Source of the DNA: a virus
IMG/VR virus record: IMGVR_UViG_3300030329_004107
Coordinates: 4,328 to 68,327 of that record
Direction: 5' to 3' (one strand)
Length of the DNA stretch: 64,000 nucleotides
The position numbers and the translations under genes were made by a program. Numbering within the stretch: position 1 is the stretch's first letter; each line of letters starts with the position of its first letter. Under the pieces are notes generated by a model, which worked only from the letters and a program-made list of their open reading frames with translations, made no database searches and had not been told where the DNA came from. Of this stretch, positions 1 through 64,000 are shown piece by piece.

Positions 1-3000
1 CTCATTTTCTGTAGCGTTGTTGACTGTTAAGTTGCCATCGCTACCACCAGTAACGCTTGTTACCACGGTTTGTGCTGTTACGGTTGGTAAAGCTGCCGAA
101 TGAACTGTAAAGTTAGCATTGCCATATCTTGCAGTACCAAGCGTAACTCTTACATCATCAATGAATGAAGAGGCTTGTCTGCTAGATGAGTCAAATTGGC
201 CAATTTCAATATCTCTTGTAGAATTAAATATTTTAAAATTATGCCCACATTGAGTAGAGGCTTTTAAAACTCCATCTACATAAAATCTAATATAATCAGC
301 TTCACGGACAGCGGCAAAATGATACCAAGTGTCATCCGATAAACTTAAGCTTGCAAGCGCGCTGTAATCCCAACTTCCACCACCGTCAGAAGTGTAAATG
401 CCATTATTTGATGACCCATTATAATAAAGAACCAAAGCACTTCCGCCATCACTGGTTGCGGCTGAATTTTTACCCTGACCAAACAAACCAAACGGGTTAG
501 AAGCATCGCCTATACGAGCCCAAAGCTCAATCGTCCAATCTTGGGTTCCCCAGATTTCATCTTCATCTATCTCATAGGTCATTCCTCCATCAGAGGCAGT
601 CGCTAAAGATGCTGAACCAAATTTCTTTTGCGAAGTAGACCGCGCTGCTGAACCTACTGCTACGCCATCATGCTTGAATACGCTCTCATCTTCTATGTTG
701 CTTTCGAAAGTATTTCTAATAAAAACTTGGCTCCAATACCCATCATTACTTGGTGGTACAGAAATCGTAGTAGTATTTTGAGAAAATGAACCAGCGGGTC
801 CAGTAGGCCCAGTGCTTCCAGCAGGACCAGTAGGCCCAGTACCACCAGCGGGACCAGCGGGACCGGCGGGACCAGTACTACCAGCGGGACCAGTACTACC
901 AGCGGGACCAGCGGGGCCAGCATCTCCATCGTCGCCAGCAGGACCGGCGGGACCGGCAGGACCAGCAGGACCAGTGCTGCCATTGCTACCAGCGGGACCA
1001 GTAGGCCCAGTGCTTCCAGCAGGACCAGTAGGCCCAGTGCTACCAGCAGAGCCAGCAGGACCAGCGGGGCCAGCGGGGCCAGCATCTCCATCGTCGCCAG
1101 CAGGACCAGCAGGACCGGCGGGACCAGTACTGCCAGCGGGACCAGCAGGACCAGTTGCGCCTGTCGCGCCACTAGGACCAGTAGGCCCAGTGCCACCAGC
1201 AGGACCGGCAGGACCAGCAGGACCAGCAGGACCAGTGCTGCCATTGCTACCAGCGGGGCCAGTAGGCCCAGTGCTTCCAGCAGGACCAGTAGGCCCAGTG
1301 CTACCAGCAGAACCAGCGGGACCGGCAGGACCAGTTGCGCCTGTCGCGCCACTAGGACCAGTAGGCCCAGTGCTACCAGCAGAGCCAGCGGGACCAGCGG
1401 GACCAGCGGGACCAGCGGGGCCAGCATCTCCATCGTCGCCAGCAGGACCGGCAGGACCAGCAGGACCAGTGCTACCAGCGGGACCAGTGCTGCCAGCGGG
1501 ACCAGCAGGACCAGTTGCGCCTGTCGCGCCACTAGGACCAGTAGGCCCAGTGCCACCAGCAGAACCAGCGGGACCAGCGGGACCGGCGGGACCAGTACTG
1601 CCAGCAGGACCAGTAGGCCCAGCGCCACCAGCAGGACCAGTAGGCCCAGCACCGCCAGCAGAACCAGCAGGACCAGTTGCTCCTACATTTCCGTAACGAG
1701 TAAAAGAAACAACTAATTTATCACCACTTTGAAATACTCCGGCTGTTTGGTTTGGCGTGGAATCTTGATCGCTGCAATAATTAAAGCTGATAGGAACAGT
1801 ATAATAATTTCCACTATCAGAAACAGAACCGTCGATGTCATAAGATACAAATTTATTACTCTCGTCTTCCTTGAAGATTAGAATATTACCTTTTGTACTA
1901 TTAGTTGAATCGTCTAACGCCTCAATCCAAGTCGCGTTGTCAATATCGTTATGACCTGTTTGGTGAATCCAAAGTTTTGTGGCTACTGCTAGGCCTGTAT
2001 TAAATACAGAAACTTGACCACTTGTTGGATTTACAATTGGAGTAGTTTGTCCATTATAAATATAGTTGACGCTATTGCCACCGATATTTGATCCTCTTAC
2101 GATGGGCGAAGCGCTAGCCGCAGATTCTCCAGAATTTTGTAATACGATTTTACCATCATTGTTAAGAGAAATTTTGGCTCCGTCCATGTGTAGTGAACCG
2201 CCGCCCATGTAAACTGATTTCCATAATCTAGAAGGCGAACCTAAATCATGAGAGTTGTTATCTGTGGGCATTATGTGGCCGCTCATAGCTAGCACACCGC
2301 GAATATCTAAAGCGCCAGAAGCGCTAGCTACTTTAGCGCTAGGTCCAACTAAAATTTTATCACTATCCCAACGGTTGTAAAATAAGCTATTTGCACCACT
2401 TATTTGGTCATTTTCATTAAACTGGAAAGACCCACTAACGCCTCCTGCGTCAGCAGAACCAGCAGGGCCAGCAGGACCAGCAGCGCCTTGAGGGCCGGTG
2501 GGGCCTGTTGTGCCAGCGGGGCCGGTAGGACCAGTACTTCCATTACTACCAGCGGGACCAGTAGGGCCAGCGCTACCAGCAGAACCAGCGGGACCAGTTG
2601 CACCTGTTGCACCGCTAGGCCCAACGGGTCCAGTGGGGCCAGCAGGGCCAGCGCCACCAGCGGAACCGGCAGGACCAGTTGCGCCTGTTGCGCCGCTAGG
2701 TCCAGTAGGTCCGGCGCTACCAGCAGGACCAGTTGCGCCAGCAGGACCAGTTGGACCAGCGGCTCCTCCGGGTCCGGCAGGTCCAGCGGAACCGGCAGGA
2801 CCAGTTGCGCCTGTTGCACCGCTAGGCCCAGTAGGACCAGCTACAGAGCTTGCAGCGCCTTCAGGCCCAGTTGGTCCAGCAGGACCAGTTGCGCCAGCAG
2901 GACCAGTGGGGCCAGCTACGCTACTTGCAGCGCCTTCAGGCCCAGTTGGGCCTCTTCCCCCAGCCGCCGTAAAACTCATAACGATGTTGTCGTTAAGAGA

Positions 3001-5088
3001 AAAAGAACTATTAGAAGCTACATGTCCTACATTTAATTTTCTATAACTTGTATGAGAAGATGTTGCACCAGTTATATTAAAAACAATATATTTACTAGAA
3101 TCATCTTCTTTAAAAAATCTAAGATGACCTCTTGGATTGTTTGTGGTATTATCATCTAAACTATCTAACCAAGATGTAGCGGAGTCCGCGCCGTTATCGA
3201 GATCATCTACAAAGATTTCAGTAACGCTAGACAAAGTCCCATGATTGAAAGACACTTTTCCATTACCGGGGTCTGCGTCACTTGTAGAAGTATTAAATTT
3301 ATACAATAAACTATTGCCGCCAAAAAGCCCTCTCGGGCCTGTAGGCCCAGTAGGCCCAGCGCTACCAGCAGGACCAGTAGGACCAGCGGGACCGATAGGG
3401 CCATCAGGACCAGCGGCTCCTCCGGGTCCGGTAGGCCCGGTTGCACCAGCGGGGCCAGTACTGCCAGCGGGACCAGTGGGACCAGCAGGACCAGTTGCGC
3501 CTGTTACGCCGCTAGGACCAATAGGGCCAGTAGGGCCAGTAGCGCCAGCAGCCGCAGCAGCACCAGCAGTTCTTGTGATTACAAATTCACATTCGCCAGT
3601 GATTGTAGTAACTGCCCCTGCTCCATCCGCGTCATCCATCCATGCAAACAACTCAAGATAATCATTAGTTGAAAGCTCAAGTGTTGTGTTGGTTTGTAAA
3701 GTCTTTTCGTCACCATAGCTACTTCCTCTGCTATATGCGGAACATCTGGTTTCGGTTATCTCAGAGCCGTTCTTAAAAATTGACGCTCTTGGAGAAGCTC
3801 TGTTACTACCTCCATTGTCAAATCCAATTGTAGCATTTATGTGATAGATACCACTAGCGGTTACTGTTACTCTTTTATTATTTGAACTAGTGGAATGCGT
3901 GAATATTGATGCCTTAGAAACTGTATTATCAAAACCAATTCCCGTTTTATTGGCGTAAGTTACGTTGATATTTTCGGTGACAGATGATTTATTTAAGTTA
4001 CAATAGTCAAGACTACCTCCAGCAGCACCAGAAGGCCCAAGAGCGCCTGTTGCGCCACTAGGACCAGTAGGCCCAGCGCTACCAGCAGGACCAGTAGGAC
4101 CAGCGGGACCAGTAGGGCCAGCGTGTCCTGCCTCGGTAAATGAAACTGCTACTCTGTCGCCGCTTGAAAAACTTAACGCTGGGCCAGAATTATAACGTAC
4201 TAAAACCTTTCTATATGAAGAATCAAGATCGTTATCTCCGGTAATCTCGAATGTCACATATGCACTAGCATTGTCTTCTTTAAAAATGGTTAGGTGGCCC
4301 CGAGGATCACTTCCGGTATTATCGTCAAGCTTGTTTAACCAGTTAACCATCGTCGATGTATCAACGTCAACATTATCGATATACAACGAGCTAACCAAAT
4401 CAATTGTAGCATGATTAAAAGCAACTCTTCCGTCTCCGGGATCGGCATCGGTGGTAGAATTATTAAATTTGTAAATGTGAGTATTGCCGCCAGCAAATCC
4501 GCGTGAACCTGAAGGACCAGTAGGACCGACATAAGTAGCGTCTCCAATTAACTTTAGGTTAAGAACGCCTGTAGCGCCCATGCCCGCATGATTTTTACAA
4601 TAGTAATAAAGCGTGCTTGGAGCCGAATGACTAACTTCGAATTGACTATAAGCGTTTGGATTTCCTGCAACACCATATGTTGTCCAGCCGTTAGTATATG
4701 GTGAGCCGCCTTCGTGTATACCTCCAGAAGTTGTAGAGATAAAAAAAGGATGACCAGAGTTAGTTCCTCCGGTCTGTAAGAAATTATATGTAAACCCTTT
4801 ATATAAATTTATTTGAGGAGTTAAAGCTCCATCCAGATAAAATCTATTCCCCGCCCCCGGATTGCTAACACTGACATCAATCTCTTGAGCTATAGCAATG
4901 CCCGTAGCACCGCTTGGTCCAGTAGGTCCGATAACGCCAGTAGCGCCGCTTGGGCCAAGTGGTCCAGCGGGTCCAATTGGACCTACAGGCCCTTGAATCC
5001 CTGCTGTTGCTGCTGTTGCTGACGAGCCTCCGACTATTGGAGCTTGTCCGGAAGCAGAACCAGCTACTATAACGTCTACCGATGCCAT
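1..5088 (-). CDS. Giant collagen-like tail fibre/virion protein (partial, runs off window start) with Gly-X-Y repeats, repeated globular domains, a YYYCxxHxGM motif and a LamG/concanavalin-like domain
   Basis: ATG at 5088 ([14 protein letters not shown]...). The frame reads GPAGPTG repeats where spot-checked and is still open at base 1. Bases ~100-690 read WTIELW...WYHFAAVR...FYVDG...FIDDVRVT (LamG-like). The track ORFs here are off-frame or antisense shadows. Confidence 0.85.
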
Positions 5089-5092
5089 TTTA

Positions 5093-5431
5093 TTATCTCG
5101 TTACTTCGGGTAAAATATTAGCGTACCCGTAGATAAGTTTTTCTACATATGCACCTGAATATATTTCAATATCGTAAACGCCTTGGGTAATTGGTAAGCC
5201 TACGGTATCAGCGCCATTTAATTTAATGTCAACATAACCGCTAGCAAAATAACCAGAAACTCCACTTGGCTTTAAATCCAAAATAGAGGTGGTGTCAGAA
5301 TATTGATGTTTAACAAGGCCGCTTACTGAATAGCCAGACAAATTAATTGCGACTCCGTTCTCGTCTTTAGCGACAAGTCTTACTTCATACTTAGAGCCTT
5401 GCGTTATATTCAGATCATAATTTGTAGCCAT
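5093..5431 (-). CDS. Small virion structural protein (BppU N-terminal-like)
   Basis: YDLNITQG...GVYDIEI pattern is typical of phage fibre-associated Ig-like proteins; abuts the fibre gene. Confidence 0.55.
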
Positions 5432-5472
5432 AATATATACAATATTACACTACAGTCTGGAATTTTTATATA

Positions 5473-5856
5473 TTATTTACCCTCGTCTAAAATCTTCCTA
5501 ATTTCGGAAGAAACCTTGGGTGGCTCTTTTTCATCAGCCGGAACACGGTAGTTCGAAACGTGGCGGCGAAATTCCTTAAATAACCTATTTCTAAGTTGAT
5601 CTAAGTTTTCAGTGGGAATAATTCCAATTTTAGAAGCATGAGCATAAAGGTCTGATCTTGTCATTTCTTTAATTTGACTTTCGTAGTCTTCTTCTTGTAA
5701 GGTGTTATATTTCCACAAGCCGTCATCACCCCAAACTTGATCGAGGGTTCTTGCTTGGTACTCACTTTTACCGTGAGTTTGTTGTAAATCATCCAGTTTC
5801 TTACTGGCTTTGGCCGTTTTATTAGGCTTATTCTTTGAGGCTTTTTTTCTTGGCAT
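5473..5856 (-). CDS. Hypothetical phage protein, basic N-terminus
   Basis: ORF; GGAG upstream of MPRKK suggests the start is 5856. Confidence 0.6.
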   Translation of the reverse strand: MPRKKASKNKPNKTAKASKKLDDLQQTHGKSEYQARTLDQVWGDDGLWKYNTLQEEDYESQIKEMTRSDLYAHASKIGIIPTENLDQLRNRLFKEFRRHVSNYRVPADEKEPPKVSSEIRKILDEGK

Positions 5857-5924
5857 AATATTAATCTCCAAAACTGGTTACACTATTATAACTCAAATAG
5901 GAACAAAAAAAAACAAATTTTTAA

Positions 5925-5953
5925 TAAAAAAAATCCGGGCCGAAGCCCGGATT
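5925..5953 (-). terminator. Rho-independent terminator after the major capsid gene
   Basis: AATCCGGGC-TTCG-GCCCGGATT hairpin followed by a T-run on the minus strand. Confidence 0.85.
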
Positions 5954-5972
5954 GAATTGTTTTAGTATTAGC

Positions 5973-7100
5973 TTAGACAGCGATACCAACAACAGCACGG
6001 CTATCGATGCAGACGCGGCCTTCTTCGAGGAACCCGTAAAAACCGAGCTTCTCAGAGCGGACACTCCACTGATCGTCAGCGAGAGCGGTAAAGCTACCAT
6101 TGCTCTCATGCTGCTGTGCAACAGGACGGATGAACGCGCCCTTGCTGTTATCAACACCAACGAGGATTTCGTCAGAGGCTTCTACGAATGCGTGAGCACC
6201 ACCAGAGCCATCAGGCGCGATGTTGCCGGAATCGAATTCGTCGAACAGCTTGTTGTACTTCTTGCCAGTGCCAAACTCGTTCATCTCAACGAGGTTGATA
6301 CCGTACAACTCTTGCGTACCAGCAGCGCGGAAGATGCCATCACGTACATTGTCCGGAAGGGCAATGGAAGTAGATGTATCAGAACCGCTACCTGTTGAAC
6401 CGGCACGGGTGTTCATCGGCTGATAAGCGAAACCGCGAACTTGCTGCATCATCTCGGGAGAGAGGTACAGGTCAGTTACACCGTTGCTGTATGCGCTATC
6501 AGGCGAGCCGTTAGCGAAGGACTCATTGAGTCTACGCATGCGGGTCATCAAACGATTCAAGTCGTCAAGCTGGAATACACTCTCCGTGGTAGCAGCAATA
6601 ACATGCTTATTACCACCGTGACTGCCTTCACCAAGAGCCTTAAGAACAACGGCCCAAGCATTACGCTCTTGCTTAACAAGAATCTCTTGCGCCATTCTTT
6701 CAGTAGCTTTGCTGACAACATCCAAGCGACCACGACGGGCATAACGTCTCAACAGGCTTACGGCGCTGTCAAGGCGATACGTCGAAATCTTCAGTTCCTT
6801 CATGCCTTCTACGTGGGAAGTCGGAAGACCACCGGCGATAGATTGCGAAACAACCGAGACCATATTATCGTAATCATTATAATACAAATCCAACGGATAG
6901 CTGGGTGCATCATCTTCATCATACGGAGCATCAGTGTAAATTGCACTGGCTGTTCCGGCTTGAGAAAGAACTTGTTGGACTACCGGCCCGAGAAATGCAG
7001 CAAAAGCTTCTGCCGCTTCTCTCGCCACGGTGTAATCTTTCGATCCCATCGCTTTGATAAGCTCAACTTGCTCTGGAGTATTTTTTAAATTTAATCTCAT
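5973..7100 (-). CDS. Major capsid protein (probably HK97 fold)
   Basis: 375 aa, strong RBS and codon bias, follows the protease/scaffold and decoration genes, strong terminator after it. Confidence 0.75.
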   Translation of the reverse strand: MRLNLKNTPEQVELIKAMGSKDYTVAREAAEAFAAFLGPVVQQVLSQAGTASAIYTDAPYDEDDAPSYPLDLYYNDYDNMVSVVSQSIAGGLPTSHVEGMKELKISTYRLDSAVSLLRRYARRGRLDVVSKATERMAQEILVKQERNAWAVVLKALGEGSHGGNKHVIAATTESVFQLDDLNRLMTRMRRLNESFANGSPDSAYSNGVTDLYLSPEMMQQVRGFAYQPMNTRAGSTGSGSDTSTSIALPDNVRDGIFRAAGTQELYGINLVEMNEFGTGKKYNKLFDEFDSGNIAPDGSGGAHAFVEASDEILVGVDNSKGAFIRPVAQQHESNGSFTALADDQWSVRSEKLGFYGFLEEGRVCIDSRAVVGIAV

Positions 7101-7125
7101 CTTTATAATCTCCTATTTTAAATGT

Positions 7126-7671
7126 TTAGAGGTTGATCCTCACCAATACGTGGTTATTATCGTCCTCCGCACCCAAAGCGATGCCAACCGCCGAACCGCC
7201 ACCATCGGTGGTCGTCAATTCGCCGTTGTTATCCGAGTACAGGGTAGCGCCTAACGTCGGATTATCCGCCGCTAACTGCGTACCGCTATAAAGAACAATA
7301 CCTCTTGTCATAACGGGAACAGCTTGTCCGCTAAGAACGACATCGTTTTCAGCAGCCTTGCGAGGATTGAAGATAAACTTCTCTCCGTTCTCGTCGGTTT
7401 CTTTTACGTCATAGAGCATCATTCCAAGAACTGAATCACCAGAACCCGCTACCGCTACCTTCGCCGCTACGCCATATCTTTCAGATACGGTGTTGGCATA
7501 GGATGAACCCACCGCGCCAAGGCGATCAAGTTCGGCAGTATTGGACCAGCCAGCTTGGAGCTTAACCATATGACCTTTAGTAACACCATTGGTTACGTCT
7601 CCGCTCAAGCTGAACAGATTAATAACATCGTGCTCGTCATAATCTCTAAATGGTCTTAATGTAGTTGCCAT
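7126..7671 (-). CDS. Head decoration/cement protein
   Basis: Gly-rich 181 aa with AVPVMTRG...VGIALG pattern, between scaffold and capsid genes. Confidence 0.6.
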   Translation of the reverse strand: MATTLRPFRDYDEHDVINLFSLSGDVTNGVTKGHMVKLQAGWSNTAELDRLGAVGSSYANTVSERYGVAAKVAVAGSGDSVLGMMLYDVKETDENGEKFIFNPRKAAENDVVLSGQAVPVMTRGIVLYSGTQLAADNPTLGATLYSDNNGELTTTDGGGSAVGIALGAEDDNNHVLVRINL

Positions 7672-7699
7672 AATTTATATTCTCCTAATTTGTTAATTT

Positions 7700-9448
7700 T
7701 TACAATTTAATTTCAAATCCTTCCATCGAGAAGGCATTTTTGTATTTTTCATAAACGGTGGGCTCAGAAGCCTCGGAGGTTACTGGAACGGATTCCGTAG
7801 TCTCTTCAGCAGCTTCAATAGCTTCGTCTACAACATCTTCTGCCGTGTCAACAGGCTCTTCAGCCTTGGTCTCTTCGGCTTGAGGCTTTTCAGTCTCGGT
7901 TTTTTCGGCGCTAGCTTCTTCGGTCTCTGTCTCTTTCGCCTCGTCGGATGCTTCCGCAGTCTCCTGCGTAGCATTTGACGAACTCCAGAGCTTATTAACC
8001 AAAGCCTCGACGGCCTTTAGAGGTAATCCCATTTTCATGGCCTTGGACAGCATCTTTTCTAATTCCTTTTCAGGATTTAATGCTTGTCCTTCTTCTAAAG
8101 AAGCAACGACCTCTTCCTGTTTTTCTTTAGAACTGAGAAGTACGCCCATTTTGCTTTCCCAAGCAGAATAAGCCTCTTCATCAAGTTCCTTGATGTCGGA
8201 AGCAATAACTTCTCGATCTTCGTCAGTCAGAGCATACTTCTCATCAAGAGTAGCCATGCGTTGACTAAAAAGTTGTTGTTTTTCTCTCTCGATCTTCTCA
8301 GCCTTTAAAGAGTCTAACTCTTCCGATACGGAAGCAAGATCACTCTTAAGCTGTTCCTGATCCTTAACTAAAGCTTCGGACTTCTCCTCGGCGGCTTGAA
8401 GGGCTGTATCAACCTTGGCTTTTTCTTCCAAGTATTGTTCACTTGCCTTCTTTAGCTCATCCTCGATGAAGTCACTAATTTGCGAAGCCTCAATTTCTTT
8501 GAGAGACTCATTAGTAATATCACTAAGTTTCTCGATCTTCATAATACTAGTATCCTTGTTTTCTTTTACATTATTTTCTTTAGAATGTGAAATATTATTT
8601 TGTTTGTTTAGGTTGGTTTTTAACTCGTTTTGAGTTTTTTCGGAAATTTCTTTTGCGTCTTTATCATCGGCGCTTTTAACGTTTTTTACTAATTTAATTT
8701 CTTCTGTGTCAGATTTTACCAATACGCCGATTACATCTGCGGCTGGCGTCTCTGTTAAACCTATTCCGAGGGGAACTACATTACCGATGACTTTTCTATA
8801 AACATTGTGTCCATCGTCGGTAACTCCTTCGCCTCCTAATGATCGTAAATTAGACTTTAATTCGTCGATTTGATCATCATCGTCAATAATTTCAGCATTT
8901 TCTAAATTTTTTTCATCTCCGACAGTTAAAGCTAAGTCATAGTCACTAAAGCCTAATTCCCAGCTAGCGGAAATGCCTAAATAGTTATCGCTAGTCGGGT
9001 CGCTAGAATCCTCTAGCCTGTCAGCGACATCAGAATTTACCACCTTCCAAACAACGCCGCCTAAAGTGACGTTAAAAGGAGTGTCTGTATTTATAATATC
9101 CTCTTCTGAAAGCGGCTTGTCTGTGCCGAATTCACTATAACCAGCAGTTAAGACAACTCCTATCACGCGGGTTCTATTGTGCTCAATATTAATCGGTTTG
9201 TTCGCAAAAGATTTAGCTATTTCAATGGCTGTTTGGGTGTCTACTACATCGCCATTTTTATTGACTCTATTAGCTACAAAGGCGTTGAAAGCCACGGGAA
9301 GAAGGTCGATATTTTTATCCGCATCAACATCAGGAATATAAGCTCCAATGTCAGCAAGGCTCGCAATAGCGAGATATTTATCTTTCTCTTCAGGAATTAC
9401 CGATTTGATTATCGAACTGAAAGTGGTTGTAAACTTAAAATTTTTCAT
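7700..9448 (-). CDS. Prohead protease fused to an acidic coiled-coil scaffold
   Basis: N-terminal NKNGD...KPINIEH...SASWE...GIGLTETPA protease-like motifs; Glu/Ala-rich C-terminus. Confidence 0.7.
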   Translation of the reverse strand: MKNFKFTTTFSSIIKSVIPEEKDKYLAIASLADIGAYIPDVDADKNIDLLPVAFNAFVANRVNKNGDVVDTQTAIEIAKSFANKPINIEHNRTRVIGVVLTAGYSEFGTDKPLSEEDIINTDTPFNVTLGGVVWKVVNSDVADRLEDSSDPTSDNYLGISASWELGFSDYDLALTVGDEKNLENAEIIDDDDQIDELKSNLRSLGGEGVTDDGHNVYRKVIGNVVPLGIGLTETPAADVIGVLVKSDTEEIKLVKNVKSADDKDAKEISEKTQNELKTNLNKQNNISHSKENNVKENKDTSIMKIEKLSDITNESLKEIEASQISDFIEDELKKASEQYLEEKAKVDTALQAAEEKSEALVKDQEQLKSDLASVSEELDSLKAEKIEREKQQLFSQRMATLDEKYALTDEDREVIASDIKELDEEAYSAWESKMGVLLSSKEKQEEVVASLEEGQALNPEKELEKMLSKAMKMGLPLKAVEALVNKLWSSSNATQETAEASDEAKETETEEASAEKTETEKPQAEETKAEEPVDTAEDVVDEAIEAAEETTESVPVTSEASEPTVYEKYKNAFSMEGFEIKL

Positions 9449-9449
9449 C

Positions 9450-9734
9450 TTATACTGCTGATAAATCTTCTACGTAATAAGTAACTGTTACGTCTCCTGC
9501 CGTGCTATGCAGGGCTACATTTACACCGATAGGAATGCCCGATCTCATATTAGAGCTTCCAGCCGGAATGTAAGCTACTACATCTCCACTTCCGTTTGTT
9601 TGCTTAAATGTGGTTGCCGCACTCGCCAAAATATCGACAATGACAATTTGCTTACTCGCACCCGGCGCAGCAATTACTGCACCAGCGCCACTTCGCGCTG
9701 CAACATTTAATCTTAAATCTCTTAAATTTGCCAT
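9450..9734 (-). CDS. Small structural protein
   Basis: ORF tightly packed in the head operon. Confidence 0.55.
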   Translation of the reverse strand: MANLRDLRLNVAARSGAGAVIAAPGASKQIVIVDILASAATTFKQTNGSGDVVAYIPAGSSNMRSGIPIGVNVALHSTAGDVTVTYYVEDLSAV

Positions 9735-9749
9735 AATTTTTCCTTTTCG

Positions 9750-10268
9750 TTAATCCCAATGAAACTGTAATGGTTCTGGTTCTTTAATATTATATAACTC
9801 GTCTATACAATTAAAGTTATAATCTACATTAAACTTTTGGATGTCTTCTTTTGCAGTGTTCCAACACTCAAGATCGGGTACTGCGCCATGAATAATGTCA
9901 ATGTTAGATAATGATAAATAATTTCCTGATTCGATGTCTAAGTGAGGTATTTTGCCGATTGTGATATTTAAAAACATATTAATTCTGGCAAAACCTAAAT
10001 GATTTTTATTTTCTGGATGCTTTGTTGGATCGAAGGAGTTTACCGCACTGCAATAAACTTGCTTTAATTGAGCTAGGCTGACTTTGGAATTTTTATTGGC
10101 AGCATTATGCTCTCTCATTTTGGTGTCAAAAGCCTTAATTAGCTTTGAAGAGAATTCTACCGCTTGATCCTGAGACTCAATTAGCGAAGATTTTTGTTCT
10201 CCCATATCATCATCAGCATCAATATTCTCTGTGTTCACAAAGCTATCAGAATCATTATGTGTAGACAT
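9750..10268 (-). CDS. Hypothetical protein
   Basis: ORF in the operon, preceded by a GTGTA-type motif. Confidence 0.55.
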   Translation of the reverse strand: MSTHNDSDSFVNTENIDADDDMGEQKSSLIESQDQAVEFSSKLIKAFDTKMREHNAANKNSKVSLAQLKQVYCSAVNSFDPTKHPENKNHLGFARINMFLNITIGKIPHLDIESGNYLSLSNIDIIHGAVPDLECWNTAKEDIQKFNVDYNFNCIDELYNIKEPEPLQFHWD

Positions 10269-10313
10269 CCATTATTATATACACTTCCACAAGAGAAATA
10301 TATAAAAAATAAT

Positions 10314-10345
10314 AAAAAAAGCCCGCGCCGAAATCGACGCGGGTT
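10314..10345 (-). terminator. Rho-independent terminator
   Basis: CCCGCGTCG-ATTT-CGGCGCGGG hairpin plus T-run. Confidence 0.75.
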
Positions 10346-10366
10346 GCGTGTGTTAGAACTATTTGA

Positions 10367-10558
10367 CTAGTCTTCCTTAACCGGGGCAACGCCAGCCTTC
10401 ACAAAGGGCAGGGTAACATTTACCCCGTCCTTGTTTACGGATGCGTCAACCCACGGTGGATTAGCCGAAGGTCCAACTGTAGTGGTAGCGGAACATCCCG
10501 TACCGAGGACGACAGCGACAGCCGCTGCCATTGTTACTAGTTTTGCTTTATTACTCAT
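10367..10558 (-). CDS. Small lipoprotein
   Basis: Hydrophobic signal peptide ending LGTGC (lipobox-like). Confidence 0.6.
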   Translation of the reverse strand: MSNKAKLVTMAAAVAVVLGTGCSATTTVGPSANPPWVDASVNKDGVNVTLPFVKAGVAPVKED

Positions 10559-10593
10559 AGTACAAAAGCATTATACCATGAACTTTAGGAATG

Positions 10594-11115
10594 TCAAAAG
10601 GTTTTTTGTATTTTTTTTAGGAGATAAACCTGAATAATCTCAGTTTTTTCGCCAAAGTGAGTTTTAATATTCTTGTCGTTAGGATAGCACATCCAGTGCC
10701 AATCTTGGCTTAATGAGGCTCCTTTGACTAAAACTATGGCTACATCGCCCTTTTTTAAGGAATTAAAATCGTCTATTTTTTCTATTGTATATCCGTGGTT
10801 ATTTAAATATTTTTTTATTTCGCAAGGCCAAGTAATCATGAAAGAATCGTGATGGAATAAAGAAAGTAATGATCTGGAAATATTACCGGACTTTTGAATT
10901 TCTTGGCTTATATTTTTATAAGTAGCTCTTTCCCCGAAGTTAGATTTTGCGTCACGGATGGCGTCTACCCCACAAGACCTATAATGCTTTCTATAAAAGC
11001 CTAGATCGTCTTTGGCTGCCGATTCTGGGTGAAACGCTATACATCCAGAGTTAAGCAAGCTTATCGCTGTCAACCAAATAAGAGCCTTTGATATGTGTTT
11101 TTTGGAAAATAACAT
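10594..11115 (-). CDS. Putative C39-like cysteine peptidase lipoprotein
   Basis: Lipobox-like NSGC; SCG and WHW motifs spaced as in papain-like C39 peptidases. Confidence 0.45.
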   Translation of the reverse strand: MLFSKKHISKALIWLTAISLLNSGCIAFHPESAAKDDLGFYRKHYRSCGVDAIRDAKSNFGERATYKNISQEIQKSGNISRSLLSLFHHDSFMITWPCEIKKYLNNHGYTIEKIDDFNSLKKGDVAIVLVKGASLSQDWHWMCYPNDKNIKTHFGEKTEIIQVYLLKKIQKTF

Positions 11116-11378
11116 TTTCTAAACTTTTAACTTTCAAGTATTGTACAATATTTAAACCTAAGCTCATTCCCAGCAACATAGCGACAGTCACAGAAATCAA
11201 GAGTTTTTTAACCCCTTCTCCCATAGCTAAAATATTTTTCGCCGGTAAATTGCTCATTTTATTTTCCCTTTTTTCCTTTTTATTCTTAAATAACCACCAT
11301 TCTCCGTTTTTATCTTGACAAGCCCATTCGTCTTCTAAACCTGTCCACCACTTTGAATTCTTGTCCAATTTTCTCATT

Positions 11379-11723
11379 TCATGCCTCGGATCGAGAAGGA
11401 GAGCCTTCTGGCTGCGCCGGTATTGGCATTCCTCTTAGTTTTCTAAGTTCTAATATCAATTGGTTAATTATCTGGTTTTGCCTATTAATGTGCTCTCTTT
11501 GAGATTCGATTTCGTTTTCGTGGAAAGTAATTGTCCTTTGCACCTCTCCTAAGATGTCGATCTGCTCCCTCATTGAATCGACTTCTTGACCCTGCATTTG
11601 GAGGTCTTTTACGACATACAGGGGGAAGAATATAACAACGGCAACCATAAACGCTACAAAGGCTTGCTTGTACTTAATTAATGAATCAGCTAGAAAGTCC
11701 GCAAACCGCTTGAATGCATTCAT
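11379..11723 (-). CDS. Membrane-anchored coiled-coil protein
   Basis: One TM helix then a coiled coil; likely start MNAFKRF. Confidence 0.5.
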   Translation of the reverse strand: MNAFKRFADFLADSLIKYKQAFVAFMVAVVIFFPLYVVKDLQMQGQEVDSMREQIDILGEVQRTITFHENEIESQREHINRQNQIINQLILELRKLRGMPIPAQPEGSPSRSEA

Positions 11724-11745
11724 ATATATAATTACACCCAAAACG

Positions 11746-11776
11746 AAAAAAAGAGGGGTCTTTCGACCCCCCTTTC
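11746..11776 (-). terminator. Rho-independent terminator
   Basis: GGGGGTC-GAAA-GACCCCTC hairpin plus T-run. Confidence 0.8.
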
Positions 11777-11806
11777 CACTTTGCCGAGACTTACACTACC
11801 ACACGC

Positions 11807-12022
11807 TCAGTCTCTTGGAATACCCCCAGCGTACCAACCTTCTGGAAGTTTAACTTTTTTCTTGCTCAATACCCATTCTCCATTTTTCAGTACATATACG
11901 CGCCCTGAAACATCAGGCCCTATCCGGACCAAGTCTGCTTGAGTATCTACAAACACTACCCGAGTGGAACCGCAGCCAGATAAGAGTAACAAACTACTCA
12001 GAAGTATTAGAGTCATTTTCAT
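11807..12022 (-). CDS. Lipoprotein, possible o-spanin
   Basis: LLSGC lipobox; overlaps the upstream small membrane ORF and follows a holin-like gene. Confidence 0.5.
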   Translation of the reverse strand: MKMTLILLSSLLLLSGCGSTRVVFVDTQADLVRIGPDVSGRVYVLKNGEWVLSKKKVKLPEGWYAGGIPRD

Positions 12023-12173
12023 TTTTCTTAACCTTCTTTTCCTGTTCTTCTATACGTTTGCGCCACTTGTCTTTTAGACTTTTGGGTGTTGCATCAGCAT
12101 CGCCAGCCTTAACATCTTGTTTTACAAGGTCTGTCAGCCAATCTAAAATAGCTTTAACTAAAGCTATCCACAT
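11994..12173 (-). CDS. Small amphipathic protein, possible i-spanin (not in ORF track)
   Basis: MWIALVKAILDWLTDLVKQ..., 59 aa, between the holin-like gene and the lipoprotein. Confidence 0.45.
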   Translation of the reverse strand: MWIALVKAILDWLTDLVKQDVKAGDADATPKSLKDKWRKRIEEQEKKVKKNENDSNTSE

Positions 12174-12179
12174 TTAGCA

Positions 12180-12392
12180 TCAACCTCCTTTCTTGGCGAG
12201 GCCTCTAGATACGGTATAACCCAAAGCTGCGGCTGCACTGCAAACAAATCCAAAGATTTTGTCCGCAGCCGAAGCGCCCTCTGGATCGACTACCCCGGCC
12301 CCCCAAGCTAGAGAAGCCAAAGTGACGCAAAGCGTAATCCAAAATTCCGTAGTTTTCCAACCGGGTTTGATATTATTATTTTTAGTAGCCAT
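12180..12392 (-). CDS. Holin-like two-TM protein
   Basis: PGWKTTEFW N-terminus, two TM helices, YTVSRG C-terminus. Confidence 0.6.
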   Translation of the reverse strand: MATKNNNIKPGWKTTEFWITLCVTLASLAWGAGVVDPEGASAADKIFGFVCSAAAALGYTVSRGLAKKGG

Positions 12393-12457
12393 AATTTATT
12401 AACTCCTATTTAAGTATAACGGATAAATAAAAAATTTCAAAACTTTTTATTACTTAA

Positions 12458-13612
12458 TTAATTAATGTCTCCATTGCGTTTCAATTCCTGTAATTTGTCG
12501 TGAGGAATTCCTAATCCACCAATGGCAGTATATACAATTAAATTGTCTTTATTACCACTGTAGATTCCGCGATGTACAGTATTTCCCGGTTTTAAGATTC
12601 TTGAGAATTGCTCAAAAGCTTTGTCAAGATTTTCTTGAGGGACTTGATTAAGAACGTTGACTCCGCCTACGACGACTACGCCAGCGCAGCTACCAGACTC
12701 AAGATCAAAGCCTCCGCATAGAAGATTTTGTTTTAAATTATCTCTAACTGTTTTAGAAATACTTGTAGGCTTTGTCCAATCCGATACAGGAGACGCGCCA
12801 TATAAGATGCAGCCTGAATTTAGAATTTGCCTATAGTCATTTGGATCAAAAGAAGAATAACTGCTGTCTTTTGCCGCAGTTATGTTAAACAGGTGAAATA
12901 AGCCAACGATACTTTTGTTGGCAGTTTCCCAAAATGGCCCCACTGGCAACTTTGGATAGAGCTTGCTAATTTTTTCATTGTCAATCAAAATTAAAGGAGA
13001 TACCTTTCCTTCTTGCACCATACCTAAAACACGATGCAAAAGCTGAAAAGCATTAGCGTTTACTTTTTTGCCTTCTGAGACTTTGGGCAAAGCGAGAACG
13101 ACGCCAACCTTTTTGGGTCCGTCGATTTGAGCGATGTCTTGATATTGAAGAGCGCTGTCAATTAACGAGCAAGTTGTTCCTGCGCCTGATCCACCACCCG
13201 CACCAGCGCAAACGAAAATTCTATCGATTTCGTCTCCGAAGGCTTCGCGCATCAAATCAAACGCATCTTCTTTCTTCTCGGAAAAAAGTTTAGCAGCCAA
13301 GTCCATATCTTTTCCCGCTCCTCCACTGCCGATACAAAGCTTATGCTCAATATCTACAGTATTAAGGTCTTGCTGTGCCGTGTTTATGGCGCATACTCTT
13401 GCGTATCCGAATTTATGAAAAGTTTCCGCGATTCTAGAGCCGCCTTGACCAGCGCCCACGAAAGCAAATTTAAAAGCTCCATCGAACTTATCTTCAATTA
13501 CTTTTTCAGGTGGTGCTGCTTCAGGTACGGGAATTTCTGGGAGAGACAGGTCAAAATCGTCTGCGCCCATGTTGTTGTAGGAAGCTAAATCATCTATTTT
13601 ATCATCACTCAT
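12458..13612 (-). CDS. Tubulin/FtsZ-family GTPase (PhuZ/TubZ-like)
   Basis: VGAGQGG, AINTAQQD, GAGGGSGAG signature, LIDNEK, FDPND. Confidence 0.9.
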   Translation of the reverse strand: MSDDKIDDLASYNNMGADDFDLSLPEIPVPEAAPPEKVIEDKFDGAFKFAFVGAGQGGSRIAETFHKFGYARVCAINTAQQDLNTVDIEHKLCIGSGGAGKDMDLAAKLFSEKKEDAFDLMREAFGDEIDRIFVCAGAGGGSGAGTTCSLIDSALQYQDIAQIDGPKKVGVVLALPKVSEGKKVNANAFQLLHRVLGMVQEGKVSPLILIDNEKISKLYPKLPVGPFWETANKSIVGLFHLFNITAAKDSSYSSFDPNDYRQILNSGCILYGASPVSDWTKPTSISKTVRDNLKQNLLCGGFDLESGSCAGVVVVGGVNVLNQVPQENLDKAFEQFSRILKPGNTVHRGIYSGNKDNLIVYTAIGGLGIPHDKLQELKRNGDIN

Positions 13613-13615
13613 AAA

Positions 13616-15619
13616 TTATTCCTTTTCTTTTTTGCTAGCCAACAAGATGCTGGCTAAATAAGCATTTACTCCATGCTCATGAGATAGTTCCATTACCTCG
13701 TTTACTCTGTCTGAGTTATGGTCAATGGGCATATCTGTATATTTAGCAACGGACTCATTCCAGTTTTCTGGAGGTTCATTGCAAATGATCACTTCGCTAA
13801 TATCTTCAGCAACGCTTTTCTGCTTTTTGTTGAGCCTTTTTATATCATGCTTTTCTCTGAGATATTTTTCCACTTCTCCTTGTAGTTTCTGTGCTAAAAT
13901 TAAATTATTCTTAACATGTTCTAAACTAAAGTGGTCTACAGCTTTGGATTGTTCTCCTTCTCCTATTGGAGAAACATTTTTAGATTGCTGCGGGGTTCCT
14001 GTGCCTTCAGGTCTGCCATTTTCTTTAGCCGCTTTCTTTTGTTGAGCGATCTGTTTGTCAGCCATCTTTTTCTGTGTGAATGGGCCTCCCAATAGAGGCT
14101 CGTAAAGACCTTTATCTTTTAAGCTCCTAAATTCTTCTTGGGACTCCAACGCTTCTTCTTGGCTGGGTAGCCTTCCGTGTTCAATAGCTTGCAAGCCTTC
14201 TTCCGCAGTCAAAATGCCAAGCTCTACGAGTCTGGTATAAATTCTTGAGTATTGAAGATTGTCTCTTAAATCAATGTTGTCGAAATGGGCCGTGGGGAAG
14301 TTTTTAAAACCCAGCGCCCTCGAAATTCTTTTAATTTCTGGATACAAAAAGTCATTGATGAAAGTCTCTCTCGCTTGTTTAAGCCTCTCTGTGAATACTT
14401 TTACTTTTATGCTTTGGTTAGCAAATTTCTCATTTTCTCCGATAAGGATATTATTTAACCCAATACGAATATCTTGGTCTAAGATGGTGTATTTAGCGGG
14501 ATCGAGAAGTGCTCCGATACTTGGAACAACGAATTCCGCCTTGGTGGTATAGTCTGCAATTAAAACCCTACCCACGGATTCATTAGCGAATAAATTTTGC
14601 ATCGCTTCTAAATTCTTTTGGTTGATTCCGCCCTTTTCTGGTTCTGCGCCCATAGTTACGAGAAGAATGGCTTGCTGCATTGTACGAGCAATCGCCATGT
14701 CGATTTTCTTCATTTCGTATTTGGCGTTGATATCTTCCAGAACGGGATAGCCCATTGGAACGGCGAAAGGCTCGTAGTCTTGCTTTTTGTAAAAAACCGC
14801 GACGATCTTATCTTTTTCCAAAGGCAATAAAATTGTCGAAGCTCTAGGGTTATTGATCGCCTTTTTCGCGTCGTCTGGCAAGTTCGATACTAATTCTTTT
14901 TCCTCTTCAGTTTTAGGGTCTCTAAGCCTGTCGAGTTCATAAGTGCTAACAGATTTTTTATACTCCCCTTGCACAAAAGACAGGGAACCAGATAGTTTAA
15001 TATCCGCTGGATTTAAAATGATGTATCTCAAAGGAATTGTAGAATCAGCAGCAGCAATATCTTCTAAAGATGCATTAGCTCCAAATGTCCGCGCTAATTT
15101 ATTGATATCTGACTTTTTAAGTTTCCCGTCAAATCTAAATACAAATACATTTCCTGATCTAAAATATTCTCTAAAGAACTTATCTTGGAAGCTTCTTAAA
15201 TTAATTTTCTTAAATAAAGCATTAAAGAAATCTCTAGACTTTTTACTGCCTCCCTTAAAGTAAATGTTGCTAACACAAAATTCGGCCATTAAGTCGATTG
15301 TGTTTCTGAATATAGAAAAATTGTAATAAGCCTTTTGACAAAGAATAACAGCATCTCTTACATCAATATCACTGTTACTTGCGCTATTAGCCCCATATCT
15401 AAATGGAACCATCCCGTCTTCGATATTCTTATACCGATCCGTTTTAACAATAGATGACGCGGCATTCCGCCTACTTCTCGTAGCCCCGCTTGAATTCGCG
15501 GAGACTGCGGCGCTGGTGGCCATCAATGGAGTTGCTCCCGGCTCTTCTTTTTTGGTTTTAGCTCTACTTTGAGTTTTCTTAGCGGGAGTTTTAGGCTTAG
15601 ATTTATTCTTATTGTCCAT
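13616..15619 (-). CDS. Portal protein
   Basis: 667 aa between terminase and head genes; FFREYFRSGNVF and KQDYEPFAVP segments resemble portals. Confidence 0.7.
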   Translation of the reverse strand: MDNKNKSKPKTPAKKTQSRAKTKKEEPGATPLMATSAAVSANSSGATRSRRNAASSIVKTDRYKNIEDGMVPFRYGANSASNSDIDVRDAVILCQKAYYNFSIFRNTIDLMAEFCVSNIYFKGGSKKSRDFFNALFKKINLRSFQDKFFREYFRSGNVFVFRFDGKLKKSDINKLARTFGANASLEDIAAADSTIPLRYIILNPADIKLSGSLSFVQGEYKKSVSTYELDRLRDPKTEEEKELVSNLPDDAKKAINNPRASTILLPLEKDKIVAVFYKKQDYEPFAVPMGYPVLEDINAKYEMKKIDMAIARTMQQAILLVTMGAEPEKGGINQKNLEAMQNLFANESVGRVLIADYTTKAEFVVPSIGALLDPAKYTILDQDIRIGLNNILIGENEKFANQSIKVKVFTERLKQARETFINDFLYPEIKRISRALGFKNFPTAHFDNIDLRDNLQYSRIYTRLVELGILTAEEGLQAIEHGRLPSQEEALESQEEFRSLKDKGLYEPLLGGPFTQKKMADKQIAQQKKAAKENGRPEGTGTPQQSKNVSPIGEGEQSKAVDHFSLEHVKNNLILAQKLQGEVEKYLREKHDIKRLNKKQKSVAEDISEVIICNEPPENWNESVAKYTDMPIDHNSDRVNEVMELSHEHGVNAYLASILLASKKEKE

Positions 15620-15705
15620 TTTAGATTAATTTACGTCTTATATTACACGATGCAAGTAAAAAAGACGAAAAATATTCCAAAATAATCAAATCTAAGAAGA
15701 TAATT

Positions 15706-16596
15706 TTACCAAGAGCTAATTCCTACCCGTTTCCACGTATTATTAGCCGTGCAGATGTAGATGTAGTCGCTATCCCACGCAATCTCGCCTTTGTGGCCTT
15801 TGGAGCTAGCCGCAGAAGGAACATAGACGGAGGCGTTTTTTATTCCTAAAAATTCACCGCTTCCGCTTACTTCAAAGTCGTAAGTATCAGGGTCAGTCTT
15901 AACGCCAAAGCCGCCGCCTTTTACGTAGCTATCTCCACTTGCGGCAAATTTAGCAGTTCCGATACCCCCTTGTTTATACAATCTCAAAGAAGCACCGTTA
16001 TCCTCGTAAACAACTCTGGCGCTGGCGTTGTTGCCAGTGTTTGTAAATCTACCGCCCAAGCCTCCATTTACGTCAAGATCATAGCTGGGTACTCCTGTTT
16101 TTATGCCGACGTTACCCGTATTGTCTATGACGAAAGTAGGTTGAGTTTTATCAGATTTCTTGATAATTAAATCATCATTTGAATCAACATAAATATACGC
16201 AGAATCTTGTCCGGCCTGAGAGACTATAACTCCTGTTTTGCCGATAATAACGTTTTCTTCGGATTTAATGTTGCCGCCAGAAACATGGAAAAGCTCTGAG
16301 GGAGTATCATAATTAACACCTACGCCAATCTTGTTGCTTGAATGATTTAATACGCTTGCACCGGCAAATTGAGTGCTGCTGTTGTATTGAAATTGACCAT
16401 TAGACCCTGACGCAGTGCTTGCTCCAGCAGGGCCAGCGGGTCCGGTGCTGCCAGCCGCTCCAGTAGCGCCTGTAGGCCCAATGGGTCCGGCGGGTCCAGC
16501 GGGACCGCTAACTCCTGTAATTGGCGCAACAGCCAAGATGTATCCAGAAAGCTCTGGAAGAAAAACTTGTTTTAATCTGATTCTATTGTCTGGCAT
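15706..16596 (-). CDS. Fibre-like virion protein with a short collagen segment
   Basis: [10 protein letters not shown] repeats, GNVGIKT repeats, C-terminal GEIAWDSDYIYIC...WKRV. Confidence 0.65.
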   Translation of the reverse strand: MPDNRIRLKQVFLPELSGYILAVAPITGVSGPAGPAGPIGPTGATGAAGSTGPAGPAGASTASGSNGQFQYNSSTQFAGASVLNHSSNKIGVGVNYDTPSELFHVSGGNIKSEENVIIGKTGVIVSQAGQDSAYIYVDSNDDLIIKKSDKTQPTFVIDNTGNVGIKTGVPSYDLDVNGGLGGRFTNTGNNASARVVYEDNGASLRLYKQGGIGTAKFAASGDSYVKGGGFGVKTDPDTYDFEVSGSGEFLGIKNASVYVPSAASSKGHKGEIAWDSDYIYICTANNTWKRVGISSW

Positions 16597-16627
16597 TTTC
16601 CTTTTTCCCTATTTTATTACACATTTA

Positions 16628-18451
16628 TTAAATTAGACGGGGCGTAAAAGTATCAGTATTTTCTGGCTTGAAGCCTTGTAGGTCATAATAGGACTTTAAA
16701 GCCCAGTTGGCTAACATAAGAGTCGTATAATTGTCTTTACGGGCTCTATTTGCGCTTGTGGAGCGTTTTAAATGCAGGGGAAGGTCAAACGTCTGCGTGC
16801 CCCTTGCGGTGCTCTTAACCTCAAGCAGAGCGCATTGCTTCTTTGTCTGGTAAATTAGGTCGTCTTGGATTTCGATCAAGTCTAATGTGTTTTCGGCGTT
16901 TGTTAAATTAATATTAACGTGCTGACTAGAGACAGAGTTGAAAGCGTTTTCGCTGGCTGTCGTGCTGGAAGCGAACCAAATCTTTTTGTGGTCAATACAG
17001 GCTTGTAAATGCTCGTTTGCTTTTCTTAACCAATCAGAACCAAATACTTGTTTAAATACGATAGTATTATTGTTTTTATTGTATTGTCTTTTCGCTTGCT
17101 TTACTTGCTTGCGATAATCTTCTCCTTCTTTGTTAGTGTCGAAATCGAAGAACTTTAAATTAATCTTAGAATCTAAAAACAGCTTATTCTCATTGCACGA
17201 ATCAATGAACTGAAATCCCGCATTATCAATAACAATCATTTCAATGTCAAAATTAGCTATCATATAATAGAGATATTTAATATGATCTTTTAAATCACCT
17301 CCTGCGACAGCATAACTATGCACCAAGGTTCCTTGCTGGGTTTCATCGTCAAGCTCTAATAAGGACATGGCGAAATAGTCAGAGCTTGGACTGTTAGAAA
17401 ATGAGGGGTCAATACCAAGAATGTATTTTGCGTTTGGAGCGCCTTTGATCAAAGTGTGTGGAGATTGCCCGTTAGGTATCGTGCATTCGTGCATTTTTTT
17501 CGCGCTAAAATAAGAATCAGAACCATCTGTAAATATAGCGCAATACTCTCTTAAAAATGATGAATGAGAAGCTCCTCCGCTTTTAGCTTCATCAATGATG
17601 GTCGTGTCTATCATTTCGCTTGGTAGAGACTCGTATCCCATTTGAGAGATGAAGTAAGAAGAGGTTTGCTCCTTCTCGGGGTGATATATTTTTTCTGTCC
17701 ATTCTTTGTAAGTCTTGTAAAGATTTTCGAATGTATAGCTAGCGGAAGATAAGGCCACCATCTTAGAATTGTTTTCGAAAACCATTCGCTCATCTTCAGT
17801 CATTAAGCCCTGCTCGATGAGCTTGTCTTCTTGTTCTCTGATTGAAATACGTTCCGTCATATCTTGAGGTGCAACCAAAAACGGCATCAACACTGTCTTA
17901 ATGGTTTCTTCAGGCAGAAGAAGAAACTCGTCCAGTAAGAGTACGTTTGCTCGGAAACCACGAATTTTTTCCCCGGATAGTGGAACTGCGGTTATGCTGC
18001 CTCCATTTATTAGCCACTCGAACTGGTCGTTACGTTTAGAGGGCTTCGCAGAAAACGCTTGCTGGAGGAACTCCGCCCCTTTAGATGCAACTATCTTTTC
18101 CAGATTGTTAAAAATAAATCTAGCAGTACGAAAGGTTGGACCAGCAATTAAAATCTTAGTGCCCGGATAAAATATACATTGCAAGAAGGCGAATACCGAC
18201 GCTATAAAAGTTTTACCGCAGCCACGACCCCATACACACATACTAAAGTTTTTAGTCATCAAACCTCTTAATGTAATCTCTTGGAACGGGGCCAACTTGA
18301 GTCCAGAAATTAATTCGGTGGTAAATCCAATATTGTGCCGCAGAAATTTAGCTAAAGTAATTTTAGCTTCTTTATCTTGCAACTCACCCTCTAACTTTAA
18401 TAGCTCTTCGTTGATGTTGGGCGTTTGCTTGTCTGAGTTAGCGTACCACAT
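16628..18451 (-). CDS. Terminase large subunit
   Basis: Walker A GRGCGKT, IRGFRA, Walker B LLLDE, nuclease LGIDP and KDNYT. Confidence 0.88.
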   Translation of the reverse strand: MWYANSDKQTPNINEELLKLEGELQDKEAKITLAKFLRHNIGFTTELISGLKLAPFQEITLRGLMTKNFSMCVWGRGCGKTFIASVFAFLQCIFYPGTKILIAGPTFRTARFIFNNLEKIVASKGAEFLQQAFSAKPSKRNDQFEWLINGGSITAVPLSGEKIRGFRANVLLLDEFLLLPEETIKTVLMPFLVAPQDMTERISIREQEDKLIEQGLMTEDERMVFENNSKMVALSSASYTFENLYKTYKEWTEKIYHPEKEQTSSYFISQMGYESLPSEMIDTTIIDEAKSGGASHSSFLREYCAIFTDGSDSYFSAKKMHECTIPNGQSPHTLIKGAPNAKYILGIDPSFSNSPSSDYFAMSLLELDDETQQGTLVHSYAVAGGDLKDHIKYLYYMIANFDIEMIVIDNAGFQFIDSCNENKLFLDSKINLKFFDFDTNKEGEDYRKQVKQAKRQYNKNNNTIVFKQVFGSDWLRKANEHLQACIDHKKIWFASSTTASENAFNSVSSQHVNINLTNAENTLDLIEIQDDLIYQTKKQCALLEVKSTARGTQTFDLPLHLKRSTSANRARKDNYTTLMLANWALKSYYDLQGFKPENTDTFTPRLI

Positions 18452-19407
18452 TATAAAATTTTTGAATCATATGCTAATTGTAAGTCTGCTTTTTTATAAA
18501 TGCATCCCGACATAAAAATTTTCTCAATGACGCGGGCAGATTCTTTCCTTCCGTTTACAAATAAGAACTGAATCGTAGGATATTCTTGATTTAACTTTCT
18601 TATTCTGTGAAAAATAAAATCCGGGGTAGCTTTTATCTTACTGTATACTCTTGATTTATCGTGGGCTTTTCTAATATGATTAAAATTTAAGGCATCGATC
18701 AATTTAGCTTCTACCACAATAATCAAGTTGGCTTCCTCCTCAATAGAGCGCTCAATTTCTTTACAAAATCGATCATAGCCCCCGCTTATAGTTCCAATGA
18801 GGTCAACTAAAGACTTTCTCTCAACGTAGCAGTTGCAAGTCGCATCTCTATCAGAAAAAGCATAATCTCCATATTTTAAAGCTTTTAATTCTATAGGTCT
18901 TTTAAACTTTAAAGGTCGCTGCTCGCGGGTATCCACGTAGATCATATATTTTGGTTTTAGATATTCTGAGGCGCATATGATATTGTCAATATTAGAGTAT
19001 TTTATCTTTAAACCTAAATCTTCACAAAGAGAGTAGTAGTCGCCAAAAATTTCATTATAGTAAGGAATCGGAGGACTCATAATAGACCTTAATTCAACTT
19101 GCGTTGGCGCGTATTCTATTTTCTTCTCTTTTATTCTTTTAGTTAATAACTCACGGCAAAACTCTTTGGCTTCCTCAATATCAACATTTTTGAGCCACAT
19201 TCTAAGATTAGTTCTGTTATTGAATTCGGCATTTAAATATTGTTCTTTATTTTTAAATTTTATTATATCGCCAGTATGTTTATCGAAGCGCGGATAGTAT
19301 TTTTGATAATACTCGGCCATACGCATTTTATGCTTGCGGAGGTGCTTGTGAAGTTCTTTGTCGCTAGCAAATTCTTCATTATCTATCTTGCAAATGACCT
19401 TACCCAT
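18451..19407 (-). CDS. ERCC4-type nuclease with N-terminal Zn-finger-like segment
   Basis: VDTREQ, GDY and ERKS motifs. Confidence 0.75.
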   Translation of the reverse strand: MGKVICKIDNEEFASDKELHKHLRKHKMRMAEYYQKYYPRFDKHTGDIIKFKNKEQYLNAEFNNRTNLRMWLKNVDIEEAKEFCRELLTKRIKEKKIEYAPTQVELRSIMSPPIPYYNEIFGDYYSLCEDLGLKIKYSNIDNIICASEYLKPKYMIYVDTREQRPLKFKRPIELKALKYGDYAFSDRDATCNCYVERKSLVDLIGTISGGYDRFCKEIERSIEEEANLIIVVEAKLIDALNFNHIRKAHDKSRVYSKIKATPDFIFHRIRKLNQEYPTIQFLFVNGRKESARVIEKIFMSGCIYKKADLQLAYDSKIL

Positions 19408-20488
19408 CTAAAGCCTCGTCTTTACTCAATCCTAAAATTTTGCACTTTATATCGTCCATGTTTGACAAATTATCTACCTCTTCTGATACTATTTTTTTAC
19501 GCCGCTCTGCGATAGCAATCATTTTTTGTCTGGACTCTTCTTCTTTCCACATCTCTACTAAGTTTAAAATACTTGCGTTGCTTTTAAGCTGCGATTTTAA
19601 CTTGTCGCTTCTTTTTTCTTTTAAATCTCCAAGAAGCTTATGCTGTCGATTTACAGATTGATTATATTCAGTTTGAGCAGTATTGATTGACTCTACCAAC
19701 GACATAGCTATCCGTCGCCCTTCTGAGTCATCTGCTGATTGGTCTAAAAGCCGTTGAAGGTGCTCTACGCGCCGTTGGATGTTAACCGCGATAACCACCT
19801 CAACAGAAAGCACTATATATTGATCTACTTCTTCTTGAGTTAAATCTTCTTTATCGTGAGTATAGCGAACAAAACTGCTTTCAAATAACTCTCGATCTTC
19901 AATAGTTTCATAATTGTTAATTTGATGTAAAAACCTATAAGTATGAAGATAGCCAATAAGAGAGTTTATATCTCTTTTTTGTTTTGCTGTAATTTTATTT
20001 TTATTTATTCCGTGGAGTACATACTTATTTACTCTGGTGATGGCTCTATCTGCGTTTGTGGGCGGTTTGTATTCGCCTTGAGGCACGCTATTGTCATTTT
20101 GTGCTGATTCAATATTTAACGTCGAAATGAAGTCATTAACCGTTCTAGTCTCTTGAGAGAGATTGGATATCTTATCATCTTTGAATAGAATCCTAGCGAT
20201 TTCTACTGCCGTCATCATACCGGCGTTATTAACGATGAACTCTTTTTTTTCTTCGTCTAACTTTAAAACGCCTTTGTGCTTGTATTCGTGTGAGGCTCGG
20301 GCACGTATTTGCCTCGTAGCTAAAAACGCTTTTACGGCCTTTCCCTCTTTTGTTCGGCCATCTAGCTCTGGATTATCTGGATACGCTACTCTTATCAACT
20401 CTAATAAAGAGGGCGGGTTATCAGGCCGGTTATTCCACTCGCTCAAGATATCCTGTTGCTGCTGCGCGTTTAAATTCGGTAAACTCAT
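19400..20488 (-). CDS. Hypothetical helical protein (possible small terminase or DNA-binding protein)
   Basis: ORF upstream of the terminase; function inferred from position only. Confidence 0.4.
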   Translation of the reverse strand: MSLPNLNAQQQQDILSEWNNRPDNPPSLLELIRVAYPDNPELDGRTKEGKAVKAFLATRQIRARASHEYKHKGVLKLDEEKKEFIVNNAGMMTAVEIARILFKDDKISNLSQETRTVNDFISTLNIESAQNDNSVPQGEYKPPTNADRAITRVNKYVLHGINKNKITAKQKRDINSLIGYLHTYRFLHQINNYETIEDRELFESSFVRYTHDKEDLTQEEVDQYIVLSVEVVIAVNIQRRVEHLQRLLDQSADDSEGRRIAMSLVESINTAQTEYNQSVNRQHKLLGDLKEKRSDKLKSQLKSNASILNLVEMWKEEESRQKMIAIAERRKKIVSEEVDNLSNMDDIKCKILGLSKDEALDG

Positions 20489-21168
20489 ACTATATCAATG
20501 TTATTCTTATCTAGATGCTTTTTAACTTTTTCAATGATAGATTTTTTGATATTTTTAATTTGTTTATATCCGGGTGATCTGTTTTTTTCTGAAGTTTTGT
20601 ATCCTAGCTCTTCAGCCACTTCTTGTTCTGATTTATTGTTTATATAAAGACTTAGATATACTTTCCATTCTATAGGCTTTAAAATCTCCTTCATCTTTTT
20701 ATGGAGTTTCATTATATTAGACTCGACATCAAAAGAGTCGCTAGATTGACTGAAAACTTCTTGAGCGTGATTTTCTAAAGGTAAGGGTATTTTTAAGTCG
20801 TGAGCCCGCTTTTTAGTCCTTTCCCAAGTTTGATATAAAGGACATGTTGAATCTTGCTTGCCGTAAATCTCACATAGATTGTTGCCTTCTGCGGCTGCAC
20901 ATTTTAAACAAGGTCTACAATAATTACCATAGTTGTTTCTAATTAAATTTTTTATTTGATTTGATATGATTCTGTTGAGCCAAGGCGCTAAAGGCTTGGA
21001 TTGGTCGTAAAGATGCCACTTTTTGTATATGTGTATCCTTAGTATCTGAGACACATCATCGAAATCCATCCAAGGAATTGCTGTTAAATTCCATTTATTT
21101 TTGCGCTTGATAATTTCTTGATTTACTTCTTCGATACATTCTTCAAAAGTTCTCTCTTTCTGTTTTAT
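20485..21168 (-). CDS. Divergent sigma-factor-like protein (candidate late sigma)
   Basis: DFDDVSQ...WLNRIISNQIKN (region 2-like) and SEQEVAEELG (region 4 HTH). The frame stays open upstream of the ATG at 21069 to an ATA at 21168 preceded by AGGAG. Confidence 0.65.
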   Translation of the reverse strand: MKQKERTFEECIEEVNQEIIKRKNKWNLTAIPWMDFDDVSQILRIHIYKKWHLYDQSKPLAPWLNRIISNQIKNLIRNNYGNYCRPCLKCAAAEGNNLCEIYGKQDSTCPLYQTWERTKKRAHDLKIPLPLENHAQEVFSQSSDSFDVESNIMKLHKKMKEILKPIEWKVYLSLYINNKSEQEVAEELGYKTSEKNRSPGYKQIKNIKKSIIEKVKKHLDKNNIDIV

Positions 21169-21572
21169 TTGCCGTCTCCTTTCTCTCTAAGAGAGCCAGC
21201 TTCTTTTTTGAAATTTTCCAAAAATTGTTTTTTAGACTCTCTTTTTGCTTTTGGCGTTTGATAATCATCATTTCCTTGAGAGGGAGCGGAAGTTCCCGCT
21301 ATTTCACCAAAAGTGAAAGAGTTTTTAGGTATCTCGAAGTCTACCTCTAGACCTTCGAGTGTCGGCAAAGTTTCTTCAGGTTCTTGACTCGCAGTAACAG
21401 ATTCTTGCTCTTCTGCTTGTTCAGCTTCTTCTTGAGCCACTTCTTCAACTGAATCTTGAGCTTGGGCACGCACATCTCCAGTTTTAGCACCACATTGCAT
21501 ACAAAAATTAGGCGGAGCGCCATTATAGGTCATTCCGTATCCACATTGATAACAATACATCTTCATATCCAT
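21165..21572 (-). CDS. Zinc-ribbon protein
   Basis: CYQCG...FCMQCG. Confidence 0.65.
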   Translation of the reverse strand: MDMKMYCYQCGYGMTYNGAPPNFCMQCGAKTGDVRAQAQDSVEEVAQEEAEQAEEQESVTASQEPEETLPTLEGLEVDFEIPKNSFTFGEIAGTSAPSQGNDDYQTPKAKRESKKQFLENFKKEAGSLREKGDGK

Positions 21573-21667
21573 TAATTATATGGGGTAAGTTCTTTAAAAA
21601 CAACATTTAATAGTTTTTTAACCAAAAAAAATGAACCGACTGTCTAAAATTAACTGTAATATATAGT

Positions 21668-21976
21668 ATGAAAAGACCTCAAGAGCCCTTTTTCTTTACA
21701 AACTCCGAAGGTATAGAATACGAGGTCATTTTCAGAAAGCCTGACAAGCGCCATTTCGGCAAAGCTGATGGGATTTGCACTGCTCCTAATGGGAAAAACC
21801 CTAAAATCCACATTAATCCAAATCTTACTAGCAAATCAGAATTTAACACTATAGTTCACGAATTAGCACACGCCTTCTTTTGGGATAAATCAGAAAAAGA
21901 AATATATAAGTTTGCCAACACGGTAACAAAATTTTTATTTACAAATCAAAAATGGAGAAAAACCAAAAATGAGTGA
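21668..21976 (+). CDS. HEXXH metallopeptidase-like protein
   Basis: TIVHELAH motif. Confidence 0.65.
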   Translation: MKRPQEPFFFTNSEGIEYEVIFRKPDKRHFGKADGICTAPNGKNPKIHINPNLTSKSEFNTIVHELAHAFFWDKSEKEIYKFANTVTKFLFTNQKWRKTKNE

Positions 21977-22733
21977 AGATTCAAGAACCAAAAAAGAAAT
22001 CGAAGCCGATCTCAAAGTGAAGCACGCTGAAGCCCGTAAAGCCGAAGCTGAAGCTCGCAAATTTGAGGCCGAAGCTTTGCAAGAAGAAATCTTGGCTAAT
22101 AGAGCTTATGAAGACGACATGAGAAAGAAAGCTCAAGATAAAGAGAATTTTTTATATAGATTTTCTGGAGACGTTAGGTCTTCTTCAGTTCAATTATGTA
22201 TGGAAAAACTTACTCAGTGGTCGCGGATGCACCCCGGATGCGATATTGAAATCATCTTTTCTTCTCCCGGTGGCAGCATTATCGATGGATTCGAGCTTTT
22301 TGACTTTATTCAACATTTAAGGAATAAAGGACACAAGATCACTACGGGCACGTTAGGTATGGCTGCATCTATGGCGGGCATTTTGTTAATGGCTGGAGAT
22401 ATTAGATGGGTTGGCAAACAGGCTTGGATAATGATTCATCGTGCAGCTTTTGGCGCGATGGGTAAAACTTATGAAATCGAGGACGAGGTAGAATTCGTTA
22501 AAAGGATTGAGGGACGGATTTTAGACATATTTGTTTCTAGGTCCAAACTCACTAAGCAAAAAATCAAAAGAAACTGGGATCGCAAAGATTGGTGGATTAG
22601 CGCTGATGAAGCGATGGAATTAGAGTTGGTTGACGAAATTCGTGCAGTTATGCCTGAACAAATGAAAGGCCAGAACGATGGAAAACAGCCGAGAAAGACT
22701 AGAAGCAATACGAAGTCTAAGAAAAGAAGTTAA
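21969..22733 (+). CDS. clpP: ClpP-family serine protease with N-terminal coiled extension
   Basis: SSPGGS, AASMA, IMIH, DWWISADEA...LVDEI. Confidence 0.85.
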   Translation: MSEDSRTKKEIEADLKVKHAEARKAEAEARKFEAEALQEEILANRAYEDDMRKKAQDKENFLYRFSGDVRSSSVQLCMEKLTQWSRMHPGCDIEIIFSSPGGSIIDGFELFDFIQHLRNKGHKITTGTLGMAASMAGILLMAGDIRWVGKQAWIMIHRAAFGAMGKTYEIEDEVEFVKRIEGRILDIFVSRSKLTKQKIKRNWDRKDWWISADEAMELELVDEIRAVMPEQMKGQNDGKQPRKTRSNTKSKKRS

Positions 22734-22899
22734 GGACTTGGGTTCTCTAAGTTTAGACATAATTACCAAGTTTAAGCACTTCGACTATAGCCGTTTTGAG
22801 ATCGAGGACGCTCTCCTTAAGGCTATAAACATAAACAAACGCTGCCACACGCTCCATGATAAGTTACGCATCTTAGAGGGGGAGATGAGAAATTCTTAA
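22678..22899 (+). CDS. Hypothetical protein
   Basis: ORF overlapping the clpP end. Confidence 0.45.
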   Translation: MENSRERLEAIRSLRKEVKDLGSLSLDIITKFKHFDYSRFEIEDALLKAININKRCHTLHDKLRILEGEMRNS

Positions 22900-22947
22900 T
22901 TAAGCATTGTTGAAACCCTTCGGGATTTCACCTTACTGCTGAAAAAC

Positions 22948-23736
22948 TCAATTAATATCTTTTAATTTCTTGATTAAAAATTTAATCAATTCAGAGCGCA
23001 TGATATCCTCTTCATCAAATGTAAAGGTATAAATTCCTTTATTAATTGAATCTTCATCTTCATTAAATAAATTAAACATCTTTTCGAAACCATGCTGTTT
23101 GTCCTCATGCTTGAGATCGGTCTGCATAGGATCGGCAAGAATAAAGCAACGTGAACCGTTACCCATTCTAGTTAATACAGTAGTAATTTCCTTCATAGTT
23201 GAATTTTGTGCTTCATCTAAAATAATGCACTTATCAGTCCAATTCATTCCTCTTGCAAAATTTACAGGAAACATACTAATTCTCTTTTCTTGCTCAAGTT
23301 TCTCAGGCCGCCCCTTGGCTAACAATTCATCTAATTTATCAATAAATGGCATATTAAAAAATCTAAGCTTTTCATCGGCAGTGCCCGGTAAAAAGCCCAA
23401 AGATTTATCTGAAGATTCTACGGCGCTCCGAAGATACATAATACTATCAATTACTTTCATATTTAACATTTGTAATGCACAATAAGTAGAAAGTAAGGTT
23501 TTAGCCGTTCCTGCGGGGCCGTTAACAAATACTATTTTAGTGGAAGGATGTAATGCTACTTTAAAAAATTCTTTTTGCTTTGTCGTCCATGAAAATTGAT
23601 TTATTTTAATAACTCTTGTTATTGGATTTGCAACTTGATGCTGTTTTTTGTGGTTTTCGTGGATTAGTTCTTCAGGAAGCTTCTTGTCGCCGCGAATCTT
23701 AATCCGACCCTCGATGGGCATATCGTTATCGTCCAT
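22948..23736 (-). CDS. phoH: PhoH-family ATPase
   Basis: GPAGTAKT, LGFLPG, ILDEAQN, LTRMG, DPMQTD. Confidence 0.9.
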   Translation of the reverse strand: MDDNDMPIEGRIKIRGDKKLPEELIHENHKKQHQVANPITRVIKINQFSWTTKQKEFFKVALHPSTKIVFVNGPAGTAKTLLSTYCALQMLNMKVIDSIMYLRSAVESSDKSLGFLPGTADEKLRFFNMPFIDKLDELLAKGRPEKLEQEKRISMFPVNFARGMNWTDKCIILDEAQNSTMKEITTVLTRMGNGSRCFILADPMQTDLKHEDKQHGFEKMFNLFNEDEDSINKGIYTFTFDEEDIMRSELIKFLIKKLKDIN

Positions 23737-23794
23737 TATACAATAATTTACACAATAATCAGGTGTTTATTACTCAAAATGAAAACTAAAAAAA

Positions 23795-24508
23795 CTACGC
23801 CGCGAGCCACCCTGTCACAGATAGGCGTTTTTGGCGAACTCCGGGTACAACATGGGACACGTAATGCGGAATTCCATTCCGCGAAGGTATATCAAATAAT
23901 ACAAGACGATTAAATGTAGAAATTACTACCTTCTTTATTGTTTTATAATCTTGTTCTAATATGTATAAATTACCTCCATAAGAGGGATGCCAACCTTTAG
24001 TTAAGCTATACACTGTTCCTGCTGTTCCTTTTTTGTGGTCGTGGTGCGGAGATAAGAATTGATTTTCTGTAAAACGAGATGCAAATATCTCTCCTTTTTG
24101 TAATTTTTGTTCTACGCCAGTTATATTGTTAACAAATTCGTTCATAGCCGCGCCAGAGAAGAAATTTATATAATTGCATAAAGTACAACCACAATTTTCA
24201 ACATGATCGTGTGTTCTATCAAAAATATAAGAAAATTCATTGTCATGAAACGAATTGTATATGTCTGAGTAGTTATTTAAAATCTTTTTTATATTATCAT
24301 CAGTTCTTCTTATGGAAAGCGGCGCGTCGTAGCCTTCGCCGCCAGCTTTCATCGCCGTAAACCACCAATCTTCGGGCATTTTGTTGGCTAGCCAATCCCA
24401 GAGTAGCTCTGCATCCTCTTCTACAAGAAAATTATGTATAATTACATTCTTGCTTTCTTCATAGTCTTCTTTTAATTGATCTATGTTTAAATTAGGATTG
24501 ATTCTCAT
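23795..24508 (-). CDS. 2OG-Fe(II) oxygenase (prolyl-hydroxylase-like)
   Basis: PHHD, YGGNL, FNRLVLF, HYVS, RLSVTGW. Confidence 0.85.
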   Translation of the reverse strand: MRINPNLNIDQLKEDYEESKNVIIHNFLVEEDAELLWDWLANKMPEDWWFTAMKAGGEGYDAPLSIRRTDDNIKKILNNYSDIYNSFHDNEFSYIFDRTHDHVENCGCTLCNYINFFSGAAMNEFVNNITGVEQKLQKGEIFASRFTENQFLSPHHDHKKGTAGTVYSLTKGWHPSYGGNLYILEQDYKTIKKVVISTFNRLVLFDIPSRNGIPHYVSHVVPGVRQKRLSVTGWLAA

Positions 24509-24885
24509 GTCTATTACAGTATATAACAAAAGCGATAAAATTGCAAATATACCGGGGGAATTTTTATGGTTTAATATATTTGTTAAATTATGAATTAGTG
24601 TGGTTTTATAAATGTACCCCCTCCCCCCCGAAAATATATTTAAATGCCTGATTTTTTTTCAAAAAGGGGTGGGGTCACTCCCCAGACATAATAAATGTCA
24701 TTTTATAGGCAACAAAGATAGAAAATGCGGCGATTATCATATAAAAATTCTCCTGTGATGGTGGGGGGGTGTTTTTTTGGTAACATGCCACCCCTTTATA
24801 AAATTAGAGTGATAAAATAGTTTTGATAAGGGGGGGAGGGTCAGGTAGAACAACGAAACACCCCGACCCTCCCCGTGGTGGTAAG

Positions 24886-25146
24886 CTAATAAGTTGGCCG
24901 CTTGCGGTTGAGGCTTTTGGATACAGCGCGAATAGCTTTGACGCTCATGGCGCAAGCAGGAACATGGCTCCAACCATTAGGGCGACGAATGCTCAAATTG
25001 AAATCGTGCATTCCGTGTGGGTAGTGAGCGAGAAAGCCACGAATGAATGCAATAGCTTCCTCGTCAGTGTCTAGCTCGGCAAGCACAACGTTTTTCCAAT
25101 TCGTACCCGCATCGTTTCTTTCGACTGTAAATTTTTCTTGTTTCAT
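24886..25146 (-). CDS. Hypothetical early protein
   Basis: ORF in the micro-gene array. Confidence 0.5.
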   Translation of the reverse strand: MKQEKFTVERNDAGTNWKNVVLAELDTDEEAIAFIRGFLAHYPHGMHDFNLSIRRPNGWSHVPACAMSVKAIRAVSKSLNRKRPTY

Positions 25147-25167
25147 TTTGTCTTTTGGTTAATCTAG

Positions 25168-25359
25168 TTATGCGGCAACCCACTCGTCTTTGCCTGTTTC
25201 AATGTCCGCCAACACAAAGCCAACGGGGTCATCTCCAGACCAGTAGCTTTCTCCGTCAGAACACATCTCCATTTGAATTTCGGTGATGCGCCACAGCTTC
25301 CCGTTATACTCAACGACGTTTCCCACGTCGCTCCAATCGTTGTAATCTTTATCTTTCAT
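25168..25359 (-). CDS. Hypothetical early protein
   Basis: ORF directly after the sigma54-type motif at 25370-25392. Confidence 0.55.
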   Translation of the reverse strand: MKDKDYNDWSDVGNVVEYNGKLWRITEIQMEMCSDGESYWSGDDPVGFVLADIETGKDEWVAA

Positions 25360-25693
25360 AATCTATCCTATACACAGCAGGTTGTGTGCCAAAATCATTA
25401 AACTTTTTTTATGAGACATTTACAGACGCGCTCCCCTTTTTTAGAAGTGCAAAATAGTCTGTCAGCAACACGTTGCGCGTGTTCCTCATTCCTTGCGTTA
25501 ACGAACCCAAGGGTGGCGTCTCCATCGAATGTGAGAACTTCAAATAATTTTTCTTTCTTCATCGTTTTCATCTTCTACCTCTTACACAGCAGGTTGTGTG
25601 CCAAGTTTCTATTCTGCTAGGCCAATGGCCCAACACAGGCCCAAGCCAATCACGGCGCAAGGTGCGGCGATAATTAAAATCTCGTTAATCATT

Positions 25694-25771
25694 TTATCCT
25701 TTCCTTAACTGGCTTGTCAGCCAGCAAAGCCAGAGCAGCGTCAAGCTAAATGCAAATAATGGTTCAATCAT
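25694..25771 (-). CDS. 25-aa membrane micro-protein MIEPLFAFSLTLLWLCWLTSQLRKG
   Basis: Paralog at 48094-48168 supports coding status. Confidence 0.5.
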   Translation of the reverse strand: MIEPLFAFSLTLLWLCWLTSQLRKG

Positions 25772-25947
25772 CTTTAGTCCCTGTCTTTCAGGTTGAGTGG
25801 AGCATTGAATTGGGCATCCCAACGGGCTTGCTCCTCGTCACGCTTTCTGTTGACTTCTTGCCTTGCTTTCATTGCAGCGAGCCATTCGTGTAGGTCGCTC
25901 TTGAACTCGTTTAGGTTTTCTTTGTTGTCTTTCATAATATCTACCTC

Positions 25948-26070
25948 TTACACAGCAGGATGCGTGCCAAGTTCGCGTTGCGTTTGTTCTAGCATTGCTT
26001 CTAGTTGGTCGAGTTGAGCGAGTGCCATCATCAAGGCTCGCTCTAGTTTGGCTTGTTCTTTGTCGTTCAT
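25948..26070 (-). CDS. 40-aa helical micro-protein MNDKEQAKLERALMMALAQLDQLEAML...
   Basis: Follows a sigma70-type promoter; paralog at ~27051-27183. Confidence 0.55.
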   Translation of the reverse strand: MNDKEQAKLERALMMALAQLDQLEAMLEQTQRELGTHPAV

Positions 26071-26139
26071 TGTTGTTATAAGATAGCACAAGATTGGCCA
26101 TTTGTCAAGGGGTAAAATGCATTTTTTTTCAAAAAAAGT

Positions 26140-26186
26140 TTGACACTTGGCACGGAGGCTGCTGCCGCCCCGCCGCACATTGTCAA
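26140..26186. repeat. 47-bp element copy 1 (TTGACACTTGGCACGG...GCACATTGTCAA)
   Basis: Directly visible repeat. Confidence 0.9.
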
Positions 26187-26301
26187 GGGGAAAGGGGAGT
26201 TTTTTTCGGTATGTTTTCAACCTTCCTGTGTTCCCCACACAGCCTTTCCTTTTCCTTTCGGTTCCCCGCTTCATTGCGAGAAATTATAAAATTATCACAT
26301 T

Positions 26302-26326
26302 AAAAAAAAGCCCGCTTTCGCGGGGT
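26302..26326 (-). terminator. Rho-independent terminator
   Basis: CCCGC-GAAA-GCGGG hairpin plus T-run. Confidence 0.7.
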
Positions 26327-26331
26327 GAGGT

Positions 26332-26547
26332 TTACAGAAGCTCGCGCTTCTCGACCCATTTGAGGTAGGCATCGGAGTGATAACCGCACCATTCTTGGTA
26401 CTGGTCATCATACTCGCGAATCTCCTCTTCCCTCACGCGGAAGGACTTGTCGCCATCGACGACCAGCCACTTGCCGTTGCGCGGCGAGGCGGCGACTACT
26501 CCGAGGTAGCCGTTGAGGTTTTCAACCTCCATACCTAATTCGATCAT
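26332..26547 (-). CDS. Hypothetical early protein
   Basis: ORF followed by a terminator. Confidence 0.5.
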   Translation of the reverse strand: MIELGMEVENLNGYLGVVAASPRNGKWLVVDGDKSFRVREEEIREYDDQYQEWCGYHSDAYLKWVEKRELL

Positions 26548-26597
26548 AATGATATTAAAAGGGCGCGATCTCCGAGGCCATCGCGCTGGCCCATATT

Positions 26598-26780
26598 CTA
26601 GTTTGCGTAAAATTCTTCGCTGGTCGGCATCATGTCGCGGAAGTCGTCCTCGATGTTTATAGTGCTTTCCTGCACTCTGGACGACATCGCGGCGGCGATG
26701 CGGTTGGCGTGGTCTTGGTCGGTGGCCCGCACAAATTCGCGTTGGCCGTTTACTTGAGTTTCAAAAATGTTGTCGTTCAT
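26598..26780 (-). CDS. Hypothetical early protein (MNDNIFETQ...)
   Basis: ATG right after a consensus TTGGCACACAACTTGC box. Confidence 0.5.
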   Translation of the reverse strand: MNDNIFETQVNGQREFVRATDQDHANRIAAAMSSRVQESTINIEDDFRDMMPTSEEFYAN

Positions 26781-26812
26781 ACCTATACACAGCAAGTTGT
26801 GTGCCAATTCAT

Positions 26813-27046
26813 TTAAAACTTTTCTACAAAAAATTCTTCGCCCCAAGCTTCCAAGTGAAATTCTTCTTTGGGCAACCATCCCATCCAGCCATCCGATGCA
26901 CGGACAAGCCACATCGGGGGAAAGGCATTGTCATTGCGACGTTCCAGAATGAAACCCTTTGCGCCATGCTCACGGATGCGGTTTTTGGTGCGCGTGGTGG
27001 CTTTGCTGTTGGGGCTGATTAAGATTCTTTGTCCTTCGATGTTCAT
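26813..27046 (-). CDS. Hypothetical early protein (MNIEGQRIL...)
   Basis: ATG right after a sigma54-type box. Confidence 0.5.
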   Translation of the reverse strand: MNIEGQRILISPNSKATTRTKNRIREHGAKGFILERRNDNAFPPMWLVRASDGWMGWLPKEEFHLEAWGEEFFVEKF

Positions 27047-27412
27047 ACTATTACAGAGCAGGATGCGTGCCAAGTTCGTTTTGTGTTTGCTCGACCATTG
27101 CTTCCACTTGGTCGAGTTGGGCGAGTGCCATCATAAAGGCTCGTTGCAGTTCGGCTTGTTGTTCTTCGTTCATCATCATGCATAGAGCATATCACAGAGG
27201 GTGGGACATCCGTAGTCCTACCTTTTGTTTTTCTTTTTCCACTCTTTCACGAGTTGCTTCACTGCTTCCACGGATTCCTTCCAGCGTTGCACGCGTCTTT
27301 CAACCTTGCGCTGCTGCTCTCTCTTTTGTTCTTCAGTCATCATGCGTATACTATAACACAGGGGGTGGGACATCCGCAGTCCTACCAAAAAGAAAGTTGA
27401 AAAAATTTTGCC

Positions 27413-27459
27413 TTGACACTTGGCACGGAGGCGGCTGCGGCCCCGCCGCACATTGTCAA
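27413..27459. repeat. 47-bp element copy 2
   Basis: Directly visible repeat. Confidence 0.9.
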
Positions 27460-27511
27460 GCCCCAATACCAAAAAAGCAAGACAACGTGGGCGAGGTTAG
27501 TATTTAATTAT

Positions 27512-27790
27512 TTAATATTCATCATCTTCCCATTTATAATCTATTGGTGGAAGCAATTCGTAAAGCTCCTCGCCTCTTTGAATGCTCAAAATGTATGGTT
27601 CAATTTCTGGAAGGTAAACGCTTCCCCATTCGTCTGCAAAACCCATGACGAAACCATAAGCAATTCCTTCGCTGTCTGTTTCGCCAAGGTAATATTCCCA
27701 GCCGTGTCGAGTGATAATGTGTTGGGCGACCTCGAATGGTTCGCCGCCATTCATGTGGATGATCTTGCGAGTTTTATGTAATGTTTTCAT
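27512..27790 (-). CDS. Hypothetical protein (DUF2958-like)
   Basis: AYGFVMG..DEWGSVYLPEI pattern. Confidence 0.45.
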   Translation of the reverse strand: MKTLHKTRKIIHMNGGEPFEVAQHIITRHGWEYYLGETDSEGIAYGFVMGFADEWGSVYLPEIEPYILSIQRGEELYELLPPIDYKWEDDEY

Positions 27791-27791
27791 A

Positions 27792-28022
27792 TTAGTTTAA
27801 TTCTGGTCTGGATGTAAAACCATGCGCTGCTTGCACTTGATTCGCTTGCTCGATTAGGTCTGGGCAAGCGTCCCAAGCCCATGCCGAGAACTCAAGAACG
27901 CTCTCGGTGTCTTCGAATTGCGGACTGTCTTTGACGCAATCCCACAGGTCAATGATGGCAATCCAATTGTTTTTATTCCATGTGGCCCATTCGGGCAGTT
28001 CGTTGATGGGTATGTTTTTCAT
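27792..28022 (-). CDS. Hypothetical protein
   Basis: ORF packed in tandem. Confidence 0.5.
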   Translation of the reverse strand: MKNIPINELPEWATWNKNNWIAIIDLWDCVKDSPQFEDTESVLEFSAWAWDACPDLIEQANQVQAAHGFTSRPELN

Positions 28023-28219
28023 TTTTTAGTTCCAGTTTTCTTGGAGGGCAACGACCTCTTTTTCTTCTTCTTCAGTAGGTTGTTTTACTCCGTCGCATAC
28101 TGCGTCGAGCAGCTTGAGAGTAGGCTTGTCAAAGTTCTCCACGGTGTTTTCCTCGTGGCTCCAATCGTTGTGTTCTTCAATCATCATATCTACCTCTTAC
28201 ACAGCAGGATGCGTGCCAA

Positions 28220-28408
28220 CTAGGGTTCTACTTTTCTCAAAAGGCTTTTCTGCATAACGAAATTCGCACCATGCTTTGCGTGAGGAGGAGTGTGCCATAC
28301 CCACACACGGCCCGTTACGGGGCGAGTCGGGTCAAGGTCATGGGTTACAATACCACGCCAACGCGGATTGTCACGGTGCTTTACTTTGTCGTCTACTTTA
28401 ATCTTCAT
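28220..28408 (-). CDS. Small SH3-like/hypothetical early protein
   Basis: KVDDKVKH...GIV pattern; follows a sigma54-type box. Confidence 0.45.
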   Translation of the reverse strand: MKIKVDDKVKHRDNPRWRGIVTHDLDPTRPVTGRVWVWHTPPHAKHGANFVMQKSLLRKVEP

Positions 28409-28647
28409 ATCTACCTCTTACACAGCAGGATGCGTGCCATCTTTAGTCTCTGTCTCTGATGTCATTACCATCGTTGTCGTTGTAATAACCCGACACGCCC
28501 CACTGCTTGTCGTAGTTGGGGAGGTTGTTCGTCACTGGTCGCACAGGGGGAAGCTCAGGCACGGGTACTTCCAATGCGGCTGCTTTTTTGGTTTCTTCTT
28601 TGTCTTTCATAATCTCTACCTATACACAGCAGGTTGTGTGCCAAGTT

Positions 28648-28926
28648 TTAGTCGCCGTGATAGTGGCCTTGCTTGTAATACTGAACCAATTCGTTGTTGC
28701 GGGATTCGGTCAATGCTTGATGCTCCCAGACATTGGAGTAGTGTCTATGCTTGAGGAAAAATTGCCCCTCGAAACAGGCAACCCATGTTTGGAGTTTGCT
28801 GGCCAATTCAATCGCCGCCTCAAGCCCTTCGTGAGACTTGGCGAAATAATGGCTTTCCTCGTTCTCATAATCGTACACGCAATAGTGCGGTGTGGTGTTT
28901 AATTGTTCTTCGTTCATTTTCATCAT
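28648..28926 (-). CDS. Hypothetical early protein
   Basis: ATG after the GGACTACGGATGTCCC promoter motif. Confidence 0.5.
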   Translation of the reverse strand: MMKMNEEQLNTTPHYCVYDYENEESHYFAKSHEGLEAAIELASKLQTWVACFEGQFFLKHRHYSNVWEHQALTESRNNELVQYYKQGHYHGD

Positions 28927-29183
28927 GTGATTAGTATAGCATAGGGGGTGGGACATCCGTAGTCCTAGTGACTTAATTCCCAAGCAATTTCTAGCTTGGC
29001 CCAGCTTCGATTAGTTGTGCCACGCTGGGCAGCGTGTTCAAGCTGACGGAAACGCAAATTCGCTTCATGCTTGGTTTTCTCCTTGCAAGCAAGGGCAACG
29101 TTCTCGGCGGTGGTGTTTTTCTTCGTGTTGTTTTTCATACCCTATACACAGCAGGATGCGTGCCAACCCATTGTTAAGGGGAA

Positions 29184-29260
29184 TGGTAGGCAAGGTGGGA
29201 CTCGAACCCACGACCCACGGTTTAGAAGACCGTTGCTCTATCCAACTGAGCTACTTGCCC
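29184..29260 (-). tRNA. tRNA-Arg(UCU)
   Basis: GGGCAAG acceptor stem, D-arm AGCTCAGTTGGATAGAGC, anticodon arm ACGGT-CTTCTAA-ACCGT, GGTTCGAGTCC T-arm, encoded CCA. Confidence 0.95.
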
Positions 29261-29314
29261 AAATCTGTTCCTATACACAGCAGGATGCGTGCCAACCTCG
29301 ACGCGAAAAAAAAC

Positions 29315-29361
29315 TTGACACTTGGCACGGAGGCCGCTGCCGCCCCAGCGCACATTGTCAA
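29315..29361. repeat. 47-bp element copy 3
   Basis: Directly visible repeat. Confidence 0.9.
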
Positions 29362-29419
29362 AAAAAAAGCGCCACAAAAAAGCAAAGGCGTGGCGGCTTA
29401 TTTGTTATTTGTTCCTTTC

Positions 29420-29614
29420 TTATTTCTTATTTAAATAGCTATCGGTTTCTTCTTCGGAAGCCATTCTCAAATTCTTTGCTTTTAATAGCTCCGGTTTGTT
29501 GTCGTGGTGAGTAACCCACACGCTAGAAGTGTTAGCCTTTGCTCTTGCTCGCCATACTTTACCGGAGGCTTCTTCCGCATAAAGGGAGCCGTTTTTAATA
29601 TGATTAATATTCAT
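29420..29614 (-). CDS. Hypothetical protein
   Basis: ORF with RBS AAAGGA. Confidence 0.5.
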   Translation of the reverse strand: MNINHIKNGSLYAEEASGKVWRARAKANTSSVWVTHHDNKPELLKAKNLRMASEEETDSYLNKK

Positions 29615-29817
29615 CAGTTATCCTTTCATCACTTGGGAAATGTGCGTCTATCTGGTCGGGGTAGATGTACGCTTCTTCTCCATCATCATCTGCAACCCAA
29701 TAGCCATCTTCACAAACCTCTTCTACTATGAATTGTTTTATTCCAATAACAATTAGGTCTTTCTCTTTTATCTTCATTGCTATAATTAGTTTATACTACG
29801 CTTTAAATTTAGTCAAG

Positions 29818-30015
29818 CTAAAATGTTCTATGTATCAAATCTTTTGGTGTGGTGGTTGGTGGTCGCCACCCTTGGTCGCACTTGCAATACTTCGGGCAAT
29901 CATCCTCTGCGCTTCCCTCTTTTGCCACCGTTTCGTGACAGGTGGGGCAAAGGAATAGTCGGCGCATCTGTGGGTAATCTCGGCAAAACTTTTTTGTCTT
30001 TGGCCCATACTTCAT
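29818..30015 (-). CDS. Small Cys-rich (Zn-binding) protein
   Basis: CPTC and CPKYC motifs; RBS AAGGAGG. Confidence 0.5.
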   Translation of the reverse strand: MKYGPKTKKFCRDYPQMRRLFLCPTCHETVAKEGSAEDDCPKYCKCDQGWRPPTTTPKDLIHRTF

Positions 30016-30025
30016 TTAATCCTCC

Positions 30026-30211
30026 TTACAGATAATCCTTACAGATAACGCGGCGCACAGCATCATGGTCAGGTGTGTAGGAATACTCTGTGTGAACCAA
30101 GTCACCCATACCATCCAACACTTCATTTACTGCATCTTGCTTGCTAATTGCTTCGACTTCAAACGTAGCGCAGTGAATCTCGTTTAATTCTACTTTGTAT
30201 AATCTTTTCAT
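30026..30211 (-). CDS. Hypothetical protein
   Basis: FEVEA.S..DA pattern common in small phage proteins. Confidence 0.5.
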   Translation of the reverse strand: MKRLYKVELNEIHCATFEVEAISKQDAVNEVLDGMGDLVHTEYSYTPDHDAVRRVICKDYL

Positions 30212-30212
30212 T

Positions 30213-30413
30213 TTAATCCTCCACTATGTCCATTCGTGCAACGGTGTTTCCGTTATGGTCTTGCGCTGTTACAAAGTCACCAGCATCAACCGCCATCATT
30301 CTTCCAGCGCGAGCCAACAACCTGTCTGTCACATTGTTCATTTCAAACAAGCGTTCCGCAGGAGTATCGCCAAACGCTTCGTTGCCTAGTTCAATTTTAA
30401 TTATAGCTTTCAT
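30213..30413 (-). CDS. Hypothetical protein
   Basis: IELGNEAF...DHNGNTV pattern; follows a sigma54-type box. Confidence 0.55.
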   Translation of the reverse strand: MKAIIKIELGNEAFGDTPAERLFEMNNVTDRLLARAGRMMAVDAGDFVTAQDHNGNTVARMDIVED

Positions 30414-30444
30414 TTGTATGTACGCAGCATGTTCCGTGCCAAGT

Positions 30445-30717
30445 TTACACTTGGGCTTGTGCTTTTACAATATCATCAAATTCCATCATGTGATATTCGT
30501 TCCCGCTTGTAAGGGAGGTTATGTGGTCGTTGTAGAGTGGCACTCGGCCTTCTCGGAGAGAGGCGATGTTTTTTAAATCCACCGCATCAAGTTCGGCGGC
30601 GAGAGTGTTTCTCCGTGTCCCATCATCCCATGTGCGTTGGTCTCGCTCCGCTATGTCTGCTTGAAGGCGACGGATGTGAGCGGAGAATAGTTCGTTTACT
30701 TTTTTGTCTTGTTCCAT
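30445..30717 (-). CDS. Hypothetical protein
   Basis: ORF. Confidence 0.5.
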   Translation of the reverse strand: MEQDKKVNELFSAHIRRLQADIAERDQRTWDDGTRRNTLAAELDAVDLKNIASLREGRVPLYNDHITSLTSGNEYHMMEFDDIVKAQAQV

Positions 30718-30751
30718 AATCTTTATAATGTTTCTATGTCAATGCTTTTTG

Positions 30752-31015
30752 TTAAAGTTTTTTAATGACGTTTATCCAATCTTGTACATCACTTTCATTC
30801 TGCCAACCTTTGACGGTATCACCCCAATCAGCAGGGTCAATCATATGATTGTTAAAGAATACGCCAATTTCATACAAACCTTTTTCGCTACCGTGAGAAA
30901 ACTTATGCTTCACCACGGAAACATCGTAGCCATTAGGTAATTCCACATACGCCTGAATCGCACCTTCTCCATGCGTTTCAGAGATGTCATCAAATTTTAA
31001 ATCTTCAAACTTCAT
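30752..31015 (-). CDS. Conserved-looking phage hypothetical protein
   Basis: PNGYDVSVV...GLYEIGV pattern. Confidence 0.55.
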   Translation of the reverse strand: MKFEDLKFDDISETHGEGAIQAYVELPNGYDVSVVKHKFSHGSEKGLYEIGVFFNNHMIDPADWGDTVKGWQNESDVQDWINVIKKL

Positions 31016-31220
31016 AGTGTTTCAATATAAATGCCTGTTAATATAATAACAATAAAAGACGCGATACCCACGCTAATTACAAAACATAAATCTCTATCGT
31101 CTTTCATAAAATTCTGAACCCTCGTTTTTTAGATGCTCTCCTGCATCACGGGTTCTCTCAAACAACTGACATAATATAGCACACAAAGGTCAGCTTGTCA
31201 AGGGGTGTAATGCATTTTTT

Positions 31221-31652
31221 TCATTTTCTGTACTTGTCTTCCCACCACCAAATACTGCTAGGCTCGGTGAGGTAGGCCCACACGCCATCTGTACGAATCT
31301 CAACGAACCACGCTTCTCTTACTGGAACGGACTCGTCCTCTACCAAAACAAAACTCTTATGTTTATAAGGGTTGTAAGTAATCTTCTGCCACGCGCAAAG
31401 CTCAATGCCGGTGCTGTAGTCATCAATCAGCGATTCCCGCATTCTCATGCCTTGAATGTAAGCGTGAACGTTTTTGCGCTTCTCGTCACGCACTCGCTGG
31501 TTGCCTTTCGGGCCTACCCTCAAGACGGGGCGACTTAACGCAATTTCTGTAACGTGGTCTACAACAATACCTTTGTCATTGCGAACACTATAAACCGATG
31601 TGCCTTCTTTGGTAGTTTTGTGTAGGTTGCGGTATACTTGTACTTTTTCCAT
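31221..31652 (-). CDS. Conserved-looking phage hypothetical protein
   Basis: VYRNLHK...KRKNVHAY...TYNPY; RBS GGAGG. Confidence 0.6.
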   Translation of the reverse strand: MEKVQVYRNLHKTTKEGTSVYSVRNDKGIVVDHVTEIALSRPVLRVGPKGNQRVRDEKRKNVHAYIQGMRMRESLIDDYSTGIELCAWQKITYNPYKHKSFVLVEDESVPVREAWFVEIRTDGVWAYLTEPSSIWWWEDKYRK

Positions 31653-31654
31653 GT

Positions 31655-31861
31655 TTAGTCCTCCTGCCCGCCAAAGATTCCGTCTTGGCAAGTCTGACAA
31701 TAAGCCGAAATGCCGTACTCTTTGCGGCTGAGTTCGTCGCGGAACTCAAGGTTGTACTGGCCGCACTTGACGCACTGGCCCGCAGCCAGCGCGATATTGC
31801 GGCTACGGCCAAATAGGTTTAGGCACATCGCCTCTTTCATGTCTTCTATCTCGTTTAACAT
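31655..31861 (-). CDS. Small Zn-finger protein
   Basis: CVKC...SRKEYGISAYCQTCQD. Confidence 0.6.
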   Translation of the reverse strand: MLNEIEDMKEAMCLNLFGRSRNIALAAGQCVKCGQYNLEFRDELSRKEYGISAYCQTCQDGIFGGQED

Positions 31862-31899
31862 AATAAAATATAGCACAGGTTGGTTGGTTTGTCAAGGGC

Positions 31900-32016
31900 T
31901 CAACCCCAATTTTTCTGATGTTTTTTCCGACGACGGAAAGAGCCTTTACCCTTCTTGACTTTATGCTCACGGGACGCGCTTCCCATGAACCCTTGTTTGT
32001 TTACTCTTGCTTTCAT
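31900..32016 (-). CDS. ArfA-like (alternative ribosome-rescue factor A) micro-protein, not in ORF track
   Basis: MKARVNKQGFMGSASREHKVKKGKGSFRRRKKHQKNWG; KKGKGS[F/Y]xR matches the conserved ArfA motif. Confidence 0.55.
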   Translation of the reverse strand: MKARVNKQGFMGSASREHKVKKGKGSFRRRKKHQKNWG

Positions 32017-32064
32017 ACCCTATACACAGCAGGTTGCGTGCCAACCTCGATGCGAAAAAAAAAC

Positions 32065-32111
32065 TTGACACTTGGCACGGCGGCGGCTGCCGCCCCAGCG
32101 CACATTGTCAA
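32065..32111. repeat. 47-bp element copy 4
   Basis: Directly visible repeat. Confidence 0.9.
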
Positions 32112-32219
32112 GAGGAATCGCCGCACCAGCGAAAAACAAAAAAACTGATGCGGCGATTATTTGTTGGATATTTATTTCTTATTTATTTATATTTGTTCTG
32201 CCCCTTCTATTTAATTATT

Positions 32220-32450
32220 CTATTGGCGAACTTGCGGCACAGGCGGCAGGGCCACGCTAACAAAGCCCTTCAGCTTTGCCGACAGCATATGTTCCAACAG
32301 AGGCTCGGCGGCCTTAATGTTGTAGATACGGTAGGCTTCGGCTTTCGCCTTGGCGTGAGACACACCCCGCTTCTTTTGAGCGATGATGTGATTTGTAACC
32401 TGCGCGGCCTTGACCGCGTTTTGGGCTTGGTAGGTTTTATATGTTTTCAT
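32220..32450 (-). CDS. Basic hypothetical protein
   Basis: ORF with RBS AAAGGA. Confidence 0.5.
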   Translation of the reverse strand: MKTYKTYQAQNAVKAAQVTNHIIAQKKRGVSHAKAKAEAYRIYNIKAAEPLLEHMLSAKLKGFVSVALPPVPQVRQ

Positions 32451-32533
32451 TGTCTTATCTTATCCTTTCTTTGTTGGCGATGTTAAAAATATAATTACTG
32501 TAAATACTACTAATAGAGCAAAGAGCATATCCA

Positions 32534-33271
32534 TTAAACCGCCTCCTTTGCTTTTCGTTTGAGTGCTTGCAAGGCTTGGCTTGCTATGCTGCCCTTGGGT
32601 TGTGTGCCGTGAATCAGCAGAGCAAAACTCTCTTTGCCAAATGCTGCATGAGAATCGTTATGGTCAATTTCCAAACCAAGCTCATCAGCTTCTTTTTCAC
32701 TGTAAACGACAACGGCTTCTTTCCAGCCGTGTAAGTCAATCAAATCATCATACTTGCCACCACGGGAGGCGGTCAACACAAGGTTTTCAGGCAAGGCAAA
32801 TTGCTTGAACAAATGCAAGCTCTTGCTGTAAGAGTAAAACACCTTGTCAGGGTTGCGCTTGGCTACTTCAATCCACGCTTGCAAATACTTGGCGTTGAAA
32901 TAATCGCCGCCAACGTGGACGCGCATAATGTCGAATTTTTTGGGCAAACTTTTTTCAATGAGGTCGGCGCAGGAGTCCGCGCCGTTTTTTAATGCTGCAC
33001 GAACTAATTCAAAATTGCTCCAAACCATTTGGCGTAACGAGGGATAGGTTGCTTCCGCACTAGCGGCGAAACATCTAAATTGCGTGTCAGGCCCATCTTG
33101 AATTTTACCCGTTTCTCTGTCTGCGCGGGATAAACAATCCTTTGCTGCGGGGCAAGTATGTCCTGCGGGGAGCGTAAATGTTTTGAGTTTTAAGCCTAGC
33201 TTTTTAACGAGCTTTTTGAGCTTGGAGTTCGGTTCTCCGAATTTTAACAGTTTGTCTTTCATGTCTTTCAT
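32534..33271 (-). CDS. Gene product 88-like Cys-containing phage protein
   Basis: NSKL...LPAGHTCP...C...CFA...RVHVGGDYF...FYSYSK. Confidence 0.65.
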   Translation of the reverse strand: MKDMKDKLLKFGEPNSKLKKLVKKLGLKLKTFTLPAGHTCPAAKDCLSRADRETGKIQDGPDTQFRCFAASAEATYPSLRQMVWSNFELVRAALKNGADSCADLIEKSLPKKFDIMRVHVGGDYFNAKYLQAWIEVAKRNPDKVFYSYSKSLHLFKQFALPENLVLTASRGGKYDDLIDLHGWKEAVVVYSEKEADELGLEIDHNDSHAAFGKESFALLIHGTQPKGSIASQALQALKRKAKEAV

Positions 33272-33315
33272 TCCTACAATATAGCATACTTTTCCCATTT
33301 GTCAAGGGCTGGAGG

Positions 33316-33822
33316 TCATTTTTCTAAAGAACTTTTTGCTTGGCCCCAACGCCCACCACCATCACCATCGACGCAACCATGCTCTTGCTTTTGCAAGAAC
33401 GCAAAACCAGCAGTTTCTTGCGCGTCGAATGGTTCTTGGTAAGGCTCATATAAAGAGTTGATTTTGATGCAGCGACCCTCACCCACTAGCGGTTCAAAAC
33501 TATCATATAATTCCTTGGCGATTACTTTCGCGGTGGGCATGGCCCCGCCTTTTACTTTTTTCCATGCTACGCTTCCAGCGTCATTTAATAGCTTAAACAA
33601 TGTTGCGTTTTCAATAGCTTTTAAAATTTTGTCGCGCCCTAAAACTTCTCCATCCCCACGCGCCCAAAAGGTTGCGCGAGTTGCGTTTTGCCATTCTAAT
33701 TCGCCGCTTGTTGCGCCATGATTCCAAAACGAATAAAACCGTTCTGTGATTTCTTGTTGATCGTCGCCTTCTAAAACTACTGCGGTGTCTTTGCCGTGAT
33801 GCTGTAACTTGGTTGTAATCAT
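33316..33822 (-). CDS. Hypothetical protein
   Basis: ATG 6 nt after the TATATT of a sigma70-type promoter. Confidence 0.55.
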   Translation of the reverse strand: MITTKLQHHGKDTAVVLEGDDQQEITERFYSFWNHGATSGELEWQNATRATFWARGDGEVLGRDKILKAIENATLFKLLNDAGSVAWKKVKGGAMPTAKVIAKELYDSFEPLVGEGRCIKINSLYEPYQEPFDAQETAGFAFLQKQEHGCVDGDGGGRWGQAKSSLEK

Positions 33823-33887
33823 ATAACAATATAGCACAAAATAGCTACTTGTCAAGGGGCCGAGGGTTTTTTTTGAAAAAAGTTTTT

Positions 33888-33934
33888 TTGACACTTGGCA
33901 CGGAGGCTGCTGCCGCCTCGCCGCACATTGTCAA
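33888..33934. repeat. 47-bp element copy 5
   Basis: Directly visible repeat. Confidence 0.9.
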
Positions 33935-33955
33935 GCCTTTTTTACGAACAAGGCA

Positions 33956-33986
33956 TAAAAAAAACCCCACCTTATTTGGCGGGGGT
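33956..33986 (-). terminator. Rho-independent terminator
   Basis: GC-rich hairpin plus T-run after the DUF932-like gene. Confidence 0.6.
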
Positions 33987-34001
33987 GATATTATTATTTA
34001 T

Positions 34002-34886
34002 TTATTCAGTAACAACCACGGCCTCGTTTTTCTCTGGAGTCCAGAGTTTATCAAGGGCAGTCGAGTCTGTCGCCGCCTTGGTGAACAGCTTGGTGATGTT
34101 GCTGTTCAGACGCTCACTCAGAACGAAATTGTTTTCTGCAACTTCATGCGTTGTGAATTGCGTTACCGCGTTTAGCAAGTTATACAGGTTGCGGTCTTCA
34201 TCTTCACCGTGAGTCGGATTGTTCCAAATCCGCGCCACACCTTCGCGGCGTGTTTCGGAAATGGTTCCTCTGTTGGTGAGGGACTGCAAAATGTTGATAC
34301 CTTGCTCCTGCGATACCTCGCGGGATGCCATCAGCGTAAATGGGTTATCGGGTTGGCCCAGATTCTCAAAGGCTTGCATGGCGTCTTTAATCGCCTTGAC
34401 AATGGTTTTGACGCTGAACTTGTTGGAGTGCTTGCAGGAAATGCCATGCTCTCTGTCTAGAGTGGTCATGCCATTGGTGCAAACCAAGCGCAAGGCTCCA
34501 CCAATAGTGCGAATGCGATGCGACAAGTCAAAAGAGTTGTCAACATCCATACGGAAGCCCAGAGTGTCGCCTACCTTGGGAATTTTCACCACAGTGTCCT
34601 TGAACTCGTAACGAGTTTTAAAACGCGCTCCGCCTCCCATGACGTAATGCGTTTCGTTGGTTGGTTCAATGCCAAGGTCGGCAAAGACATTACGCACTGG
34701 TTCCATTACCTCGCGGTTCTGAACCACGTTGTAATCCTTGGACACTCCTACTTTGAGGATAGTCCCGTTGTCCACACGGCGCGTCATAAACGAGCCTGTA
34801 TCTTTGCCCTCTGGAGTGAAGACGGGAACCTTTTCCACATCATAGTCCCAGTTGGAGTTAATTGCATGAGTTGCTGTACGAGCCAT
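34002..34886 (-). CDS. DUF932/DUF945-family phage protein
   Basis: YNVVQN, NSFD, RLVCTNG, LYNLLNAVT..TH. Confidence 0.8.
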   Translation of the reverse strand: MARTATHAINSNWDYDVEKVPVFTPEGKDTGSFMTRRVDNGTILKVGVSKDYNVVQNREVMEPVRNVFADLGIEPTNETHYVMGGGARFKTRYEFKDTVVKIPKVGDTLGFRMDVDNSFDLSHRIRTIGGALRLVCTNGMTTLDREHGISCKHSNKFSVKTIVKAIKDAMQAFENLGQPDNPFTLMASREVSQEQGINILQSLTNRGTISETRREGVARIWNNPTHGEDEDRNLYNLLNAVTQFTTHEVAENNFVLSERLNSNITKLFTKAATDSTALDKLWTPEKNEAVVVTE

Positions 34887-35016
34887 TTTTTTATCTTTCT
34901 TTTTAGGTTTCTTCTTATCGTTTAATTATAGTACAATATAGCACACATTCGGGATTTGTCAAGGGGCCGAGGTCATTTTTTTTATTTTTTTTTCTTCTGA
35001 TAATTAAAGTTTTTGT

Positions 35017-35062
35017 TTGACAAAATTGGCGAGGCGGGAGCGGCCCCGGCGCACATTGTCAA
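35017..35062. repeat. Degenerate 46-bp copy of the element
   Basis: TTGACAAAATTGGCG...GCGCACATTGTCAA. Confidence 0.7.
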
Positions 35063-35268
35063 GCACTTTTTTTAGATTTTTTTAATTATAATAGTACTTA
35101 TTTGTTTAATATTTATTTACCATTTATTTGTTCATTATTTAGTCCTTATTTGTTTGTTATTTATTTGTCATTTATTTATAAGTAATTCACTTGCAAGTTA
35201 ATATAAAAATACCCCCGGCAGGAACGTTACAAAACCGCCGAGGGTACTTTGTTATGGTTGGCTCCCAC

Positions 35269-35556
35269 TCAGGAGCGCTTCTTTTTTGGACGGCCTCGTG
35301 GTCTGGCAGAGACGACAGTTACCGGATTTCCGAGTTCATCCAAAGCTTGATATCCATTCCATTCGAATTGATCGCCTACCGGAGATAGAGCACGGGTCCG
35401 CGAGGTCTCTGGCCCCAACCACGTCACTGTACCTGCTGTGCCCTCTAAGGTATCAAAGTCCTTTACGGCGACGGTGGCATTCTGGTTGCTCGGGGTATCG
35501 ATCCGTGCATGCGTAGCGCCCTTCGGTGGGCGGGGAATGACTAGTTCTTTTGACAT
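35269..35556 (-). CDS. Hypothetical protein with an AT-hook-like C-terminus
   Basis: RPRGRPKKKR; start overlaps the RuvB-like stop. Confidence 0.5.
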   Translation of the reverse strand: MSKELVIPRPPKGATHARIDTPSNQNATVAVKDFDTLEGTAGTVTWLGPETSRTRALSPVGDQFEWNGYQALDELGNPVTVVSARPRGRPKKKRS

Positions 35557-36536
35557 TATTTTGGTAATTTAATTTTAGTTGGCGCGGGCTTGTCAACTTG
35601 CTTGAGGTACTTTTGCCCCTTGGCGGTTAGTGCGCGTCCCGCAGTTGTAATCTCCATGAGACTCTGCTTCTGAAGATACATCTCGAAATCACGCTGCAAG
35701 CAGGACTTGGTTAATCCTGTTTTAGCGGCGAGGTAAGTCAAAGAGCAATCTTTCTTCTCGGAAAGAATCTGCAAGACTTGATGCTCGATAGGAGACAAAC
35801 CCAGAGGCATAATAGCCAGAGAATGTTTCATGTTGTCCCAATCTTGTCTGGAGAAATGAGTCTTATCTTTACCAGCGAGATAGGTACGAATGTTGTTCGC
35901 CATCTTCTGAGCAGCGCGAGCATTGCCGCGCAGCACGGTGGCAATATCAGCAGTTAGACCATCATCAAAGGTGAAGTCAGCGCAGACACGGTTAACAATC
36001 TCTCCGAGTTGGTCGTAAGTATATTCCTCAAGGTCAACACGCTCACACCTGTCCATCAAGGCGTGGAAGATGTGTTGAGCTTCGGTGGTGGCGAACATGA
36101 ATGTCTGCCGAGAGAAGTCAAAATCGACAGTGTAATCCTCGCAAGAGAAGGTGGTGCGATTCTCCGAATTAGGATTCAAGATAGTCAGCAACGCCATCGT
36201 CAGGTCTTTGGGCAGTTCGGATGCCTCATCAAACAAGACGGTAACTTCCTTGTGATTAATGTGAGGAATAACCACTTGGTTGAAGAACTGCTTTACGCTC
36301 TTGAGAGTCGAGCAGTTTAGCTCGATAAAAGTCTTTGTTTTTTCGCTACCACGGCGATTCAAGTGCTTGCCTGTTGCTTTGGCGAGCATGGTTTTGCCGC
36401 ACCCTTTGGGGGCCACGAACATGATGTGCGGGCAGATGTTGTTGCCTTTGTAACCGTCAAGATAAAAGTCGAGTCGGCGTTTTGCCTTGTCTTGGCCCAC
36501 GATGTTAGACCAGCGTTCAGTAGGATTTGTCGTCAT
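35556..36536 (-). CDS. ruvB: RuvB-like AAA+ ATPase
   Basis: IVGQ, APKGCGKT, LFDE, FATT, RGNAR, C-terminal wHTH-like FEMYL...TAGRALT. Confidence 0.7.
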   Translation of the reverse strand: MTTNPTERWSNIVGQDKAKRRLDFYLDGYKGNNICPHIMFVAPKGCGKTMLAKATGKHLNRRGSEKTKTFIELNCSTLKSVKQFFNQVVIPHINHKEVTVLFDEASELPKDLTMALLTILNPNSENRTTFSCEDYTVDFDFSRQTFMFATTEAQHIFHALMDRCERVDLEEYTYDQLGEIVNRVCADFTFDDGLTADIATVLRGNARAAQKMANNIRTYLAGKDKTHFSRQDWDNMKHSLAIMPLGLSPIEHQVLQILSEKKDCSLTYLAAKTGLTKSCLQRDFEMYLQKQSLMEITTAGRALTAKGQKYLKQVDKPAPTKIKLPK

Positions 36537-36542
36537 AATTCT

Positions 36543-36571
36543 AATATAGCACACGCTTTAGGTTTTGTCAA
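36543..36571 (-). promoter_or_regulatory. Consensus sigma70 promoter TTGACA-N17-TATATT with extended TG (one of ~15 copies)
   Basis: TTGACAAAACCTAAAGCGTGTGCTATATT. Similar copies near 26090, 31185, 31880, 33290, 33840, 34950, 36875, 37530, 39495, 42525, 45870, 50525, 53530 and 57460. Confidence 0.8.
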
Positions 36572-36580
36572 CCCCTTAAT

Positions 36581-36856
36581 TTACCATTCGTCACCCAAGT
36601 CAGACACCACCAACTTCACCTCTGTCTCTGGTTCTTCAACGAGGTTTTCGATCTTGAGATCGACTTGATTAGCTAACGACTCAATATTCTTGGTCGTGGC
36701 AGCGACAGGCTCGCCAGCAAGCTGAAGTTGCTCCGCATAGCGGCGCGAAACCATTACGGTTGCGTTGGGTTTTAGAACACCATTGAGTGCGCCTAACGAT
36801 ACGGCGACGAAACTGACTGCTCCCTTTGTTCTTCCAGATTTTCCTTTTCTCGGCAT
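36581..36856 (-). CDS. Hypothetical protein, basic N-terminus
   Basis: ATG 6 nt after the -10 box. Confidence 0.55.
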   Translation of the reverse strand: MPRKGKSGRTKGAVSFVAVSLGALNGVLKPNATVMVSRRYAEQLQLAGEPVAATTKNIESLANQVDLKIENLVEEPETEVKLVVSDLGDEW

Positions 36857-36920
36857 AAGAACAATATAGCACACGCTTTACGGGTTGTCAATAGATATTT
36901 TAATTTATTTTTAAATACAA

Positions 36921-37391
36921 TCAAATAAAATCTTTATCTGGTTTTAAGTCATTGTATATATGAATTTTTAAATAATAAGATTTAATGTCAGCAAAGGAAG
37001 GAAATTGTCCTGCACAATCTGTATCTTCTAGGAAGTCTGTTACGTGCATATCGTCTATGTGCGACTCTGCGACAATATAATAAATATCATTTTTATTGAT
37101 TGCAAATATACCGCGCCCAATATATCTAATATTATTTTTATATTTTGGATAATATTGTTTTAAATGATCTATGAAGATATTCGGGTCGGGCTGACCATCT
37201 TCAAATAGTTGGCACTGATCACTGTTCCAAGTTGCCTTGGCATCAGTTAAGGTTTTGTCAGGAACCTTGTCAGTGAACACGGCGTCAACCTTATGCGTCA
37301 TCGCGAGGGGGCGTCCATCCTTCGCACTGTCCAAGCTCGATGATCTCTTTCGTGACCTCGTTAGATACGCGCTCCCACGCAGCGTGGTCAT
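36921..37391 (-). CDS. Hypothetical protein (true start probably ~37301)
   Basis: ORF. Confidence 0.45.
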   Translation of the reverse strand: MTTLRGSAYLTRSRKRSSSLDSAKDGRPLAMTHKVDAVFTDKVPDKTLTDAKATWNSDQCQLFEDGQPDPNIFIDHLKQYYPKYKNNIRYIGRGIFAINKNDIYYIVAESHIDDMHVTDFLEDTDCAGQFPSFADIKSYYLKIHIYNDLKPDKDFI

Positions 37392-37509
37392 CTAGGTAGC
37401 CTGTGATAATCTCTCGTTTCCACGGCGCGAGCTTATTCACTACATAATTGAACGCCTGTTCGTAGCGGGCCGCTTGGCCGGTTGGTTCAGGTAAGGTTTT
37501 TTTATTCAT
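37291..37509 (-). CDS. Hypothetical protein
   Basis: ORF after a sigma70-type promoter and GGAG. Confidence 0.5.
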   Translation of the reverse strand: MNKKTLPEPTGQAARYEQAFNYVVNKLAPWKREIITGYLDDHAAWERVSNEVTKEIIELGQCEGWTPPRDDA

Positions 37510-37549
37510 AACAACTCCATACTATCACACGCTTTAAAAGGCGTCAAGC

Positions 37550-38400
37550 CTCAAGTTTCTATTATAATATTACATTAAAATACCATAACAGAATATAAAA
37601 AACATTCTTTATTTACATTATAAGATTAAACAACAATAAAATTGATAAAAAGTCATAAAAAAACACAAAAAGGGCCGAAAATATTAATTAATTTTTATTC
37701 TTTTAATATCAGATTATTGGTGACAATGTGCAGCGGGTACAAGTTTACTCGGCGCACATTGTCGAGGGGCTTCAAAGAGGCGGTTCCGCGCAATATTTGA
37801 CATTATTTTATTAGTAATTATTAATAAATATTTCGGCCAGAATCATTCACAATTAAAGCCATATTATTAGATATAAAAAAATTATTTTATTCGGCGGGTA
37901 GGCGGGATATTTTATTGAATTAATATATTTCGAGCAAATTCATTCACAATTATTTCACATTATTTCATTCACAATTATTAATAATATTTGATTCAATATC
38001 ATTCACAATTATATTAATCTAATTTATCTTTGTCTTTGTATGCAAGCCAAAGGGTCGCGCCTAACATCAATGCCATCGGCGTCCCAATGAATATTAATAA
38101 AATCAATATTTCATCTTTCATTATTCATAATTACACTATCATACAATATAATATAATTACTATAAATGGCACATAAAGGTATATAATAAATTAATTAATA
38201 AAGTATTTGACAAAAATATATAAAAGTGCCACACCCATCCCACACAACGCCCCACACTCCCCCACACCACGCGCCGTATTATATATATTTAAATTTAATT
38301 ATATTCCTAATCATTATTCTTTATATTCCCTATACTGAATTGATTAATAATACAAAAAAATTCCCCAAAAAATGAGGAATTTAGTCTCTATCTCTGCCTA
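37550..38400. other. AT-rich, mostly non-coding region with four TCATTCACAATTA direct repeats (candidate origin or genome-end region)
   Basis: Repeats start at 37843, 37940, 37965 and 37999; inverted GACAATGTGC/GCACATTGTC at 37722-37763. Confidence 0.5.
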
Positions 38401-38654
38401 CGTTACCTAGCTCACAGGTGATCCGGTACACCAGCCAGAGTGAGAACACCCCGAACACAATGTCCATAATGTTCCTTTTCTGTCGTCATGTTGGGTTGTT
38501 TTGTTGATAAATTTCATTATATGTAAAAAGGTTTAATAATATATGTAAATAAGGTACGGCGCGATATATAAAAAAGATTTAAAAAATGACGAGGGAAAGG
38601 AGAGTAAGACAAAAAGAACCTCTCCGATCCCCCGTCTGAGCGCATCCCTACGCT

Positions 38655-39437
38655 TTAAAGGTAATCGCCTTCTTCTTCGTATTCGTACTCATCGTCCCAC
38701 TCACCGTAGATTCCTTCTTCCAGTGGCGGGGCTTCGATGTTCTCGACATGAGCCACGACCTTGTATTTTGCTGTACGCAGCTTTTGGCATTCGCAATCCA
38801 GAGGAACGCTTACAACGTCAGCAGGGTTGATTTCCACCAGCATGAGGTTGCCGCCGCCACTAGCATAGCTCTTGGCATAATCGTAACTGCCAGCGTGGAA
38901 CCCGTCAGAGCAACCAATATTGGCATCGTCACACACACTGTTTCGGCGCATCTCAAGGGTTTGACCAACAGAGTTGTCAAACTTGCGGGTGTATAAATCC
39001 TTGAAATCTTCCGAGACTCCCTTGTAAGCCACGAAATTACCAGAGGGGGTCAGAGGCATATTCTTATGCTCCAAGAACCTGTAAAGCTCATTTACGGCTC
39101 TACGAGAGGGGTTGTCGAGCAACTTGTCAAGAAACCTGACAAGAGGTTGGAACGGCAAATCTTTCCGCATAAAATCCAAGATTTTATCCACCACAACATT
39201 GTCGGTAATCTCGCCGCGATGATATATCGCGCCATCTTTGACCTCTACGTTGCCATCGGCGTAATCTTGCACGGCTTTAGCCAAGTCCAATGCGTCCATG
39301 AGCTTTTCAGTATCGCCTTGTTTCAGCGCGGCCAAAGCATTATTCCAACTTGGATGGTCTTTTTGAATTGTGTGGGCTTGCCCGTCGAGGATTACGGTCA
39401 GGGAGTGGTCGGTTAGGATATGTGGTGGTATGTTCAT
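38655..39437 (-). CDS. rIIB-like protein
   Basis: NPS...ELYRFL...G.FVAYKGV...CSDGFHAG...VEINPADVVSVP...KLRT..Y.VV. Confidence 0.85.
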   Translation of the reverse strand: MNIPPHILTDHSLTVILDGQAHTIQKDHPSWNNALAALKQGDTEKLMDALDLAKAVQDYADGNVEVKDGAIYHRGEITDNVVVDKILDFMRKDLPFQPLVRFLDKLLDNPSRRAVNELYRFLEHKNMPLTPSGNFVAYKGVSEDFKDLYTRKFDNSVGQTLEMRRNSVCDDANIGCSDGFHAGSYDYAKSYASGGGNLMLVEINPADVVSVPLDCECQKLRTAKYKVVAHVENIEAPPLEEGIYGEWDDEYEYEEEGDYL

Positions 39438-39518
39438 CTTCTTTAGTCTTTCGGTTTAGTGTTTCTCAATCGCTATATATAATATAGCATACACTTTAGA
39501 GGTTGTCAAGAGACTTTT

Positions 39519-40037
39519 TTAAGTTTTTTCATCGTCAGGAAGAACCAACGCGCCGTGTTCATCTCGCTCTATTGGATTTTCTTTCACTCTTTTCTGTTCT
39601 GTTTTGACAGTTTTCTTGAAATTATCCATAAAATGCTCTTTTGTTTCGGCTTTAATGAACTTTTGAATTTCTTCGCGGGAATCTTTTGAATTAAACTGAC
39701 TTAAATTACTAATTGGGGTTTCTGAATCTTCTGTAATAAATACTTTGATTGATTCATCTTGTTTTAAATTCTCTTGTTCGTCACTGGCTTCTTTAACTAA
39801 TTCTTTTAAATGAGATTTTACATTGATTTGATTAATTTCGGAATCAATTTCTTTAATAAAATAGTCTTTAAATGAGTCATCCCATTCCCATTCCACTAAA
39901 TCCACAACCTCTGGATGCGCGGAACCAGAATAGCAAAGCCAAAAGGCTTCGCGATTCAAAAATACAGGCTTGCCAATGCCGTTGTGATAGCCCATTTTGG
40001 GCTTTTGGTCGATCCAACTTAAATCATATTCATTCAT
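39519..40037 (-). CDS. Hypothetical protein
   Basis: ORF. Confidence 0.5.
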   Translation of the reverse strand: MNEYDLSWIDQKPKMGYHNGIGKPVFLNREAFWLCYSGSAHPEVVDLVEWEWDDSFKDYFIKEIDSEINQINVKSHLKELVKEASDEQENLKQDESIKVFITEDSETPISNLSQFNSKDSREEIQKFIKAETKEHFMDNFKKTVKTEQKRVKENPIERDEHGALVLPDDEKT

Positions 40038-40226
40038 AACTTAAAAAACTTTTTCTCGCAGAGAAAAATAAATAGGTTATATTCTTTTTATTCTAATCTC
40101 TACGGAGCAGGAGTTCAATTTTTTTATCAATTAAAATATAAAGCAAAGTAAAGGGCGGCTCCAAGAAATCCTACAAACTTGGAACCGCCCCGCAGCACTA
40201 GGGTAAGCAATCCAAAAACCCAGTGC

Positions 40227-42473
40227 TTAATCACCCTTTAATACGCTCTTGGTCGAGGAAACGTCGATCAAGTTAATGTAATCTATGCAGGGTTGCCATG
40301 CTGGCCCGCTCTCATCACGCAGATCGCGCCGAAAGTCCCAAGCGTCAATGAGCATGAGCATCGGGTACTTTGCGTTGAGTGCGGAGGCGTAACTAGCCAA
40401 ATCCCATTGAGGAGAACATTCAGTTAACATCGTGGACTTGCCTTGATAACTGCTCAAGATGTTTTGAAGCTCATCAAAGCTTTCAGACTTCTTGGCAGAC
40501 TTTTGCATCTCGCGGATATGCTGATGAATAGTCGCGAAATCACCATCTTGAATTTCTACATGATCTGCGAGCTTGAACAGATTATCACGGTAAAATTCTC
40601 CTTTTCTCCAAAGCGCAAGTGCATTTTTATCTGCCAAGGACTGCTCCAGACCTTGCTCCTCACCCGCTTTCACGATAACGTCTGCAAGATAATCAAACCA
40701 ATTTACCCAATTAGGATTGTTTTCTACTTTAGAGGCTTGAGCTTTTTTAATGCCGTAGATAAGCGGCTTGTCTATGTCGAGAATTTTAACTAAATCTCTG
40801 ACATTCGTAATAACTTTGCGCGGTTCAATAATCGAGGGGTTTCCATTCCAATCCTTTGCTGCGGCAATGTCACGATTGTCAACGATCTTGTATCTGTCCA
40901 AGATTACATACACTCCACTATCGTTTTCAAAATCAACATCTGTTGGTTTCCAGCGATCCGACTCCTTATCCTGCCAACCTGTTTTATCGTAATCTAAAAC
41001 AAAGGTTTTTGCTGTAATCGTCTTGCCAGTTCTTTGATTAGTAGTCGAACCACCGTAGTAATGACTGATTGCCTTTTTAGGCAAATCGGTAAGTAAAGGC
41101 ATTGCGCCATCAAAACCCGTTTGCTTCATCCACGCCTTGCGTTTTTTCGCGTTAGAAAATTCGATGAGGTACACGGTTTTGTTTTGGTCAATAGCCAGCG
41201 GCAGTAGCTTACCCAGCACTCCACGATTTCCGTTGCCGCCATCGTTTTCAACTACAACAACATTCTTACGGCAATCAATTCTATACTGCTGTTCCAAGCG
41301 CAACCGATGACCGCGATTTGGTTTAACCAATTTAAAAAGGCGCACCCCACTGTCATCGTCAACGCAACTAAAAGAGTCGCCATCTAATGCCTTTCCTTTC
41401 CAGAGCATCATCGGTGCTAACACCTGACGCAAACCATAAAGACCAGTGCTGTAATCAAACACCTGACCGTGCAAGCACTTTGCGTCGAAAAGTGTTTTGC
41501 AGCTTTTAAAATCTTTAGCAACGACTTCGCCAAGTTCTTTGGAGACTAAACGTAGCTTATCCTTGAGGTTCTTACGAGTGAAGTCAGTCATCTGCAACTT
41601 TTCGCGAGAAGCAGAGATTTCCAAATCACCGATATTAAATCGCATCACAAGACTACCAGTTAACAGGTCGGAAAGTCCAGCGTCAGCATCTTCAGTGGTC
41701 AACTGAAGGTCAGAGTACGTTACCGGATACGCGATGTTACCCATGACAGCCATTGTTTCTCTTTGGCTATACCCATACCGTCTATCACTCGGATCATCAA
41801 CCCAATCCCAGCTTTCTCCAGAGAACAAGGGAGTGTTTTTATCATACTCAAATTCCATCACGCCTTTGATTACAGGCTTGATTTTGAACCATTGAAATAA
41901 ATCCTTGCCTGTTTCTGCAAACTCGCTAACATCCTCAAGGTTAACAGGAATAACGATTTCGATCCCGTCTGGTTCTTCAGTATCTTCAGCGTGAAGTTTG
42001 CTGATTTGCCCAACTTGAGAAGGGTCGATGAATGCGTTGTAAACGTGCTTCTTACCTTTAACATAAGAATTGATAACAAAATTGTCACCATAGGCGAATG
42101 CAGATTTCGAGCCGATGCCAAGCATACCCGTTTGCTCATTGGTGTTCCGCTTGGTGGATTCACCATAAAAAGCATAAATATCCGCAATGTCATCGTCAGT
42201 AAGTGCTAATCCAAAATCACGCACCTTAAAAAAGGGAGAAAGAGTATTAGGGAAAGTGACTTCGATTGGCTCATCGGGCTTGCCAGCCTCGATATGAGCG
42301 TCCATTGCGTTGGTGCTATACTCACGAATCACAGCGCGAACTTTATCAGAATAAAGCTGATTACGCAGTACGTTAAAGATGTGGGCGATTCCAGTGGATT
42401 TGATGCCAAAGGAAACAGAGTTTGTGACGCCGCTAGTTTTTAATTTGTTAGGATTCGCTTGTGTAGGTTTCAT
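40227..42473 (-). CDS. rIIA-like protein (GHKL/MORC-type ATPase N-terminus)
   Basis: LYSDK..AVIREYSTNAMDAH, VRDFG, STKR, GMLGIGSKSAFAY; near rIIB. Confidence 0.88.
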   Translation of the reverse strand: MKPTQANPNKLKTSGVTNSVSFGIKSTGIAHIFNVLRNQLYSDKVRAVIREYSTNAMDAHIEAGKPDEPIEVTFPNTLSPFFKVRDFGLALTDDDIADIYAFYGESTKRNTNEQTGMLGIGSKSAFAYGDNFVINSYVKGKKHVYNAFIDPSQVGQISKLHAEDTEEPDGIEIVIPVNLEDVSEFAETGKDLFQWFKIKPVIKGVMEFEYDKNTPLFSGESWDWVDDPSDRRYGYSQRETMAVMGNIAYPVTYSDLQLTTEDADAGLSDLLTGSLVMRFNIGDLEISASREKLQMTDFTRKNLKDKLRLVSKELGEVVAKDFKSCKTLFDAKCLHGQVFDYSTGLYGLRQVLAPMMLWKGKALDGDSFSCVDDDSGVRLFKLVKPNRGHRLRLEQQYRIDCRKNVVVVENDGGNGNRGVLGKLLPLAIDQNKTVYLIEFSNAKKRKAWMKQTGFDGAMPLLTDLPKKAISHYYGGSTTNQRTGKTITAKTFVLDYDKTGWQDKESDRWKPTDVDFENDSGVYVILDRYKIVDNRDIAAAKDWNGNPSIIEPRKVITNVRDLVKILDIDKPLIYGIKKAQASKVENNPNWVNWFDYLADVIVKAGEEQGLEQSLADKNALALWRKGEFYRDNLFKLADHVEIQDGDFATIHQHIREMQKSAKKSESFDELQNILSSYQGKSTMLTECSPQWDLASYASALNAKYPMLMLIDAWDFRRDLRDESGPAWQPCIDYINLIDVSSTKSVLKGD

Positions 42474-42547
42474 AGTAGGATTTCTTTTTTATGTCGTATG
42501 TCTGAAAACAATATAGCACGGGCTTTAGAGTTTGTCAAATACTTTTT

Positions 42548-43609
42548 TCATTTTTTTCTCAAAGGGTTATCATCATATCCATAACACTGATTAGAAAGAC
42601 CCTTTAGTTTAGCCAGTGCGATAAATTGTATCTGTCTGATTCTCTCCCTAGTGAGGCCATGTCTCTCGCCAATTTTTTCAAGCGTTTCACTCTCTTTGTT
42701 ATCCAAGCCAAAGCGATAAATGAGAATTTGTTTTTCACGGCGCGTTAATTGGCTTAAAAACTTTTCAAGCACTTCAATATCTTCAGAAAATTCATACTGG
42801 TCAGAAGGTGACTCGCTATCGTCTGGGATCATAGCCTCAAGATCGGGTGGGCTGTCGGAAACGGTGGAGTGGTTGCGTGAGGCGGGTTCTTGCAAAGAGC
42901 AAATATTCATCACCCCGCTCTCAAAAACATTTTCAACCATATTAACCGAGCATTTGGCTCCTTTAGCAATTTGCTCTCTAGTAGGTTCGTGACCATGTTC
43001 ATCTTTAAATTCATTTTTAAAAGTTAGAATACGATAATAAGCGTCCCGCGCATTTTCGGGCAATGCAATCACACGGGCATCACGGGCCAGCAAACGGAGA
43101 ATAGATTGGCGAATCCAAAAAGCTGCATAAGTAGAGAGTTTAGTCCCTTTTCCTAGCTGGAATTTATCAACTGCTCGCATCAATCCAATGTTTCCTTCGC
43201 TAATCAAATCATCCAAAGGAACACCGCATTTACTATAATCCCCTGCTATTTTAACAACGAGTAAAAGATTAGATGTTATTAGCTTTTCTCTTGCTTCTCG
43301 ACCAATTCTACGAACTCGGCCATTGCAACCGTTTTTTAAAGCGCGAGTGTCTCTCCATTTAATAAAATCAGTAAATAGCTTTTGTTCTTCGGCGCGTTTT
43401 AATCTAGGGAATTTGCCTATTTCTTCTAGGTACATTCCTAAAGCAGTTTCGTTATCGTTATCCCAAATTTGAACGCCGTCTTTGTTCTCTTTTTCCCATT
43501 GACGTTTTTTCAGCCTTGCCGCATTAAGCTTCCTAAACCTAGAATTGGTGCTATTGCGTTTGCTTGCTGCTTCTGATTTGGTCATTTTCTTTTTCGATTG
43601 TTTTTTCAT
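42548..43609 (-). CDS. RpoD/RpoS-like sigma70 factor
   Basis: DLISEGNIGLMRAVDKF, STYAAFWIRQSI, TLEKIGERHGLTRERIRQI. Confidence 0.92.
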   Translation of the reverse strand: MKKQSKKKMTKSEAASKRNSTNSRFRKLNAARLKKRQWEKENKDGVQIWDNDNETALGMYLEEIGKFPRLKRAEEQKLFTDFIKWRDTRALKNGCNGRVRRIGREAREKLITSNLLLVVKIAGDYSKCGVPLDDLISEGNIGLMRAVDKFQLGKGTKLSTYAAFWIRQSILRLLARDARVIALPENARDAYYRILTFKNEFKDEHGHEPTREQIAKGAKCSVNMVENVFESGVMNICSLQEPASRNHSTVSDSPPDLEAMIPDDSESPSDQYEFSEDIEVLEKFLSQLTRREKQILIYRFGLDNKESETLEKIGERHGLTRERIRQIQFIALAKLKGLSNQCYGYDDNPLRKK

Positions 43610-43625
43610 TTTAATTAATTTTTAT

Positions 43626-43991
43626 TTAACAGCGAGAGAAGATGCCAGCAGCCTTCTCAAATTTTCCCAGCGCGGTAAAAAATAAATTAGATAATTTTTG
43701 ATCGTATTTATATGTCTCGTTGACAACATACATCAAGTTCATTCTAATTTGTTTTATTTCATTTTTATTTTCACAATTCAATACGGCGCGTTCAAATTGA
43801 TTTTTGCCTTTACTATCTTCGTGATAAGATTCATTACTGCCCAAGAGCATTTGCGTAAAGGCGTCTGCCGCAGCTTCGCGACCAAAGGCTTCGATCTCCA
43901 ACCCGTTTGGCCCGATAACTTGGTATTTCCTGCCAAGAGATGTTTTTCCAAGGCAGCGCAGTACGGTGCGAGGATTTTCAACGAATCTCAT
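43626..43991 (-). CDS. Hypothetical protein
   Basis: ORF in tandem. Confidence 0.5.
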   Translation of the reverse strand: MRFVENPRTVLRCLGKTSLGRKYQVIGPNGLEIEAFGREAAADAFTQMLLGSNESYHEDSKGKNQFERAVLNCENKNEIKQIRMNLMYVVNETYKYDQKLSNLFFTALGKFEKAAGIFSRC

Positions 43992-44208
43992 TCATCGCCT
44001 TTCCTTCAATTTCTGCGAGGGACTCGGTAACATAGATCAGTCTTTTAGAAGTGAGGGTTAATTCAGTATATATTTCTCCTGTTTCTTTGGAGCTATCAAA
44101 GACCGAGCCGCCGTCACCTCCTTGTAAAGTTTTAGCCATTACGACATTATCCCAATTAACTAATACTTTATCTTTGCTACCGTCACGCAATGTTAATTTT
44201 ATATTCAT
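43978..44208 (-). CDS. Small protein, FlbD-like pattern
   Basis: IKLT...VLVN...YVTESLAEI. Confidence 0.45.
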   Translation of the reverse strand: MNIKLTLRDGSKDKVLVNWDNVVMAKTLQGGDGGSVFDSSKETGEIYTELTLTSKRLIYVTESLAEIEGKAMNEIR

Positions 44209-44214
44209 AATTTG

Positions 44215-45090
44215 TTAATCCTTCTCCCACCATTTTTGGTATCGGTCAACGTCTCGTAAAATTGAATCTGGAAGTTTTAACAAAACTTCGTCGGCAAAAC
44301 CGCATACATGGTAAATCATATACCAATATTCTTCTTTATTATACATTCTAGGATTATCAATAAAATCATATAACGGGCCATAATAGGCTTGATCTTCTAA
44401 ATCGTCCCAACCGTTTCCTTCTCGCCACTCATTTTTATTTCTTAAATCATTCAAAATCTCAAAACCACTTTTTTGTCGCAACTCTTGCTCTGAAAGTTTG
44501 GCATACTCACTTTCTAAATTAGAAAAAGGAACCATTTTTTTAAATTGTTTATGCGCGTCATTTCTTGCGTCTGCGCCATTGTCTGAACTGCTACTCCACT
44601 TTAGATTAAACTTGGCCCAAAGAACTTTGCATGGGCAACAATAACCAAACATTCTATGTAAAAGCGATGCGTAATGTACGGTAGCTTTATCATTAACATC
44701 ATTTATATGATCCACTTCGGTTAATTCATCGGGACTCGGATTAAAAATGCTTACTAATGCTGTAAGTTTATGCGCCCCTATTCCAAAAGTATTAGGATAT
44801 TGTTGGCGACTCGTTTTCAACTCTCCATCGTCGCCGTTTCCCATGTCTATACTATATTTGTGTCCATCTTCTCTTATGACACAGGGCAACGGGTTAGATG
44901 TTTGCCCAAACCCATCCCATCCTCCCATTTGAAGATATGCTTGATGTTGGCTTTTCTTTCTTGTTTTATGGATTTTTTCTATTACAGCTTTGGGCCACAG
45001 CCCACAATCTAATGGGTTTACGCTATTTAAAAGAGGTATTGTTTCGTAACCTTTCCACTCCGCGCCATAATAATTTTTCTTCCAAATCAT
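44215..45090 (-). CDS. HNH-type endonuclease domain protein
   Basis: AHKLTA...NP...VDHIND...NLKW....DN. Confidence 0.55.
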   Translation of the reverse strand: MIWKKNYYGAEWKGYETIPLLNSVNPLDCGLWPKAVIEKIHKTRKKSQHQAYLQMGGWDGFGQTSNPLPCVIREDGHKYSIDMGNGDDGELKTSRQQYPNTFGIGAHKLTALVSIFNPSPDELTEVDHINDVNDKATVHYASLLHRMFGYCCPCKVLWAKFNLKWSSSSDNGADARNDAHKQFKKMVPFSNLESEYAKLSEQELRQKSGFEILNDLRNKNEWREGNGWDDLEDQAYYGPLYDFIDNPRMYNKEEYWYMIYHVCGFADEVLLKLPDSILRDVDRYQKWWEKD

Positions 45091-45936
45091 TTCTATTCCT
45101 CTTTACCTAATTCTTTAGGAATTGCGGGTCGCTCTTTTTCAATTAAGTCTATAATACCTTGACAACGATCAACGTATTGATCCGTGGTTAAATGATTACC
45201 GTCTCGCGTATCGGGGCATCTATCGTAGATCGCTTTTATAATTTCATAATTTCTCATTTTAAATAATATCAAATAGTTTAAGTATAATTACAATTTGTAG
45301 AACCAACGTGCAGAGAGCTAATGTAGTCCTCATTAATTCCATCAGATGATTGCATCTGTCTAGTTTTCTTTCTATTGCTTGTAACCACTTCATAATTTTT
45401 TAATCAAATAATGCCGTTTTAATCCTTCGCCAAAACCCGATGGGTTGTCGGGTGTTGGCCCGAATGTCAGGCGTTTCCTCAATAACCTCATCGTTTTTAT
45501 TCAGCCCCAATCTTTCGTAATTATCAACCACTTGGGAATCCGTTAAATCTCTATTTGCTCCCGCGCCGTACATTAAAATGCACCACAGGTCGAGTCGCTG
45601 ACGCAAGGTATTGATTTGGCCTTTTGTGTATTTCATAATTATTTATGCTCGCTAAAAGGACGGTTGCGGTTGTATTCGTTGCGCTGCTCCTCCTCGTCAT
45701 TTTTTTGCCATTCAGTTTCAACAAAGTCCAATGTCGCTTTAATCTTATCTTTAAGCCGCTCTTGGCCTTCGACTGTATTGATGTGCGCTTGGTTCATGTC
45801 GCGTAGATTATAGTAAACCTCATCAAGTATTTGTTTATCGGTCATAAAAATATCCTATCATAGACTTTAATTTATGTCAATGCTTTTTTCGTGCTTGAGA
45901 GCGTTTACTATCTTTCATTTTTAAATTTTTTTATAT

Positions 45937-46254
45937 TTAATCTTCTTCAATAGTGATGCAATCCCATTCTTCGTCAAACGGAAATATGAAAGCGGGAGTA
46001 AATTCTCCAACGTATGCTCCTGTTACGTTAAATTGAAAGTATTCGATAGCTTCCCCGCAATCCATCTTATCTCTTTCCATAAGTATGTCAATACATTTTG
46101 AACTATCGTAGCAAGCCACTGGCTTTTTACCAAAAACCTCGCTAACCCCCATAAACGCCTCCTCGAAACCATCAGCTAAAAGAATGTCATCAACAAAATC
46201 TGGATAATTATCTTCTAGGTAATTGTCTATTCCTTCTTTAATACTTACTTTCAT
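45937..46254 (-). CDS. Conserved-looking phage hypothetical protein
   Basis: ADGFEEAFMG...YD...EAIEYFQFNV.GAYVGE.TP. Confidence 0.65.
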   Translation of the reverse strand: MKVSIKEGIDNYLEDNYPDFVDDILLADGFEEAFMGVSEVFGKKPVACYDSSKCIDILMERDKMDCGEAIEYFQFNVTGAYVGEFTPAFIFPFDEEWDCITIEED

Positions 46255-46457
46255 TTTTTTTTCTCCTTTTTTCAATATCCCTTTGATTGCGTTGAGTCTG
46301 CTTTTCTGATAACATACTCAAACGTAAAGCTCTTATAGCCTCCTCGCCCTCTTTGTCTGTCGGGTATCCATCTTGCGGCGGCTGGTAATCAGCGGGTAAA
46401 GGCCAACGGGAGGCCCAAGTATAATGCAGCTTTTTTTTCTTAACGCCCATTAATCTT

Positions 46458-48526
46458 TTATTTTTTGTGGCGGGGTGTACACAGTTGCAAAATGCCAGAC
46501 CCTTCATTCATGTAGTCTTGTATTTGATATATGGCCTCAAGGTGTTTTTTATCTTCAGCGGAAAAGGCTCGTTTCTTTCTCGAAACGGTTTTCTCATACG
46601 CTCCGCTTTCCGCGAGCCTCAACACTATCTCCATTGCTTCTCTGTTAGTCATTTAATTCCAATCCCATTTCAGACAATGCTTCTGTCCAAATTTCCCTCT
46701 GCGCTTTCATAATATCATCTGCAATTTCTTCTCTTGCAAAGTCAGAGGTTAGGTTTGCTTGCTTCAACCCATAGGATTGTAACACTTTCATTATGGCTTC
46801 TTTTTCTTTAGTCATTTATGCCTCCCATTCTTCAATTTCAAGGATTTCAAAGTTAAGACTCTTTGCTCTCGCTTTATAGGCTTGATAAACCGCCGCCTCG
46901 CTTCGGTATCTCCCCGCCGTCATCTCCCAAAGCGGGTTAGCGCATCGAGGCCGCGCATTTCCTTCGCCTTTATATTCAACGAGCATTCTGTATTTTTTTA
47001 ATGGTTTCATCGTTCTATCTTTTCAAAGTGTTTGTCTACAATGTCGAGTATGTCCTCTTGAACTTTCTGCGCTTCTTCTCCGTGCCAAATCCAGCCAGAG
47101 GGTTTACTCAAGAGATATTCTTCAACATCTTCGTGAATGTCTGCTTTAACGTCTAGTATCTTGTATCCCATAATTTAATCTCCTAATTTCCGCTGCTCCA
47201 TTTACCGTACAAATCCCATGCTTCGTCAGCCCATTTTTCACCATAGACCTTTTGCTTCTCTGCAAGGTAGACTTCCACCTCATCGTAGGGAGTATTTTCG
47301 TAAACTTTAATAAGGTCTGTTTTAAGTATCTTGTATTTCATTATGCGTCCTCCCTCATTAAGTCGTTCATGTAGTCTTGCATCTGATAGATAGCCTCATA
47401 ATTATTCATGCCATCCACATCACTTTGAACACCTTCATCTTCTGCTACTTGCGCTCCCAAGTCTGCGAGCTTCAGCACTCGCTCCATTGCTTTTCTGTTA
47501 GTCATAATTTAATCCTTCGTCTTTTTCTTTATTCTTGCTTCTTGTCTTGCTCGTACTCGTCTCATCATACGGTCATCACCGTGTATATGGTAAATGCCCT
47601 GCAAGGCTGGAGTTGCGCCAAATTTTCCATATTCTTTTAATTTAAGTTTTGCATTTTTACGTTTTCCCATAATTTAATCCTTCATTTGTTCGTCATTGTG
47701 ATCGAGCAACCATGCTACCGCAATCATTGACGAAAATATAGCCCCAGCGTAAATTAGTATTTCCACTAGCTGTCCATGTGTTGTTGTAGTTGGTCACGCA
47801 AACGGACAAGCTCATCGTCAGACATATCCATTTCTTCGACTATTGTATCTGGAACAGTAGCCATCGCTATCCGCGCCATTTCTAAATAAGTAATATTATC
47901 TTCTTTCATTTAATTCTTCGTCTTTCTCTTTATTCTTGCTTCTTCTCTTGCTCGTAGCCGTCTCGTCCTACGGTCATCAACGTGTGTCTGCCTCGCATAA
48001 TTATTGGCAACGGCCACACCAAATTTTTCATAATCTTTTCCTCTCTTGCCGCCGATTTTCCTCGCCATAATTTAATCCTTTCTAATGTTTTCGTTAATCC
48101 TTTCGGAAACCCACAAACCAGCAAACCCAAAGTAACGTAAGGCTAAATGCAAATAATGCTTCAATCATTTTACCTCCTAATTAAATCGTTGCAATAATCT
48201 TGCGCTATCGCCAACGCCTCTTGTTCCCTATTGTATTGTTCTCCCTGTTCAGCGTACATGATGTCGTGTTCAGCAAGGGTATTGGCTTTTGCCAATTTTA
48301 ATACAATTTCAAATGCTTCTTTAGTTGTCATAATTTATAGCAGCCCTTCTTGTTCTTCCCATTTTAGAGCGTGTGCTTCAAATTGTTTTAGCTTCTGCAA
48401 AACTTCTTCGTCGCTTATCTCTCTTTCCCATGCGTCAGCACCGTAGGCTAGTTCCCATACTTCTTCCACGAAATCTCTGTCGAGAACTACTTCGTGTTTG
48501 CTTAATGTAATTACTTTATCTTCCAT
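46458..48526 (-). other. Cluster of ~12 micro-ORFs (about 25-65 aa) including internal paralog families
   Basis: Examples: 46458-46652, 47341-47505, 47509-47670, 47910-48068, 48094-48168, 48170-48331. Confidence 0.6.
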
Positions 48527-48527
48527 T

Positions 48528-49196
48528 TTATATTCCTTTCCCGTAGGGGATTGCTTCTAGTCTTTCGATTTCTTTTTGTAGATTATCAATGTGGTATTCT
48601 TTTACCGCTTCATTCTTCTGCTCTACGGAATCAAACTCTTTGTAGAGATGGATTGTCTCCAGATGCAAGTCATCTTTATCAAGTCCTTGAGCTTCGATAA
48701 TCTCTAGTGGGGTTGTACGTCCACTCCACTTACTAGCTAAATTGTTGTATGGATTTGTGAGTTGCTTCCACACTCTTTCCTCCATGATTGCTTTGGCACT
48801 CCACCAGTTGTCAGGATTACGATGTTTCCAAGCGTGAGCTTCCCAAAGCATATACTTGTCAGCGCGTTGCCAGTAGCTTTTAGAGTTGGGGTGAAAAGGA
48901 TAGTCGCCGTAGCTGTCATCAAAGTAAAGACCATAGCCGTCAAAGTCATAACGTGGACTGAACCAATCGTTAGAATTAAAGTCACACTGTTCGGTAATGC
49001 CAAGGTTGGCTCCAGAAAATTGTCGCTTCTTTCGTGCTGGGCCGAGAGTTCTCTCGTTGTCCCAATCGTATGTGTACCCCTCGAAAGATACAGCCCATGT
49101 GCCGAGCCTCATGTAGAGTAATTCAGATTCATCTATGCGGAAGGCTGGGATGCCTGTTTCGACTACTTTTAATGGGTCTGGTTCTTTTGTCATCAT
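48528..49196 (-). CDS. Hypothetical aromatic-rich protein
   Basis: 222-aa ORF. Confidence 0.55.
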   Translation of the reverse strand: MMTKEPDPLKVVETGIPAFRIDESELLYMRLGTWAVSFEGYTYDWDNERTLGPARKKRQFSGANLGITEQCDFNSNDWFSPRYDFDGYGLYFDDSYGDYPFHPNSKSYWQRADKYMLWEAHAWKHRNPDNWWSAKAIMEERVWKQLTNPYNNLASKWSGRTTPLEIIEAQGLDKDDLHLETIHLYKEFDSVEQKNEAVKEYHIDNLQKEIERLEAIPYGKGI

Positions 49197-49604
49197 GTTT
49201 GTCTAATTATTGGTACTTTTTTCTTAACTGTATTAAAACTCTATGCTGCATTCTTAAATATTCTGGATGGTCTTGGCACTCGCCTTTAACAAGTTTCTCG
49301 CCGCATACTTCACATTTTTTAATTATGCGAGATGGTTTTGGCTTGCGCCCAAACACCTCTTGCTCTAACTCAAGAATCGTTTTTTGTCTTTCTTCTTCCG
49401 TCATCGCTAAATCTATTAAACCACACGCTTTAAACTCTGTCAAGTCTTTTAATTCTTTTTTATATCAACAGACTGAGCTAGATAACGTATCTCTGGCTCG
49501 AAAAGCAAATCATGGTGCTTGTGCTGCGGCTTCGCGCTAGAGCAACCCGTTAAAAAGCCAACGGTTGCGCCTACGCATACGATTAATGTAATTAATTTCA
49601 TAAT

Positions 49605-50504
49605 TTAAAATAGTTCTAATGCTGCTAATGCTGTAATAGCATTGTCTTTGTGTTTGAGTTCTATATCATAGTCAACAGGCATATCGACACTGAAAGGGGG
49701 TGCGGCAGTAGGCATATCGGCATGACTGCGCGGGTTAGGCTTGTCAGGATGAGATTCGGAGTAGTGAAACAACGGCTTGCAAGGCCAAGTAGCATAGCAT
49801 AGCCGAAACGCTTGGTCTTGAGTAAGGCCGTCAGGCAAGCACTTGTGGTGCAAATTGTCGTAAGTAATTGGAATATCGAAATGCTCTGCAAGTAATTTGG
49901 GAGTCCAGATACCCTTGTCCTCGTTCTCTACGACGAGCCGTTGCTGAACGCTCCAGTTACACTTGGCAAGATTAGACATGAAACGTGCAGCGATGTCAGC
50001 GGGGTCGCCTTTGGTATTATTGACATGGATATTGATAGGAGAACGATAATCACGGGGCGCACCTAGCATATCCATGAGACAACCATGAAAATCAAGTTCT
50101 TTGATAGTTTTAGCTACATTGTGCTTGCCTTCGCTTGCAAGCACGTTGAACTGGTCGGGATGACAAGATACACGAATAGAAAAAGAGGCGATAACACTAG
50201 CACAAGTTTGCAAAACCGACATGATCTCATCGTAGTCTGGATAATCACGCAGTCGCAACGCAGCAACCTCGTATGTAAGGAGCGGAAACAAATTAGAACT
50301 AACACGATAACCCCAACCCTCGTCAGCGCATTGCTGGAGAACCTTACGCATAACGTGAATATTGTTGAGTGTACGCGCAGATAAAGTAGAGATAGCATCG
50401 TCGCGGTCAAGCTGCGAAAAACGATGCCAAGTCATCGTCTGAAACTTGTAGCCCTGCTCTGCTAACGAATTAGATATGCAACAAAGATTGTAAGTGCCGC
50501 GCAT
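49605..50504 (-). CDS. uvsE: UV-damage endonuclease UvsE
   Basis: YRVSSNLFP, SCHPDQF, INIHV, LVVENED, YDNLHH, FHYSES, HAD, ELKHK. Confidence 0.92.
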   Translation of the reverse strand: MRGTYNLCCISNSLAEQGYKFQTMTWHRFSQLDRDDAISTLSARTLNNIHVMRKVLQQCADEGWGYRVSSNLFPLLTYEVAALRLRDYPDYDEIMSVLQTCASVIASFSIRVSCHPDQFNVLASEGKHNVAKTIKELDFHGCLMDMLGAPRDYRSPINIHVNNTKGDPADIAARFMSNLAKCNWSVQQRLVVENEDKGIWTPKLLAEHFDIPITYDNLHHKCLPDGLTQDQAFRLCYATWPCKPLFHYSESHPDKPNPRSHADMPTAAPPFSVDMPVDYDIELKHKDNAITALAALELF

Positions 50505-50536
50505 GAAAACTAATATAGCACACACTTTAAATCTTG

Positions 50537-50953
50537 TCAAATGAAATCTTCATCATCTTCGTCGGATTCTTCATCTTCTTCGTGATCGGTTAGAAGCTCT
50601 TGGAGCAGTTCTTCGGTAGCTTCTCCCGCGCTAAAGCCTTCGGAAACATTAATCTCATCAGATTCTTCTGGCTCGAAATTAAAAACGTATTCGTGAGCTT
50701 CGGTTAAAATTTTGAAGGAGACTTCTTCTGGTTTTAATTCCACAGTCGATTCAGAGATGGAATTAAAAAGACAATCGTGACACAAAGTAACTACGGCGAT
50801 AGGTAATTCAGATGAGCTTACTAAAAAATAAGCTATTTTAAAATTTTTATATAAAAGCTGGCAATCTTTTTTACTATACTTTACGTCACAAGCATCACAG
50901 CAAAGTGACCGCGCTCTTATTTTATCTGGATAAATTAATTCCGCACATAACAT
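50537..50953 (-). CDS. Hypothetical Cys-containing protein with acidic tail
   Basis: CDAC...CHDC. Confidence 0.5.
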   Translation of the reverse strand: MLCAELIYPDKIRARSLCCDACDVKYSKKDCQLLYKNFKIAYFLVSSSELPIAVVTLCHDCLFNSISESTVELKPEEVSFKILTEAHEYVFNFEPEESDEINVSEGFSAGEATEELLQELLTDHEEDEESDEDDEDFI

Positions 50954-50971
50954 CCTACCATATATTACACT

Positions 50972-51334
50972 TTATTGGGGCGGGGATGGAAATATGCCTT
51001 GCGGCGGCTGCTGCGCGTATGGATTTTGTTGCGGCGGCGGCATTTGTTGCATTTGCTGTTGCTGCATTTGCTGTTGCATCGCCGCCATTTGACGCTCTTG
51101 AGCCATCCGCTGTTCTTCTTCTTGCTTCTGGCGTTTTAAAAATTGAATTTTATTTTCTTCAGCCTTTTCAAGTAAGAAAATTCGTTCTTGCCCTTTGTAG
51201 CTTTTGGCTTCTTCCCAAGAAAATCCCAAAAAAGTCACCATTTCCCAGTTATCTTCATAACCACGGCGAGGATCGAGGCCGTTGGTGCGCGGTTTTTTAG
51301 TGGTCTTTTTCTTATTTGCAATCTTTTCAGTCAT
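50972..51334 (-). CDS. Gln/Pro-rich hypothetical protein
   Basis: Low-complexity QQQMQ/PPQ tail. Confidence 0.55.
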   Translation of the reverse strand: MTEKIANKKKTTKKPRTNGLDPRRGYEDNWEMVTFLGFSWEEAKSYKGQERIFLLEKAEENKIQFLKRQKQEEEQRMAQERQMAAMQQQMQQQQMQQMPPPQQNPYAQQPPQGIFPSPPQ

Positions 51335-51389
51335 ATTTTTATTATACCTTTGATTATTTTATTTGGCAAACTTTTATTAGTAAATTTAA

Positions 51390-51815
51390 TTGAGTAGGTC
51401 ACGGCGCAAACCTTGCGAGGCAGTCTTTAATAGTCGTAGCCTAACCTTAAAGACTTTTTTATGTTTGTATGTCCCAAATTACCTCTCGGTTATCGCTACT
51501 ACTCAAATTTTAAATTAATGGGTAGGAGGAGTCTCATTTACCTCCATCTTTTCGGGGTTGTAGCTTGAGTTTCAAGTCAAAACCCTACTTTGAGCCAACC
51601 CTCATCAGCCCCCAGACTTGGTGAGTCCTGCCAATGAGCATTGCACGTTAACTGCCACAACAGCAGCTTATTCCGTCATACCCTTTGTCGCTCCGTCGAG
51701 CAACAAAATTGTTTCGCTTGCACCTTTTCGGCTAAATATGTAAGTTTTACCCAAAAAACCAAACCTTATTTCTTGTTTTGTGTTTTTTCTCCTTATGGAG
51801 AGCTTACATACTTCA
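51390..51815 (-). ncRNA. Candidate large structured ncRNA (GOLLD/ROOL-like class suspected)
   Basis: Gap with no convincing ORF and many stems: ATGTAAG/CTTACAT, TTGTTGCTC-GACG-GAGCGACAA, CTGCTG/TGGCAG, TAGGGTTTT...AACCCC, GGAGG/CCTCC, TTGAGTAG/CTACTCAA, AGTCTTTAA/TTAAAGACT, plus GNRA tetraloops. Family not confirmed. Confidence 0.6.
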
Positions 51816-52221
51816 TTGTGCATCCCAAGATGCAAGCAAATTTATTTTAAAGAACAAATTAAGAGCTTGTAAGCTCCATCACGCGAGCCATTAACTCGTC
51901 GTGGCTATAAGAAGTAGATTCTTCTTGTTGTCTGCTTTTAAGAGTGGCGTAACTACCATCTTTATTTGCAATATAAACATGAGAGGCTTTCCGCACAACT
52001 CTATCATCTACTTGATTATCTGAATTATTATTAATTACAATCATCTTATTTCCCTTTCTTTAGTAATCTTTTACGTTCTCTTTCTCGTATTCTGCGAATA
52101 AGCCTAGAATCTTCGTGAACCACTTCGAGGGTAGCGTTATTGCGGACATTTTGATCGGGCATAACGCCGAAATCCTGTATATGGACAACGCTCATTGGTA
52201 TGAGTTTCTGTTTCATTTTTT

Positions 52222-52569
52222 TTAAAGAATAAATATTTTATTTCCTTCTAGGAAAAGTTTTAAATTATAAGTTTTATCAATTTTTTTACCAGTTTTTACA
52301 TCAGTAAGAACCACATCGTGACGTTTATCCATCGTCATAGCAACTTGATGTTTCCACTTTGGTCTTGGAGCTTTCTTTTCTTCCAAGCTTTTAACTTCAT
52401 TTAAATCTACCGCGCCCTTTAACCAACCGCCTTTTTCGAGACAAGAGAAAGTCATATTAAAAGCGTGACTTTTCTTTAGTCTTTGCCTTTTATTTCTACT
52501 GTATCCCTCCTTAAAGCCCTTTATTTGGATGGACTTTTTCTTGGGAATGTATTTCGCTATTACAGTCAT
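52222..52569 (-). CDS. Basic hypothetical protein
   Basis: ORF. Confidence 0.45.
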   Translation of the reverse strand: MTVIAKYIPKKKSIQIKGFKEGYSRNKRQRLKKSHAFNMTFSCLEKGGWLKGAVDLNEVKSLEEKKAPRPKWKHQVAMTMDKRHDVVLTDVKTGKKIDKTYNLKLFLEGNKIFIL

Positions 52570-52691
52570 CTATTTCTCTTTTAAATTTTTTCGCGCCTTT
52601 TTTTGGCATTGTCACATATTAATCCCAACCCAACCTGTTTCCGTAAGATCAACACGCTACAATTCTTCGTGCTTCCCAAAAGGCGCAAAAA

Positions 52692-53048
52692 TTATTCAGA
52701 TGTCGGATCGTAAGTTCCCTTCATCTTGTCAATTTTTTCTTTTAAATCTTCTTGCATTTTCTTTTTAAAAAGCTCGGCAATCGCATGGTGGCCGCAGTTT
52801 CGTAAAACGTGTTCTGTTAGTGTGGCGATTTGTAAATCTGGATTATTAACCTTGTCTTTTTCCCAAGCCATCATTATCGGCCCAAAACCATATTGTTCTT
52901 CTCCGCATTCTTGATCGTCGCTGGCTACTGTAATTTCATCGACGGCGCGGGACATCGCTTCAAATGCTTTCTCTTTATATTTATCAGAAAAATCATCTTC
53001 AATGTCGATTTCTTTAGTCCAGTTAGTTCCTTGTACGGTGAATATCAT
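52692..53048 (-). CDS. Hypothetical protein
   Basis: ORF. Confidence 0.5.
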   Translation of the reverse strand: MIFTVQGTNWTKEIDIEDDFSDKYKEKAFEAMSRAVDEITVASDDQECGEEQYGFGPIMMAWEKDKVNNPDLQIATLTEHVLRNCGHHAIAELFKKKMQEDLKEKIDKMKGTYDPTSE

Positions 53049-53545
53049 TATTTAGATTCCTTATCAATATAGTTATTTTTTTCAAACTCTCGCGCTTTCA
53101 AAATGGAAGATTCTTCTACCCAAAAAATAGTACCATGAAAATTAAACCTGCGGCGTAACGCCCCGCCTTCATAACGAGCAATTAAATTAAGACCTTTTAT
53201 CTTATACAATTCCCCTTCGGTTAATTCCTCTGTTGGCACTACATCGCTTTTCAGCGAATCGTCTAATAAAAAAGTTTCTGCATGGGGGGTGTTTTTAAAT
53301 TTTTTAAGGAAGAACTGCAAGGAATCTGCGGGGGAGGGTGCTTCTATTTTATTTGGCATTTTTTCATTCACAATTTTAATGTCCTCGCCCTCAATCTCAA
53401 TCTTATCAGCACCCGCTGTACCAGTGATCTTGTTCGCAGGATGCTCACTGAAGTAGTAGACCTCTACTTTTTTACCGCACTTCGATGTGATCGTTGCTTT
53501 CTTCACTGTAAAAAATAGTATAACACACGCTTTAGCATCTGTCAA
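53048..53545 (-). CDS. Hypothetical protein (true start probably ~53509)
   Basis: ORF; the called start overlaps a sigma70-type promoter. Confidence 0.5.
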   Translation of the reverse strand: MTDAKACVILFFTVKKATITSKCGKKVEVYYFSEHPANKITGTAGADKIEIEGEDIKIVNEKMPNKIEAPSPADSLQFFLKKFKNTPHAETFLLDDSLKSDVVPTEELTEGELYKIKGLNLIARYEGGALRRRFNFHGTIFWVEESSILKAREFEKNNYIDKESK

Positions 53546-53553
53546 CAGTTTTT

Positions 53554-53790
53554 TTAATTATTTGCCCCTATCCAATTAGCGTATCCGTAAACGCTCATTA
53601 CAACTAAAATAGAGGACATGACCGCTGTGGGGTAAGCCTCTCTAGCAAAGCTGTACGCGCCAACCAAAGCGTTACCGAAAATCCAAAGCAACCACGAATT
53701 AGGATTTAAATTTGCATTTAAAAAATAGCCCAACAAAACAAGAACCATTCCAATCCAACCTAACCAATGTTTGCTACAAATTTCTCTCAT
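53554..53790 (-). CDS. Small three-TM membrane protein (PnuC-like fragment)
   Basis: WLLWIFGN...YGYANW. Confidence 0.5.
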   Translation of the reverse strand: MREICSKHWLGWIGMVLVLLGYFLNANLNPNSWLLWIFGNALVGAYSFAREAYPTAVMSSILVVMSVYGYANWIGANN

Positions 53791-54332
53791 ATTAATCTTT
53801 GACTCTCAACGGCATCGAAAAGTTTCTTCTCGGTGCAGTAATAACATTTAAGTAGTTCTTCATCAATCCCTAAAAGGCGGCGAATATCACCTATTCTCAT
53901 ATTGACCAGCTTTTTAAACTGGACTTTAGATAAATCTGAAGCGCATCTGCTTCCTGCCATCACCCCGCTATAAAAAACGAACCTTTCTTCTTCTGTGAAG
54001 TTGTAGCCTTCGGGGTAAAAATATTTAGCACAAAAATAAAACAGATTACGCCGCCATCGCCGCATCTTCTTCGAGCTTCCCATCGTGTAGCCGATCACGA
54101 AAGCCTCGTCTTTGAGCATTAATCCGCGACCCACAAGTATGTGTATAGTATCATGCGAGAAAAGATCAACGTAACCAGCAAAAAGTCCAATGTCATATTT
54201 AGGGTTTTCTATAAGTTTAATTATTAAGGGTATGTCTGACTGCTCCAAGGCAATCGGTTCCATGCTAGACAAGCATTCTTTTAGAGTTTTTTCGCTCTGT
54301 GAAAGGGGTATATGCCATTCTTCAGCTTCCAT
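53787..54332 (-). CDS. Coq4-like protein
   Basis: HDxxHxLxG...E motif (HDTIHILVG...DE). Confidence 0.5.
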   Translation of the reverse strand: MEAEEWHIPLSQSEKTLKECLSSMEPIALEQSDIPLIIKLIENPKYDIGLFAGYVDLFSHDTIHILVGRGLMLKDEAFVIGYTMGSSKKMRRWRRNLFYFCAKYFYPEGYNFTEEERFVFYSGVMAGSRCASDLSKVQFKKLVNMRIGDIRRLLGIDEELLKCYYCTEKKLFDAVESQRLI

Positions 54333-54662
54333 TTAATTTATTTGCTTTTTTATATTCGGCCCAAGTTTTTTCTAACCAATATTTCCAAGCATCGCTTGCT
54401 AAAATATCTTGCTCTTCTTTTTTTCTTCTGGCATAAAATTCTTTATTTGTCTCAAATGCTGCTCGAAATCTTCTACTCTTACTCATCTAACGAAATCTTT
54501 CTTGTATCACTGCGTTTTTATTTTCATCTACATAACCATATTTATCATTTATAATACAATATAATTTAACTATATCCGCATCTCTGCATTCGTTTTTATC
54601 TGATACGAATTGTAAAACATCTGATCTAATTTTTTCGAGAGTATAAATTTTTTTATCCGATT

Positions 54663-54953
54663 TCATTTTTTGGGCCTTGCATGCCAGTGCATATGATCTG
54701 GTATTTTATTTTCTTTTTTATCAATATAAAAGTGCGGCCCCCCATAAAACCTATACGCAACCTTTGTTAACATTCTTTCCATTTCAGCCCGTAAGTACGG
54801 CGAGCCGCCGTCTTTAGGGTCGATGTGTTCCCACGGTACAATCATGGGAACCTTACAATTCATACAGTCAAGTATAATGAAATTCTCATCTCTATAATAC
54901 TCATTTATTATTGTATGTAACTCGCATAATTCACATTTGTCATCTTTACGCAC
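54663..54953 (-). CDS. HIT-like protein
   Basis: CELC and HMHWH motifs. Confidence 0.55.
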   Translation of the reverse strand: MRKDDKCELCELHTIINEYYRDENFIILDCMNCKVPMIVPWEHIDPKDGGSPYLRAEMERMLTKVAYRFYGGPHFYIDKKENKIPDHMHWHARPKK

Positions 54954-55485
54954 ACTCTACTTTACTCCAATTTGTATAAGGTTTGTCAGCAACCCATTCT
55001 ATTTGTCTACCAGTATCACCATTGAACCAGTAGTGAGCTACCTGTGTTTCATTTGGTATAAATGTTCCTTCTGAAGTGGGATCGGGTTCCCAATCTACAT
55101 GATAAATATCATAAATAGAATCTATTATATTAATGTCATCTTTTATTTTAACGTGTATTCCAACGAAATCTTGAGCTTCTTCGAGTGTCGCAAAATGTAA
55201 TTTACCTTGATCCATCCACCCAGCGTAAGGCCAGCCTTGATCCTCTTCAGCGGTCATGTATTCTCTTTCGTAGCTGAAGCTACCTCTGGTATTTTGACTG
55301 AATATCCACTCTCCCTGCTCTCGCTCATAACAATAAACTCTATAATTCCAGTTAAACCCAGCTTCTCCGGTTTCACCCTCTTCGCCTTTGGGGTCGTGTT
55401 CTTTTTCTTCGTATTTGCAGGTAACTGTCCAAGTGGTCAACGCCCCCATTACTCCTGCTTTTTTGATAAAATCTCGCCTATTCAT
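54946..55485 (-). CDS. Tat-signal exported/lipoprotein, hypothetical
   Basis: MNRRDFIK twin-arginine motif. Confidence 0.5.
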   Translation of the reverse strand: MNRRDFIKKAGVMGALTTWTVTCKYEEKEHDPKGEEGETGEAGFNWNYRVYCYEREQGEWIFSQNTRGSFSYEREYMTAEEDQGWPYAGWMDQGKLHFATLEEAQDFVGIHVKIKDDINIIDSIYDIYHVDWEPDPTSEGTFIPNETQVAHYWFNGDTGRQIEWVADKPYTNWSKVECA

Positions 55486-55490
55486 GATAT

Positions 55491-55694
55491 TTAATCCCAA
55501 TTATATTTGTTAATTGCCGCAAGGCAATCATCTGCATTAGCAAGTTTCTCTACTTGTTTAGACATTTCTTCAACAATTTGAGGATGCTCGCCAATTCCTG
55601 CTGGGTTGTTAAAGTAAACCTCAAGGGTCGCATACGCTTCAGTACGCTGGGCTTCGTATTTCGACTTTAGTGCTTCTCTTAACGCTTTTTTCAT
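55491..55694 (-). CDS. Conserved small phage protein
   Basis: Y..NPAGIGEHP motif. Confidence 0.6.
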   Translation of the reverse strand: MKKALREALKSKYEAQRTEAYATLEVYFNNPAGIGEHPQIVEEMSKQVEKLANADDCLAAINKYNWD

Positions 55695-55695
55695 A

Positions 55696-56904
55696 TTACC
55701 TTCTGAACTGTGGTTGGTTATTGGGGCTGATCGGCGGGAAAAAGTTTCCGCCGCTAGGGATAGATGGATTCATTCCGTTATTAAAGGGCTGTCCATTGTT
55801 AAACGGTTGCCCATTGTTGGTTGGCTGGCCGTTGTTATTTGGCATTTGGCCTTGACCATTTTGATTGTTATTTCCCAAATTAGCGGGAGCAACCCCTAAC
55901 TGCGTCAAAGTTCTCTGGTTTAGATTCAGATGAAACTTACGAGTAGACAAGCCTCGCAATTTAGGGTCAGCTTTCATAAAAACCACGCCTGTTTCGCTTA
56001 CTACAAAACCAATAGAAGGGTTGGTTTGGTTCGCGATTATATTTAACAACTGCATCGCGGTTATATTGTACAATTTGGGAGGCATTCCTTTAAGCGTCAC
56101 ATCATCTGGGACGAAAGTTGCACCCGTGGCATCAACTGGGGTAACTGGTAATGCGCTATTAGCAAGGGGCGCATTTGGCAACAGCGGTAAAGACGGGGGA
56201 TTAGGAGGTGTCGCGCTCATTCCAAGCGGCAATCCTGTTGTTGGGTCAACCTGTGTCGGAGAACCCGAATTTGGCGGCGTAACGCCCATTCCCATCGGTA
56301 GCCCCGTTGTTGGGTCAAGATTTGGAGCGGAGCCGTTAAGGTTATTATTATTCTGATTATTATTTTGATTATTATTTGGTCGATTTTTAGTAGGATCGTA
56401 AATCGTGTCAAAAATAAAGTTGATGCCGTTGGCCTTGGCGAACATTGTATCCATCGCCTCCACCACTTCCGCAAGGGTAAAGTTCTCTAAAGACCCCACC
56501 TCTTGTAGAACTATTTTATTTAGTTTATTTCGTATAAGCCCCCTAGAAGAAGGAACTGGTAGAGCAGTCTTTTGGCGACGATAACCAAAGTTTGGGCCGC
56601 TCTGAAGATAACCCGCTTCGCCAAGCGCATTTATTTGATGAAGAAACTTGTTCCATCGAATTTGCTCTGGCGATAAGCCTAAATTATTGTAATTTGGCGG
56701 GACACTCTTTTTGAGAGTCTCGACTTGGCCTTGTAAAATGTTAATTTGATCCTTCAACATCTGCAACTCGGTTACAGAAATTGGCGGTGCTGGCTGAACC
56801 ACATCTGGACGCATAGGCGGCGGTGGCAGAATCGGTAATTGCGGCGGCGTTCCAACCCCAGCGCGAACAGAAAATGTTAGTAATAATGTAATAATATATT
56901 TCAT
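55696..56904 (-). CDS. Secreted Pro/Asn-rich protein with a secretin N-domain-like segment
   Basis: Signal peptide; two DPTTGLP repeats; ENFTLAEVV...NITAMQLLNII..Q...FVVSETGVVF. Confidence 0.45.
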   Translation of the reverse strand: MKYIITLLLTFSVRAGVGTPPQLPILPPPPMRPDVVQPAPPISVTELQMLKDQINILQGQVETLKKSVPPNYNNLGLSPEQIRWNKFLHQINALGEAGYLQSGPNFGYRRQKTALPVPSSRGLIRNKLNKIVLQEVGSLENFTLAEVVEAMDTMFAKANGINFIFDTIYDPTKNRPNNNQNNNQNNNNLNGSAPNLDPTTGLPMGMGVTPPNSGSPTQVDPTTGLPLGMSATPPNPPSLPLLPNAPLANSALPVTPVDATGATFVPDDVTLKGMPPKLYNITAMQLLNIIANQTNPSIGFVVSETGVVFMKADPKLRGLSTRKFHLNLNQRTLTQLGVAPANLGNNNQNGQGQMPNNNGQPTNNGQPFNNGQPFNNGMNPSIPSGGNFFPPISPNNQPQFRR

Positions 56905-57437
56905 CGTAATTCCTTTCTCAAGAGCCTCCATCTATCGCTGTCGATAGTTTTATTTCCTTTATCTATTTCTTTTAACATCGTCATTATTTCGTCGATGCTG
57001 TTATAAATATAATGATGAGGAAGCATACCCATCATCCAAAGAGGCGTTTGGGATTTTCCTCCCTCCATAGAAATAAAAATCGGCTTTTTCATTCTGACCG
57101 CAGTAACTATCTCCTCCGCGCTTCCCCAGCTTGCCACATCGGGTAATAAATGAGCGATAATAAAATCAGACCTATCTACTAAATTGAGATCATAACTGCG
57201 TACCGTGGTCATTCTTTCTGCAACATCACTATAATAGCCGTTCATCATATCGTCGGCCATCCTGCTGCGAGCAGCCTCGTCCTCATCTACGTCTTTTACA
57301 AAAGGTTTTTTATACGGGTTGAAAACGACAATATCTAGCTGCTCTAGCTCTTTTTCTACTTCTTCGCGCCAGTTGCGACCATCTGCATATTGCATATGCC
57401 CTACTAAATAGGTTCTGGTTTTTTCTAGTATTCCCAT
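56901..57437 (-). CDS. Nucleoside 2-deoxyribosyltransferase-like protein
   Basis: YLVGHM...WRE...FNP...DL..VDRSD...GSAEE...KKPI. Confidence 0.75.
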   Translation of the reverse strand: MGILEKTRTYLVGHMQYADGRNWREEVEKELEQLDIVVFNPYKKPFVKDVDEDEAARSRMADDMMNGYYSDVAERMTTVRSYDLNLVDRSDFIIAHLLPDVASWGSAEEIVTAVRMKKPIFISMEGGKSQTPLWMMGMLPHHYIYNSIDEIMTMLKEIDKGNKTIDSDRWRLLRKELR

Positions 57438-57475
57438 AAATCTATTCTATTATACGCTTTGGCCCGTGTCAAGCC

Positions 57476-57679
57476 CTATCTCCACAATTCGTTTTCTTCG
57501 GCTTGTTTTTTAGCTGCCCATTTAGCAGCACTTTTTTGCTTTTTCTTCTTTTCTGACGGTGGAACGTAATATCTACGATCCCGCACTTGCTGTAAAGTGC
57601 CTTCTCTATCGAGCTTTTTTTTAAGTTTTTTTAAAGCTTGATCCACTGACATACCTTTTCCTAGTCTAACTTCACTCAT
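57476..57679 (-). CDS. rpsU: 30S ribosomal protein bS21
   Basis: VDQALKKLKKK..REG.LQ...RRYYVPPSEKKK. Confidence 0.85.
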   Translation of the reverse strand: MSEVRLGKGMSVDQALKKLKKKLDREGTLQQVRDRRYYVPPSEKKKKQKSAAKWAAKKQAEENELWR

Positions 57680-58002
57680 TTGCTTTATTTATTATCTCCT
57701 TTCTTATTTTATCTATTGTTATTTTAGCGTGAAATGCGAATTTCTTGTCGTGCCAACTGGCATCTGATGACTTTATTTTTTGTATATACCCCTTTGATGC
57801 CCTATCTAGGACTCTTAAAATCTCTTCTACTGGGAGGTAATGCTTCACTTATCATATATTATTCTCCCAATAAATATTTTAATAAATTTTTATTCTTTTT
57901 TGAACAAATCCTTTATTATTGCCCATATTCCTAAAAATAATAAACTAAAAAAATAGAAAATAGATAGAATTACTGTCCAGATTGCTTCTATTATCGTTTT
58001 CA

Positions 58003-58665
58003 TTACCAATTCAGTGCCTTGCTAACATTTGGAAATTGCTCAATAAAGATGTCTTTTACGGCGTTGGCAATGTCTCGATGCTCTTTTTGCGTGTTTTCTT
58101 CTGTTCTCAAGTCGATATAATGTACCCAGCTACGGACTGTTCCGTTCATATACAGTGTCGTTTCCGTAGTCAACGGCAAAACCATTCTCGCGCTTTCTTT
58201 TGCGACACCCGCCTCAATTAACTCATTATATAACTTAATGCCTTGGTTCAAATGCTGGGAAATAGCCAATGAAGCTGGAACATTTTTGTAATCATCGGTA
58301 AGTGTCGGATCAATGACATCCGTAGAGCTTTGCCTATTCTTTTCAGCTTGCTGGCGCAACTCCAAAGGCTCAAGCTTTTGCGCTTCGCTATATCTTTGGC
58401 TAAATTCTTGAAAGCTGAAGCTTCTGTGCCTTAATATCTGCGCGGCGATGGCTCTGCTGGTTTTTATTTCCACACACATACTTGCAAGCTCGAAAGGCGA
58501 CCAGTGCTTGTGCTTAATTAGAAAGCCAATTAGCTTGGGCGCAGTCTTTGTGTTCATTTGGTTGCTTGGGTTAGATACTCTCGCACAATAAGCGATAATA
58601 TCTTCCGCAGACATCCCCGACGAACCTATTTGGGGCTGAGTAAGCGATACTAATTTTACGTTCAT
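58003..58665 (-). CDS. thyX: FAD-dependent thymidylate synthase
   Basis: ARVS, HWSPFE, RHRSFSFQEFSQRY, ARMVLP, TQKEHR. Confidence 0.93.
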   Translation of the reverse strand: MNVKLVSLTQPQIGSSGMSAEDIIAYCARVSNPSNQMNTKTAPKLIGFLIKHKHWSPFELASMCVEIKTSRAIAAQILRHRSFSFQEFSQRYSEAQKLEPLELRQQAEKNRQSSTDVIDPTLTDDYKNVPASLAISQHLNQGIKLYNELIEAGVAKESARMVLPLTTETTLYMNGTVRSWVHYIDLRTEENTQKEHRDIANAVKDIFIEQFPNVSKALNW

Positions 58666-58668
58666 TTT

Positions 58669-59184
58669 TTAAAATCCAAAATCGTCATCTTGTTTTTGCA
58701 CTGGACTCAACTGGCTGGCCTTTGCTATGTAATTAAGAGGCCCGTCTGGGCGATATATTTTCTTTGTTTTAATCCTATCGAACTGTTCGCGACTGATTTC
58801 GCCAAGAACCTCTACTCGCGTATAATCCTTGGGATTTAACCGAGCCAAAACGAATTTCTTAACGTCCTTGTGTTTACCCGTCCACTCTTCGGCGGGGATT
58901 TTAAGCTCCGGTTCCCCCGCTCCAAAATAAGTCACGGTCTTGACTTCGATATCCTTAAAGTCCATACCGTCATCTCTAACTTCGTAAATGTTACGATCTA
59001 TTTCCAAGCCCGTGCATTTACCATAAGCGGCCTCGCCAAGAATGCCAATTTCATGTGCCATTGACCTCGCTGAACCCTCATGCCATTGAGTATTATTTCT
59101 AAAAGAAGCGTCTTTAGCGTAATGACGCTTGCGACCAAGTGCGGCTATTTCCTCGGCTTCTTTCTTTGTAAATGTAATTAACAT
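58669..59184 (-). CDS. PD-(D/E)XK nuclease-like protein
   Basis: GILGE.A...D.G.D...IEVKT. Confidence 0.5.
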   Translation of the reverse strand: MLITFTKKEAEEIAALGRKRHYAKDASFRNNTQWHEGSARSMAHEIGILGEAAYGKCTGLEIDRNIYEVRDDGMDFKDIEVKTVTYFGAGEPELKIPAEEWTGKHKDVKKFVLARLNPKDYTRVEVLGEISREQFDRIKTKKIYRPDGPLNYIAKASQLSPVQKQDDDFGF

Positions 59185-59606
59185 CAGAGAAATCTATATT
59201 TAACGACCTCGCCGCTCTCTTTCGACTTATATAAAAAAACAATTTTAGTAGAGAATCCTACTTCTAGCCTAATCCACTCTATGTCAAACTCACTTTTCGA
59301 TGAATAGGTATAAATGTCATAATCTGGATCAGAGGTCTTATGTATTTTTCTTTTTGTTTTAGGTTTGGTTTTCATCGCTAATCTTGTTTTAGTTGTCTCT
59401 ATCGAAATAATCAGTATAGTGACCTTGTACATCTCCCGTCACTTTAGGATAAGTTTTTGGACGAATAGTGCTGTTCATCTCTAGCTGTCTATTATATATA
59501 TCTACTTGCTGCTTACCGTAATCTGCAATAAAAAACGCTCTTTCTCTACACGGAAAAATATAGGCTGCTATCTTGATAAATATTTTAAACAGAAAAAGCC
59601 TCATGA

Positions 59607-60602
59607 TTAAACGCCTCCGGTGTCACTGGTTGAATCGGGCAAGTAATACTCTTCGCCTAGTTTATCTTCTCGATATAGATTCCAAATTAAAGTCGCAATC
59701 GCCGCATCTTCAATCGCCACTCCCGTAGAATCAAACACTGACACTCCTTTATTTAGCTGCATTGTCTCATAATTTTTGAGTAGATATTGAAGAGAATTGA
59801 CTTCTAAATGCGGCCACTCGTTATACTGAAGCTCTCCAGAATGAAGTGCTTGCTCTAGGTCGTCGCAAACAATATTAGCAGAGCCATCAATAACATTTGT
59901 CATTAGCTCTCGTTTGCCAACTGCGTCAGCACCAACAGCATTGATGTGGCAATTACTTTTAAGCCAATGAATATCTAAATAAGGTTCGGTGCTTGGAGTA
60001 AGAGTAGTTACTACATCTGCGTGTTTAACCGCATCTTCAGCATTGTCATTATAGCCCCAAGCACTTGCAATATTCTCTCTCCCGATCCACTCATGAAGTT
60101 TTTTCATGGCGTCCCTGTTTCGATCATGGGTTTCCACGGTCATGTTCATGTGTCCGAAAATAGACTCATAAGCTTCAATATGATATTGAGCTTGCAAGCC
60201 GCACCCGATAAATGCAAACTCTCTAGCCTCTGGAGCGCAGTATTTAGCGGCAATCGCAGAGGTAGCGGCGGTTCTGTACGCAGTAAGGGTTGTGCAGTCC
60301 ATCGCCATCAATGGCTTACCCGTTTCTCTATCGTTAAGAAGGAGCGTTCCTAATGTTGTGGGTAAATGACTTATTAAATGATTGGTTGGATAAACTCCAA
60401 TCCATTTCAAGCAAACGTGATCGCCTAGCGCGGCTGGCATAGCTCTGAAATCCCCATGAGTGTGCGCGTTAAGGTAAATTTTAGGAACCATTTCTGCCGA
60501 CTTATCCAGAAAAGCCGACTCCACCGATTCTATGACTTGGTGCATTTTGTCTTGCAGCAAATCAGATACTTCGGAATCACTTAAATAGTTCATAGAGGAC
60601 AT
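59607..60602 (-). CDS. Ornithine cyclodeaminase/mu-crystallin family protein
   Basis: GDFRAMPA, TAYRTAA, IGCGLQA, HINAVGAD, FDSTG.AIED. Confidence 0.88.
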   Translation of the reverse strand: MSSMNYLSDSEVSDLLQDKMHQVIESVESAFLDKSAEMVPKIYLNAHTHGDFRAMPAALGDHVCLKWIGVYPTNHLISHLPTTLGTLLLNDRETGKPLMAMDCTTLTAYRTAATSAIAAKYCAPEAREFAFIGCGLQAQYHIEAYESIFGHMNMTVETHDRNRDAMKKLHEWIGRENIASAWGYNDNAEDAVKHADVVTTLTPSTEPYLDIHWLKSNCHINAVGADAVGKRELMTNVIDGSANIVCDDLEQALHSGELQYNEWPHLEVNSLQYLLKNYETMQLNKGVSVFDSTGVAIEDAAIATLIWNLYREDKLGEEYYLPDSTSDTGGV

Positions 60603-61413
60603 TTCTTACAACAAATTTTAAATTTTTCCACTCTTTTAATCTTCTTAAAATATACGGAAACCACTGTTCCCCAAACGGTACATATATTCTAACAGGAGCT
60701 TTAGAGGTTTGCAAGAACTTTCTTTGTAAATCTCTTCGTATACCGTATAAAAACTCATTCTCAAAATGCGTAGGAATAAGCTCTTCAATATCTTCTAAAA
60801 GCTCTTCGTCGTGAGTCGCTACGGCGGGGCGGTTTGCCTTTTCGGAATAGAGGGTGCAAGCGTGTGAGAAGAAAGACAAATTTACATCATCATCTTTCTG
60901 ATAAGCTATTTCTTTATTTTCTTTATACGCCCCCTTAACTAACCTAACTGATATATTATTTCTAATTAAAATTTCTAAATCTTTCTCTGTGCGAAATAAG
61001 TTTGATTGTATTGCTATTCCCACATTCTTAAATTCATCATTTAATAAAAGAGCTAACTTGATTGTATCTTGTGTTACCCGCGCATCTTCCATATCCAACC
61101 GAATCGTGTGGTTGTGACGTTTTGCCGTGGCGGCAATATCGCGTAAGAGAGTCTTACAAAAATGAAAATCCAATAACAGACCCAACTGAGATGGCTTTAT
61201 AGAGATGTCTATTTTTTTGTCTTTGTAAAATTCTAAAATTTTGTGATATTGTTTAGCGGCGGCGCGGCAATCTTCTTTAGTCTTGCTTAATTCGCCAAGA
61301 TAATCTATGGAGACTTCGTATCCTTGATCCAAAAGTTTGTCTATTACCGGCTTCGCAGAATCAAAATTGTAACCAGCTATAAACCTTTTAACTAATGGAT
61401 GTAGAATTTTCAC
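60577..61413 (-). CDS. Monofunctional proline dehydrogenase
   Basis: RFIAG, DYLGE, SIKPSQLG, RLDMED, RLVKGAY, ATHD, LYGIR, YVPFG..W.PY..RRL.E. Confidence 0.9.
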   Translation of the reverse strand: MKILHPLVKRFIAGYNFDSAKPVIDKLLDQGYEVSIDYLGELSKTKEDCRAAAKQYHKILEFYKDKKIDISIKPSQLGLLLDFHFCKTLLRDIAATAKRHNHTIRLDMEDARVTQDTIKLALLLNDEFKNVGIAIQSNLFRTEKDLEILIRNNISVRLVKGAYKENKEIAYQKDDDVNLSFFSHACTLYSEKANRPAVATHDEELLEDIEELIPTHFENEFLYGIRRDLQRKFLQTSKAPVRIYVPFGEQWFPYILRRLKEWKNLKFVVRNVLYELFK

Positions 61414-61584
61414 TTATATCTTTTATACCCCCACCAAGCATTTCTCAAGACATATTCCAAGTCACTCGCTTTTTTCCATTCTCCTTCAGATTTTAAAAGC
61501 CGAATCTGTGTTTCCGTTTGCCTGACCTTTAAAGAAAAATTTTTTCTTTTCGAGTAAGGCACAATATAAGAAGCAAGCTCAAAT

Positions 61585-62001
61585 TCACTCATTCCAGTGG
61601 TTCCTAATTTGTTCGATGCTCGTTTCTCCCAAATGCCAGATTTGGCAGCTAAAGTTTTCAATGTGTGACCAGCGCATGACATTTTGAATCATAAATAACT
61701 CATTATTAAGGAACTCGTTATCATCAAGACAAGTGAATATACATTGTATTATAGGACTCCCATCTTCAGTTAATTTAGACATTATTTGGGGTTTTACATT
61801 TACTAATCCACCCACAACACGCTGACAATATTCTTTACTAGACTGTGGATTTTTAGTCATTTTAATTGACTCTAAATCCGTACCCACTGGAGCAACTCCG
61901 TTTAATATTAGATGATAAACATATTTTTCATGCAGATCATCTAATTTATCATAAAAGATTTTTTCCGCATCTTTGTCGAAAATGTACTGGTCGAGAGACA
62001 T
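61585..62001 (-). CDS. Hypothetical protein
   Basis: ORF. Confidence 0.5.
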   Translation of the reverse strand: MSLDQYIFDKDAEKIFYDKLDDLHEKYVYHLILNGVAPVGTDLESIKMTKNPQSSKEYCQRVVGGLVNVKPQIMSKLTEDGSPIIQCIFTCLDDNEFLNNELFMIQNVMRWSHIENFSCQIWHLGETSIEQIRNHWNE

Positions 62002-62120
62002 TTGCCCTATTCATCATTTTGAGTTTCATATTTTCTGACTCTAGCTTATTTATTTTAGACTCCAAGTGACGAATTTTCCATCTTAAAAGCCTATCACGAC
62101 ATGGATTATTTTGCGCCATT

Positions 62121-62687
62121 TTATCTCTTGGGCTTATGCAAAAAATCTGAAGGTCTTAACTCGTGAAAATGCCAATCTTGGTTTTGCGATTCGCTACCGC
62201 CTCCCTTCTTCGTGGACTCCTTGTTATTACCCTTCTTGCCCTTGCCATCTTCAGGGCTTTTTTCTAACTTACCCACAACGGGTTGACCTTTTTTAATTTT
62301 CCCCTTGATCGCCTCAACCTGTTCGTGGAGTTCGCGGCTGTACGGAAAGCCAAATAAGCGGGGTTCTGGGCCAGAGCTTCGGTATCCAAAAAAAGATTTC
62401 TCTTTAGATTTAGCAGACTCTAATAAAAAATAAATCGCACCCTGAAAATCCGTTAATTTATCTGGCTCTTTTACAACCGCCCAATGAACGATTACGACTT
62501 CGGGGGCGTCCTCTTTTTCAGCGGGCCAGCCTAAAAAGGTGTGAATCGTAGTCCAAAAGATGATAGTAAAAACACAAAACGCTGAGATGCAAGCGGTTTT
62601 GACGTACCATTTGAGTTTAGACTCATTTAATATCCAAAAGGTTAATCCTCCGAATACTAGCAACAAAATTGGTAAGGCTACATTCAT
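62121..62687 (-). CDS. Membrane protein, hypothetical
   Basis: Two TM helices, LGWP...EP...PYSRELH. Confidence 0.55.
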   Translation of the reverse strand: MNVALPILLLVFGGLTFWILNESKLKWYVKTACISAFCVFTIIFWTTIHTFLGWPAEKEDAPEVVIVHWAVVKEPDKLTDFQGAIYFLLESAKSKEKSFFGYRSSGPEPRLFGFPYSRELHEQVEAIKGKIKKGQPVVGKLEKSPEDGKGKKGNNKESTKKGGGSESQNQDWHFHELRPSDFLHKPKR

Positions 62688-62847
62688 TCTTCTACTTCAA
62701 CCTCCCAATTATCAAGAATTAATTTAGCTAACCAAAGTTGAAATGGAATAGCTGCGAATCCTAACGTACAAACTATAGCTATACACCAAAGAACTAACGC
62801 CCCCATGTGGTCATTAATTTTGATATTTAGTTTAGATTTATATTTTT

Positions 62848-63054
62848 TCATTTCGTCCTCCTCCACTTATATTTGTCAGGATTCTTTTTAAATTTTTTAA
62901 TACAGGGCGCACAACATACCCAATATTTCTTTCCTTCGTGCTGAAAAGATACAGGGTCGCCCATCGAGCCGAGTTTATTTCCGGTTACAACGCAAACGCC
63001 CTCTTCGCATCCAAGGGTAAAAATTGCCGCCAAAATTAAGACATATTTCTTCAT
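62848..63054 (-). CDS. YHS-domain lipoprotein
   Basis: CVVTG...GKKYWVCCAPC.KKF.KNPDKY. Confidence 0.75.
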   Translation of the reverse strand: MKKYVLILAAIFTLGCEEGVCVVTGNKLGSMGDPVSFQHEGKKYWVCCAPCIKKFKKNPDKYKWRRTK

Positions 63055-63204
63055 GAGTATTTTTTATATAATTTGATCATTAGATATACCGCAATCGCTG
63101 CTGGAACTAGCCAAATCAGCCCATTTACTGTATGTTCGGGGTGGTTACAAAGACCATTTACACATTTAATTGTATTATTCATATTTCGTTCTCACTCGAC
63201 TTTA

Positions 63205-63435
63205 TCATCCATCGTTGCCTATTGCTTCAACAGGACAAGCGTCCATAGCTTCCGCGCATAACGTCTCCTCCTCTTCATTTTCAGGTTGTTTGAAAACGTA
63301 GGAATAACCTCCGTCTTCGTTTCGTGTAAAATTGGCGGGTGCGGTTTCGCGACATAGATCGCAGTCAATACACTCTGTATCGCAATAGTATTTACCCGCT
63401 GCGTTATCTTCGTATTTATCTTCTTTCGTTGCCAT
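63205..63435 (-). CDS. Ferredoxin
   Basis: CIDCDLC...CPVEAIG. Confidence 0.9.
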   Translation of the reverse strand: MATKEDKYEDNAAGKYYCDTECIDCDLCRETAPANFTRNEDGGYSYVFKQPENEEEETLCAEAMDACPVEAIGNDG

Positions 63436-63471
63436 AATTTATTATAACGATTAAAGTCCTAATTAGCAAAC

Positions 63472-63726
63472 TTATATTTCTTCATTATTTATCCACTCCG
63501 CTAATTCTTTTGCTTCTTCTTTACTCAAAATTAGTTGATCGTCATAATAGTTGCCTTTCGTTAACGCCATCCAACACAACTTCAATCTCATCCACCAAGT
63601 TAACTTAACGGGATTTAAGCCCTCTCGCCAAAAACTAACATACAGTTCTTCCTCGTCATCAAACTTGGTAAGTAGCATACCTTCGCCGTGACAACTGCAT
63701 TTAATGAATTTCTCTCGACTTTTCAT
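63472..63726 (-). CDS. Hypothetical protein
   Basis: ORF. Confidence 0.5.
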   Translation of the reverse strand: MKSREKFIKCSCHGEGMLLTKFDDEEELYVSFWREGLNPVKLTWWMRLKLCWMALTKGNYYDDQLILSKEEAKELAEWINNEEI

Positions 63727-63974
63727 TCTAAATTAAATTTATCCATCAACCTAGACACGCCAATTATTTCAATACCCACCTGAGTGTTCACTTCGTCTGT
63801 GTCTATTGATACCATATTCCCCTGCTTGTCTCTGTACACCATTACTGCACCGACTCGACCTTGCGGCGGAGCCACGTAGATATACATGGAATCCGCTTCT
63901 TCGTCATAACTAATTCTGTTATCGAAATCGTATTCGTTATACTTTCCGTAGCCTTCTGGAAATTTGGCTTTCAT
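63723..63974 (-). CDS. DUF2283-like protein
   Basis: YDEEADSMYI...ID.......VGIEI. Confidence 0.6.
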   Translation of the reverse strand: MKAKFPEGYGKYNEYDFDNRISYDEEADSMYIYVAPPQGRVGAVMVYRDKQGNMVSIDTDEVNTQVGIEIIGVSRLMDKFNLE

Positions 63975-64000
63975 TAATGCGGCGAGATTTTATTTTTTTG

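What the first reader, a model, noticed from the sequence alone, without database searches (positions are those of the whole stretch)
25370..32044. Phage micro-gene array driven by 12 co-oriented sigma54-type promoters
Seen: 12 copies of a TTGGCACRCAWCYTGCT-like box on the minus strand (the 28440 and 30442 copies deviate slightly), each about 12-20 nt upstream of a short ORF start or the tRNA. One copy (26807) is a full consensus TTGGCACACAACTTGC. Established: TGGCAC-N5-TTGC with GG-N10-GC spacing is the RpoN promoter, and sigma54 holoenzyme needs a GAFTGA-bearing AAA+ activator to open. Phage early promoters are normally sigma70-like. Inference: this phage runs a dedicated sigma54 regulon, letting a host signal or a phage activator gate a set of takeover genes. 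Alternatively the array titrates host RpoN. No GAFTGA protein was seen in this window.
Basis: partly seen in the sequence, partly recalled or inferred. Interest (0 to 1): 0.88.

Follow-up and report, generated by a model that had tools for sequence, protein, structure and literature searches.

The report
Phage gene array with sigma-54-type promoters
A fragment of a large uncultured marine phage appears to start a dozen tiny genes and a tRNA from copies of the bacterial sigma-54 promoter signature, placed so that each message begins at or just before its start codon; this is an unusual way for a phage to control genes, and it still needs a laboratory test.

Summary
Twelve co-oriented copies of TTGGCACRCAWCCTGCT(GTGTAWAGG) lie on the minus strand at 25367-32044 (0.94 expected). 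They precede 11 small ORFs and tRNA-Arg.

Context marks them as promoters. Two directly follow hairpin plus T-run elements. Orthologous genes in related phages carry consensus TTGACA/TATATT promoters at the same spot.

The geometry is that of sigma-54. GG-N10-GC never varies in 213 related instances. The ATG lies 12-13 nt after the GC in 122 of 224 instances, which puts the predicted +1 on the start codon. No sigma-70-type reading fits.

There is independent support. Eighty viral loci that encode GAFTGA-type activators hold 62 such boxes (4.3 expected), with the same TGCT..TATA tail.

Open points:
- There are no TSS data.
- The record is only about 39% of a roughly 175-kb genome and holds no activator or rpoN.
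- The host is unknown; one relative is binned in a Flavobacteriales MAG that has rpoN.
- No shared enhancer site was found.

The phage also encodes two sigma-70-family factors and uses two other promoter classes. This scan has noted sigma-54-type leaderless promoter sets in other uncultured phages before.

Verdict: probably sigma-54-dependent, near-leaderless cassette promoters. This is a new variant of known kinds and is untested.

The parts
31900..32044 (-). Box 32019-32044 plus 38-aa ORF 31900-32016. C of GC to ATG is 13 nt. A hairpin and T9 lie directly upstream.
30213..30442 (-). Box 30417-30442 (2 mismatches, CATGC) plus 66-aa ORF 30213-30413. Distance 14 nt.
   Evidence: Orthologues in L083, L090 and L091 align from residue 1.
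29184..29295 (-). Box 29270-29295 plus tRNA-Arg(TCT) 29184-29260. C of GC to the tRNA 5' end is 20 nt. A hairpin and T8 lie directly upstream.
28965..29166 (-). Box 29141-29166 plus 57-aa ORF 28965-29138. Distance 13 nt.
28443..28644 (-). Box 28619-28644 plus 55-aa ORF 28443-28610. Distance 19 nt.
28220..28440 (-). Box 28415-28440 (ATGGCAC, 1 mismatch) plus 62-aa ORF 28220-28408. Distance 17 nt. Orthologues in L082, L085 and L087 sit behind TTGACA/TATATT-type promoters.
28026..28219 (-). Box 28194-28219 plus 53-aa ORF 28026-28187. Distance 17 nt.
26813..27073 (-). Box 27048-27073 plus 77-aa ORF 26813-27046. Distance 12 nt, so the predicted +1 falls on the A of ATG. The L088 orthologue is 87% identical from residue 1.
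26598..26807 (-). Box 26782-26807 (CTTGCT form) plus 60-aa ORF 26598-26780. Distance 12 nt.
25774..25970 (-). Box 25945-25970 plus 53-aa ORF 25774-25935. Distance 20 nt.
25398..25604 (-). Box 25579-25604 plus 57-aa ORF 25398-25571. Distance 18 nt. The L085 orthologue sits behind a TTGACA/TATATT promoter.
25168..25392 (-). Box 25367-25392 plus 63-aa ORF 25168-25359. Distance 18 nt.
29296..29360 (-). Terminator-like hairpin (CTTGACA...TGTCAAG arms) plus T8, ending about 10 nt before box 29295. The plus strand reads as an antisense TGGCAC-N5-nnGC box.
   Evidence: Folds at -21 kcal/mol with z -0.12.
32045..32110 (-). Second copy of the hairpin plus T9, directly before box 32044.
   Evidence: Folds at -23.5 kcal/mol with z -1.05.
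31173..31201 (-). Class-1 promoter inside the array: TTGACA, 17 nt, TATATT, with TG before the -10.
31867..31895 (-). Class-1 promoter inside the array: TTGACA, 17 nt, TATATT, then 6 nt to ATG.
27344..27375 (-). Class-3 promoter-like element: GGATGTCCCACC, then TGTGTTATAGT, then 6 nt to ATGATG. Two more copies lie at 27180-27211 and 28927-28958.
42548..43609 (-). Phage-encoded full sigma-70-family factor (353 aa, regions 1.2, 2, 3, 4). It is the likely reader of class-1 promoters and is not expected to read the boxes.
20485..21069 (-). Small sigma-70-family protein (194 aa, region 2 hit) ahead of the packaging genes. It is conserved in 50 related loci, most of which have no boxes.
35556..36554 (-). 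AAA+ protein, RuvB/clamp-loader-like, with a C-terminal winged helix. It has no GAFTGA loop and is not a sigma-54 activator.

Best explanation
The 12 boxes are promoters of the sigma-54 (RpoN) type. The host core RNA polymerase carrying host sigma-54 would bind TGGCAC (-26 to -21) and CTGCT (-15 to -11). After ATP-driven opening by an AAA+ activator, it would start about 12-13 nt after the C of GC. That point is the A of the ATG, or one base before it, in the short class (leaderless mRNA). In the long class it is 5-8 nt before the ATG, and it gives a leader of about 8 nt on the pre-tRNA. Each box heads one small gene cassette in a hyperplastic region. That region also uses consensus sigma-70-type promoters (class 1, probably read by the phage's own sigma factor) and a third class, so neighbouring cassettes answer to different regulators. 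The activator is not identified. It may be a host enhancer-binding protein, or a compact phage-encoded one (AAA+ domain only, acting without an enhancer) in the unseen 61% of the genome. Shown: the motif, its constraint, its placement, and the promoter swap with relatives. Inferred: sigma-54 dependence, the start site, the need for an activator, and the activator's identity.
For: (1) The motif is real and over-represented: 12 co-oriented copies against 0.94 expected, and nowhere else in the record.

(2) Promoter context. Boxes 29295 and 32044 lie about 10 nt after a hairpin plus T8-9 and 20 or 13 nt before a tRNA or an ATG, so nothing else can start these units. One box serves a tRNA, which rules out a purely translational signal.

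(3) Promoter swap. Orthologues of the genes behind boxes 28440, 25604 and 32044 sit behind TTGACA/TATATT-type promoters in L082, L085 and L087. GP88 orthologues sit behind a box in 15, behind class 1 in 3, and behind neither in 7 of 25 relatives, while this phage uses class 1 there. The relative L082 has 14 TTGACA-N17-TATATT promoters in the same array, 6-9 nt before the ATG.

(4) Sigma-54 fit. In 269 unique instances from this phage, its relatives and metagenome contigs, the unconditioned flanks also match the extended consensus: T before TGG in 244, G after CAC in 250, T after GC in 269.

(5) Constraint. With one substitution allowed in TGGCAC/TGC, 213 instances show changes only at the last C of TGGCAC (T in 43, A in 1). 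GG and GC never change.

(6) Start-site geometry. The distance from the C of GC to ATG peaks at 12 (56 instances) and 13 (66) among 224 instances with an ORF. It stays at 12-13 whether the TATA lies 3, 4 or 5 nt after the C. A paper passage places the two motifs at -24 and -12 relative to the start (PMC12316311, passages read).

(7) Independent association. Eighty viral loci were chosen only for encoding an enhancer-binding protein with GAFTGA/GSFTGA loops. They hold 62 boxes against 4.3 in shuffles, in 50 of the 80 loci, often just after the activator gene and with the same TGCT..TATA tail. One such phage, G007 (47.6 kb, 95% complete, with terminase and DNA polymerase), has a box at the head of each arm.

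(8) Bacterial contigs picked by the box pattern carry NtrC-type activators within about 1 kb (L151, L160, L172).

(9) The family uses the host polymerase core. It encodes sigma factors, and no T7-type or beta-subunit RNA polymerase was found in G000 or four relatives.

(10) The one genome-collection relative of the terminase is binned in a Flavobacteriales MAG that has rpoN. Shine-Dalgarno use is low, 9 of 40 genes against an 11% background.
Against: There are no transcription start, expression or binding data; the public runs gave only contigs. No sigma-54 activator (PF00158) or sigma-54 (PF04552) was found in the 68-kb record, in five box-bearing fragments, or in the 79%-complete box-less relative G004. 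None of the 80 activator-bearing viral loci is a close relative. No shared upstream 8-mer that could be an enhancer exists within 160 nt: the best is 4 of 12, and controls average 4.08. The host is unknown, and a single binned MAG contig is weak evidence. If the host were a cyanobacterium or actinobacterium, there would be no sigma-54. In 6 of the 11 ORF copies here, and in 67 of 224 instances overall, the ATG is 17-20 nt after the GC. There an AGG/GAGG lies 6-8 nt before the ATG, and the stretch TGTG-TAAGAG/TATAGG plus 6-9 nt plus ATG lines up with the extended -10 of classes 1 and 3. For that subclass a -10-type reading places the start on the ATG just as well. Conservation extends beyond what sigma-54 is known to need: A at -18, C at -16, and TATA at about -8 to -5. 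The instance set is partly biased, because many loci were fetched with a pattern that contains the exact core.
Confidence: 0.62

Rival explanations
1. The box is read by a phage-specified system that only resembles sigma-54 geometry. Candidates are a phage DNA-binding activator or sigma appropriator that binds TTGGCAC..CCTGC and works with a weak extended -10 (TGTG-TATAGG/TAAGAG), or an unrecognised phage sigma or polymerase encoded in the unseen 61% of the genome.
For: The phage encodes two sigma-70-family proteins. Class 3 also has a proximal upstream element (GGATGTCCCACC) joined to TGTG-TATAGT. The long-class boxes align with classes 1 and 3 as TGTG, a hexamer, 6-9 nt, then ATG. TATA is conserved after the box. 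About 61% of the genome is unseen.
Against: In the majority class the ATG lies 1-3 nt after the TATA hexamer, so a -10-type start would fall inside the ORF. The ATG position follows the GC and not the TATA. The small sigma is conserved in 50 related loci, most without boxes. The large sigma has sigma-70-like residues in regions 2.4 and 4.2 (comparison from recall). The same box type is tied to GAFTGA activators in unrelated phages. No phage RNA polymerase was found in G000 or four relatives (the T7-type search had no positive control).
Confidence: 0.18
2. The boxes are ordinary sigma-70-type promoters that use TTGGCA as the -35 hexamer.
For: TTGGCA is one mismatch from TTGACA. The consensus scan lists two boxes (27073, 25392) at 9 of 12 matches.
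Against: The spacer from TTGGCA to TATAGG is 14 nt. The two scan hits use hexamers that overlap or abut the ATG, so the start would lie inside the ORF. The position that would be -11 is mostly G: A 50, C 29, G 169, T 21 of 269. The same genome shows what its real sigma-70-type promoters look like, TTGACA with 16-17 nt to TATATT.
Confidence: 0.04
3. The repeat is not a promoter. It would be an RNA-level signal for translation or processing, like the start-associated sequences of cluster K mycobacteriophages (recalled), or merely a homology patch for cassette recombination.
For: It lies at a fixed short distance from start codons. Joints between environmental contigs cluster at regulatory repeats: 17 of 30 endpoints lie within 15 nt of elements that cover 17% of the region, though only 3 of them are at boxes.
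Against: One copy precedes a tRNA. Two copies follow terminator-like hairpins with T-runs directly. Orthologous genes have bona fide consensus promoters at the same place in relatives. The motif is strand-specific and asymmetric, and it matches a known promoter class to the base.
Confidence: 0.06
4. The boxes bind sigma-54 holoenzyme but are not meant to fire. They would act as decoys that titrate host RpoN, or as bound roadblocks or insulators between cassettes.
For: Sigma-54 holoenzyme forms stable closed complexes without an activator (established knowledge). No activator and no enhancer were found.
Against: Each box is placed at promoter distance in front of a gene that otherwise has no promoter. 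The tight 12-13 nt spacing to the ATG would have no purpose for a decoy. Twelve sites are few for titration.
Confidence: 0.05

Closest known systems
Bacterial sigma-54 (RpoN) -24/-12 promoters activated by AAA+ enhancer-binding proteins (examples recalled: glnAp2/NtrC, pspA/PspF, nifH/NifA)
   Same: TGGCAC and TGC blocks with GG-N10-GC spacing; T before TGG, G after CAC, T after GC; an asymmetric, strand-specific motif. The consensus TGGCAC-N5-7-TTGCT and the -24/-12 placement are as quoted in PMC12316311 (passages read).
   Different: They are carried by a phage, in an array of 12 within 6.7 kb. No enhancer site is shared, and no activator is present in the available 39% of the genome. CTGCT is more common than TTGCT. 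TATA is conserved 3-5 nt after the GC. The ATG lies at the predicted +1/+2, giving leaderless messages.
PeSL (promoter-early stem-loop) cassettes of T4-type phages (Arbiol et al. 2010, PMC2839356; abstract read)
   Same: Small regulatory cassettes (promoter plus stem-loop) separate many small non-essential genes in a hyperplastic region. Relatives differ by gain, loss and swapping of units. Environmental contigs join at the repeats. Earlier notes of this scan reached the same comparison for box-less relatives.
   Different: PeSL promoters are strong sigma-70-like ones. Here one of three cassette promoter classes is of the sigma-54 type. Only 2 of 12 boxes have the hairpin directly upstream. 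Mini-circles were not examined.
Phage-encoded compact enhancer-binding proteins with their own sigma-54 boxes, seen here in uncultured viral contigs (G007 and 79 other IMG/VR loci)
   Same: The same box type, (a)gtTGGCACG..YTGCT..TATA. Some have the ATG 13 nt after the GC. The carriers are phages: G007 has terminase, DNA polymerase and primase/helicase.
   Different: Those phages carry the activator: GAFTGA/GSFTGA loops, and 38 of 52 complete ORFs are 306 aa or shorter. They have one to four boxes per locus. This phage shows 12 boxes and no activator so far, and it shares with them only a distant DUF932 protein (28-35% identity). I found no paper on such phage activators. GenBank phage hits were mislabelled bacterial contigs.
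T4 middle promoters (MotA box plus sigma-70 -10, with AsiA; recalled, not tested)
   Same: A phage-specific upstream element replaces the -35 hexamer. This would be the model for the rival reading.
   Different: The MotA box lies about 12 bp upstream of the -10. Here TGCT is 3-5 nt from the TATA, and the ATG is too close to the TATA for a -10 function in the majority class.

Membership tests
sigma-54 (RpoN)-dependent promoter | GG and GC dinucleotides separated by exactly 10 nt, within TGGCAC-N5-TTGC-like blocks | tested here: met
   12 of 12 window copies have the spacing. 0 of 213 related instances change GG or GC when one substitution is allowed. The -15 base is C in 243 and T in 26 of 269 instances.
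sigma-54 (RpoN)-dependent promoter | Co-oriented with, and upstream of, the transcribed gene | tested here: met
   All 12 are on the coding strand, 12-20 nt before an ORF or the tRNA. 9 of 11 ORFs have homologues in relatives.
sigma-54 (RpoN)-dependent promoter | Transcription starts about 11-13 nt after the GC | not testable with these tools
   Only contigs of public runs were available. Indirect evidence: the ATG is at 12-13 nt in 122 of 224 instances, independent of the TATA offset.
sigma-54 (RpoN)-dependent promoter | Activity requires RpoN and an AAA+ enhancer-binding protein with a GAFTGA loop | not testable with these tools
   No PF00158 or PF04552 in the 68-kb record or in five box-bearing fragments. 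About 61% of the genome is unseen. A MAG holding a related terminase has rpoN.
sigma-54 (RpoN)-dependent promoter | Upstream activator (enhancer) sites | tested here: not met
   No 8-mer is shared by more than 4 of the 12 upstream 160-nt stretches; random segments average 4.08 with a maximum of 6. This feature is common but not obligatory: activators without a DNA-binding domain exist, as in 38 of 52 viral ORFs here.
sigma-70-type promoter (-35/-10) | Two hexamers 16-18 nt apart, with A at -11 and the start 6-8 nt after the -10 | tested here: not met
   The spacer from TTGGCA to TATAGG is 14 nt. The would-be -11 is G in 169 of 269. The ATG is 1-3 nt after the hexamer in the majority class.
PeSL-type regulatory cassette | A promoter paired with a stem-loop terminator between small genes of a hyperplastic region, used as a recombination site | tested here: inconclusive
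   The hairpin plus T-run lies directly upstream of 2 of 12 boxes. Hairpins fold at -20 to -28 kcal/mol, but z is only -0.1 to -1.4. Gene content and promoter type differ between relatives. Contig joints are enriched at the repeats.
single-subunit (T7-type) phage RNA polymerase promoter | A phage-encoded T7-type polymerase and a rigid contiguous promoter ending in TATA before +1 | tested here: not met
   No PF00940 in G000, G004, G006, G001 or G009, though the search rang in no control genome. The TATA offset from the box varies between 3, 4 and 5 nt.
bacterial enhancer-binding protein (for the AAA+ protein at 35556-36554) | GAFTGA loop inserted in the AAA+ domain | tested here: not met
   No such motif is in the sequence. 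The profile alignment to five enhancer-binding proteins has a 13-residue gap exactly at the loop. The best family matches are RuvB and clamp loader.

The most novel reading that the evidence does not exclude
A widespread clade of roughly 175-kb uncultured marine phages has replaced sigma-70-type cassette promoters with sigma-54-type ones that give leaderless mRNAs. It fires them without any enhancer site and without a canonical phage-encoded activator. That would require either a host activator working from solution on a dozen or more phage promoters, or a new, non-GAFTGA way of opening sigma-54 closed complexes. More broadly, sigma-54-dependent transcription, often with compact phage-borne activators, would be a common but undescribed mode of phage gene control.
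Probability: 0.3. Interest if true: 0.85.

Novelty: new variant of a known kind. Interest (0 to 1): 0.68.

Why it matters
Textbook phage programmes run on sigma-70-family holoenzymes, phage sigma factors or phage polymerases. Sigma-54 is treated as a tightly gated host system for nitrogen, flagella and stress. If phages place whole sets of accessory genes under sigma-54 promoters, those genes are silent until an ATPase activator fires. That gives a clean switch, orthogonal to the phage's sigma-70-type promoters.

The 12-13 nt spacing to the ATG would also make this a natural system of leaderless messages from sigma-54 promoters. The side result is directly testable: at least 88 viral contigs encode short GAFTGA activators next to such boxes. 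I found no published description of this.

Practically, the boxes and compact activators could serve as orthogonal expression parts. The promoter type could also help predict hosts, because the host must have rpoN.

Tried and rejected
RNA evidence. The look-up of sequencing runs found one marine metatranscriptomic library (X1, share 0.05) and one run of unknown kind (X2, share 0.25), both kept only as contigs. Laying them gave no starts or ends (its table 6 was empty). X1 has pieces with 0 differences (records 1 and 6), but an RNA library can hold DNA, so this does not show transcription. Uncovered bins mean nothing.

Cultured relatives. There are none in 50,697 GenBank phage records: DNA search, terminase at best 25% identity, sigma factor at best 39%.

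Close relatives of the large sigma factor in IMG/VR: none by pattern search. One 42%-identical homologue lies in G004.

Candidate activators in the window, both rejected:
- The AAA+ protein at 35556-36554 lacks the GAFTGA loop.
- The 192-aa protein at 33316-33894 sits after DUF932, where other phages have their activator, but shows no similarity (probability 0.2%) and no Pfam family.

Host's own promoters. The pattern TGGCACGNNNNYTGCW hits the Flavobacteriales MAG only twice, which is too few to compare.

Hairpins as terminators. They fold, but no better than shuffles, so I call them terminator-like only.

Cyanophage hallmark. No PF00124 in five related records. This does not settle the host.

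G005 (165 kb, complete) has one box but is unrelated.

Literature. Searches found no paper on phage arrays of sigma-54 promoters or on phage-encoded GAFTGA activators. The nearest was a 2026 preprint on a T4-like protein 'structurally similar' to enhancer-binding proteins that acts on host genes (abstract read). Supplements were not consulted.

Full report
WHAT IS THERE. The window is bases 4328-68327 of a single 68,327-bp IMG/VR virus record. The record is linear, and CheckV rates it 39% complete, so the phage is probably about 175 kb and most of it is unseen. Nearly all genes run on the minus strand. Identified genes include terminase, portal, a tail fibre with collagen-like repeats, rIIA/rIIB, ThyX, PhoH, a 2OG-Fe(II) oxygenase, proline dehydrogenase and an ornithine-cyclodeaminase-family protein.

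There are 12 minus-strand copies of TTGGCACRCAWCCTGCT between 25392 and 32044, ten of them exact. Shuffles give 0.94 matches on average, and 0 of 100 reach the observed count. None lies elsewhere in the record. The conserved block extends to GTGTAWAGG, while the flanks are otherwise unrelated, apart from two pairs of copies that share upstream sequence. Each copy precedes a 38-77-aa ORF or tRNA-Arg(TCT).

THEY ARE PROMOTERS. Three observations from the sequence and from relatives argue for this.

- Boxes 29295 and 32044 sit about 10 nt after a hairpin with a T8-9 run and 20 or 13 nt before the tRNA or the ATG. Only the box can supply a start there. The hairpins fold at -21 to -28 kcal/mol but no better than shuffles, so I call them terminator-like only.
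- One box serves a tRNA, which excludes a purely translational signal.
- The family is large: at least 598 IMG/VR stretches encode a terminase 69-80% identical. Relatives carry the same array with other promoters. L082 (GP88 protein 80% identical) has 14 copies of TTGACA-N17-TATATT, with TG before the -10, lying 6-9 nt before the ATG.

Orthologues of the genes behind boxes 28440, 25604 and 32044 sit behind such promoters in L082, L085 and L087. Conversely, GP88 is behind a class-1 promoter here, but among 25 relatives it is behind a box in 15, class 1 in 3, and neither in 7 (many of those loci were picked for having a box). So boxes and consensus sigma-70-type promoters are interchangeable at the same gene starts.

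WHICH POLYMERASE FORM. The box fits the sigma-54 signature beyond the two core blocks. Among 269 unique instances (this window, relatives L090, L091 and L012, and 103 metagenome contigs found with the pattern), the positions that my filter did not fix also agree. T precedes TGG in 244, G follows CAC in 250, and T follows GC in 269.

When one substitution is allowed in the nine core bases, 213 instances with independent features show changes only at the last C of TGGCAC (T in 43, A in 1). GG or GC never changes.

The distance from the C of GC to the ATG has a sharp main peak at 12 (56 instances) and 13 (66) among 224 instances with an ORF. That peak does not move when the downstream TATA lies 3, 4 or 5 nt from the C. 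So the start codon is tied to the GC. [quoted passage not shown] This is the same leaderless design as the family's sigma-70-type promoters.

A sigma-70-type reading fails for three reasons. TTGGCA is 14 nt from TATAGG. The would-be -11 base is mostly G. In the main class the ATG lies 1-3 nt after the hexamer. The start codon itself is confirmed for the 12-nt copy at 27073 by an 87%-identical orthologue that aligns from residue 1.

The family seems to use the host core enzyme. It encodes a full sigma-70-family factor (42548-43609) and a small one (20485-21069). No T7-type or beta-subunit polymerase gene was found in G000 or four relatives, including the 79%-complete G004 (the T7-type search had no positive control). 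The small sigma is conserved in 50 related loci, most without boxes, so it is not tied to the box.

INDEPENDENT SUPPORT FROM OTHER PHAGES. One contig picked up only by the box pattern is G007. It is 47.6 kb and 95% complete, and it carries terminase, DNA polymerase and primase/helicase. It shares no protein with this phage. It encodes a 277-aa protein that matches the sigma-54 interaction domain (E 1e-57). Its four boxes lie at the head of the structural arm, before a further structural gene, at the head of the replication arm, and right after the activator gene.

A profile of this protein and four homologues found 88 viral contigs with such genes. The 80 loci kept (709,451 nt) hold 62 boxes against 4.3 in shuffles (maximum 9). 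Fifty of the 80 loci have at least one, often 150-350 nt after the activator's stop, and they show the same (a)gtTGGCACG..YTGCT..TATA look. Six have the ATG 13 nt after the GC. The proteins carry GAFTGA or GSFTGA loops, and 38 of 52 complete ORFs are 306 aa or shorter, meaning the AAA+ domain alone.

Three bacterial contigs picked by the box pattern have NtrC- or PspF-type activators within about 1 kb. The GenBank phage collection gave only mislabelled bacterial contigs. So this box type is linked to sigma-54 activators wherever the activator can be seen, and phages with their own compact activators are not rare among uncultured viruses.

WHAT ARGUES AGAINST, OR IS MISSING.

- There is no start-site or expression evidence.
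- The record, five box-bearing fragments and the box-less relative G004 hold no activator and no rpoN.
- None of the activator-bearing viral loci is a close relative; they share only a DUF932 protein at 28-35% identity, which in 28 of them lies just upstream of the activator.
- The two proteins in comparable positions here are not activators.
- There is no shared enhancer-like word within 160 nt upstream of the boxes.
- The host is unknown. The only genome-collection hit for the terminase is a contig binned in a Flavobacteriales MAG, which has rpoN. Shine-Dalgarno motifs precede only 9 of 40 genes against an 11% background. No photosystem gene was seen in five related records. These are hints only. 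A host without rpoN would refute the reading; Actinomycetota 'effectively lacks' it (PMC12316311), and Synechococcus elongatus did not ring for the sigma-54 DNA-binding domain in the tool's controls.
- A second class of boxes (6 of 11 here, 67 of 224 overall) has the ATG 17-20 nt after the GC. In these, TGTG plus TAAGAG or TATAGG, plus 6-9 nt, plus ATG lines up with the extended -10 of classes 1 and 3. A phage factor working with a weak -10 would explain that class as well, but not the main class.
- Conservation of A at -18, C at -16 and the TATA goes beyond known sigma-54 needs. It may reflect host preference, ease of melting, or homogenisation of cassettes.

HOW IT PROBABLY WORKS. The region from about 37 kb to 25 kb is a hyperplastic block of small, self-promoted cassettes. 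Twelve class-1 promoters (cccTTGACAA-N13-14-TGCTATATT plus 5-7 nt to ATG) lie in the window, ten of them between 42.5 and 31.2 kb, and are probably read by the phage's own sigma-70-like factor. Three class-3 elements and the 12 boxes fill the rest.

I propose that the boxes recruit host sigma-54 holoenzyme into closed complexes. These would fire only when an AAA+ activator is present, giving a separate switch for these genes. Most messages would start on, or a few bases before, the ATG.

The cassettes resemble the PeSL cassettes of T4-type phages (PMC2839356, abstract), with a different promoter class. Contigs of a public run join at the regulatory repeats more often than chance (17 of 30 endpoints; elements cover 17% of the region). 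This is a weak hint, because the contigs come from mixed relatives and only 15 joints were listed.

Earlier notes of this scan describe PeSL-like cassettes in box-less relatives, and sigma-54-type leaderless promoter sets in unrelated uncultured phages. I treat these as leads, not as support.

VERDICT. Promoter function is very likely (about 0.9). Sigma-54 dependence is likely (about 0.6) but untested. The identity of the activator is open. This is a new variant of known kinds: sigma-54 promoters and PeSL-type cassettes. I found no published precedent.

Noticed in passing
window 42548-43609 (-) and 20485-21069 (-): The phage encodes two sigma-70-family proteins. One is a 353-aa factor with regions 1.2, 2, 3 and 4, next to rIIA; it scores about equally against cyanobacterial RpoD, RpoS and MzaA models, all below their cut-offs. 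The other is a 194-aa protein with a region 2 hit, just ahead of the packaging genes, and it is conserved in 50 related loci.
   Followed up: partly
window 57472, 50540, 42538, 39509, 36891, 36571, 34962, 33855, 33305, 31895, 31201, 10597 (all minus strand): Twelve near-identical consensus promoters, cccTTGACAA-N13-14-(TG)TGCTATATT. Most lie 5-7 nt before an ATG, which gives a leaderless design. Two automatic ORF calls (35556-36554, 36581-36874) start falsely inside such a promoter.
   Followed up: partly
window 27180-27211, 27344-27375, 28927-28958 (-): A third promoter-like class: GGATGTCCCACC, then an extended -10 (TGTGTTATAGT-like), then 6 nt to ATGATG. The same GTCCCACC element recurs in relatives L083, L086, L089 and L092.
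   Followed up: partly
window 26120-26190, 27395-27465, 29296-29360, 32045-32110, 33870-33940: Five copies of a roughly 47-nt hairpin with CTTGACA/TGTCAAG ends. The plus strand reads as a sigma-54-like box (TGGCACGG-N-GC). In relatives L083 and L084 the equivalent hairpins carry TGGCACG-N4-CTGC in the sense orientation. This could be the evolutionary source of the box promoters, or a coincidence of stem design.
   Followed up: partly
loci L107-L109 (record G007, 47,585 nt): An unrelated, 95%-complete phage encodes a 277-aa AAA+-only sigma-54 activator (loop GSYTGC). It has sigma-54-type boxes at the head of both divergent gene arms and right after the activator gene. The whole phage is apparently organised around sigma-54.
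   Followed up: partly
loci L216-L295 (IMG/VR): At least 88 viral contigs encode GAFTGA/GSFTGA enhancer-binding proteins, mostly 224-306 aa. In 28 of the 80 kept loci a DUF932 gene lies immediately upstream of the activator, and a sigma-54-type box often follows it.
   Followed up: partly
window 59607-61413 (-): Adjacent genes for an ornithine-cyclodeaminase/mu-crystallin-family protein (best NCBIfam hit is archaeal-type alanine dehydrogenase, below its cut-off) and a monofunctional proline dehydrogenase. This is an unusual auxiliary metabolic pair for a phage. ThyX and a nucleoside 2-deoxyribosyltransferase-like gene lie nearby.
   Followed up: no
window 31900-32016 (-): The 38-aa ORF behind box 32044 is very basic and carries a KKGKGSFRRRKKH stretch. 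Another first-reader note likens it to ArfA. It is conserved in L082, L083, L086, L087, L088, L090 and L091 (71-85% identity).
   Followed up: no
window 1-5088 (-), continuing to genome base 3923: An 1830-aa protein with collagen-like G-X-Y repeats. Its GGT/GGC-rich repeats give several chance near-matches to the box regex.
   Followed up: no
window 25001-33000 against public run X2: Contigs of relatives join distant parts of the array (skips of 0.1-4.5 kb and back-joins). 17 of 30 listed endpoints lie within 15 nt of promoter or hairpin repeats, mostly at class-3 and class-1 elements, which suggests cassette shuffling in the environment.
   Followed up: partly

What the first reader, a model, noticed from the sequence alone, without database searches (positions are those of the whole stretch)
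26140..37765. Periodic 47-bp element with TTGACA inverted ends and an embedded antisense sigma54 box
Seen: TTGACACTTGGCACGGMGGC-(GC-rich)-GCACATTGTCAA, exactly 47 bp, at 26140, 27413, 29315, 32065 and 33888. A 46-bp variant is at 35017, and two inverted GCACATTGTC half-sites are at 37722-37763. Copies are intergenic, 1.1-2.8 kb apart, flanked by A/T tracts, and at least two sit beside terminators. The ends are two inward-facing perfect -35 hexamers with no -10. GG-N10-GC is kept in all five full copies, pointing against gene direction. Inference: fixed length with a variable centre suggests a protein-binding scaffold. Options are an RNAP/sigma54 trap or roadblock, an activator enhancer for the neighbouring sigma54 promoters, a DNA-entry pacing signal, or a cassette recombination site. 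I do not recognise it as a described element.
Basis: partly seen in the sequence, partly recalled or inferred. Interest (0 to 1): 0.85.

Follow-up and report, generated by a model that had tools for sequence, protein, structure and literature searches.

The report
Sigma-54-like boundary repeat between phage genes
An uncultured marine phage separates its early gene units with a 47-base repeat that is a one-sided version of a palindrome shared by many related phages and that looks like a docking site for the host's sigma-54 RNA polymerase, but what binds it is untested.

Summary
There are five 47-bp copies with identical ends, a 46-bp variant and a perfect inverted repeat of the second half-site, all intergenic on a phage contig whose genes run on the minus strand. 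The element is not a host REP/MITE or an Rfam family. It is a lineage-specific, one-armed variant of a phage-only palindrome, TTGGCACG-N6-GCWGC-N6-CGTGCCAA. I found 64 distinct copies of that palindrome on 20 viral contigs and no real copy in 185,579 prokaryote genomes. In gene direction the layout is: gene or tRNA end, often with its own terminator, then the element, A/T tracts, a promoter of any class, and a near-leaderless ATG. This is the architecture of PeSL cassettes in T4-type phages. The core shows no compensatory changes. The gap to the downstream -35 comes in steps of 10 bp. In a relative, the intact arm can face either way. I therefore read the element as a DNA-level protein docking site, most likely for host sigma-54 RNA polymerase held on an unmeltable GC core. 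The weak points are a variable -14 base, lineages that lack the GG, and no identified binder. Strain variants recombine mainly at the repeated promoters. This scan noted the same family earlier on other genomes.

The parts
26140..26186 (+). 47-bp element, copy 1. The sigma-54-like arm TTGGCACG is read on the + strand; TGGCAC-N6-TGC is present.
27413..27459 (+). 47-bp element, copy 2. The -14 base is G, so there is no TGC.
29315..29361 (+). 47-bp element, copy 3. The -14 base is C. On the gene strand it is followed by T8 and a sigma-54-type promoter.
32065..32111 (+). 47-bp element, copy 4. The -14 base is G. On the gene strand it is followed by T9 and a sigma-54-type promoter.
33888..33934 (+). 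47-bp element, copy 5. TGGCAC-N6-TGC is present.
35017..35062 (+). 46-bp variant. The left arm is degenerate (TTGGCGAG) and the right end is identical to the other copies.
37720..37765 (.). Perfect inverted repeat of the second half-site (GACAATGTGC / GCACATTGTC, 22-bp spacer), at the head of the early region.
26080..26108 (-). Sigma-70-type promoter (TTGACA-17-TATCTT with TGn). It starts 38 nt after the inner arm of copy 1.
27353..27386 (-). Third-class promoter (GGTAGGAC...GTCCCACC plus TGn-TATAGT). It starts 33 nt after the inner arm of copy 2.
   Evidence: relatives
29280..29294 (-). Sigma-54-type promoter 27 nt after the inner arm of copy 3; it precedes tRNA-Arg.
29184..29260 (-). tRNA-Arg (TCT).
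32029..32043 (-). Sigma-54-type promoter 28 nt after the inner arm of copy 4; an ATG lies 12 nt after the -12 C.
33828..33855 (-). Sigma-70-type promoter (TTGACA-16-TATATT) 39 nt after the inner arm of copy 5.
34935..34962 (-). Sigma-70-type promoter 63 nt after the inner arm of the 46-bp variant.
33965..33984 (-). Canonical terminator hairpin plus T8 of the upstream DUF932 gene. It lies between that gene and copy 5.
26311..26324 (-). Canonical terminator hairpin plus T8, about 125 nt upstream of copy 1 in gene direction.

Best explanation
The 47-bp element is this phage lineage's one-armed version of a phage-specific palindrome, TTGGCACG-N6-GCWGC-N6-CGTGCCAA. It forms the upstream boundary module of PeSL-like regulatory cassettes: gene end, element, A/T tracts, promoter, leaderless ATG.

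I think it works on double-stranded DNA as a protein docking site, not as an RNA hairpin. The most likely ligand is the host's sigma-54 RNA polymerase. That enzyme would bind the -24/-12-like arm as a stable closed complex and could not open the very GC-rich core. The parked complex would then act, in either orientation, as an insulator or architectural partner in helical register with the next promoter.

Shown: the family, its layout, the absence of pairing constraint, the 10-bp quantised spacing in relatives, and the sequence identity with the phage's own sigma-54-type promoters. Inferred: that a protein binds. Speculative: that the protein is sigma-54 polymerase, and what the binding achieves.
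For: 1. Sequence-specific conservation without structure.
- Five copies have invariant ends of 16 and 13 bp and vary at 6 central positions.
- 0 of 15 predicted pairs show a compensatory change.
- RNA fold z-scores are only -0.75 to -1.86 on the gene strand.
- In 38 distinct oriented palindromes of relatives, the filler columns do not covary. For example, positions 9/25 are C-C 10 times, G-G 6 times and C-G once.

2. A phage-only family. The perfect-arm pattern occurs on 20 viral contigs in 34 loci, with 64 distinct copies. In 185,579 prokaryote genomes there were 2 hits. One lies inside a gene and looks like chance; the other is a contig of the same phage family binned into a MAG.

3. Match to sigma-54 promoters.
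- The arm is the -24 box TTGGCACG.
- The central GCWGC puts GC-W at the -13/-12/-11 positions on both strands.
- In copies 1 and 5 the arm plus CTGCTG equals the window's 12 gene-strand sigma-54-type promoters through about -9.
- Those 12 promoters place the ATG 12-20 nt after the -12 C.

4. The element is not the main terminator. Separate canonical terminators lie upstream of three copies. In relatives no U-run follows the palindrome.

5. Helical register with the next promoter.
- Of 52 oriented copies, 35 have a recognisable -35/-10 downstream.
- Their gaps cluster at 29-31 (6 copies), 39-42 (15), 47-51 (5), 59 (1) and 69-70 (5) nt.
- After collapsing similar spacers, 25 of 28 lie within 1 nt of a multiple of 10, with Rayleigh R = 0.80 at period 10.
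- In the window the inner arm ends 38 and 39 nt before two sigma-70 -35 boxes and 27 and 28 nt before two sigma-54 boxes.

6. Orientation independence: in L018 the intact arm faces forward twice, backward twice and both ways twice.

7. No phage-encoded sigma-54 was found in four records, one of them 96% complete. The factor would therefore be the host's.
Against: 1. The T at -14, which I recall as strongly conserved in sigma-54 promoters, is not kept.
- It is T in 2 of 5 window copies.
- It is T>C in the dominant strain of three metagenomes at 26160.
- In relatives it is T in 25 of 52 forward arms and 7 of 52 reverse arms.

2. Related lineages keep the same position, GC-rich core and about 45-47 bp length without a GG-bearing arm.
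- L013 and L024 have TTGACA, a G-run/C-run hairpin, then TGTCAA.
- L014 has GGTAGTTGC arms.
- L020 and L021 have a different palindrome.

3. The window's second arm, GACAATGTGC, is not sigma-54-like. It is nevertheless invariant in 6 copies and forms its own perfect inverted repeat at 37722-37763. That pattern suits a dimeric regulator better.

4. No activator is evident. The sigma-54 activator family (PF00158) gives only a weak Walker-A match to a RuvB-like AAA+ protein that has no GAFTGA motif.

5. The host is unknown, so the presence of sigma-54 in it is assumed.

6. The 10-bp quantisation may partly reflect modular A-tract units, and the copies are related by descent.

7. The 46-bp variant has a gap of 63 nt and is out of register.
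Confidence: 0.35

Rival explanations
1. The element is an operator for a dimeric DNA-binding regulator, phage-encoded or host. The regulator would bind the two half-sites upstream of early promoters, switch them up or down, possibly loop between the 6-14 copies per genome, and co-evolve with the arms.
For: - The element has dyad symmetry with a fixed arm spacing and a conserved central pentamer.
- Its distance to the -35 is quantised in 10-bp steps.
- Function appears orientation-independent.
- Arm sequences differ between lineages while the architecture stays the same.
- The window's second half-site occurs as a perfect inverted repeat at 37722-37763.
- The -14 base is free to vary.
Against: - No candidate protein emerged. 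Ten small early ORFs gave no DNA-binding Pfam domain, and PHROGs gave nothing for five unassigned neighbouring ORFs.
- The exact 8-of-8 match to the sigma-54 -24 box, with GC-W at the correct spacing, would be a coincidence in a phage that also uses sigma-54-type gene promoters.
- Arms are identical across phages whose AAA+ proteins are only 54-71% identical.
Confidence: 0.25
2. The element is the stem-loop of a PeSL-type cassette acting on RNA. It would be a terminator, attenuator or 3' end stabiliser for the upstream gene, and its sequence conservation would come from copy-and-paste of cassettes.
For: - It occupies the position of PeSL stem-loops, just upstream of an AT-rich region and a promoter (PMC4122927, text read; PMC2839356, passages read). 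One such stem-loop was tested there as a terminator.
- On the gene strand the window copies can fold (-18 to -28 kcal/mol). T6-T9 runs follow in 5 of 6 copies, directly behind the stem in copies 3 and 4.
- Relatives L013 and L024 have perfect G-run/C-run hairpins in the same place.
- In relatives the palindrome follows tRNA 3' ends by 2 nt.
Against: - Folding is barely better than shuffles (z -0.75 to -1.86).
- There are no compensatory changes.
- In the perfect palindromes the stem is 8-10 bp with a 17-nt loop and no U-run behind it.
- Separate canonical terminators already stand upstream of three window copies.
- The central W is A or T with no strand bias (28 versus 24 of 52).
- Quantised spacing to the downstream promoter is not expected for an RNA element.
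Confidence: 0.2
3. The element is an activator-dependent antisense sigma-54 promoter. When sigma-54 transcription is switched on, each element would fire back into the 3' end of the upstream early gene, with a predicted start about 12 nt after the -12 C (for example near 26174 and 33922). That would shut the gene down by antisense RNA or polymerase collision.
For: Copies 1 and 5 carry the full TGGCAC-N6-TGC box, identical to the gene promoters through about -9. All six window copies face the same way, against the genes.
Against: - Three of 5 copies lack the T at -14, and strains vary there.
- The region to be melted is almost pure G+C.
- In L018 the intact arm faces either way.
- Most relatives are symmetric (84 of 99 boxes have both arms).
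- No activator was found.
Confidence: 0.07
4. The element is a dedicated recombination site, attC-like or a recombinase target, at which gene cassettes are inserted, lost or swapped.
For: - Strain variants differ by whole cassettes.
- Two joints abut or enter elements. 32117 to 29182 lies 6 nt outside copy 4. 34967 to 32072 lies 7 nt inside copy 4, in one run at depth 5.5.
- One strain lacks 29263-29401, which holds copy 3 and its promoter.
- The PeSL authors speculated that their stem-loop could be a recombination target (PMC2839356, passage read).
Against: - Most well-supported joints lie in repeated promoters or at ORF starts, with 7-14 nt of shared sequence. Examples are 29156 to 32035, 27198 to 27363, 28409 to 28615 and 30010 to 30207. 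That pattern fits ordinary homologous recombination.
- No tyrosine recombinase was found in four records, one of them 96% complete.
- The replacement at 26301/26607 has no element at either end.
Confidence: 0.05

Closest known systems
PeSL (promoter-early stem-loop) cassettes of T4-type phages RB49/phi1, PST/T4 and nt-1/KVP40 (PMC2839356, passages read; PMC4122927, parts 1-2 of the text read)
   Same: Both are repeated intergenic modules in regions of small accessory genes. In both, a GC-rich stem-loop lies just upstream of an AT-rich tract, followed by a strong promoter and the start codon. Variants with another promoter class exist there (PmSL) and here (sigma-54 and third-class promoters). 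Recombination between copies reshuffles cassettes in both (here).
   Different: Here the 'stem-loop' is a 33-47 bp sequence-conserved quasi-palindrome whose core does not need to pair. It carries sigma-54-type -24/-12 boxes and, in this window, inward -35 hexamers. It stands beside separate canonical terminators and keeps a 10-bp register with the promoter. The phages are not T4-type: the terminase is at most about 25% identical to any cultured phage.
Bacterial sigma-54 (RpoN) -24/-12 promoters and non-productive sigma-54 binding sites (PMC4591121, only the start of the abstract seen in a search listing), and sigma-54 use by Pseudomonas phage YuA (bioRxiv 10.1101/2023.10.13.562163, one passage read)
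   Same: Sigma-54 polymerase can sit on DNA in a transcriptionally inactive state (PMC4591121 abstract). [quoted passage not shown]
   Different: In relatives two boxes overlap head to head in one palindrome. The -15/-14 Ts are mostly missing, the region to be melted is GC-rich, no enhancer or activator is evident, and the sites sit upstream of promoters of other classes.
Stoperators of cluster A mycobacteriophages such as L5 (recalled, no paper read here)
   Same: Both are many dispersed copies of one short site in intergenic gaps of a phage genome. The stoperators are thought to block transcription by a bound protein.
   Different: As I recall them, stoperators are 13-bp asymmetric sites bound by the immunity repressor of temperate phages, and their action depends on orientation. 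Here the element is longer and dyad-like, orientation varies between relatives, and no repressor is known.
Bacterial REP/BIME extragenic palindromes (recalled)
   Same: Both are GC-rich imperfect palindromes of about 35-45 bp at gene ends, present in many copies.
   Different: This element is absent from cellular genomes. The only 2 hits among 185,579 genomes were one chance match and one phage contig. No Rfam family matches, and no RAYT-type transposase was seen.

Membership tests
PeSL-like composite regulatory cassette | A repeated intergenic module: a stem-loop-capable GC-rich sequence directly upstream of an AT-rich tract and a promoter, followed by a start codon. | tested here: met
   Six of 6 window copies are followed by A/T runs and a promoter 27-63 nt on. 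Relatives have the same layout.
PeSL-like composite regulatory cassette | The stem-loop acts as a transcription terminator for the upstream gene. | tested here: inconclusive
   Folding is weak (z -0.75 to -1.86). T-runs follow 5 of 6 copies, but separate canonical terminators stand upstream of 3. No RNA data were available.
PeSL-like composite regulatory cassette | Indels and swaps between close relatives map to the repeated modules. | tested here: met
   Strain contigs show cassette-sized joints with 7-14 nt overlaps in the repeated promoters, and two joints next to or inside elements.
Sigma-54 (-24/-12) promoter or binding site | GG and GC separated by 10 bases within TGGCAC-N5-TTGCW. | tested here: inconclusive
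   TTGGCACG and GG-N10-GC are present in 5 of 5 full copies. The T before GC is present in only 2 of 5, and TT at -15/-14 in none.
Sigma-54 (-24/-12) promoter or binding site | Bound by sigma-54 holoenzyme. | not testable with these tools
   This needs EMSA, footprinting or ChIP. The host is unknown.
Sigma-54 (-24/-12) promoter or binding site | An enhancer-binding AAA+ activator is available. | tested here: not met
   PF00158 gives only a weak Walker-A match to a RuvB-like protein in 3 relatives and nothing in the window's record. That protein has no GAFTGA motif. A host activator remains possible.
Intrinsic (Rho-independent) terminator | A stable GC-rich hairpin with a short loop, immediately followed by a U-run. 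| tested here: not met
   The consensus scan did not call any full element. Stems are interrupted. Relatives have 17-nt loops and no U-run.
Host REP/MITE or known RNA family | Copies in cellular genomes, or a match to a curated family. | tested here: not met
   Rfam at gathering thresholds finds only the tRNA. The palindrome pattern has no genuine cellular copy. The window-specific ends had no related hit in viral contigs.
Integron attC-type recombination site | A tyrosine recombinase partner, and junctions inside the site. | tested here: not met
   No PF00589 match in four records. Most joints lie outside the element.
Enhancer (UAS) of the neighbouring sigma-54 promoters | Co-occurrence with sigma-54 promoters that it serves. 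| tested here: not met
   G001 has 7 palindromes and no gene-type sigma-54 promoter. In the window 2 of 12 promoters adjoin an element.

The most novel reading that the evidence does not exclude
A large clade of uncultured aquatic phages plants dozens of high-affinity, non-openable docking sites for host sigma-54 RNA polymerase at the borders of its early gene cassettes, in helical register with the next promoter. The parked host enzyme would serve as a programmable insulator or architectural element, or the sites would act as a sponge that withdraws sigma-54 from host stress and defence regulons. The window's lineage has made the site one-sided and moved true sigma-54 promoters directly in front of leaderless micro-genes.
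Probability: 0.3. Interest if true: 0.85.

Novelty: new variant of a known kind. Interest (0 to 1): 0.62.

Why it matters
Sigma-54 is rarely linked to phage biology. The only case I found in print is phage YuA. If host sigma-54 polymerase is parked on these repeats, that would be a new way for a virus to partition transcription units or to disarm sigma-54-dependent host responses.

The phages involved appear to be common. This stretch is held by 20 DNA runs from 10 marine, estuary and freshwater studies.

Even if the binder proves to be something else, two results stand. PeSL-type cassette architecture now reaches beyond T4-type phages. And the element is a sharply defined, sequence-specific boundary with a 10-bp register that can be tested directly with simple reporters.

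Tried and rejected
- Exact ends in other viral contigs. The 16-mer left end gave 10 loci, none carrying the rest of the element. The right-end pattern gave one unrelated 59%-GC contig. The inverted-repeat pattern gave none.
- My first IUPAC pattern for the whole element was one base too long and found nothing, not even the window's copies. It is not evidence.
- A megablast of 26000-38000 against GenBank phages hit only the tRNA. Protein searches found no cultured relative above about 25-37% identity.
- A sigma-70 reading of the 'sigma-54-type' gene promoters was rejected. TTGGCA to TATAGG is 14 nt, and a start 7 nt after TATAGG would fall beyond the ATG (from the sequences).
- A phage-encoded sigma-54 was not found, nor a clear activator or a tyrosine recombinase.
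- RNA evidence: no RNA holder was listed for this stretch, so expression, 3' ends and antisense starts could not be examined.
- In the contig lay-out only 40 of 608 substitutions were printed, so I could not compare substitution density inside and outside the elements.
- ORF-vote orientation failed for 12 of the 64 palindromes, which were dropped. It also misjudged some window copies because of spurious plus-strand ORFs in GC-rich DNA. For the window I used the gene map instead.
- Of the 52 oriented copies, 17 had no -35/-10 match to my simple pattern within 110 nt and were left out of the distance count.
- Literature searches for a description of such elements or of phage sigma-54 use found only the PeSL papers and the YuA passage. 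Supplements were not consulted.
- I did not fold the RuvB-like AAA+ protein or test any complex.

Full report
**Observation.** The 16-base left end occurs exactly five times, always on the + strand, at 26140, 27413, 29315, 32065 and 33888. Shuffles give 0.39 matches at up to 3 mismatches. The 12-base right end occurs exactly six times. Together they define five 47-bp copies and a 46-bp variant at 35017. The two inverted 10-bp half-sites lie at 37722-37731 and 37754-37763, and that stretch is a strong hairpin (z about -4.7). The five full copies differ at only six central positions.

**Setting.** The window is 64 kb of a 68,327-bp IMG/VR virus record estimated 39% complete. It encodes a terminase, rIIA, rIIB, a four-region sigma-70-family factor, PhoH and a RuvB-like AAA+ protein, almost all on the minus strand. 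No cultured phage is close. On the gene strand I see three promoter classes.
- Near-consensus sigma-70 promoters.
- Twelve sigma-54-type boxes, TGGCAC-N6-TGC, between 25391 and 32043. Fifteen matches were found in the window against 0.28 expected. Each lies 12-20 nt before an ATG or, in one case, before tRNA-Arg.
- A third class built on a GGTAGGAC...GTCCCACC quasi-palindrome.

**Anatomy on the gene strand.** Read in gene direction, each element follows the end of a gene. A/T runs come next, then a promoter. The promoter is sigma-70-type after copies 1 and 5 and the variant, sigma-54-type after copies 3 and 4, and third-class after copy 2. Three copies have a separate canonical terminator just upstream, so the element is not the main terminator. 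As RNA it folds little better than shuffled sequence (z -0.75 to -1.86). The consensus structure of the six copies has 0 of 15 pairs with a compensatory change.

**The family.** I found relatives through the AAA+ protein: 15 loci at 54-71% identity. Several carry, in the same place downstream of that gene, a 33-bp palindrome, TTGGCACG-N6-GCWGC-N6-CGTGCCAA.
- A scan of IMG/VR for that exact pattern found 34 loci on 20 contigs, with 64 distinct copies and up to 14 per contig.
- The same scan of one genome for each of 185,579 prokaryote species found two hits. One lies inside a gene and looks like chance; the other is a contig of this phage family binned into a MAG.
- A 162-kb relative that is 96% complete has seven copies, all between 6.3 and 15.1 kb, and no gene-type sigma-54 promoter.

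The window's element aligns to this family in its + orientation. The left arm, the filler and the central GCTGC match, but the right arm is replaced by GCACATTGTC, and perfect TTGACA/TGTCAA hexamers frame the whole. Other relatives keep the frame and the 45-47 bp length but have G-run/C-run hairpin cores (L013, L024). Still others use different arms (L014, L020, L021). The window-specific arms were not found elsewhere.

**Architecture and register.** In gene direction, relatives show a gene or tRNA 3' end (often a terminator whose T-run abuts the palindrome), the palindrome, 8-10 nt, an A-run and a T-run, a TTGACT -35, a TGn-extended -10, and a near-leaderless ATG.
- Of the 64 copies, 52 could be oriented.
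- Of those 52, 35 had a recognisable promoter within 110 nt. Their gaps cluster at about 30, 40, 50, 60 and 70 nt.
- After merging similar spacers, 25 of 28 gaps lie within 1 nt of a multiple of 10, with R = 0.80 at period 10 against 0.25-0.31 at periods 8, 12 and 13.

The copies share descent and the spacers are built from A-tract units, so this overstates independence. Even so, spacers of quite different content keep the register. In the window the gaps are 38 and 39 nt to sigma-70 boxes, 27 and 28 nt to sigma-54 boxes, and 63 nt for the variant.

**Symmetry and orientation.** The central W is A in 28 and T in 24 of the 52 oriented copies. The fillers do not covary. The right filler is conserved as CCGCCC in gene direction, and the -14 base is T in 25 of 52 forward arms but only 7 of 52 reverse arms. 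All genes in L018 are on one strand, yet the intact arm faces forward twice, backward twice and both ways twice. The uniform antisense orientation in the window is therefore probably inherited with the cassette and not required.

**The sigma-54 link.**
- For: the arm is the -24 consensus; GC-W sits at the right distance on both strands of the palindrome; copies 1 and 5 equal the phage's own sigma-54-type promoters through about -9; and a host factor would explain identical arms in diverged phages.
- Against: the -14 T is dispensable; several lineages lack the GG; the window's second arm has its own perfect repeat; and no activator or phage sigma-54 was found.

**Population data.** The stretch is held by 20 DNA runs from 10 studies. 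Contigs from four runs show a dominant strain a few percent diverged. The only listed substitution inside an element is T>C at 26160, the -14 position. Small indels lie in the flanking A/T runs. Cassette-sized joints fall mostly in repeated promoters with 7-14 nt of overlap: 29156 to 32035, 27198 to 27363, 28409 to 28615 and 30010 to 30207. One arrangement places the tRNA 3' end 8 nt before an element, as in relatives.

**Comparison with what is known.** The layout is that of PeSL cassettes (PMC2839356, PMC4122927). The differences are the sequence-specific, non-pairing core, the sigma-54-type boxes, the separate terminators and the helical register. Phage use of sigma-54 is reported for YuA (one passage of 10.1101/2023.10.13.562163). 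My searches found no description of such palindromes.

Earlier notes of this scan describe the same family on other genomes and reached similar readings. I saw them only after my own analysis. They gave me the YuA lead.

**Verdict.** This is a real, conserved, phage-specific boundary element. It is best read as a DNA-level docking site within PeSL-like cassettes, with host sigma-54 polymerase the leading but unproven ligand.

Noticed in passing
window 25377-32043, minus strand: Twelve sigma-54-type promoters (TGGCAC-N6-TGC followed by TGTGTATAGG or TGTGTAAGAGG) each sit 12-20 nt before the ATG of a 38-100 aa ORF, so the transcripts would be leaderless or nearly so. Relative L014 has 16 such promoters in 8 kb.
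   Followed up: partly
window 33855-33822, 26108-26070, 36571-36536, minus strand: Near-consensus sigma-70 promoters also place the ATG only 5-9 nt after the -10 box, so leaderless translation seems to be the rule in this phage.
   Followed up: no
window 27386-27353 and 27228-27194; L012, L018, L044, G001 around 15.1 kb: A third promoter class (GGTAGGAC...GTCCCACC plus TGn-TATAGT) is conserved across relatives. In the dominant natural strain a 164-bp deletion lies between two copies of it (27198 to 27363).
   Followed up: partly
window 35556-36554, minus strand: A 332-aa RuvB-like AAA+ protein with a C-terminal winged helix and no GAFTGA motif sits just upstream of the element array in the window and in the relatives examined. 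Relatives were found with this protein, so the association is biased.
   Followed up: partly
window 29184-29260 and strain contigs: tRNA-Arg (TCT) lies under a sigma-54-type promoter. In the dominant strain of three metagenomes it sits instead directly upstream of an element, 8 nt away. In relatives, tRNA 3' ends abut the palindrome by 2 nt.
   Followed up: partly
L040 12226 and 12773, L046 657 and 1892, L057: A second small palindrome module (TGTATGCA-TTT-TGCATACA type, about 30 bp) is inserted between the sigma-54-like palindrome and the promoter in some relatives. It lengthens the spacer by about 30 bp and so keeps the helical register.
   Followed up: no
L020 11239-20752 and L021 11372-17714: These relatives have a different boundary module: TTGACA, a G6-CCC-G-C6-type hairpin and a near-perfect 18-bp palindrome (TAGTACGTACACGTACTA type), repeated about nine times.
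   Followed up: no
window 37800-38050: An AT-rich 1.2-kb gap between rIIB and the early genes holds direct repeats of a TGTGAATGA-type word next to the perfect inverted repeat of the element's second half-site. It could be an origin or the control region of the early block.
   Followed up: no
window 693-1652, minus strand: A GC-rich ORF is made of short repeated units (CCAGCGGGACC type), which suggests a collagen-like Gly-X-Y repeat protein, perhaps a fibre.
   Followed up: no

What the first reader, a model, noticed from the sequence alone, without database searches (positions are those of the whole stretch)
51390..51815. ~425-nt highly structured ORF-free segment: candidate large phage ncRNA
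Seen: in a gene-dense region this gap has nested stems (ATGTAAG/CTTACAT, TTGTTGCTC-GACG-GAGCGACAA, GGAGG...CCTCC). It also has a self-contained 3' domain closed by TTGAGTAG/CTACTCAA that holds ACC-GAGA-GGT, AGTCTTTAA/TTAAAGACT and a GCAA-capped hairpin. It lacks tmRNA or RNase P signatures. Established: large ornate RNAs such as GOLLD and ROOL occur in phages and have unknown function. Inference: this is a member of such a class or a new one.
Basis: partly seen in the sequence, partly recalled or inferred. Interest (0 to 1): 0.78.

Follow-up and report, generated by a model that had tools for sequence, protein, structure and literature searches.

The report
manA phage RNA with two add-on hairpins
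The gene-free stretch is real folded RNA on the minus strand, but it is three separable modules: a known phage RNA called manA in the middle, flanked by two hairpin domains that no RNA catalogue lists.

Summary

It is three modules, not one 425-nt RNA:
- **manA core (51515-51705):** a full-length match to Rfam manA RNA (RF01745), 52.8 bits against a cut-off of 55.2, E 1.5e-12. 10 of 16 scored homologues reach the cut-off. 19 pairs show compensatory change.
- **"F" (about 51714-51839):** a 5' long hairpin found in 6 distinct sequences, with 14 compensatory pairs.
- **"K" (51386-51514):** a 3' hairpin found in 12 distinct sequences. It has an invariant kink-turn-like internal loop and a variable tip. 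A near-identical strain lacks it exactly.

Neither F nor K matches anything in Rfam 15, and there is no GOLLD or ROOL match.

Context argues against a riboswitch for the downstream gene. That gene has its own near-consensus promoter 6 nt before its ATG. manA follows one conserved 115-aa gene in 33 of 39 relatives. Two metatranscriptome contigs cover only manA.

A 2026 preprint reports that manA RNAs self-assemble into cages in vitro.

This scan has noted enlarged manA-like RNAs on other DNA before. Function remains untested.

The parts
51515..51705 (-). manA RNA core (Rfam RF01745). It has a P1 hairpin, a closing helix (GGGUA/UACCC), internal multi-stem domains and a terminal GGAGG/CCUCC hairpin.
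   Evidence: 52.8 bits (gathering 55.2), E 1.5e-12, model positions 1-192 of 192; 34 distinct homologues, 98.7% of cells paired, 19 pairs with a change on both sides against 10.6 +/- 1.4 in shuffles (0 of 500) and 1-3 in slid controls.
51657..51660 (-). Loop UUGU of the second hairpin, the 5' half of a candidate pseudoknot (or intermolecular) pairing with 51558-51561.
   Evidence: helix 5: 4 pairs, 100% paired in 34 sequences. The window and L247 have UUGU/ACAA where 31 others have UCGC/GUGA, so two pairs changed on both sides.
51558..51561 (-). ACAA, the 3' partner of the candidate pseudoknot.
51714..51839 (-). Module F: a 5' accessory long hairpin. It sits inside the A/U palindrome that otherwise directly precedes manA.
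   Evidence: Six distinct copies (window, L161, L165, L247, L252, L335). 34 pairs, 95.5% paired, 14 pairs with a change on both sides against 5.0 +/- 1.6 in shuffles (0 of 500) and 1-4 in slid controls.
51386..51514 (-). Module K: a 3' accessory hairpin. P1 is 51499-51506 with 51390-51397. The internal loop is invariant: UAGCGAU at 51492-51498 opposite CGCCGUGAC at 51398-51406. P2 is AACC/GGUU. The interior is window-specific.
   Evidence: Twelve distinct copies, all next to manA. P2 contiguous pairs average 4.25 with the cognate partner and 1.58 with non-cognate partners. P1 varies with compensation (GAGUAG/CUACUC, GAGCGA/UCGCUC, GAAUGG/CCAUUC, GAGCGG/CCGCUC); a DNA contig of run X4 joins 51385 to 51515, skipping exactly these 129 nt, with 5 letters that fit either side of the joint.
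51842..51857 (-). Conserved 16-nt motif TTGTTCTTTAAAATAA just 5' of the RNA. In most relatives it holds the last codons and the stop of the 115-aa gene. It contains a -10-like TAAAAT.
   Evidence: one exact copy in the window, plus a 2-mismatch copy at 52217-52232 at the end of the 115-aa gene; present in front of manA in nearly all relatives. CTTACA-N18-TAAAAT scores 9 of 12.
51862..51877 (-). Terminator-like hairpin at the end of the upstream 61-aa ORF.
   Evidence: 6-bp stem followed by a T-rich tail. This is a consensus match only.
51341..51369 (-). Sigma-70-type promoter TTGCCA-N17-TATAAT. Its -10 ends 6 nt before the ATG of the 120-aa gene, so a leaderless message is inferred.
   Evidence: 11 of 12 matches. 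A similar arrangement is seen in front of the homologous gene in L236.
50972..51334 (-). Downstream 120-aa gene of unknown function with a Gln-rich tail. The same family follows manA arrays in L236, L250/L272 and L173.
52222..52569 (-). Conserved 115-aa basic protein gene, the usual immediate upstream neighbour of manA in this lineage. Here two small ORFs (51859-52044 and 52046-52216) separate it from the RNA.
   Evidence: 46% identity, E 3e-30 to the L163 homologue; 33 of 39 loci have manA directly after this gene; the gene lies further upstream in 5 of the other 6.

Best explanation
The segment is a modular non-coding RNA locus on the minus strand of an uncultured marine phage.

Shown:
- The core (51515-51705) is a member of the manA RNA family.
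- It is extended at the 5' end by a long hairpin (F). At the 3' end it carries a hairpin (K) whose only invariant part is an asymmetric internal loop.
- All three parts are conserved as structures. They occur in different combinations in relatives.
- K is absent in a near-identical strain, so it is a dispensable add-on.

Inferred:
- The RNA acts as a product in its own right and is not a switch for the next gene. It is tied to the upstream 115-aa gene, not to any particular downstream gene. The downstream gene has its own promoter.
- The manA core probably works through its three-dimensional fold and self-association, as the in-vitro cages suggest.
- F and K are peripheral parts. Either they are processing or protective hairpins that define and stabilise the ends of manA, or, for K, a kink-turn-type site for a protein or a tertiary contact.
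For: **manA identity.**
- Full-length RF01745 match.
- Of 16 subclade copies scored, 10 reach the gathering score.
- Covariation is strong, including a candidate pseudoknot in which the window itself carries the compensated variant.
- G-U pairs fit only the minus strand.

**Modularity.**
- F is found in 6 distinct sequences and K in 12.
- The same F-manA-K order is found in a diverged contig, L335.
- Other relatives have manA alone or with other modules.
- Run X4 has a contig with K precisely missing. That contig has 0 differences in the 344 nt of F plus manA against 9 in 371 nt of flanks (Fisher p = 0.004).

**Against a switch for the next gene.**
- TTGCCA-N17-TATAAT lies 6 nt before the ATG.
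- Downstream genes differ between loci. In many relatives the RNA array ends in an intrinsic terminator followed by a TTGAAA-N16-TAnnnT promoter.
- manA directly follows the 115-aa gene in 33 of 39 loci.

**Presence in RNA libraries.** Two RNA runs from two studies (X17, and X18 which was DNase-treated) each hold one short contig at 99% identity or more. They cover only manA, at 51544-51694 and 51553-51708.

**Self-assembly.** The preprint 10.64898/2026.07.01.735769 reports 8-, 10- and 60-mers of manA RNAs in vitro.
Against: - The window copy scores 2.4 bits below Rfam's curated cut-off, and 6 of 16 homologues also fall below it.
- No transcript ends are known. The RNA evidence is two short assembled contigs, which cannot show strand, ends or level, and DNA carry-over cannot be excluded.
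- In at least 5 relatives (L159, L165/L197, L195, L216, L286) a start codon lies 5-9 nt after manA with no room for a promoter. That fits a cis role there.
- There is no terminator between K and the 120-aa gene in the window, so read-through would make the RNA a 5' leader.
- The cage result is in vitro only, at high RNA and Mg2+ concentrations with a 50 deg C step.
- The kink-turn reading of K rests on sequence inspection alone, and the P1 register beside the loop is ambiguous.
- F rests on only 6 sequences.
Confidence: 0.6

Rival explanations
1. Classical cis-regulatory leader. manA, with K as part of an expression platform, senses a ligand or condition and controls translation or read-through of the downstream 120-aa gene.
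For: - Rfam files manA as cis-regulatory, and the original description put it in potential 5' UTRs (PMC2864571, passages read).
- It has the same orientation as the gene, with no terminator between them.
- In at least 5 relatives the next start codon lies 5-9 nt after manA.
- The 120-aa gene family recurs after manA arrays in L236, L250/L272 and L173.
Against: - A near-consensus promoter lies between the RNA and the ATG.
- The 129-nt K module between aptamer and gene is absent in a near-identical strain without other change.
- Downstream genes are heterogeneous small proteins of unknown function, not one pathway.
- Linkage is to the upstream gene.
- In many relatives a terminator plus a new promoter separates the RNA from the next gene.
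Confidence: 0.2
2. F and K are selfish or neutral insertions. They would be miniature inverted-repeat-like DNA elements, or products of recombination at short A/T repeats, with no RNA function of their own. Only manA would be functional.
For: - K is a precise presence/absence polymorphism with 5 letters that fit either side of the joint. I read these from the sequence as the repeat ATTAA.
- Both modules are bounded by inverted repeats.
- F sits in the middle of an A/U palindrome.
- Modules swap freely between loci.
Against: - Stems change by compensation while the K internal loop is invariant across 12 diverged copies whose interiors are unrelated. That points to selection on a folded strand.
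- F has 14 compensated pairs, including G-U pairs that fit the RNA strand.
- K and F were found only beside manA in about 2 Mb of fetched loci. Two further pattern matches (L333, L334) are not beside manA and look like chance hits in coding sequence.
Confidence: 0.15
3. One integrated large ornate RNA of a new class, or a GOLLD/ROOL relative. All about 450 nt would fold and act together.
For: - The three parts are separated by linkers of 10 nt or less, with no promoter or terminator between them.
- The same tripartite order recurs in L335.
- The whole minus strand folds better than shuffles.
Against: - There is no GOLLD or ROOL hit at E <= 10.
- The centre is manA, which occurs alone in most relatives.
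- K is dispensable in a near-identical strain.
- I searched for covariation only within the manA core, not between modules.
Confidence: 0.05

Closest known systems
manA RNA motif (Rfam RF01745; Weinberg et al. 2010, PMC2864571)
   Same: Full-length covariance-model match. It shares the conserved GGG..UGAC.GAAUAA start and the CCUCC.ACCCA end, the same helices with covariation, and the marine phage setting.
   Different: The score is just under the curated cut-off. The phage is not a cyanomyovirus by its terminase (at most 25.6% identity to any cultured phage among the 12 rows listed). The RNA carries 5' and 3' accessory domains and follows a conserved 115-aa gene. It does not precede a metabolic gene.
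Cage-forming manA RNAs (bioRxiv 10.64898/2026.07.01.735769; abstract and passages read)
   Same: Same Rfam family.
   Different: The constructs tested there are other family members under 200 nt. Their sequences and loop numbering are in supplements that I could not open. I could therefore not check whether this copy keeps the kissing loops, or whether F and K would point in or out of a cage.
GOLLD and ROOL large phage-associated RNAs
   Same: Phage-borne, highly structured, of unknown function.
   Different: No covariance-model match at E <= 10. This locus is shorter and built of separable modules.
Kink turn with an A-U pair at 2b-2n (Kt-23 of T. thermophilus; PMC2790904, abstract read)
   Same: The invariant K loop can be written as follows: C-helix GCG/CGC with C-G at the -1 position, the 3-nt bulge CGU, then G-A, then A-U, then the variable helix P1.
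   Different: This is sequence inspection only. An extra C (or a C-A pair) follows, and no structure or protein partner is known.
PeSL-type terminator-plus-early-promoter cassettes of T4-type phages
   Same: In relatives the RNA arrays end with a stem-loop whose U-tract overlaps the -35 of a TTGAAA-N16-TAnnnT promoter.
   Different: In the window itself there is only a promoter, without a terminator, downstream of K.

Membership tests
manA RNA (RF01745) | Covariance-model score at or above the curated gathering score (55.2 bits) | tested here: not met
   The window copy scores 52.8 bits, E 1.5e-12, over the full model 1-192. Of 16 subclade homologues, 82-91% identical where measured by blastn, 10 reach 55.2-60.4 bits and 6 do not, one of them truncated. 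I still file it as a member, on homology to copies that pass and on the structure tests below.
manA RNA (RF01745) | Family secondary structure kept by compensatory change | tested here: met
   54 pairs, 98.7% paired, 19 with changes on both sides (shuffles 10.6 +/- 1.4; slid controls 1-3).
manA RNA (RF01745) | Pseudoknot (marked 'pseudoknot?' in the original figure legend) | tested here: inconclusive
   A 4-bp loop-to-strand pairing is 100% kept, with 2 compensated pairs carried by 2 of 34 sequences. I could not confirm that it is the same pairing as in the published figure.
manA RNA (RF01745) | Location in a potential 5' UTR (cis-regulatory) | tested here: inconclusive
   The RNA is upstream of a gene and co-oriented with it, but that gene has its own promoter 6 nt from its ATG. 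Linkage is to the upstream gene.
manA RNA (RF01745) | Self-assembly into closed oligomers | not testable with these tools
   Reported in vitro for other members.
GOLLD / ROOL | Match to the family covariance model | tested here: not met
   Neither family is among the 7 matches at E <= 10 on 51200-52000 or among gathering-level matches on the whole window.
Kink turn (for module K) | 3-nt bulge followed by G-A and A-G (or A-U) pairs between two helices | tested here: inconclusive
   The sequence fits with A-U at 2b-2n and C-G at -1 in 11 of 12 copies. The L229 group has CCCC for CGCC. No three-dimensional or binding test was possible.

The most novel reading that the evidence does not exclude
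In this marine phage lineage manA would be a self-assembling scaffold RNA, made together with a dedicated 115-aa basic protein. It would carry interchangeable payload domains at its ends: F, K, and at least five other recurrent modules in relatives. A multimer would then display many copies of, for example, a kink-turn protein-binding site. That would make it a natural RNA particle that recruits or sequesters a host or phage protein, not a riboswitch.
Probability: 0.1. Interest if true: 0.85.

Novelty: new variant of a known kind. Interest (0 to 1): 0.5.

Why it matters
manA has been an orphan "riboswitch candidate" since 2010. This locus and its roughly 50 relatives give concrete handles on it:
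- a conserved protein-gene partner upstream;
- downstream genes that change from locus to locus and have their own promoters;
- accessory RNA domains that come and go between strains;
- RNA-library contigs that hold only the core.

Together with the in-vitro cage report, this points to a stand-alone structural RNA and suggests simple tests. Those tests are end mapping, assembly of the core with and without F and K, and binding of the 115-aa protein or of kink-turn-binding proteins.

The flanking modules are also candidate new RNA motifs for Rfam.

Tried and rejected
**Searches for relatives that found nothing useful**
- blastn of the 524-nt gap against 50,697 phage records gave no match.
- The search for related loci with the 120-aa protein in viral contigs gave no relative.
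- The 39 UvdE-based loci did not carry the RNA beside UvdE. Only L105, which is the same contig as L014, matched, and it did so elsewhere on that contig.
- nhmmer of the F and K parts against the first 157 loci and the window's own genome found only the window's own copy.

**Rfam matches and scans judged to be chance**
- Rfam sub-threshold hits were rejected as chance: AaHKsRNA20 on the + strand (30.3 bits against 43), two miRNA families, DGCR5 and RT-17. They lie in A/U-rich or variable parts, some on the wrong strand.
- The genome-contig scan with the 17-mer gave 45 hits in unrelated taxa. None holds manA by nhmmer. I estimate about 70 chance hits for a 17-mer in 596 Gb. This gives no clue to the host.
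- The K pattern scan gave 4 hits. Two are real (L160, L335). Two look like chance hits in coding sequence (L333, L334).

**The 115-aa protein**
- It has no Pfam or PHROG family.
- The AlphaFold model is all-beta, with pLDDT 72.7 and pTM 0.64.
- Foldseek against PDB gave best E 0.16, with weak rows apparently from ribosome large-subunit chains (one labelled L24).
- VIA-align wide gave best Z 2.4.
- ESM Atlas gave scores of 0.85 or less.
- No fold assignment follows from any of these.

**Other ideas and limits**
- A sigma-70 promoter inside the conserved 16-nt motif fits moderately in the window (9 of 12). By my inspection the -35 is poor in most relatives, so this stays undecided.
- P1 of K: a lenient cognate versus non-cognate score hardly separated (6.25 against 5.66). 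The case for P1 therefore rests on the listed compensated variants.
- Parts without RNA-contig cover (F, K and the genes) in X17 and X18 say nothing, because these are contigs.
They may hold manA gene contexts and construct sequences that bear on the cis/trans question and on the loop contacts.

Full report
**What is there.** The genes around the finding are all on the minus strand. The 120-aa ORF lies at 50972-51334 and a 61-aa ORF at 51859-52044. The 524-nt gap between them holds only mechanical ORFs of 69 aa or less. The minus strand folds at -146.7 kcal/mol (z = -3.84; 0 of 100 shuffles fold as well). That is better than the plus strand (z = -2.59).

**The core is manA.** At gathering thresholds the whole window gives only a tRNA. 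A sensitive Rfam scan of 51200-52000 gives a full-length match to manA RNA (RF01745) on the minus strand at 51515-51705. The score is 52.8 bits against a cut-off of 55.2, with E 1.5e-12 and model positions 1-192 of 192. GOLLD, ROOL, tmRNA and RNase P do not appear, even at E <= 10. The record is a 68-kb IMG/VR virus fragment, 39% complete by CheckV, with one manA copy. Its terminase is 25.6% identical or less to the cultured phages listed, and all 101 matching records are under 60%. This is therefore not one of the cyanomyoviruses in which manA was first described (PMC2864571, passages read).

**Homologues of the core.**
- A 17-mer from the core found 13 viral contigs, 10 of them true copies.
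- nhmmer then found 62 copies in 287 loci. These reduce to 53 distinct flank contexts and 34 distinct full-length sequences (alignment A1).
- Of the 16 copies scored with Rfam, 10 reach the gathering score.

**Covariation in the core.** On A1 the structure is 98.7% paired. 19 pairs changed on both sides, against 10.6 +/- 1.4 in shuffles (0 of 500) and 1-3 in slid controls. A loop-to-strand pairing, window 51657-51660 with 51558-51561, is kept in all 34 sequences. The window and L247 carry UUGU/ACAA where 31 others carry UCGC/GUGA. Invariant G-U pairs fit only the minus strand. One-nucleotide indels between subtypes exclude a conserved reading frame.

**The 5' part, module F.** In most relatives manA is directly preceded by TTGTTCTTTAAAATAA followed by TTTTG. 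In the window, L161, L165, L247, L252 and L335 a hairpin of 110-135 nt sits inside that A/U palindrome. The six distinct copies give 34 pairs at 95.5% paired. 14 pairs changed on both sides, against 5.0 +/- 1.6 in shuffles (0 of 500) and 1-4 in slid controls.

**The 3' part, module K.**
- Twelve distinct copies, all right after manA or after another module that follows manA, share one design.
- The design is: helix P1, then an invariant UAGCGAU, then helix P2 with an unrelated interior of 35-112 nt, then an invariant CGCCGUGAC (with minor variants), then the return strand of P1.
- P2 covaries: AACC/GGUU, GAGU/ACUC, AGGCU/AGCCU and AGGU/ACCU. Contiguous pairs average 4.25 with the cognate partner and 1.58 with non-cognate partners.
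- P1 has compensated variants, but a lenient score did not separate cognate from non-cognate partners.
- The invariant loop can be written as a kink turn: a GCG/CGC helix, the bulge CGU, a G-A pair, then an A-U pair. The A-U variant has a precedent in Kt-23 (PMC2790904, abstract read). This is inference from sequence only.
- The hairpins inside the window's K (ACC-GAGA-GGU and the others) are not shared with other copies, so they are untested.

**Modularity.**
- Neither F nor K has any Rfam 15 match.
- The same F-manA-K order recurs in the diverged contig L335.
- Other relatives carry manA alone or with other recurrent modules.
- A DNA contig of run X4 is nearly identical to the window but joins 51385 to 51515. 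It lacks the 129 nt of K exactly, with 5 letters that fit either side of the joint; from the sequence I read these as the repeat ATTAA. That contig has 0 differences in the 344 nt of F plus manA and 9 in 371 nt of flanks (p = 0.004).

**Context**
- The 120-aa gene has a TTGCCA-N17-TATAAT promoter whose -10 ends 6 nt before the ATG. The homologous gene in L236 shows a similar arrangement. There is no terminator between K and that gene.
- In relatives the downstream genes vary. Many arrays end in an intrinsic terminator overlapping a TTGAAA-N16-TAnnnT promoter.
- At least 5 relatives have a start codon 5-9 nt after manA. This result counts against my reading.
- Upstream, 33 of 39 loci with enough flank have manA immediately after a conserved basic 115-aa gene. 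In 5 of the other 6, including the window (52222-52569; 46% identity), that gene lies a few hundred nt further upstream.
- The fold of this protein could not be assigned.

**Expression.** Of five RNA runs with small word shares, I laid three. X17 and X18 come from two studies, and X18 was DNase-treated. Each holds one short contig at 99% identity or more that covers only manA, at 51544-51694 and 51553-51708. X16 covers part of the 120-aa gene. Contigs cannot show strand, ends or abundance, so this is a weak hint that the core exists as RNA.

**Literature.** Earlier notes of this scan pointed to a 2026 preprint, which I found and read in part. It reports that manA-family RNAs under 200 nt form octamers, decamers and a 60-subunit icosahedral cage in vitro through kissing loops. 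It gives no in-vivo data. Its construct sequences are in supplements that I could not open, so I could not map those contacts onto this copy.

**Verdict.** This is the known manA RNA in a new, extended, modular form. It is most likely a stand-alone structural RNA tied to an upstream 115-aa gene. F and K are dispensable peripheral domains whose roles (processing or protection, or a kink-turn-type binding site) are inferred, not shown.

Noticed in passing
L117, L240, L267/L184, L173; L105, L252, L235/L277, L198, L281; L174, L178, L172, L281; L236; L166, L202, L211, L182, L225, L192 (flanks of manA): At least five more recurrent structured modules follow manA, or in L173 precede it, in related marine phage contigs. 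None matched Rfam 15 at E <= 0.1 in the 20 loci scanned, or at E <= 1 in three more (L105, L117, L073); not every locus named here was scanned. One (in L105, L252, L235, L198, L281) shares the AUAG...UGAAC flavour of the K loop.
   Followed up: partly
window 52222-52569 (-) and homologues in 23 loci: A conserved basic all-beta 115-aa protein with an invariant PRPKWK motif. It is encoded immediately upstream of manA in 33 of 39 loci. It has no Pfam or PHROG family and no significant structural match, and is a candidate partner of the RNA.
   Followed up: partly
window 51341-51369 (-); L236, L105, L160, L163 and others: Small early genes after the RNA arrays have near-consensus sigma-70 promoters whose -10 lies 5-13 nt from the start codon. 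The messages would be leaderless or nearly so. In relatives the -35 overlaps the U-tract of the preceding terminator.
   Followed up: partly
window 51842-51857 and 52217-52232 (-): The 16-nt motif that normally ends the 115-aa gene is present twice: once (2 mismatches) at the gene's end and once exact in front of the RNA. It brackets the two inserted small ORFs (56 and 61 aa). L162 shows the same duplication. This may be a recombination junction.
   Followed up: no
window 49605-50540 (-): A UvdE-type UV damage endonuclease gene (Pfam PF03851, E 2.6e-32) lies two genes downstream. Homologues occur in 39 viral loci.
   Followed up: partly
L073 1055-1128 (-), L198 449-522 (-): tRNA genes lie within 2-3 kb of manA arrays in two related contigs.
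   Followed up: no
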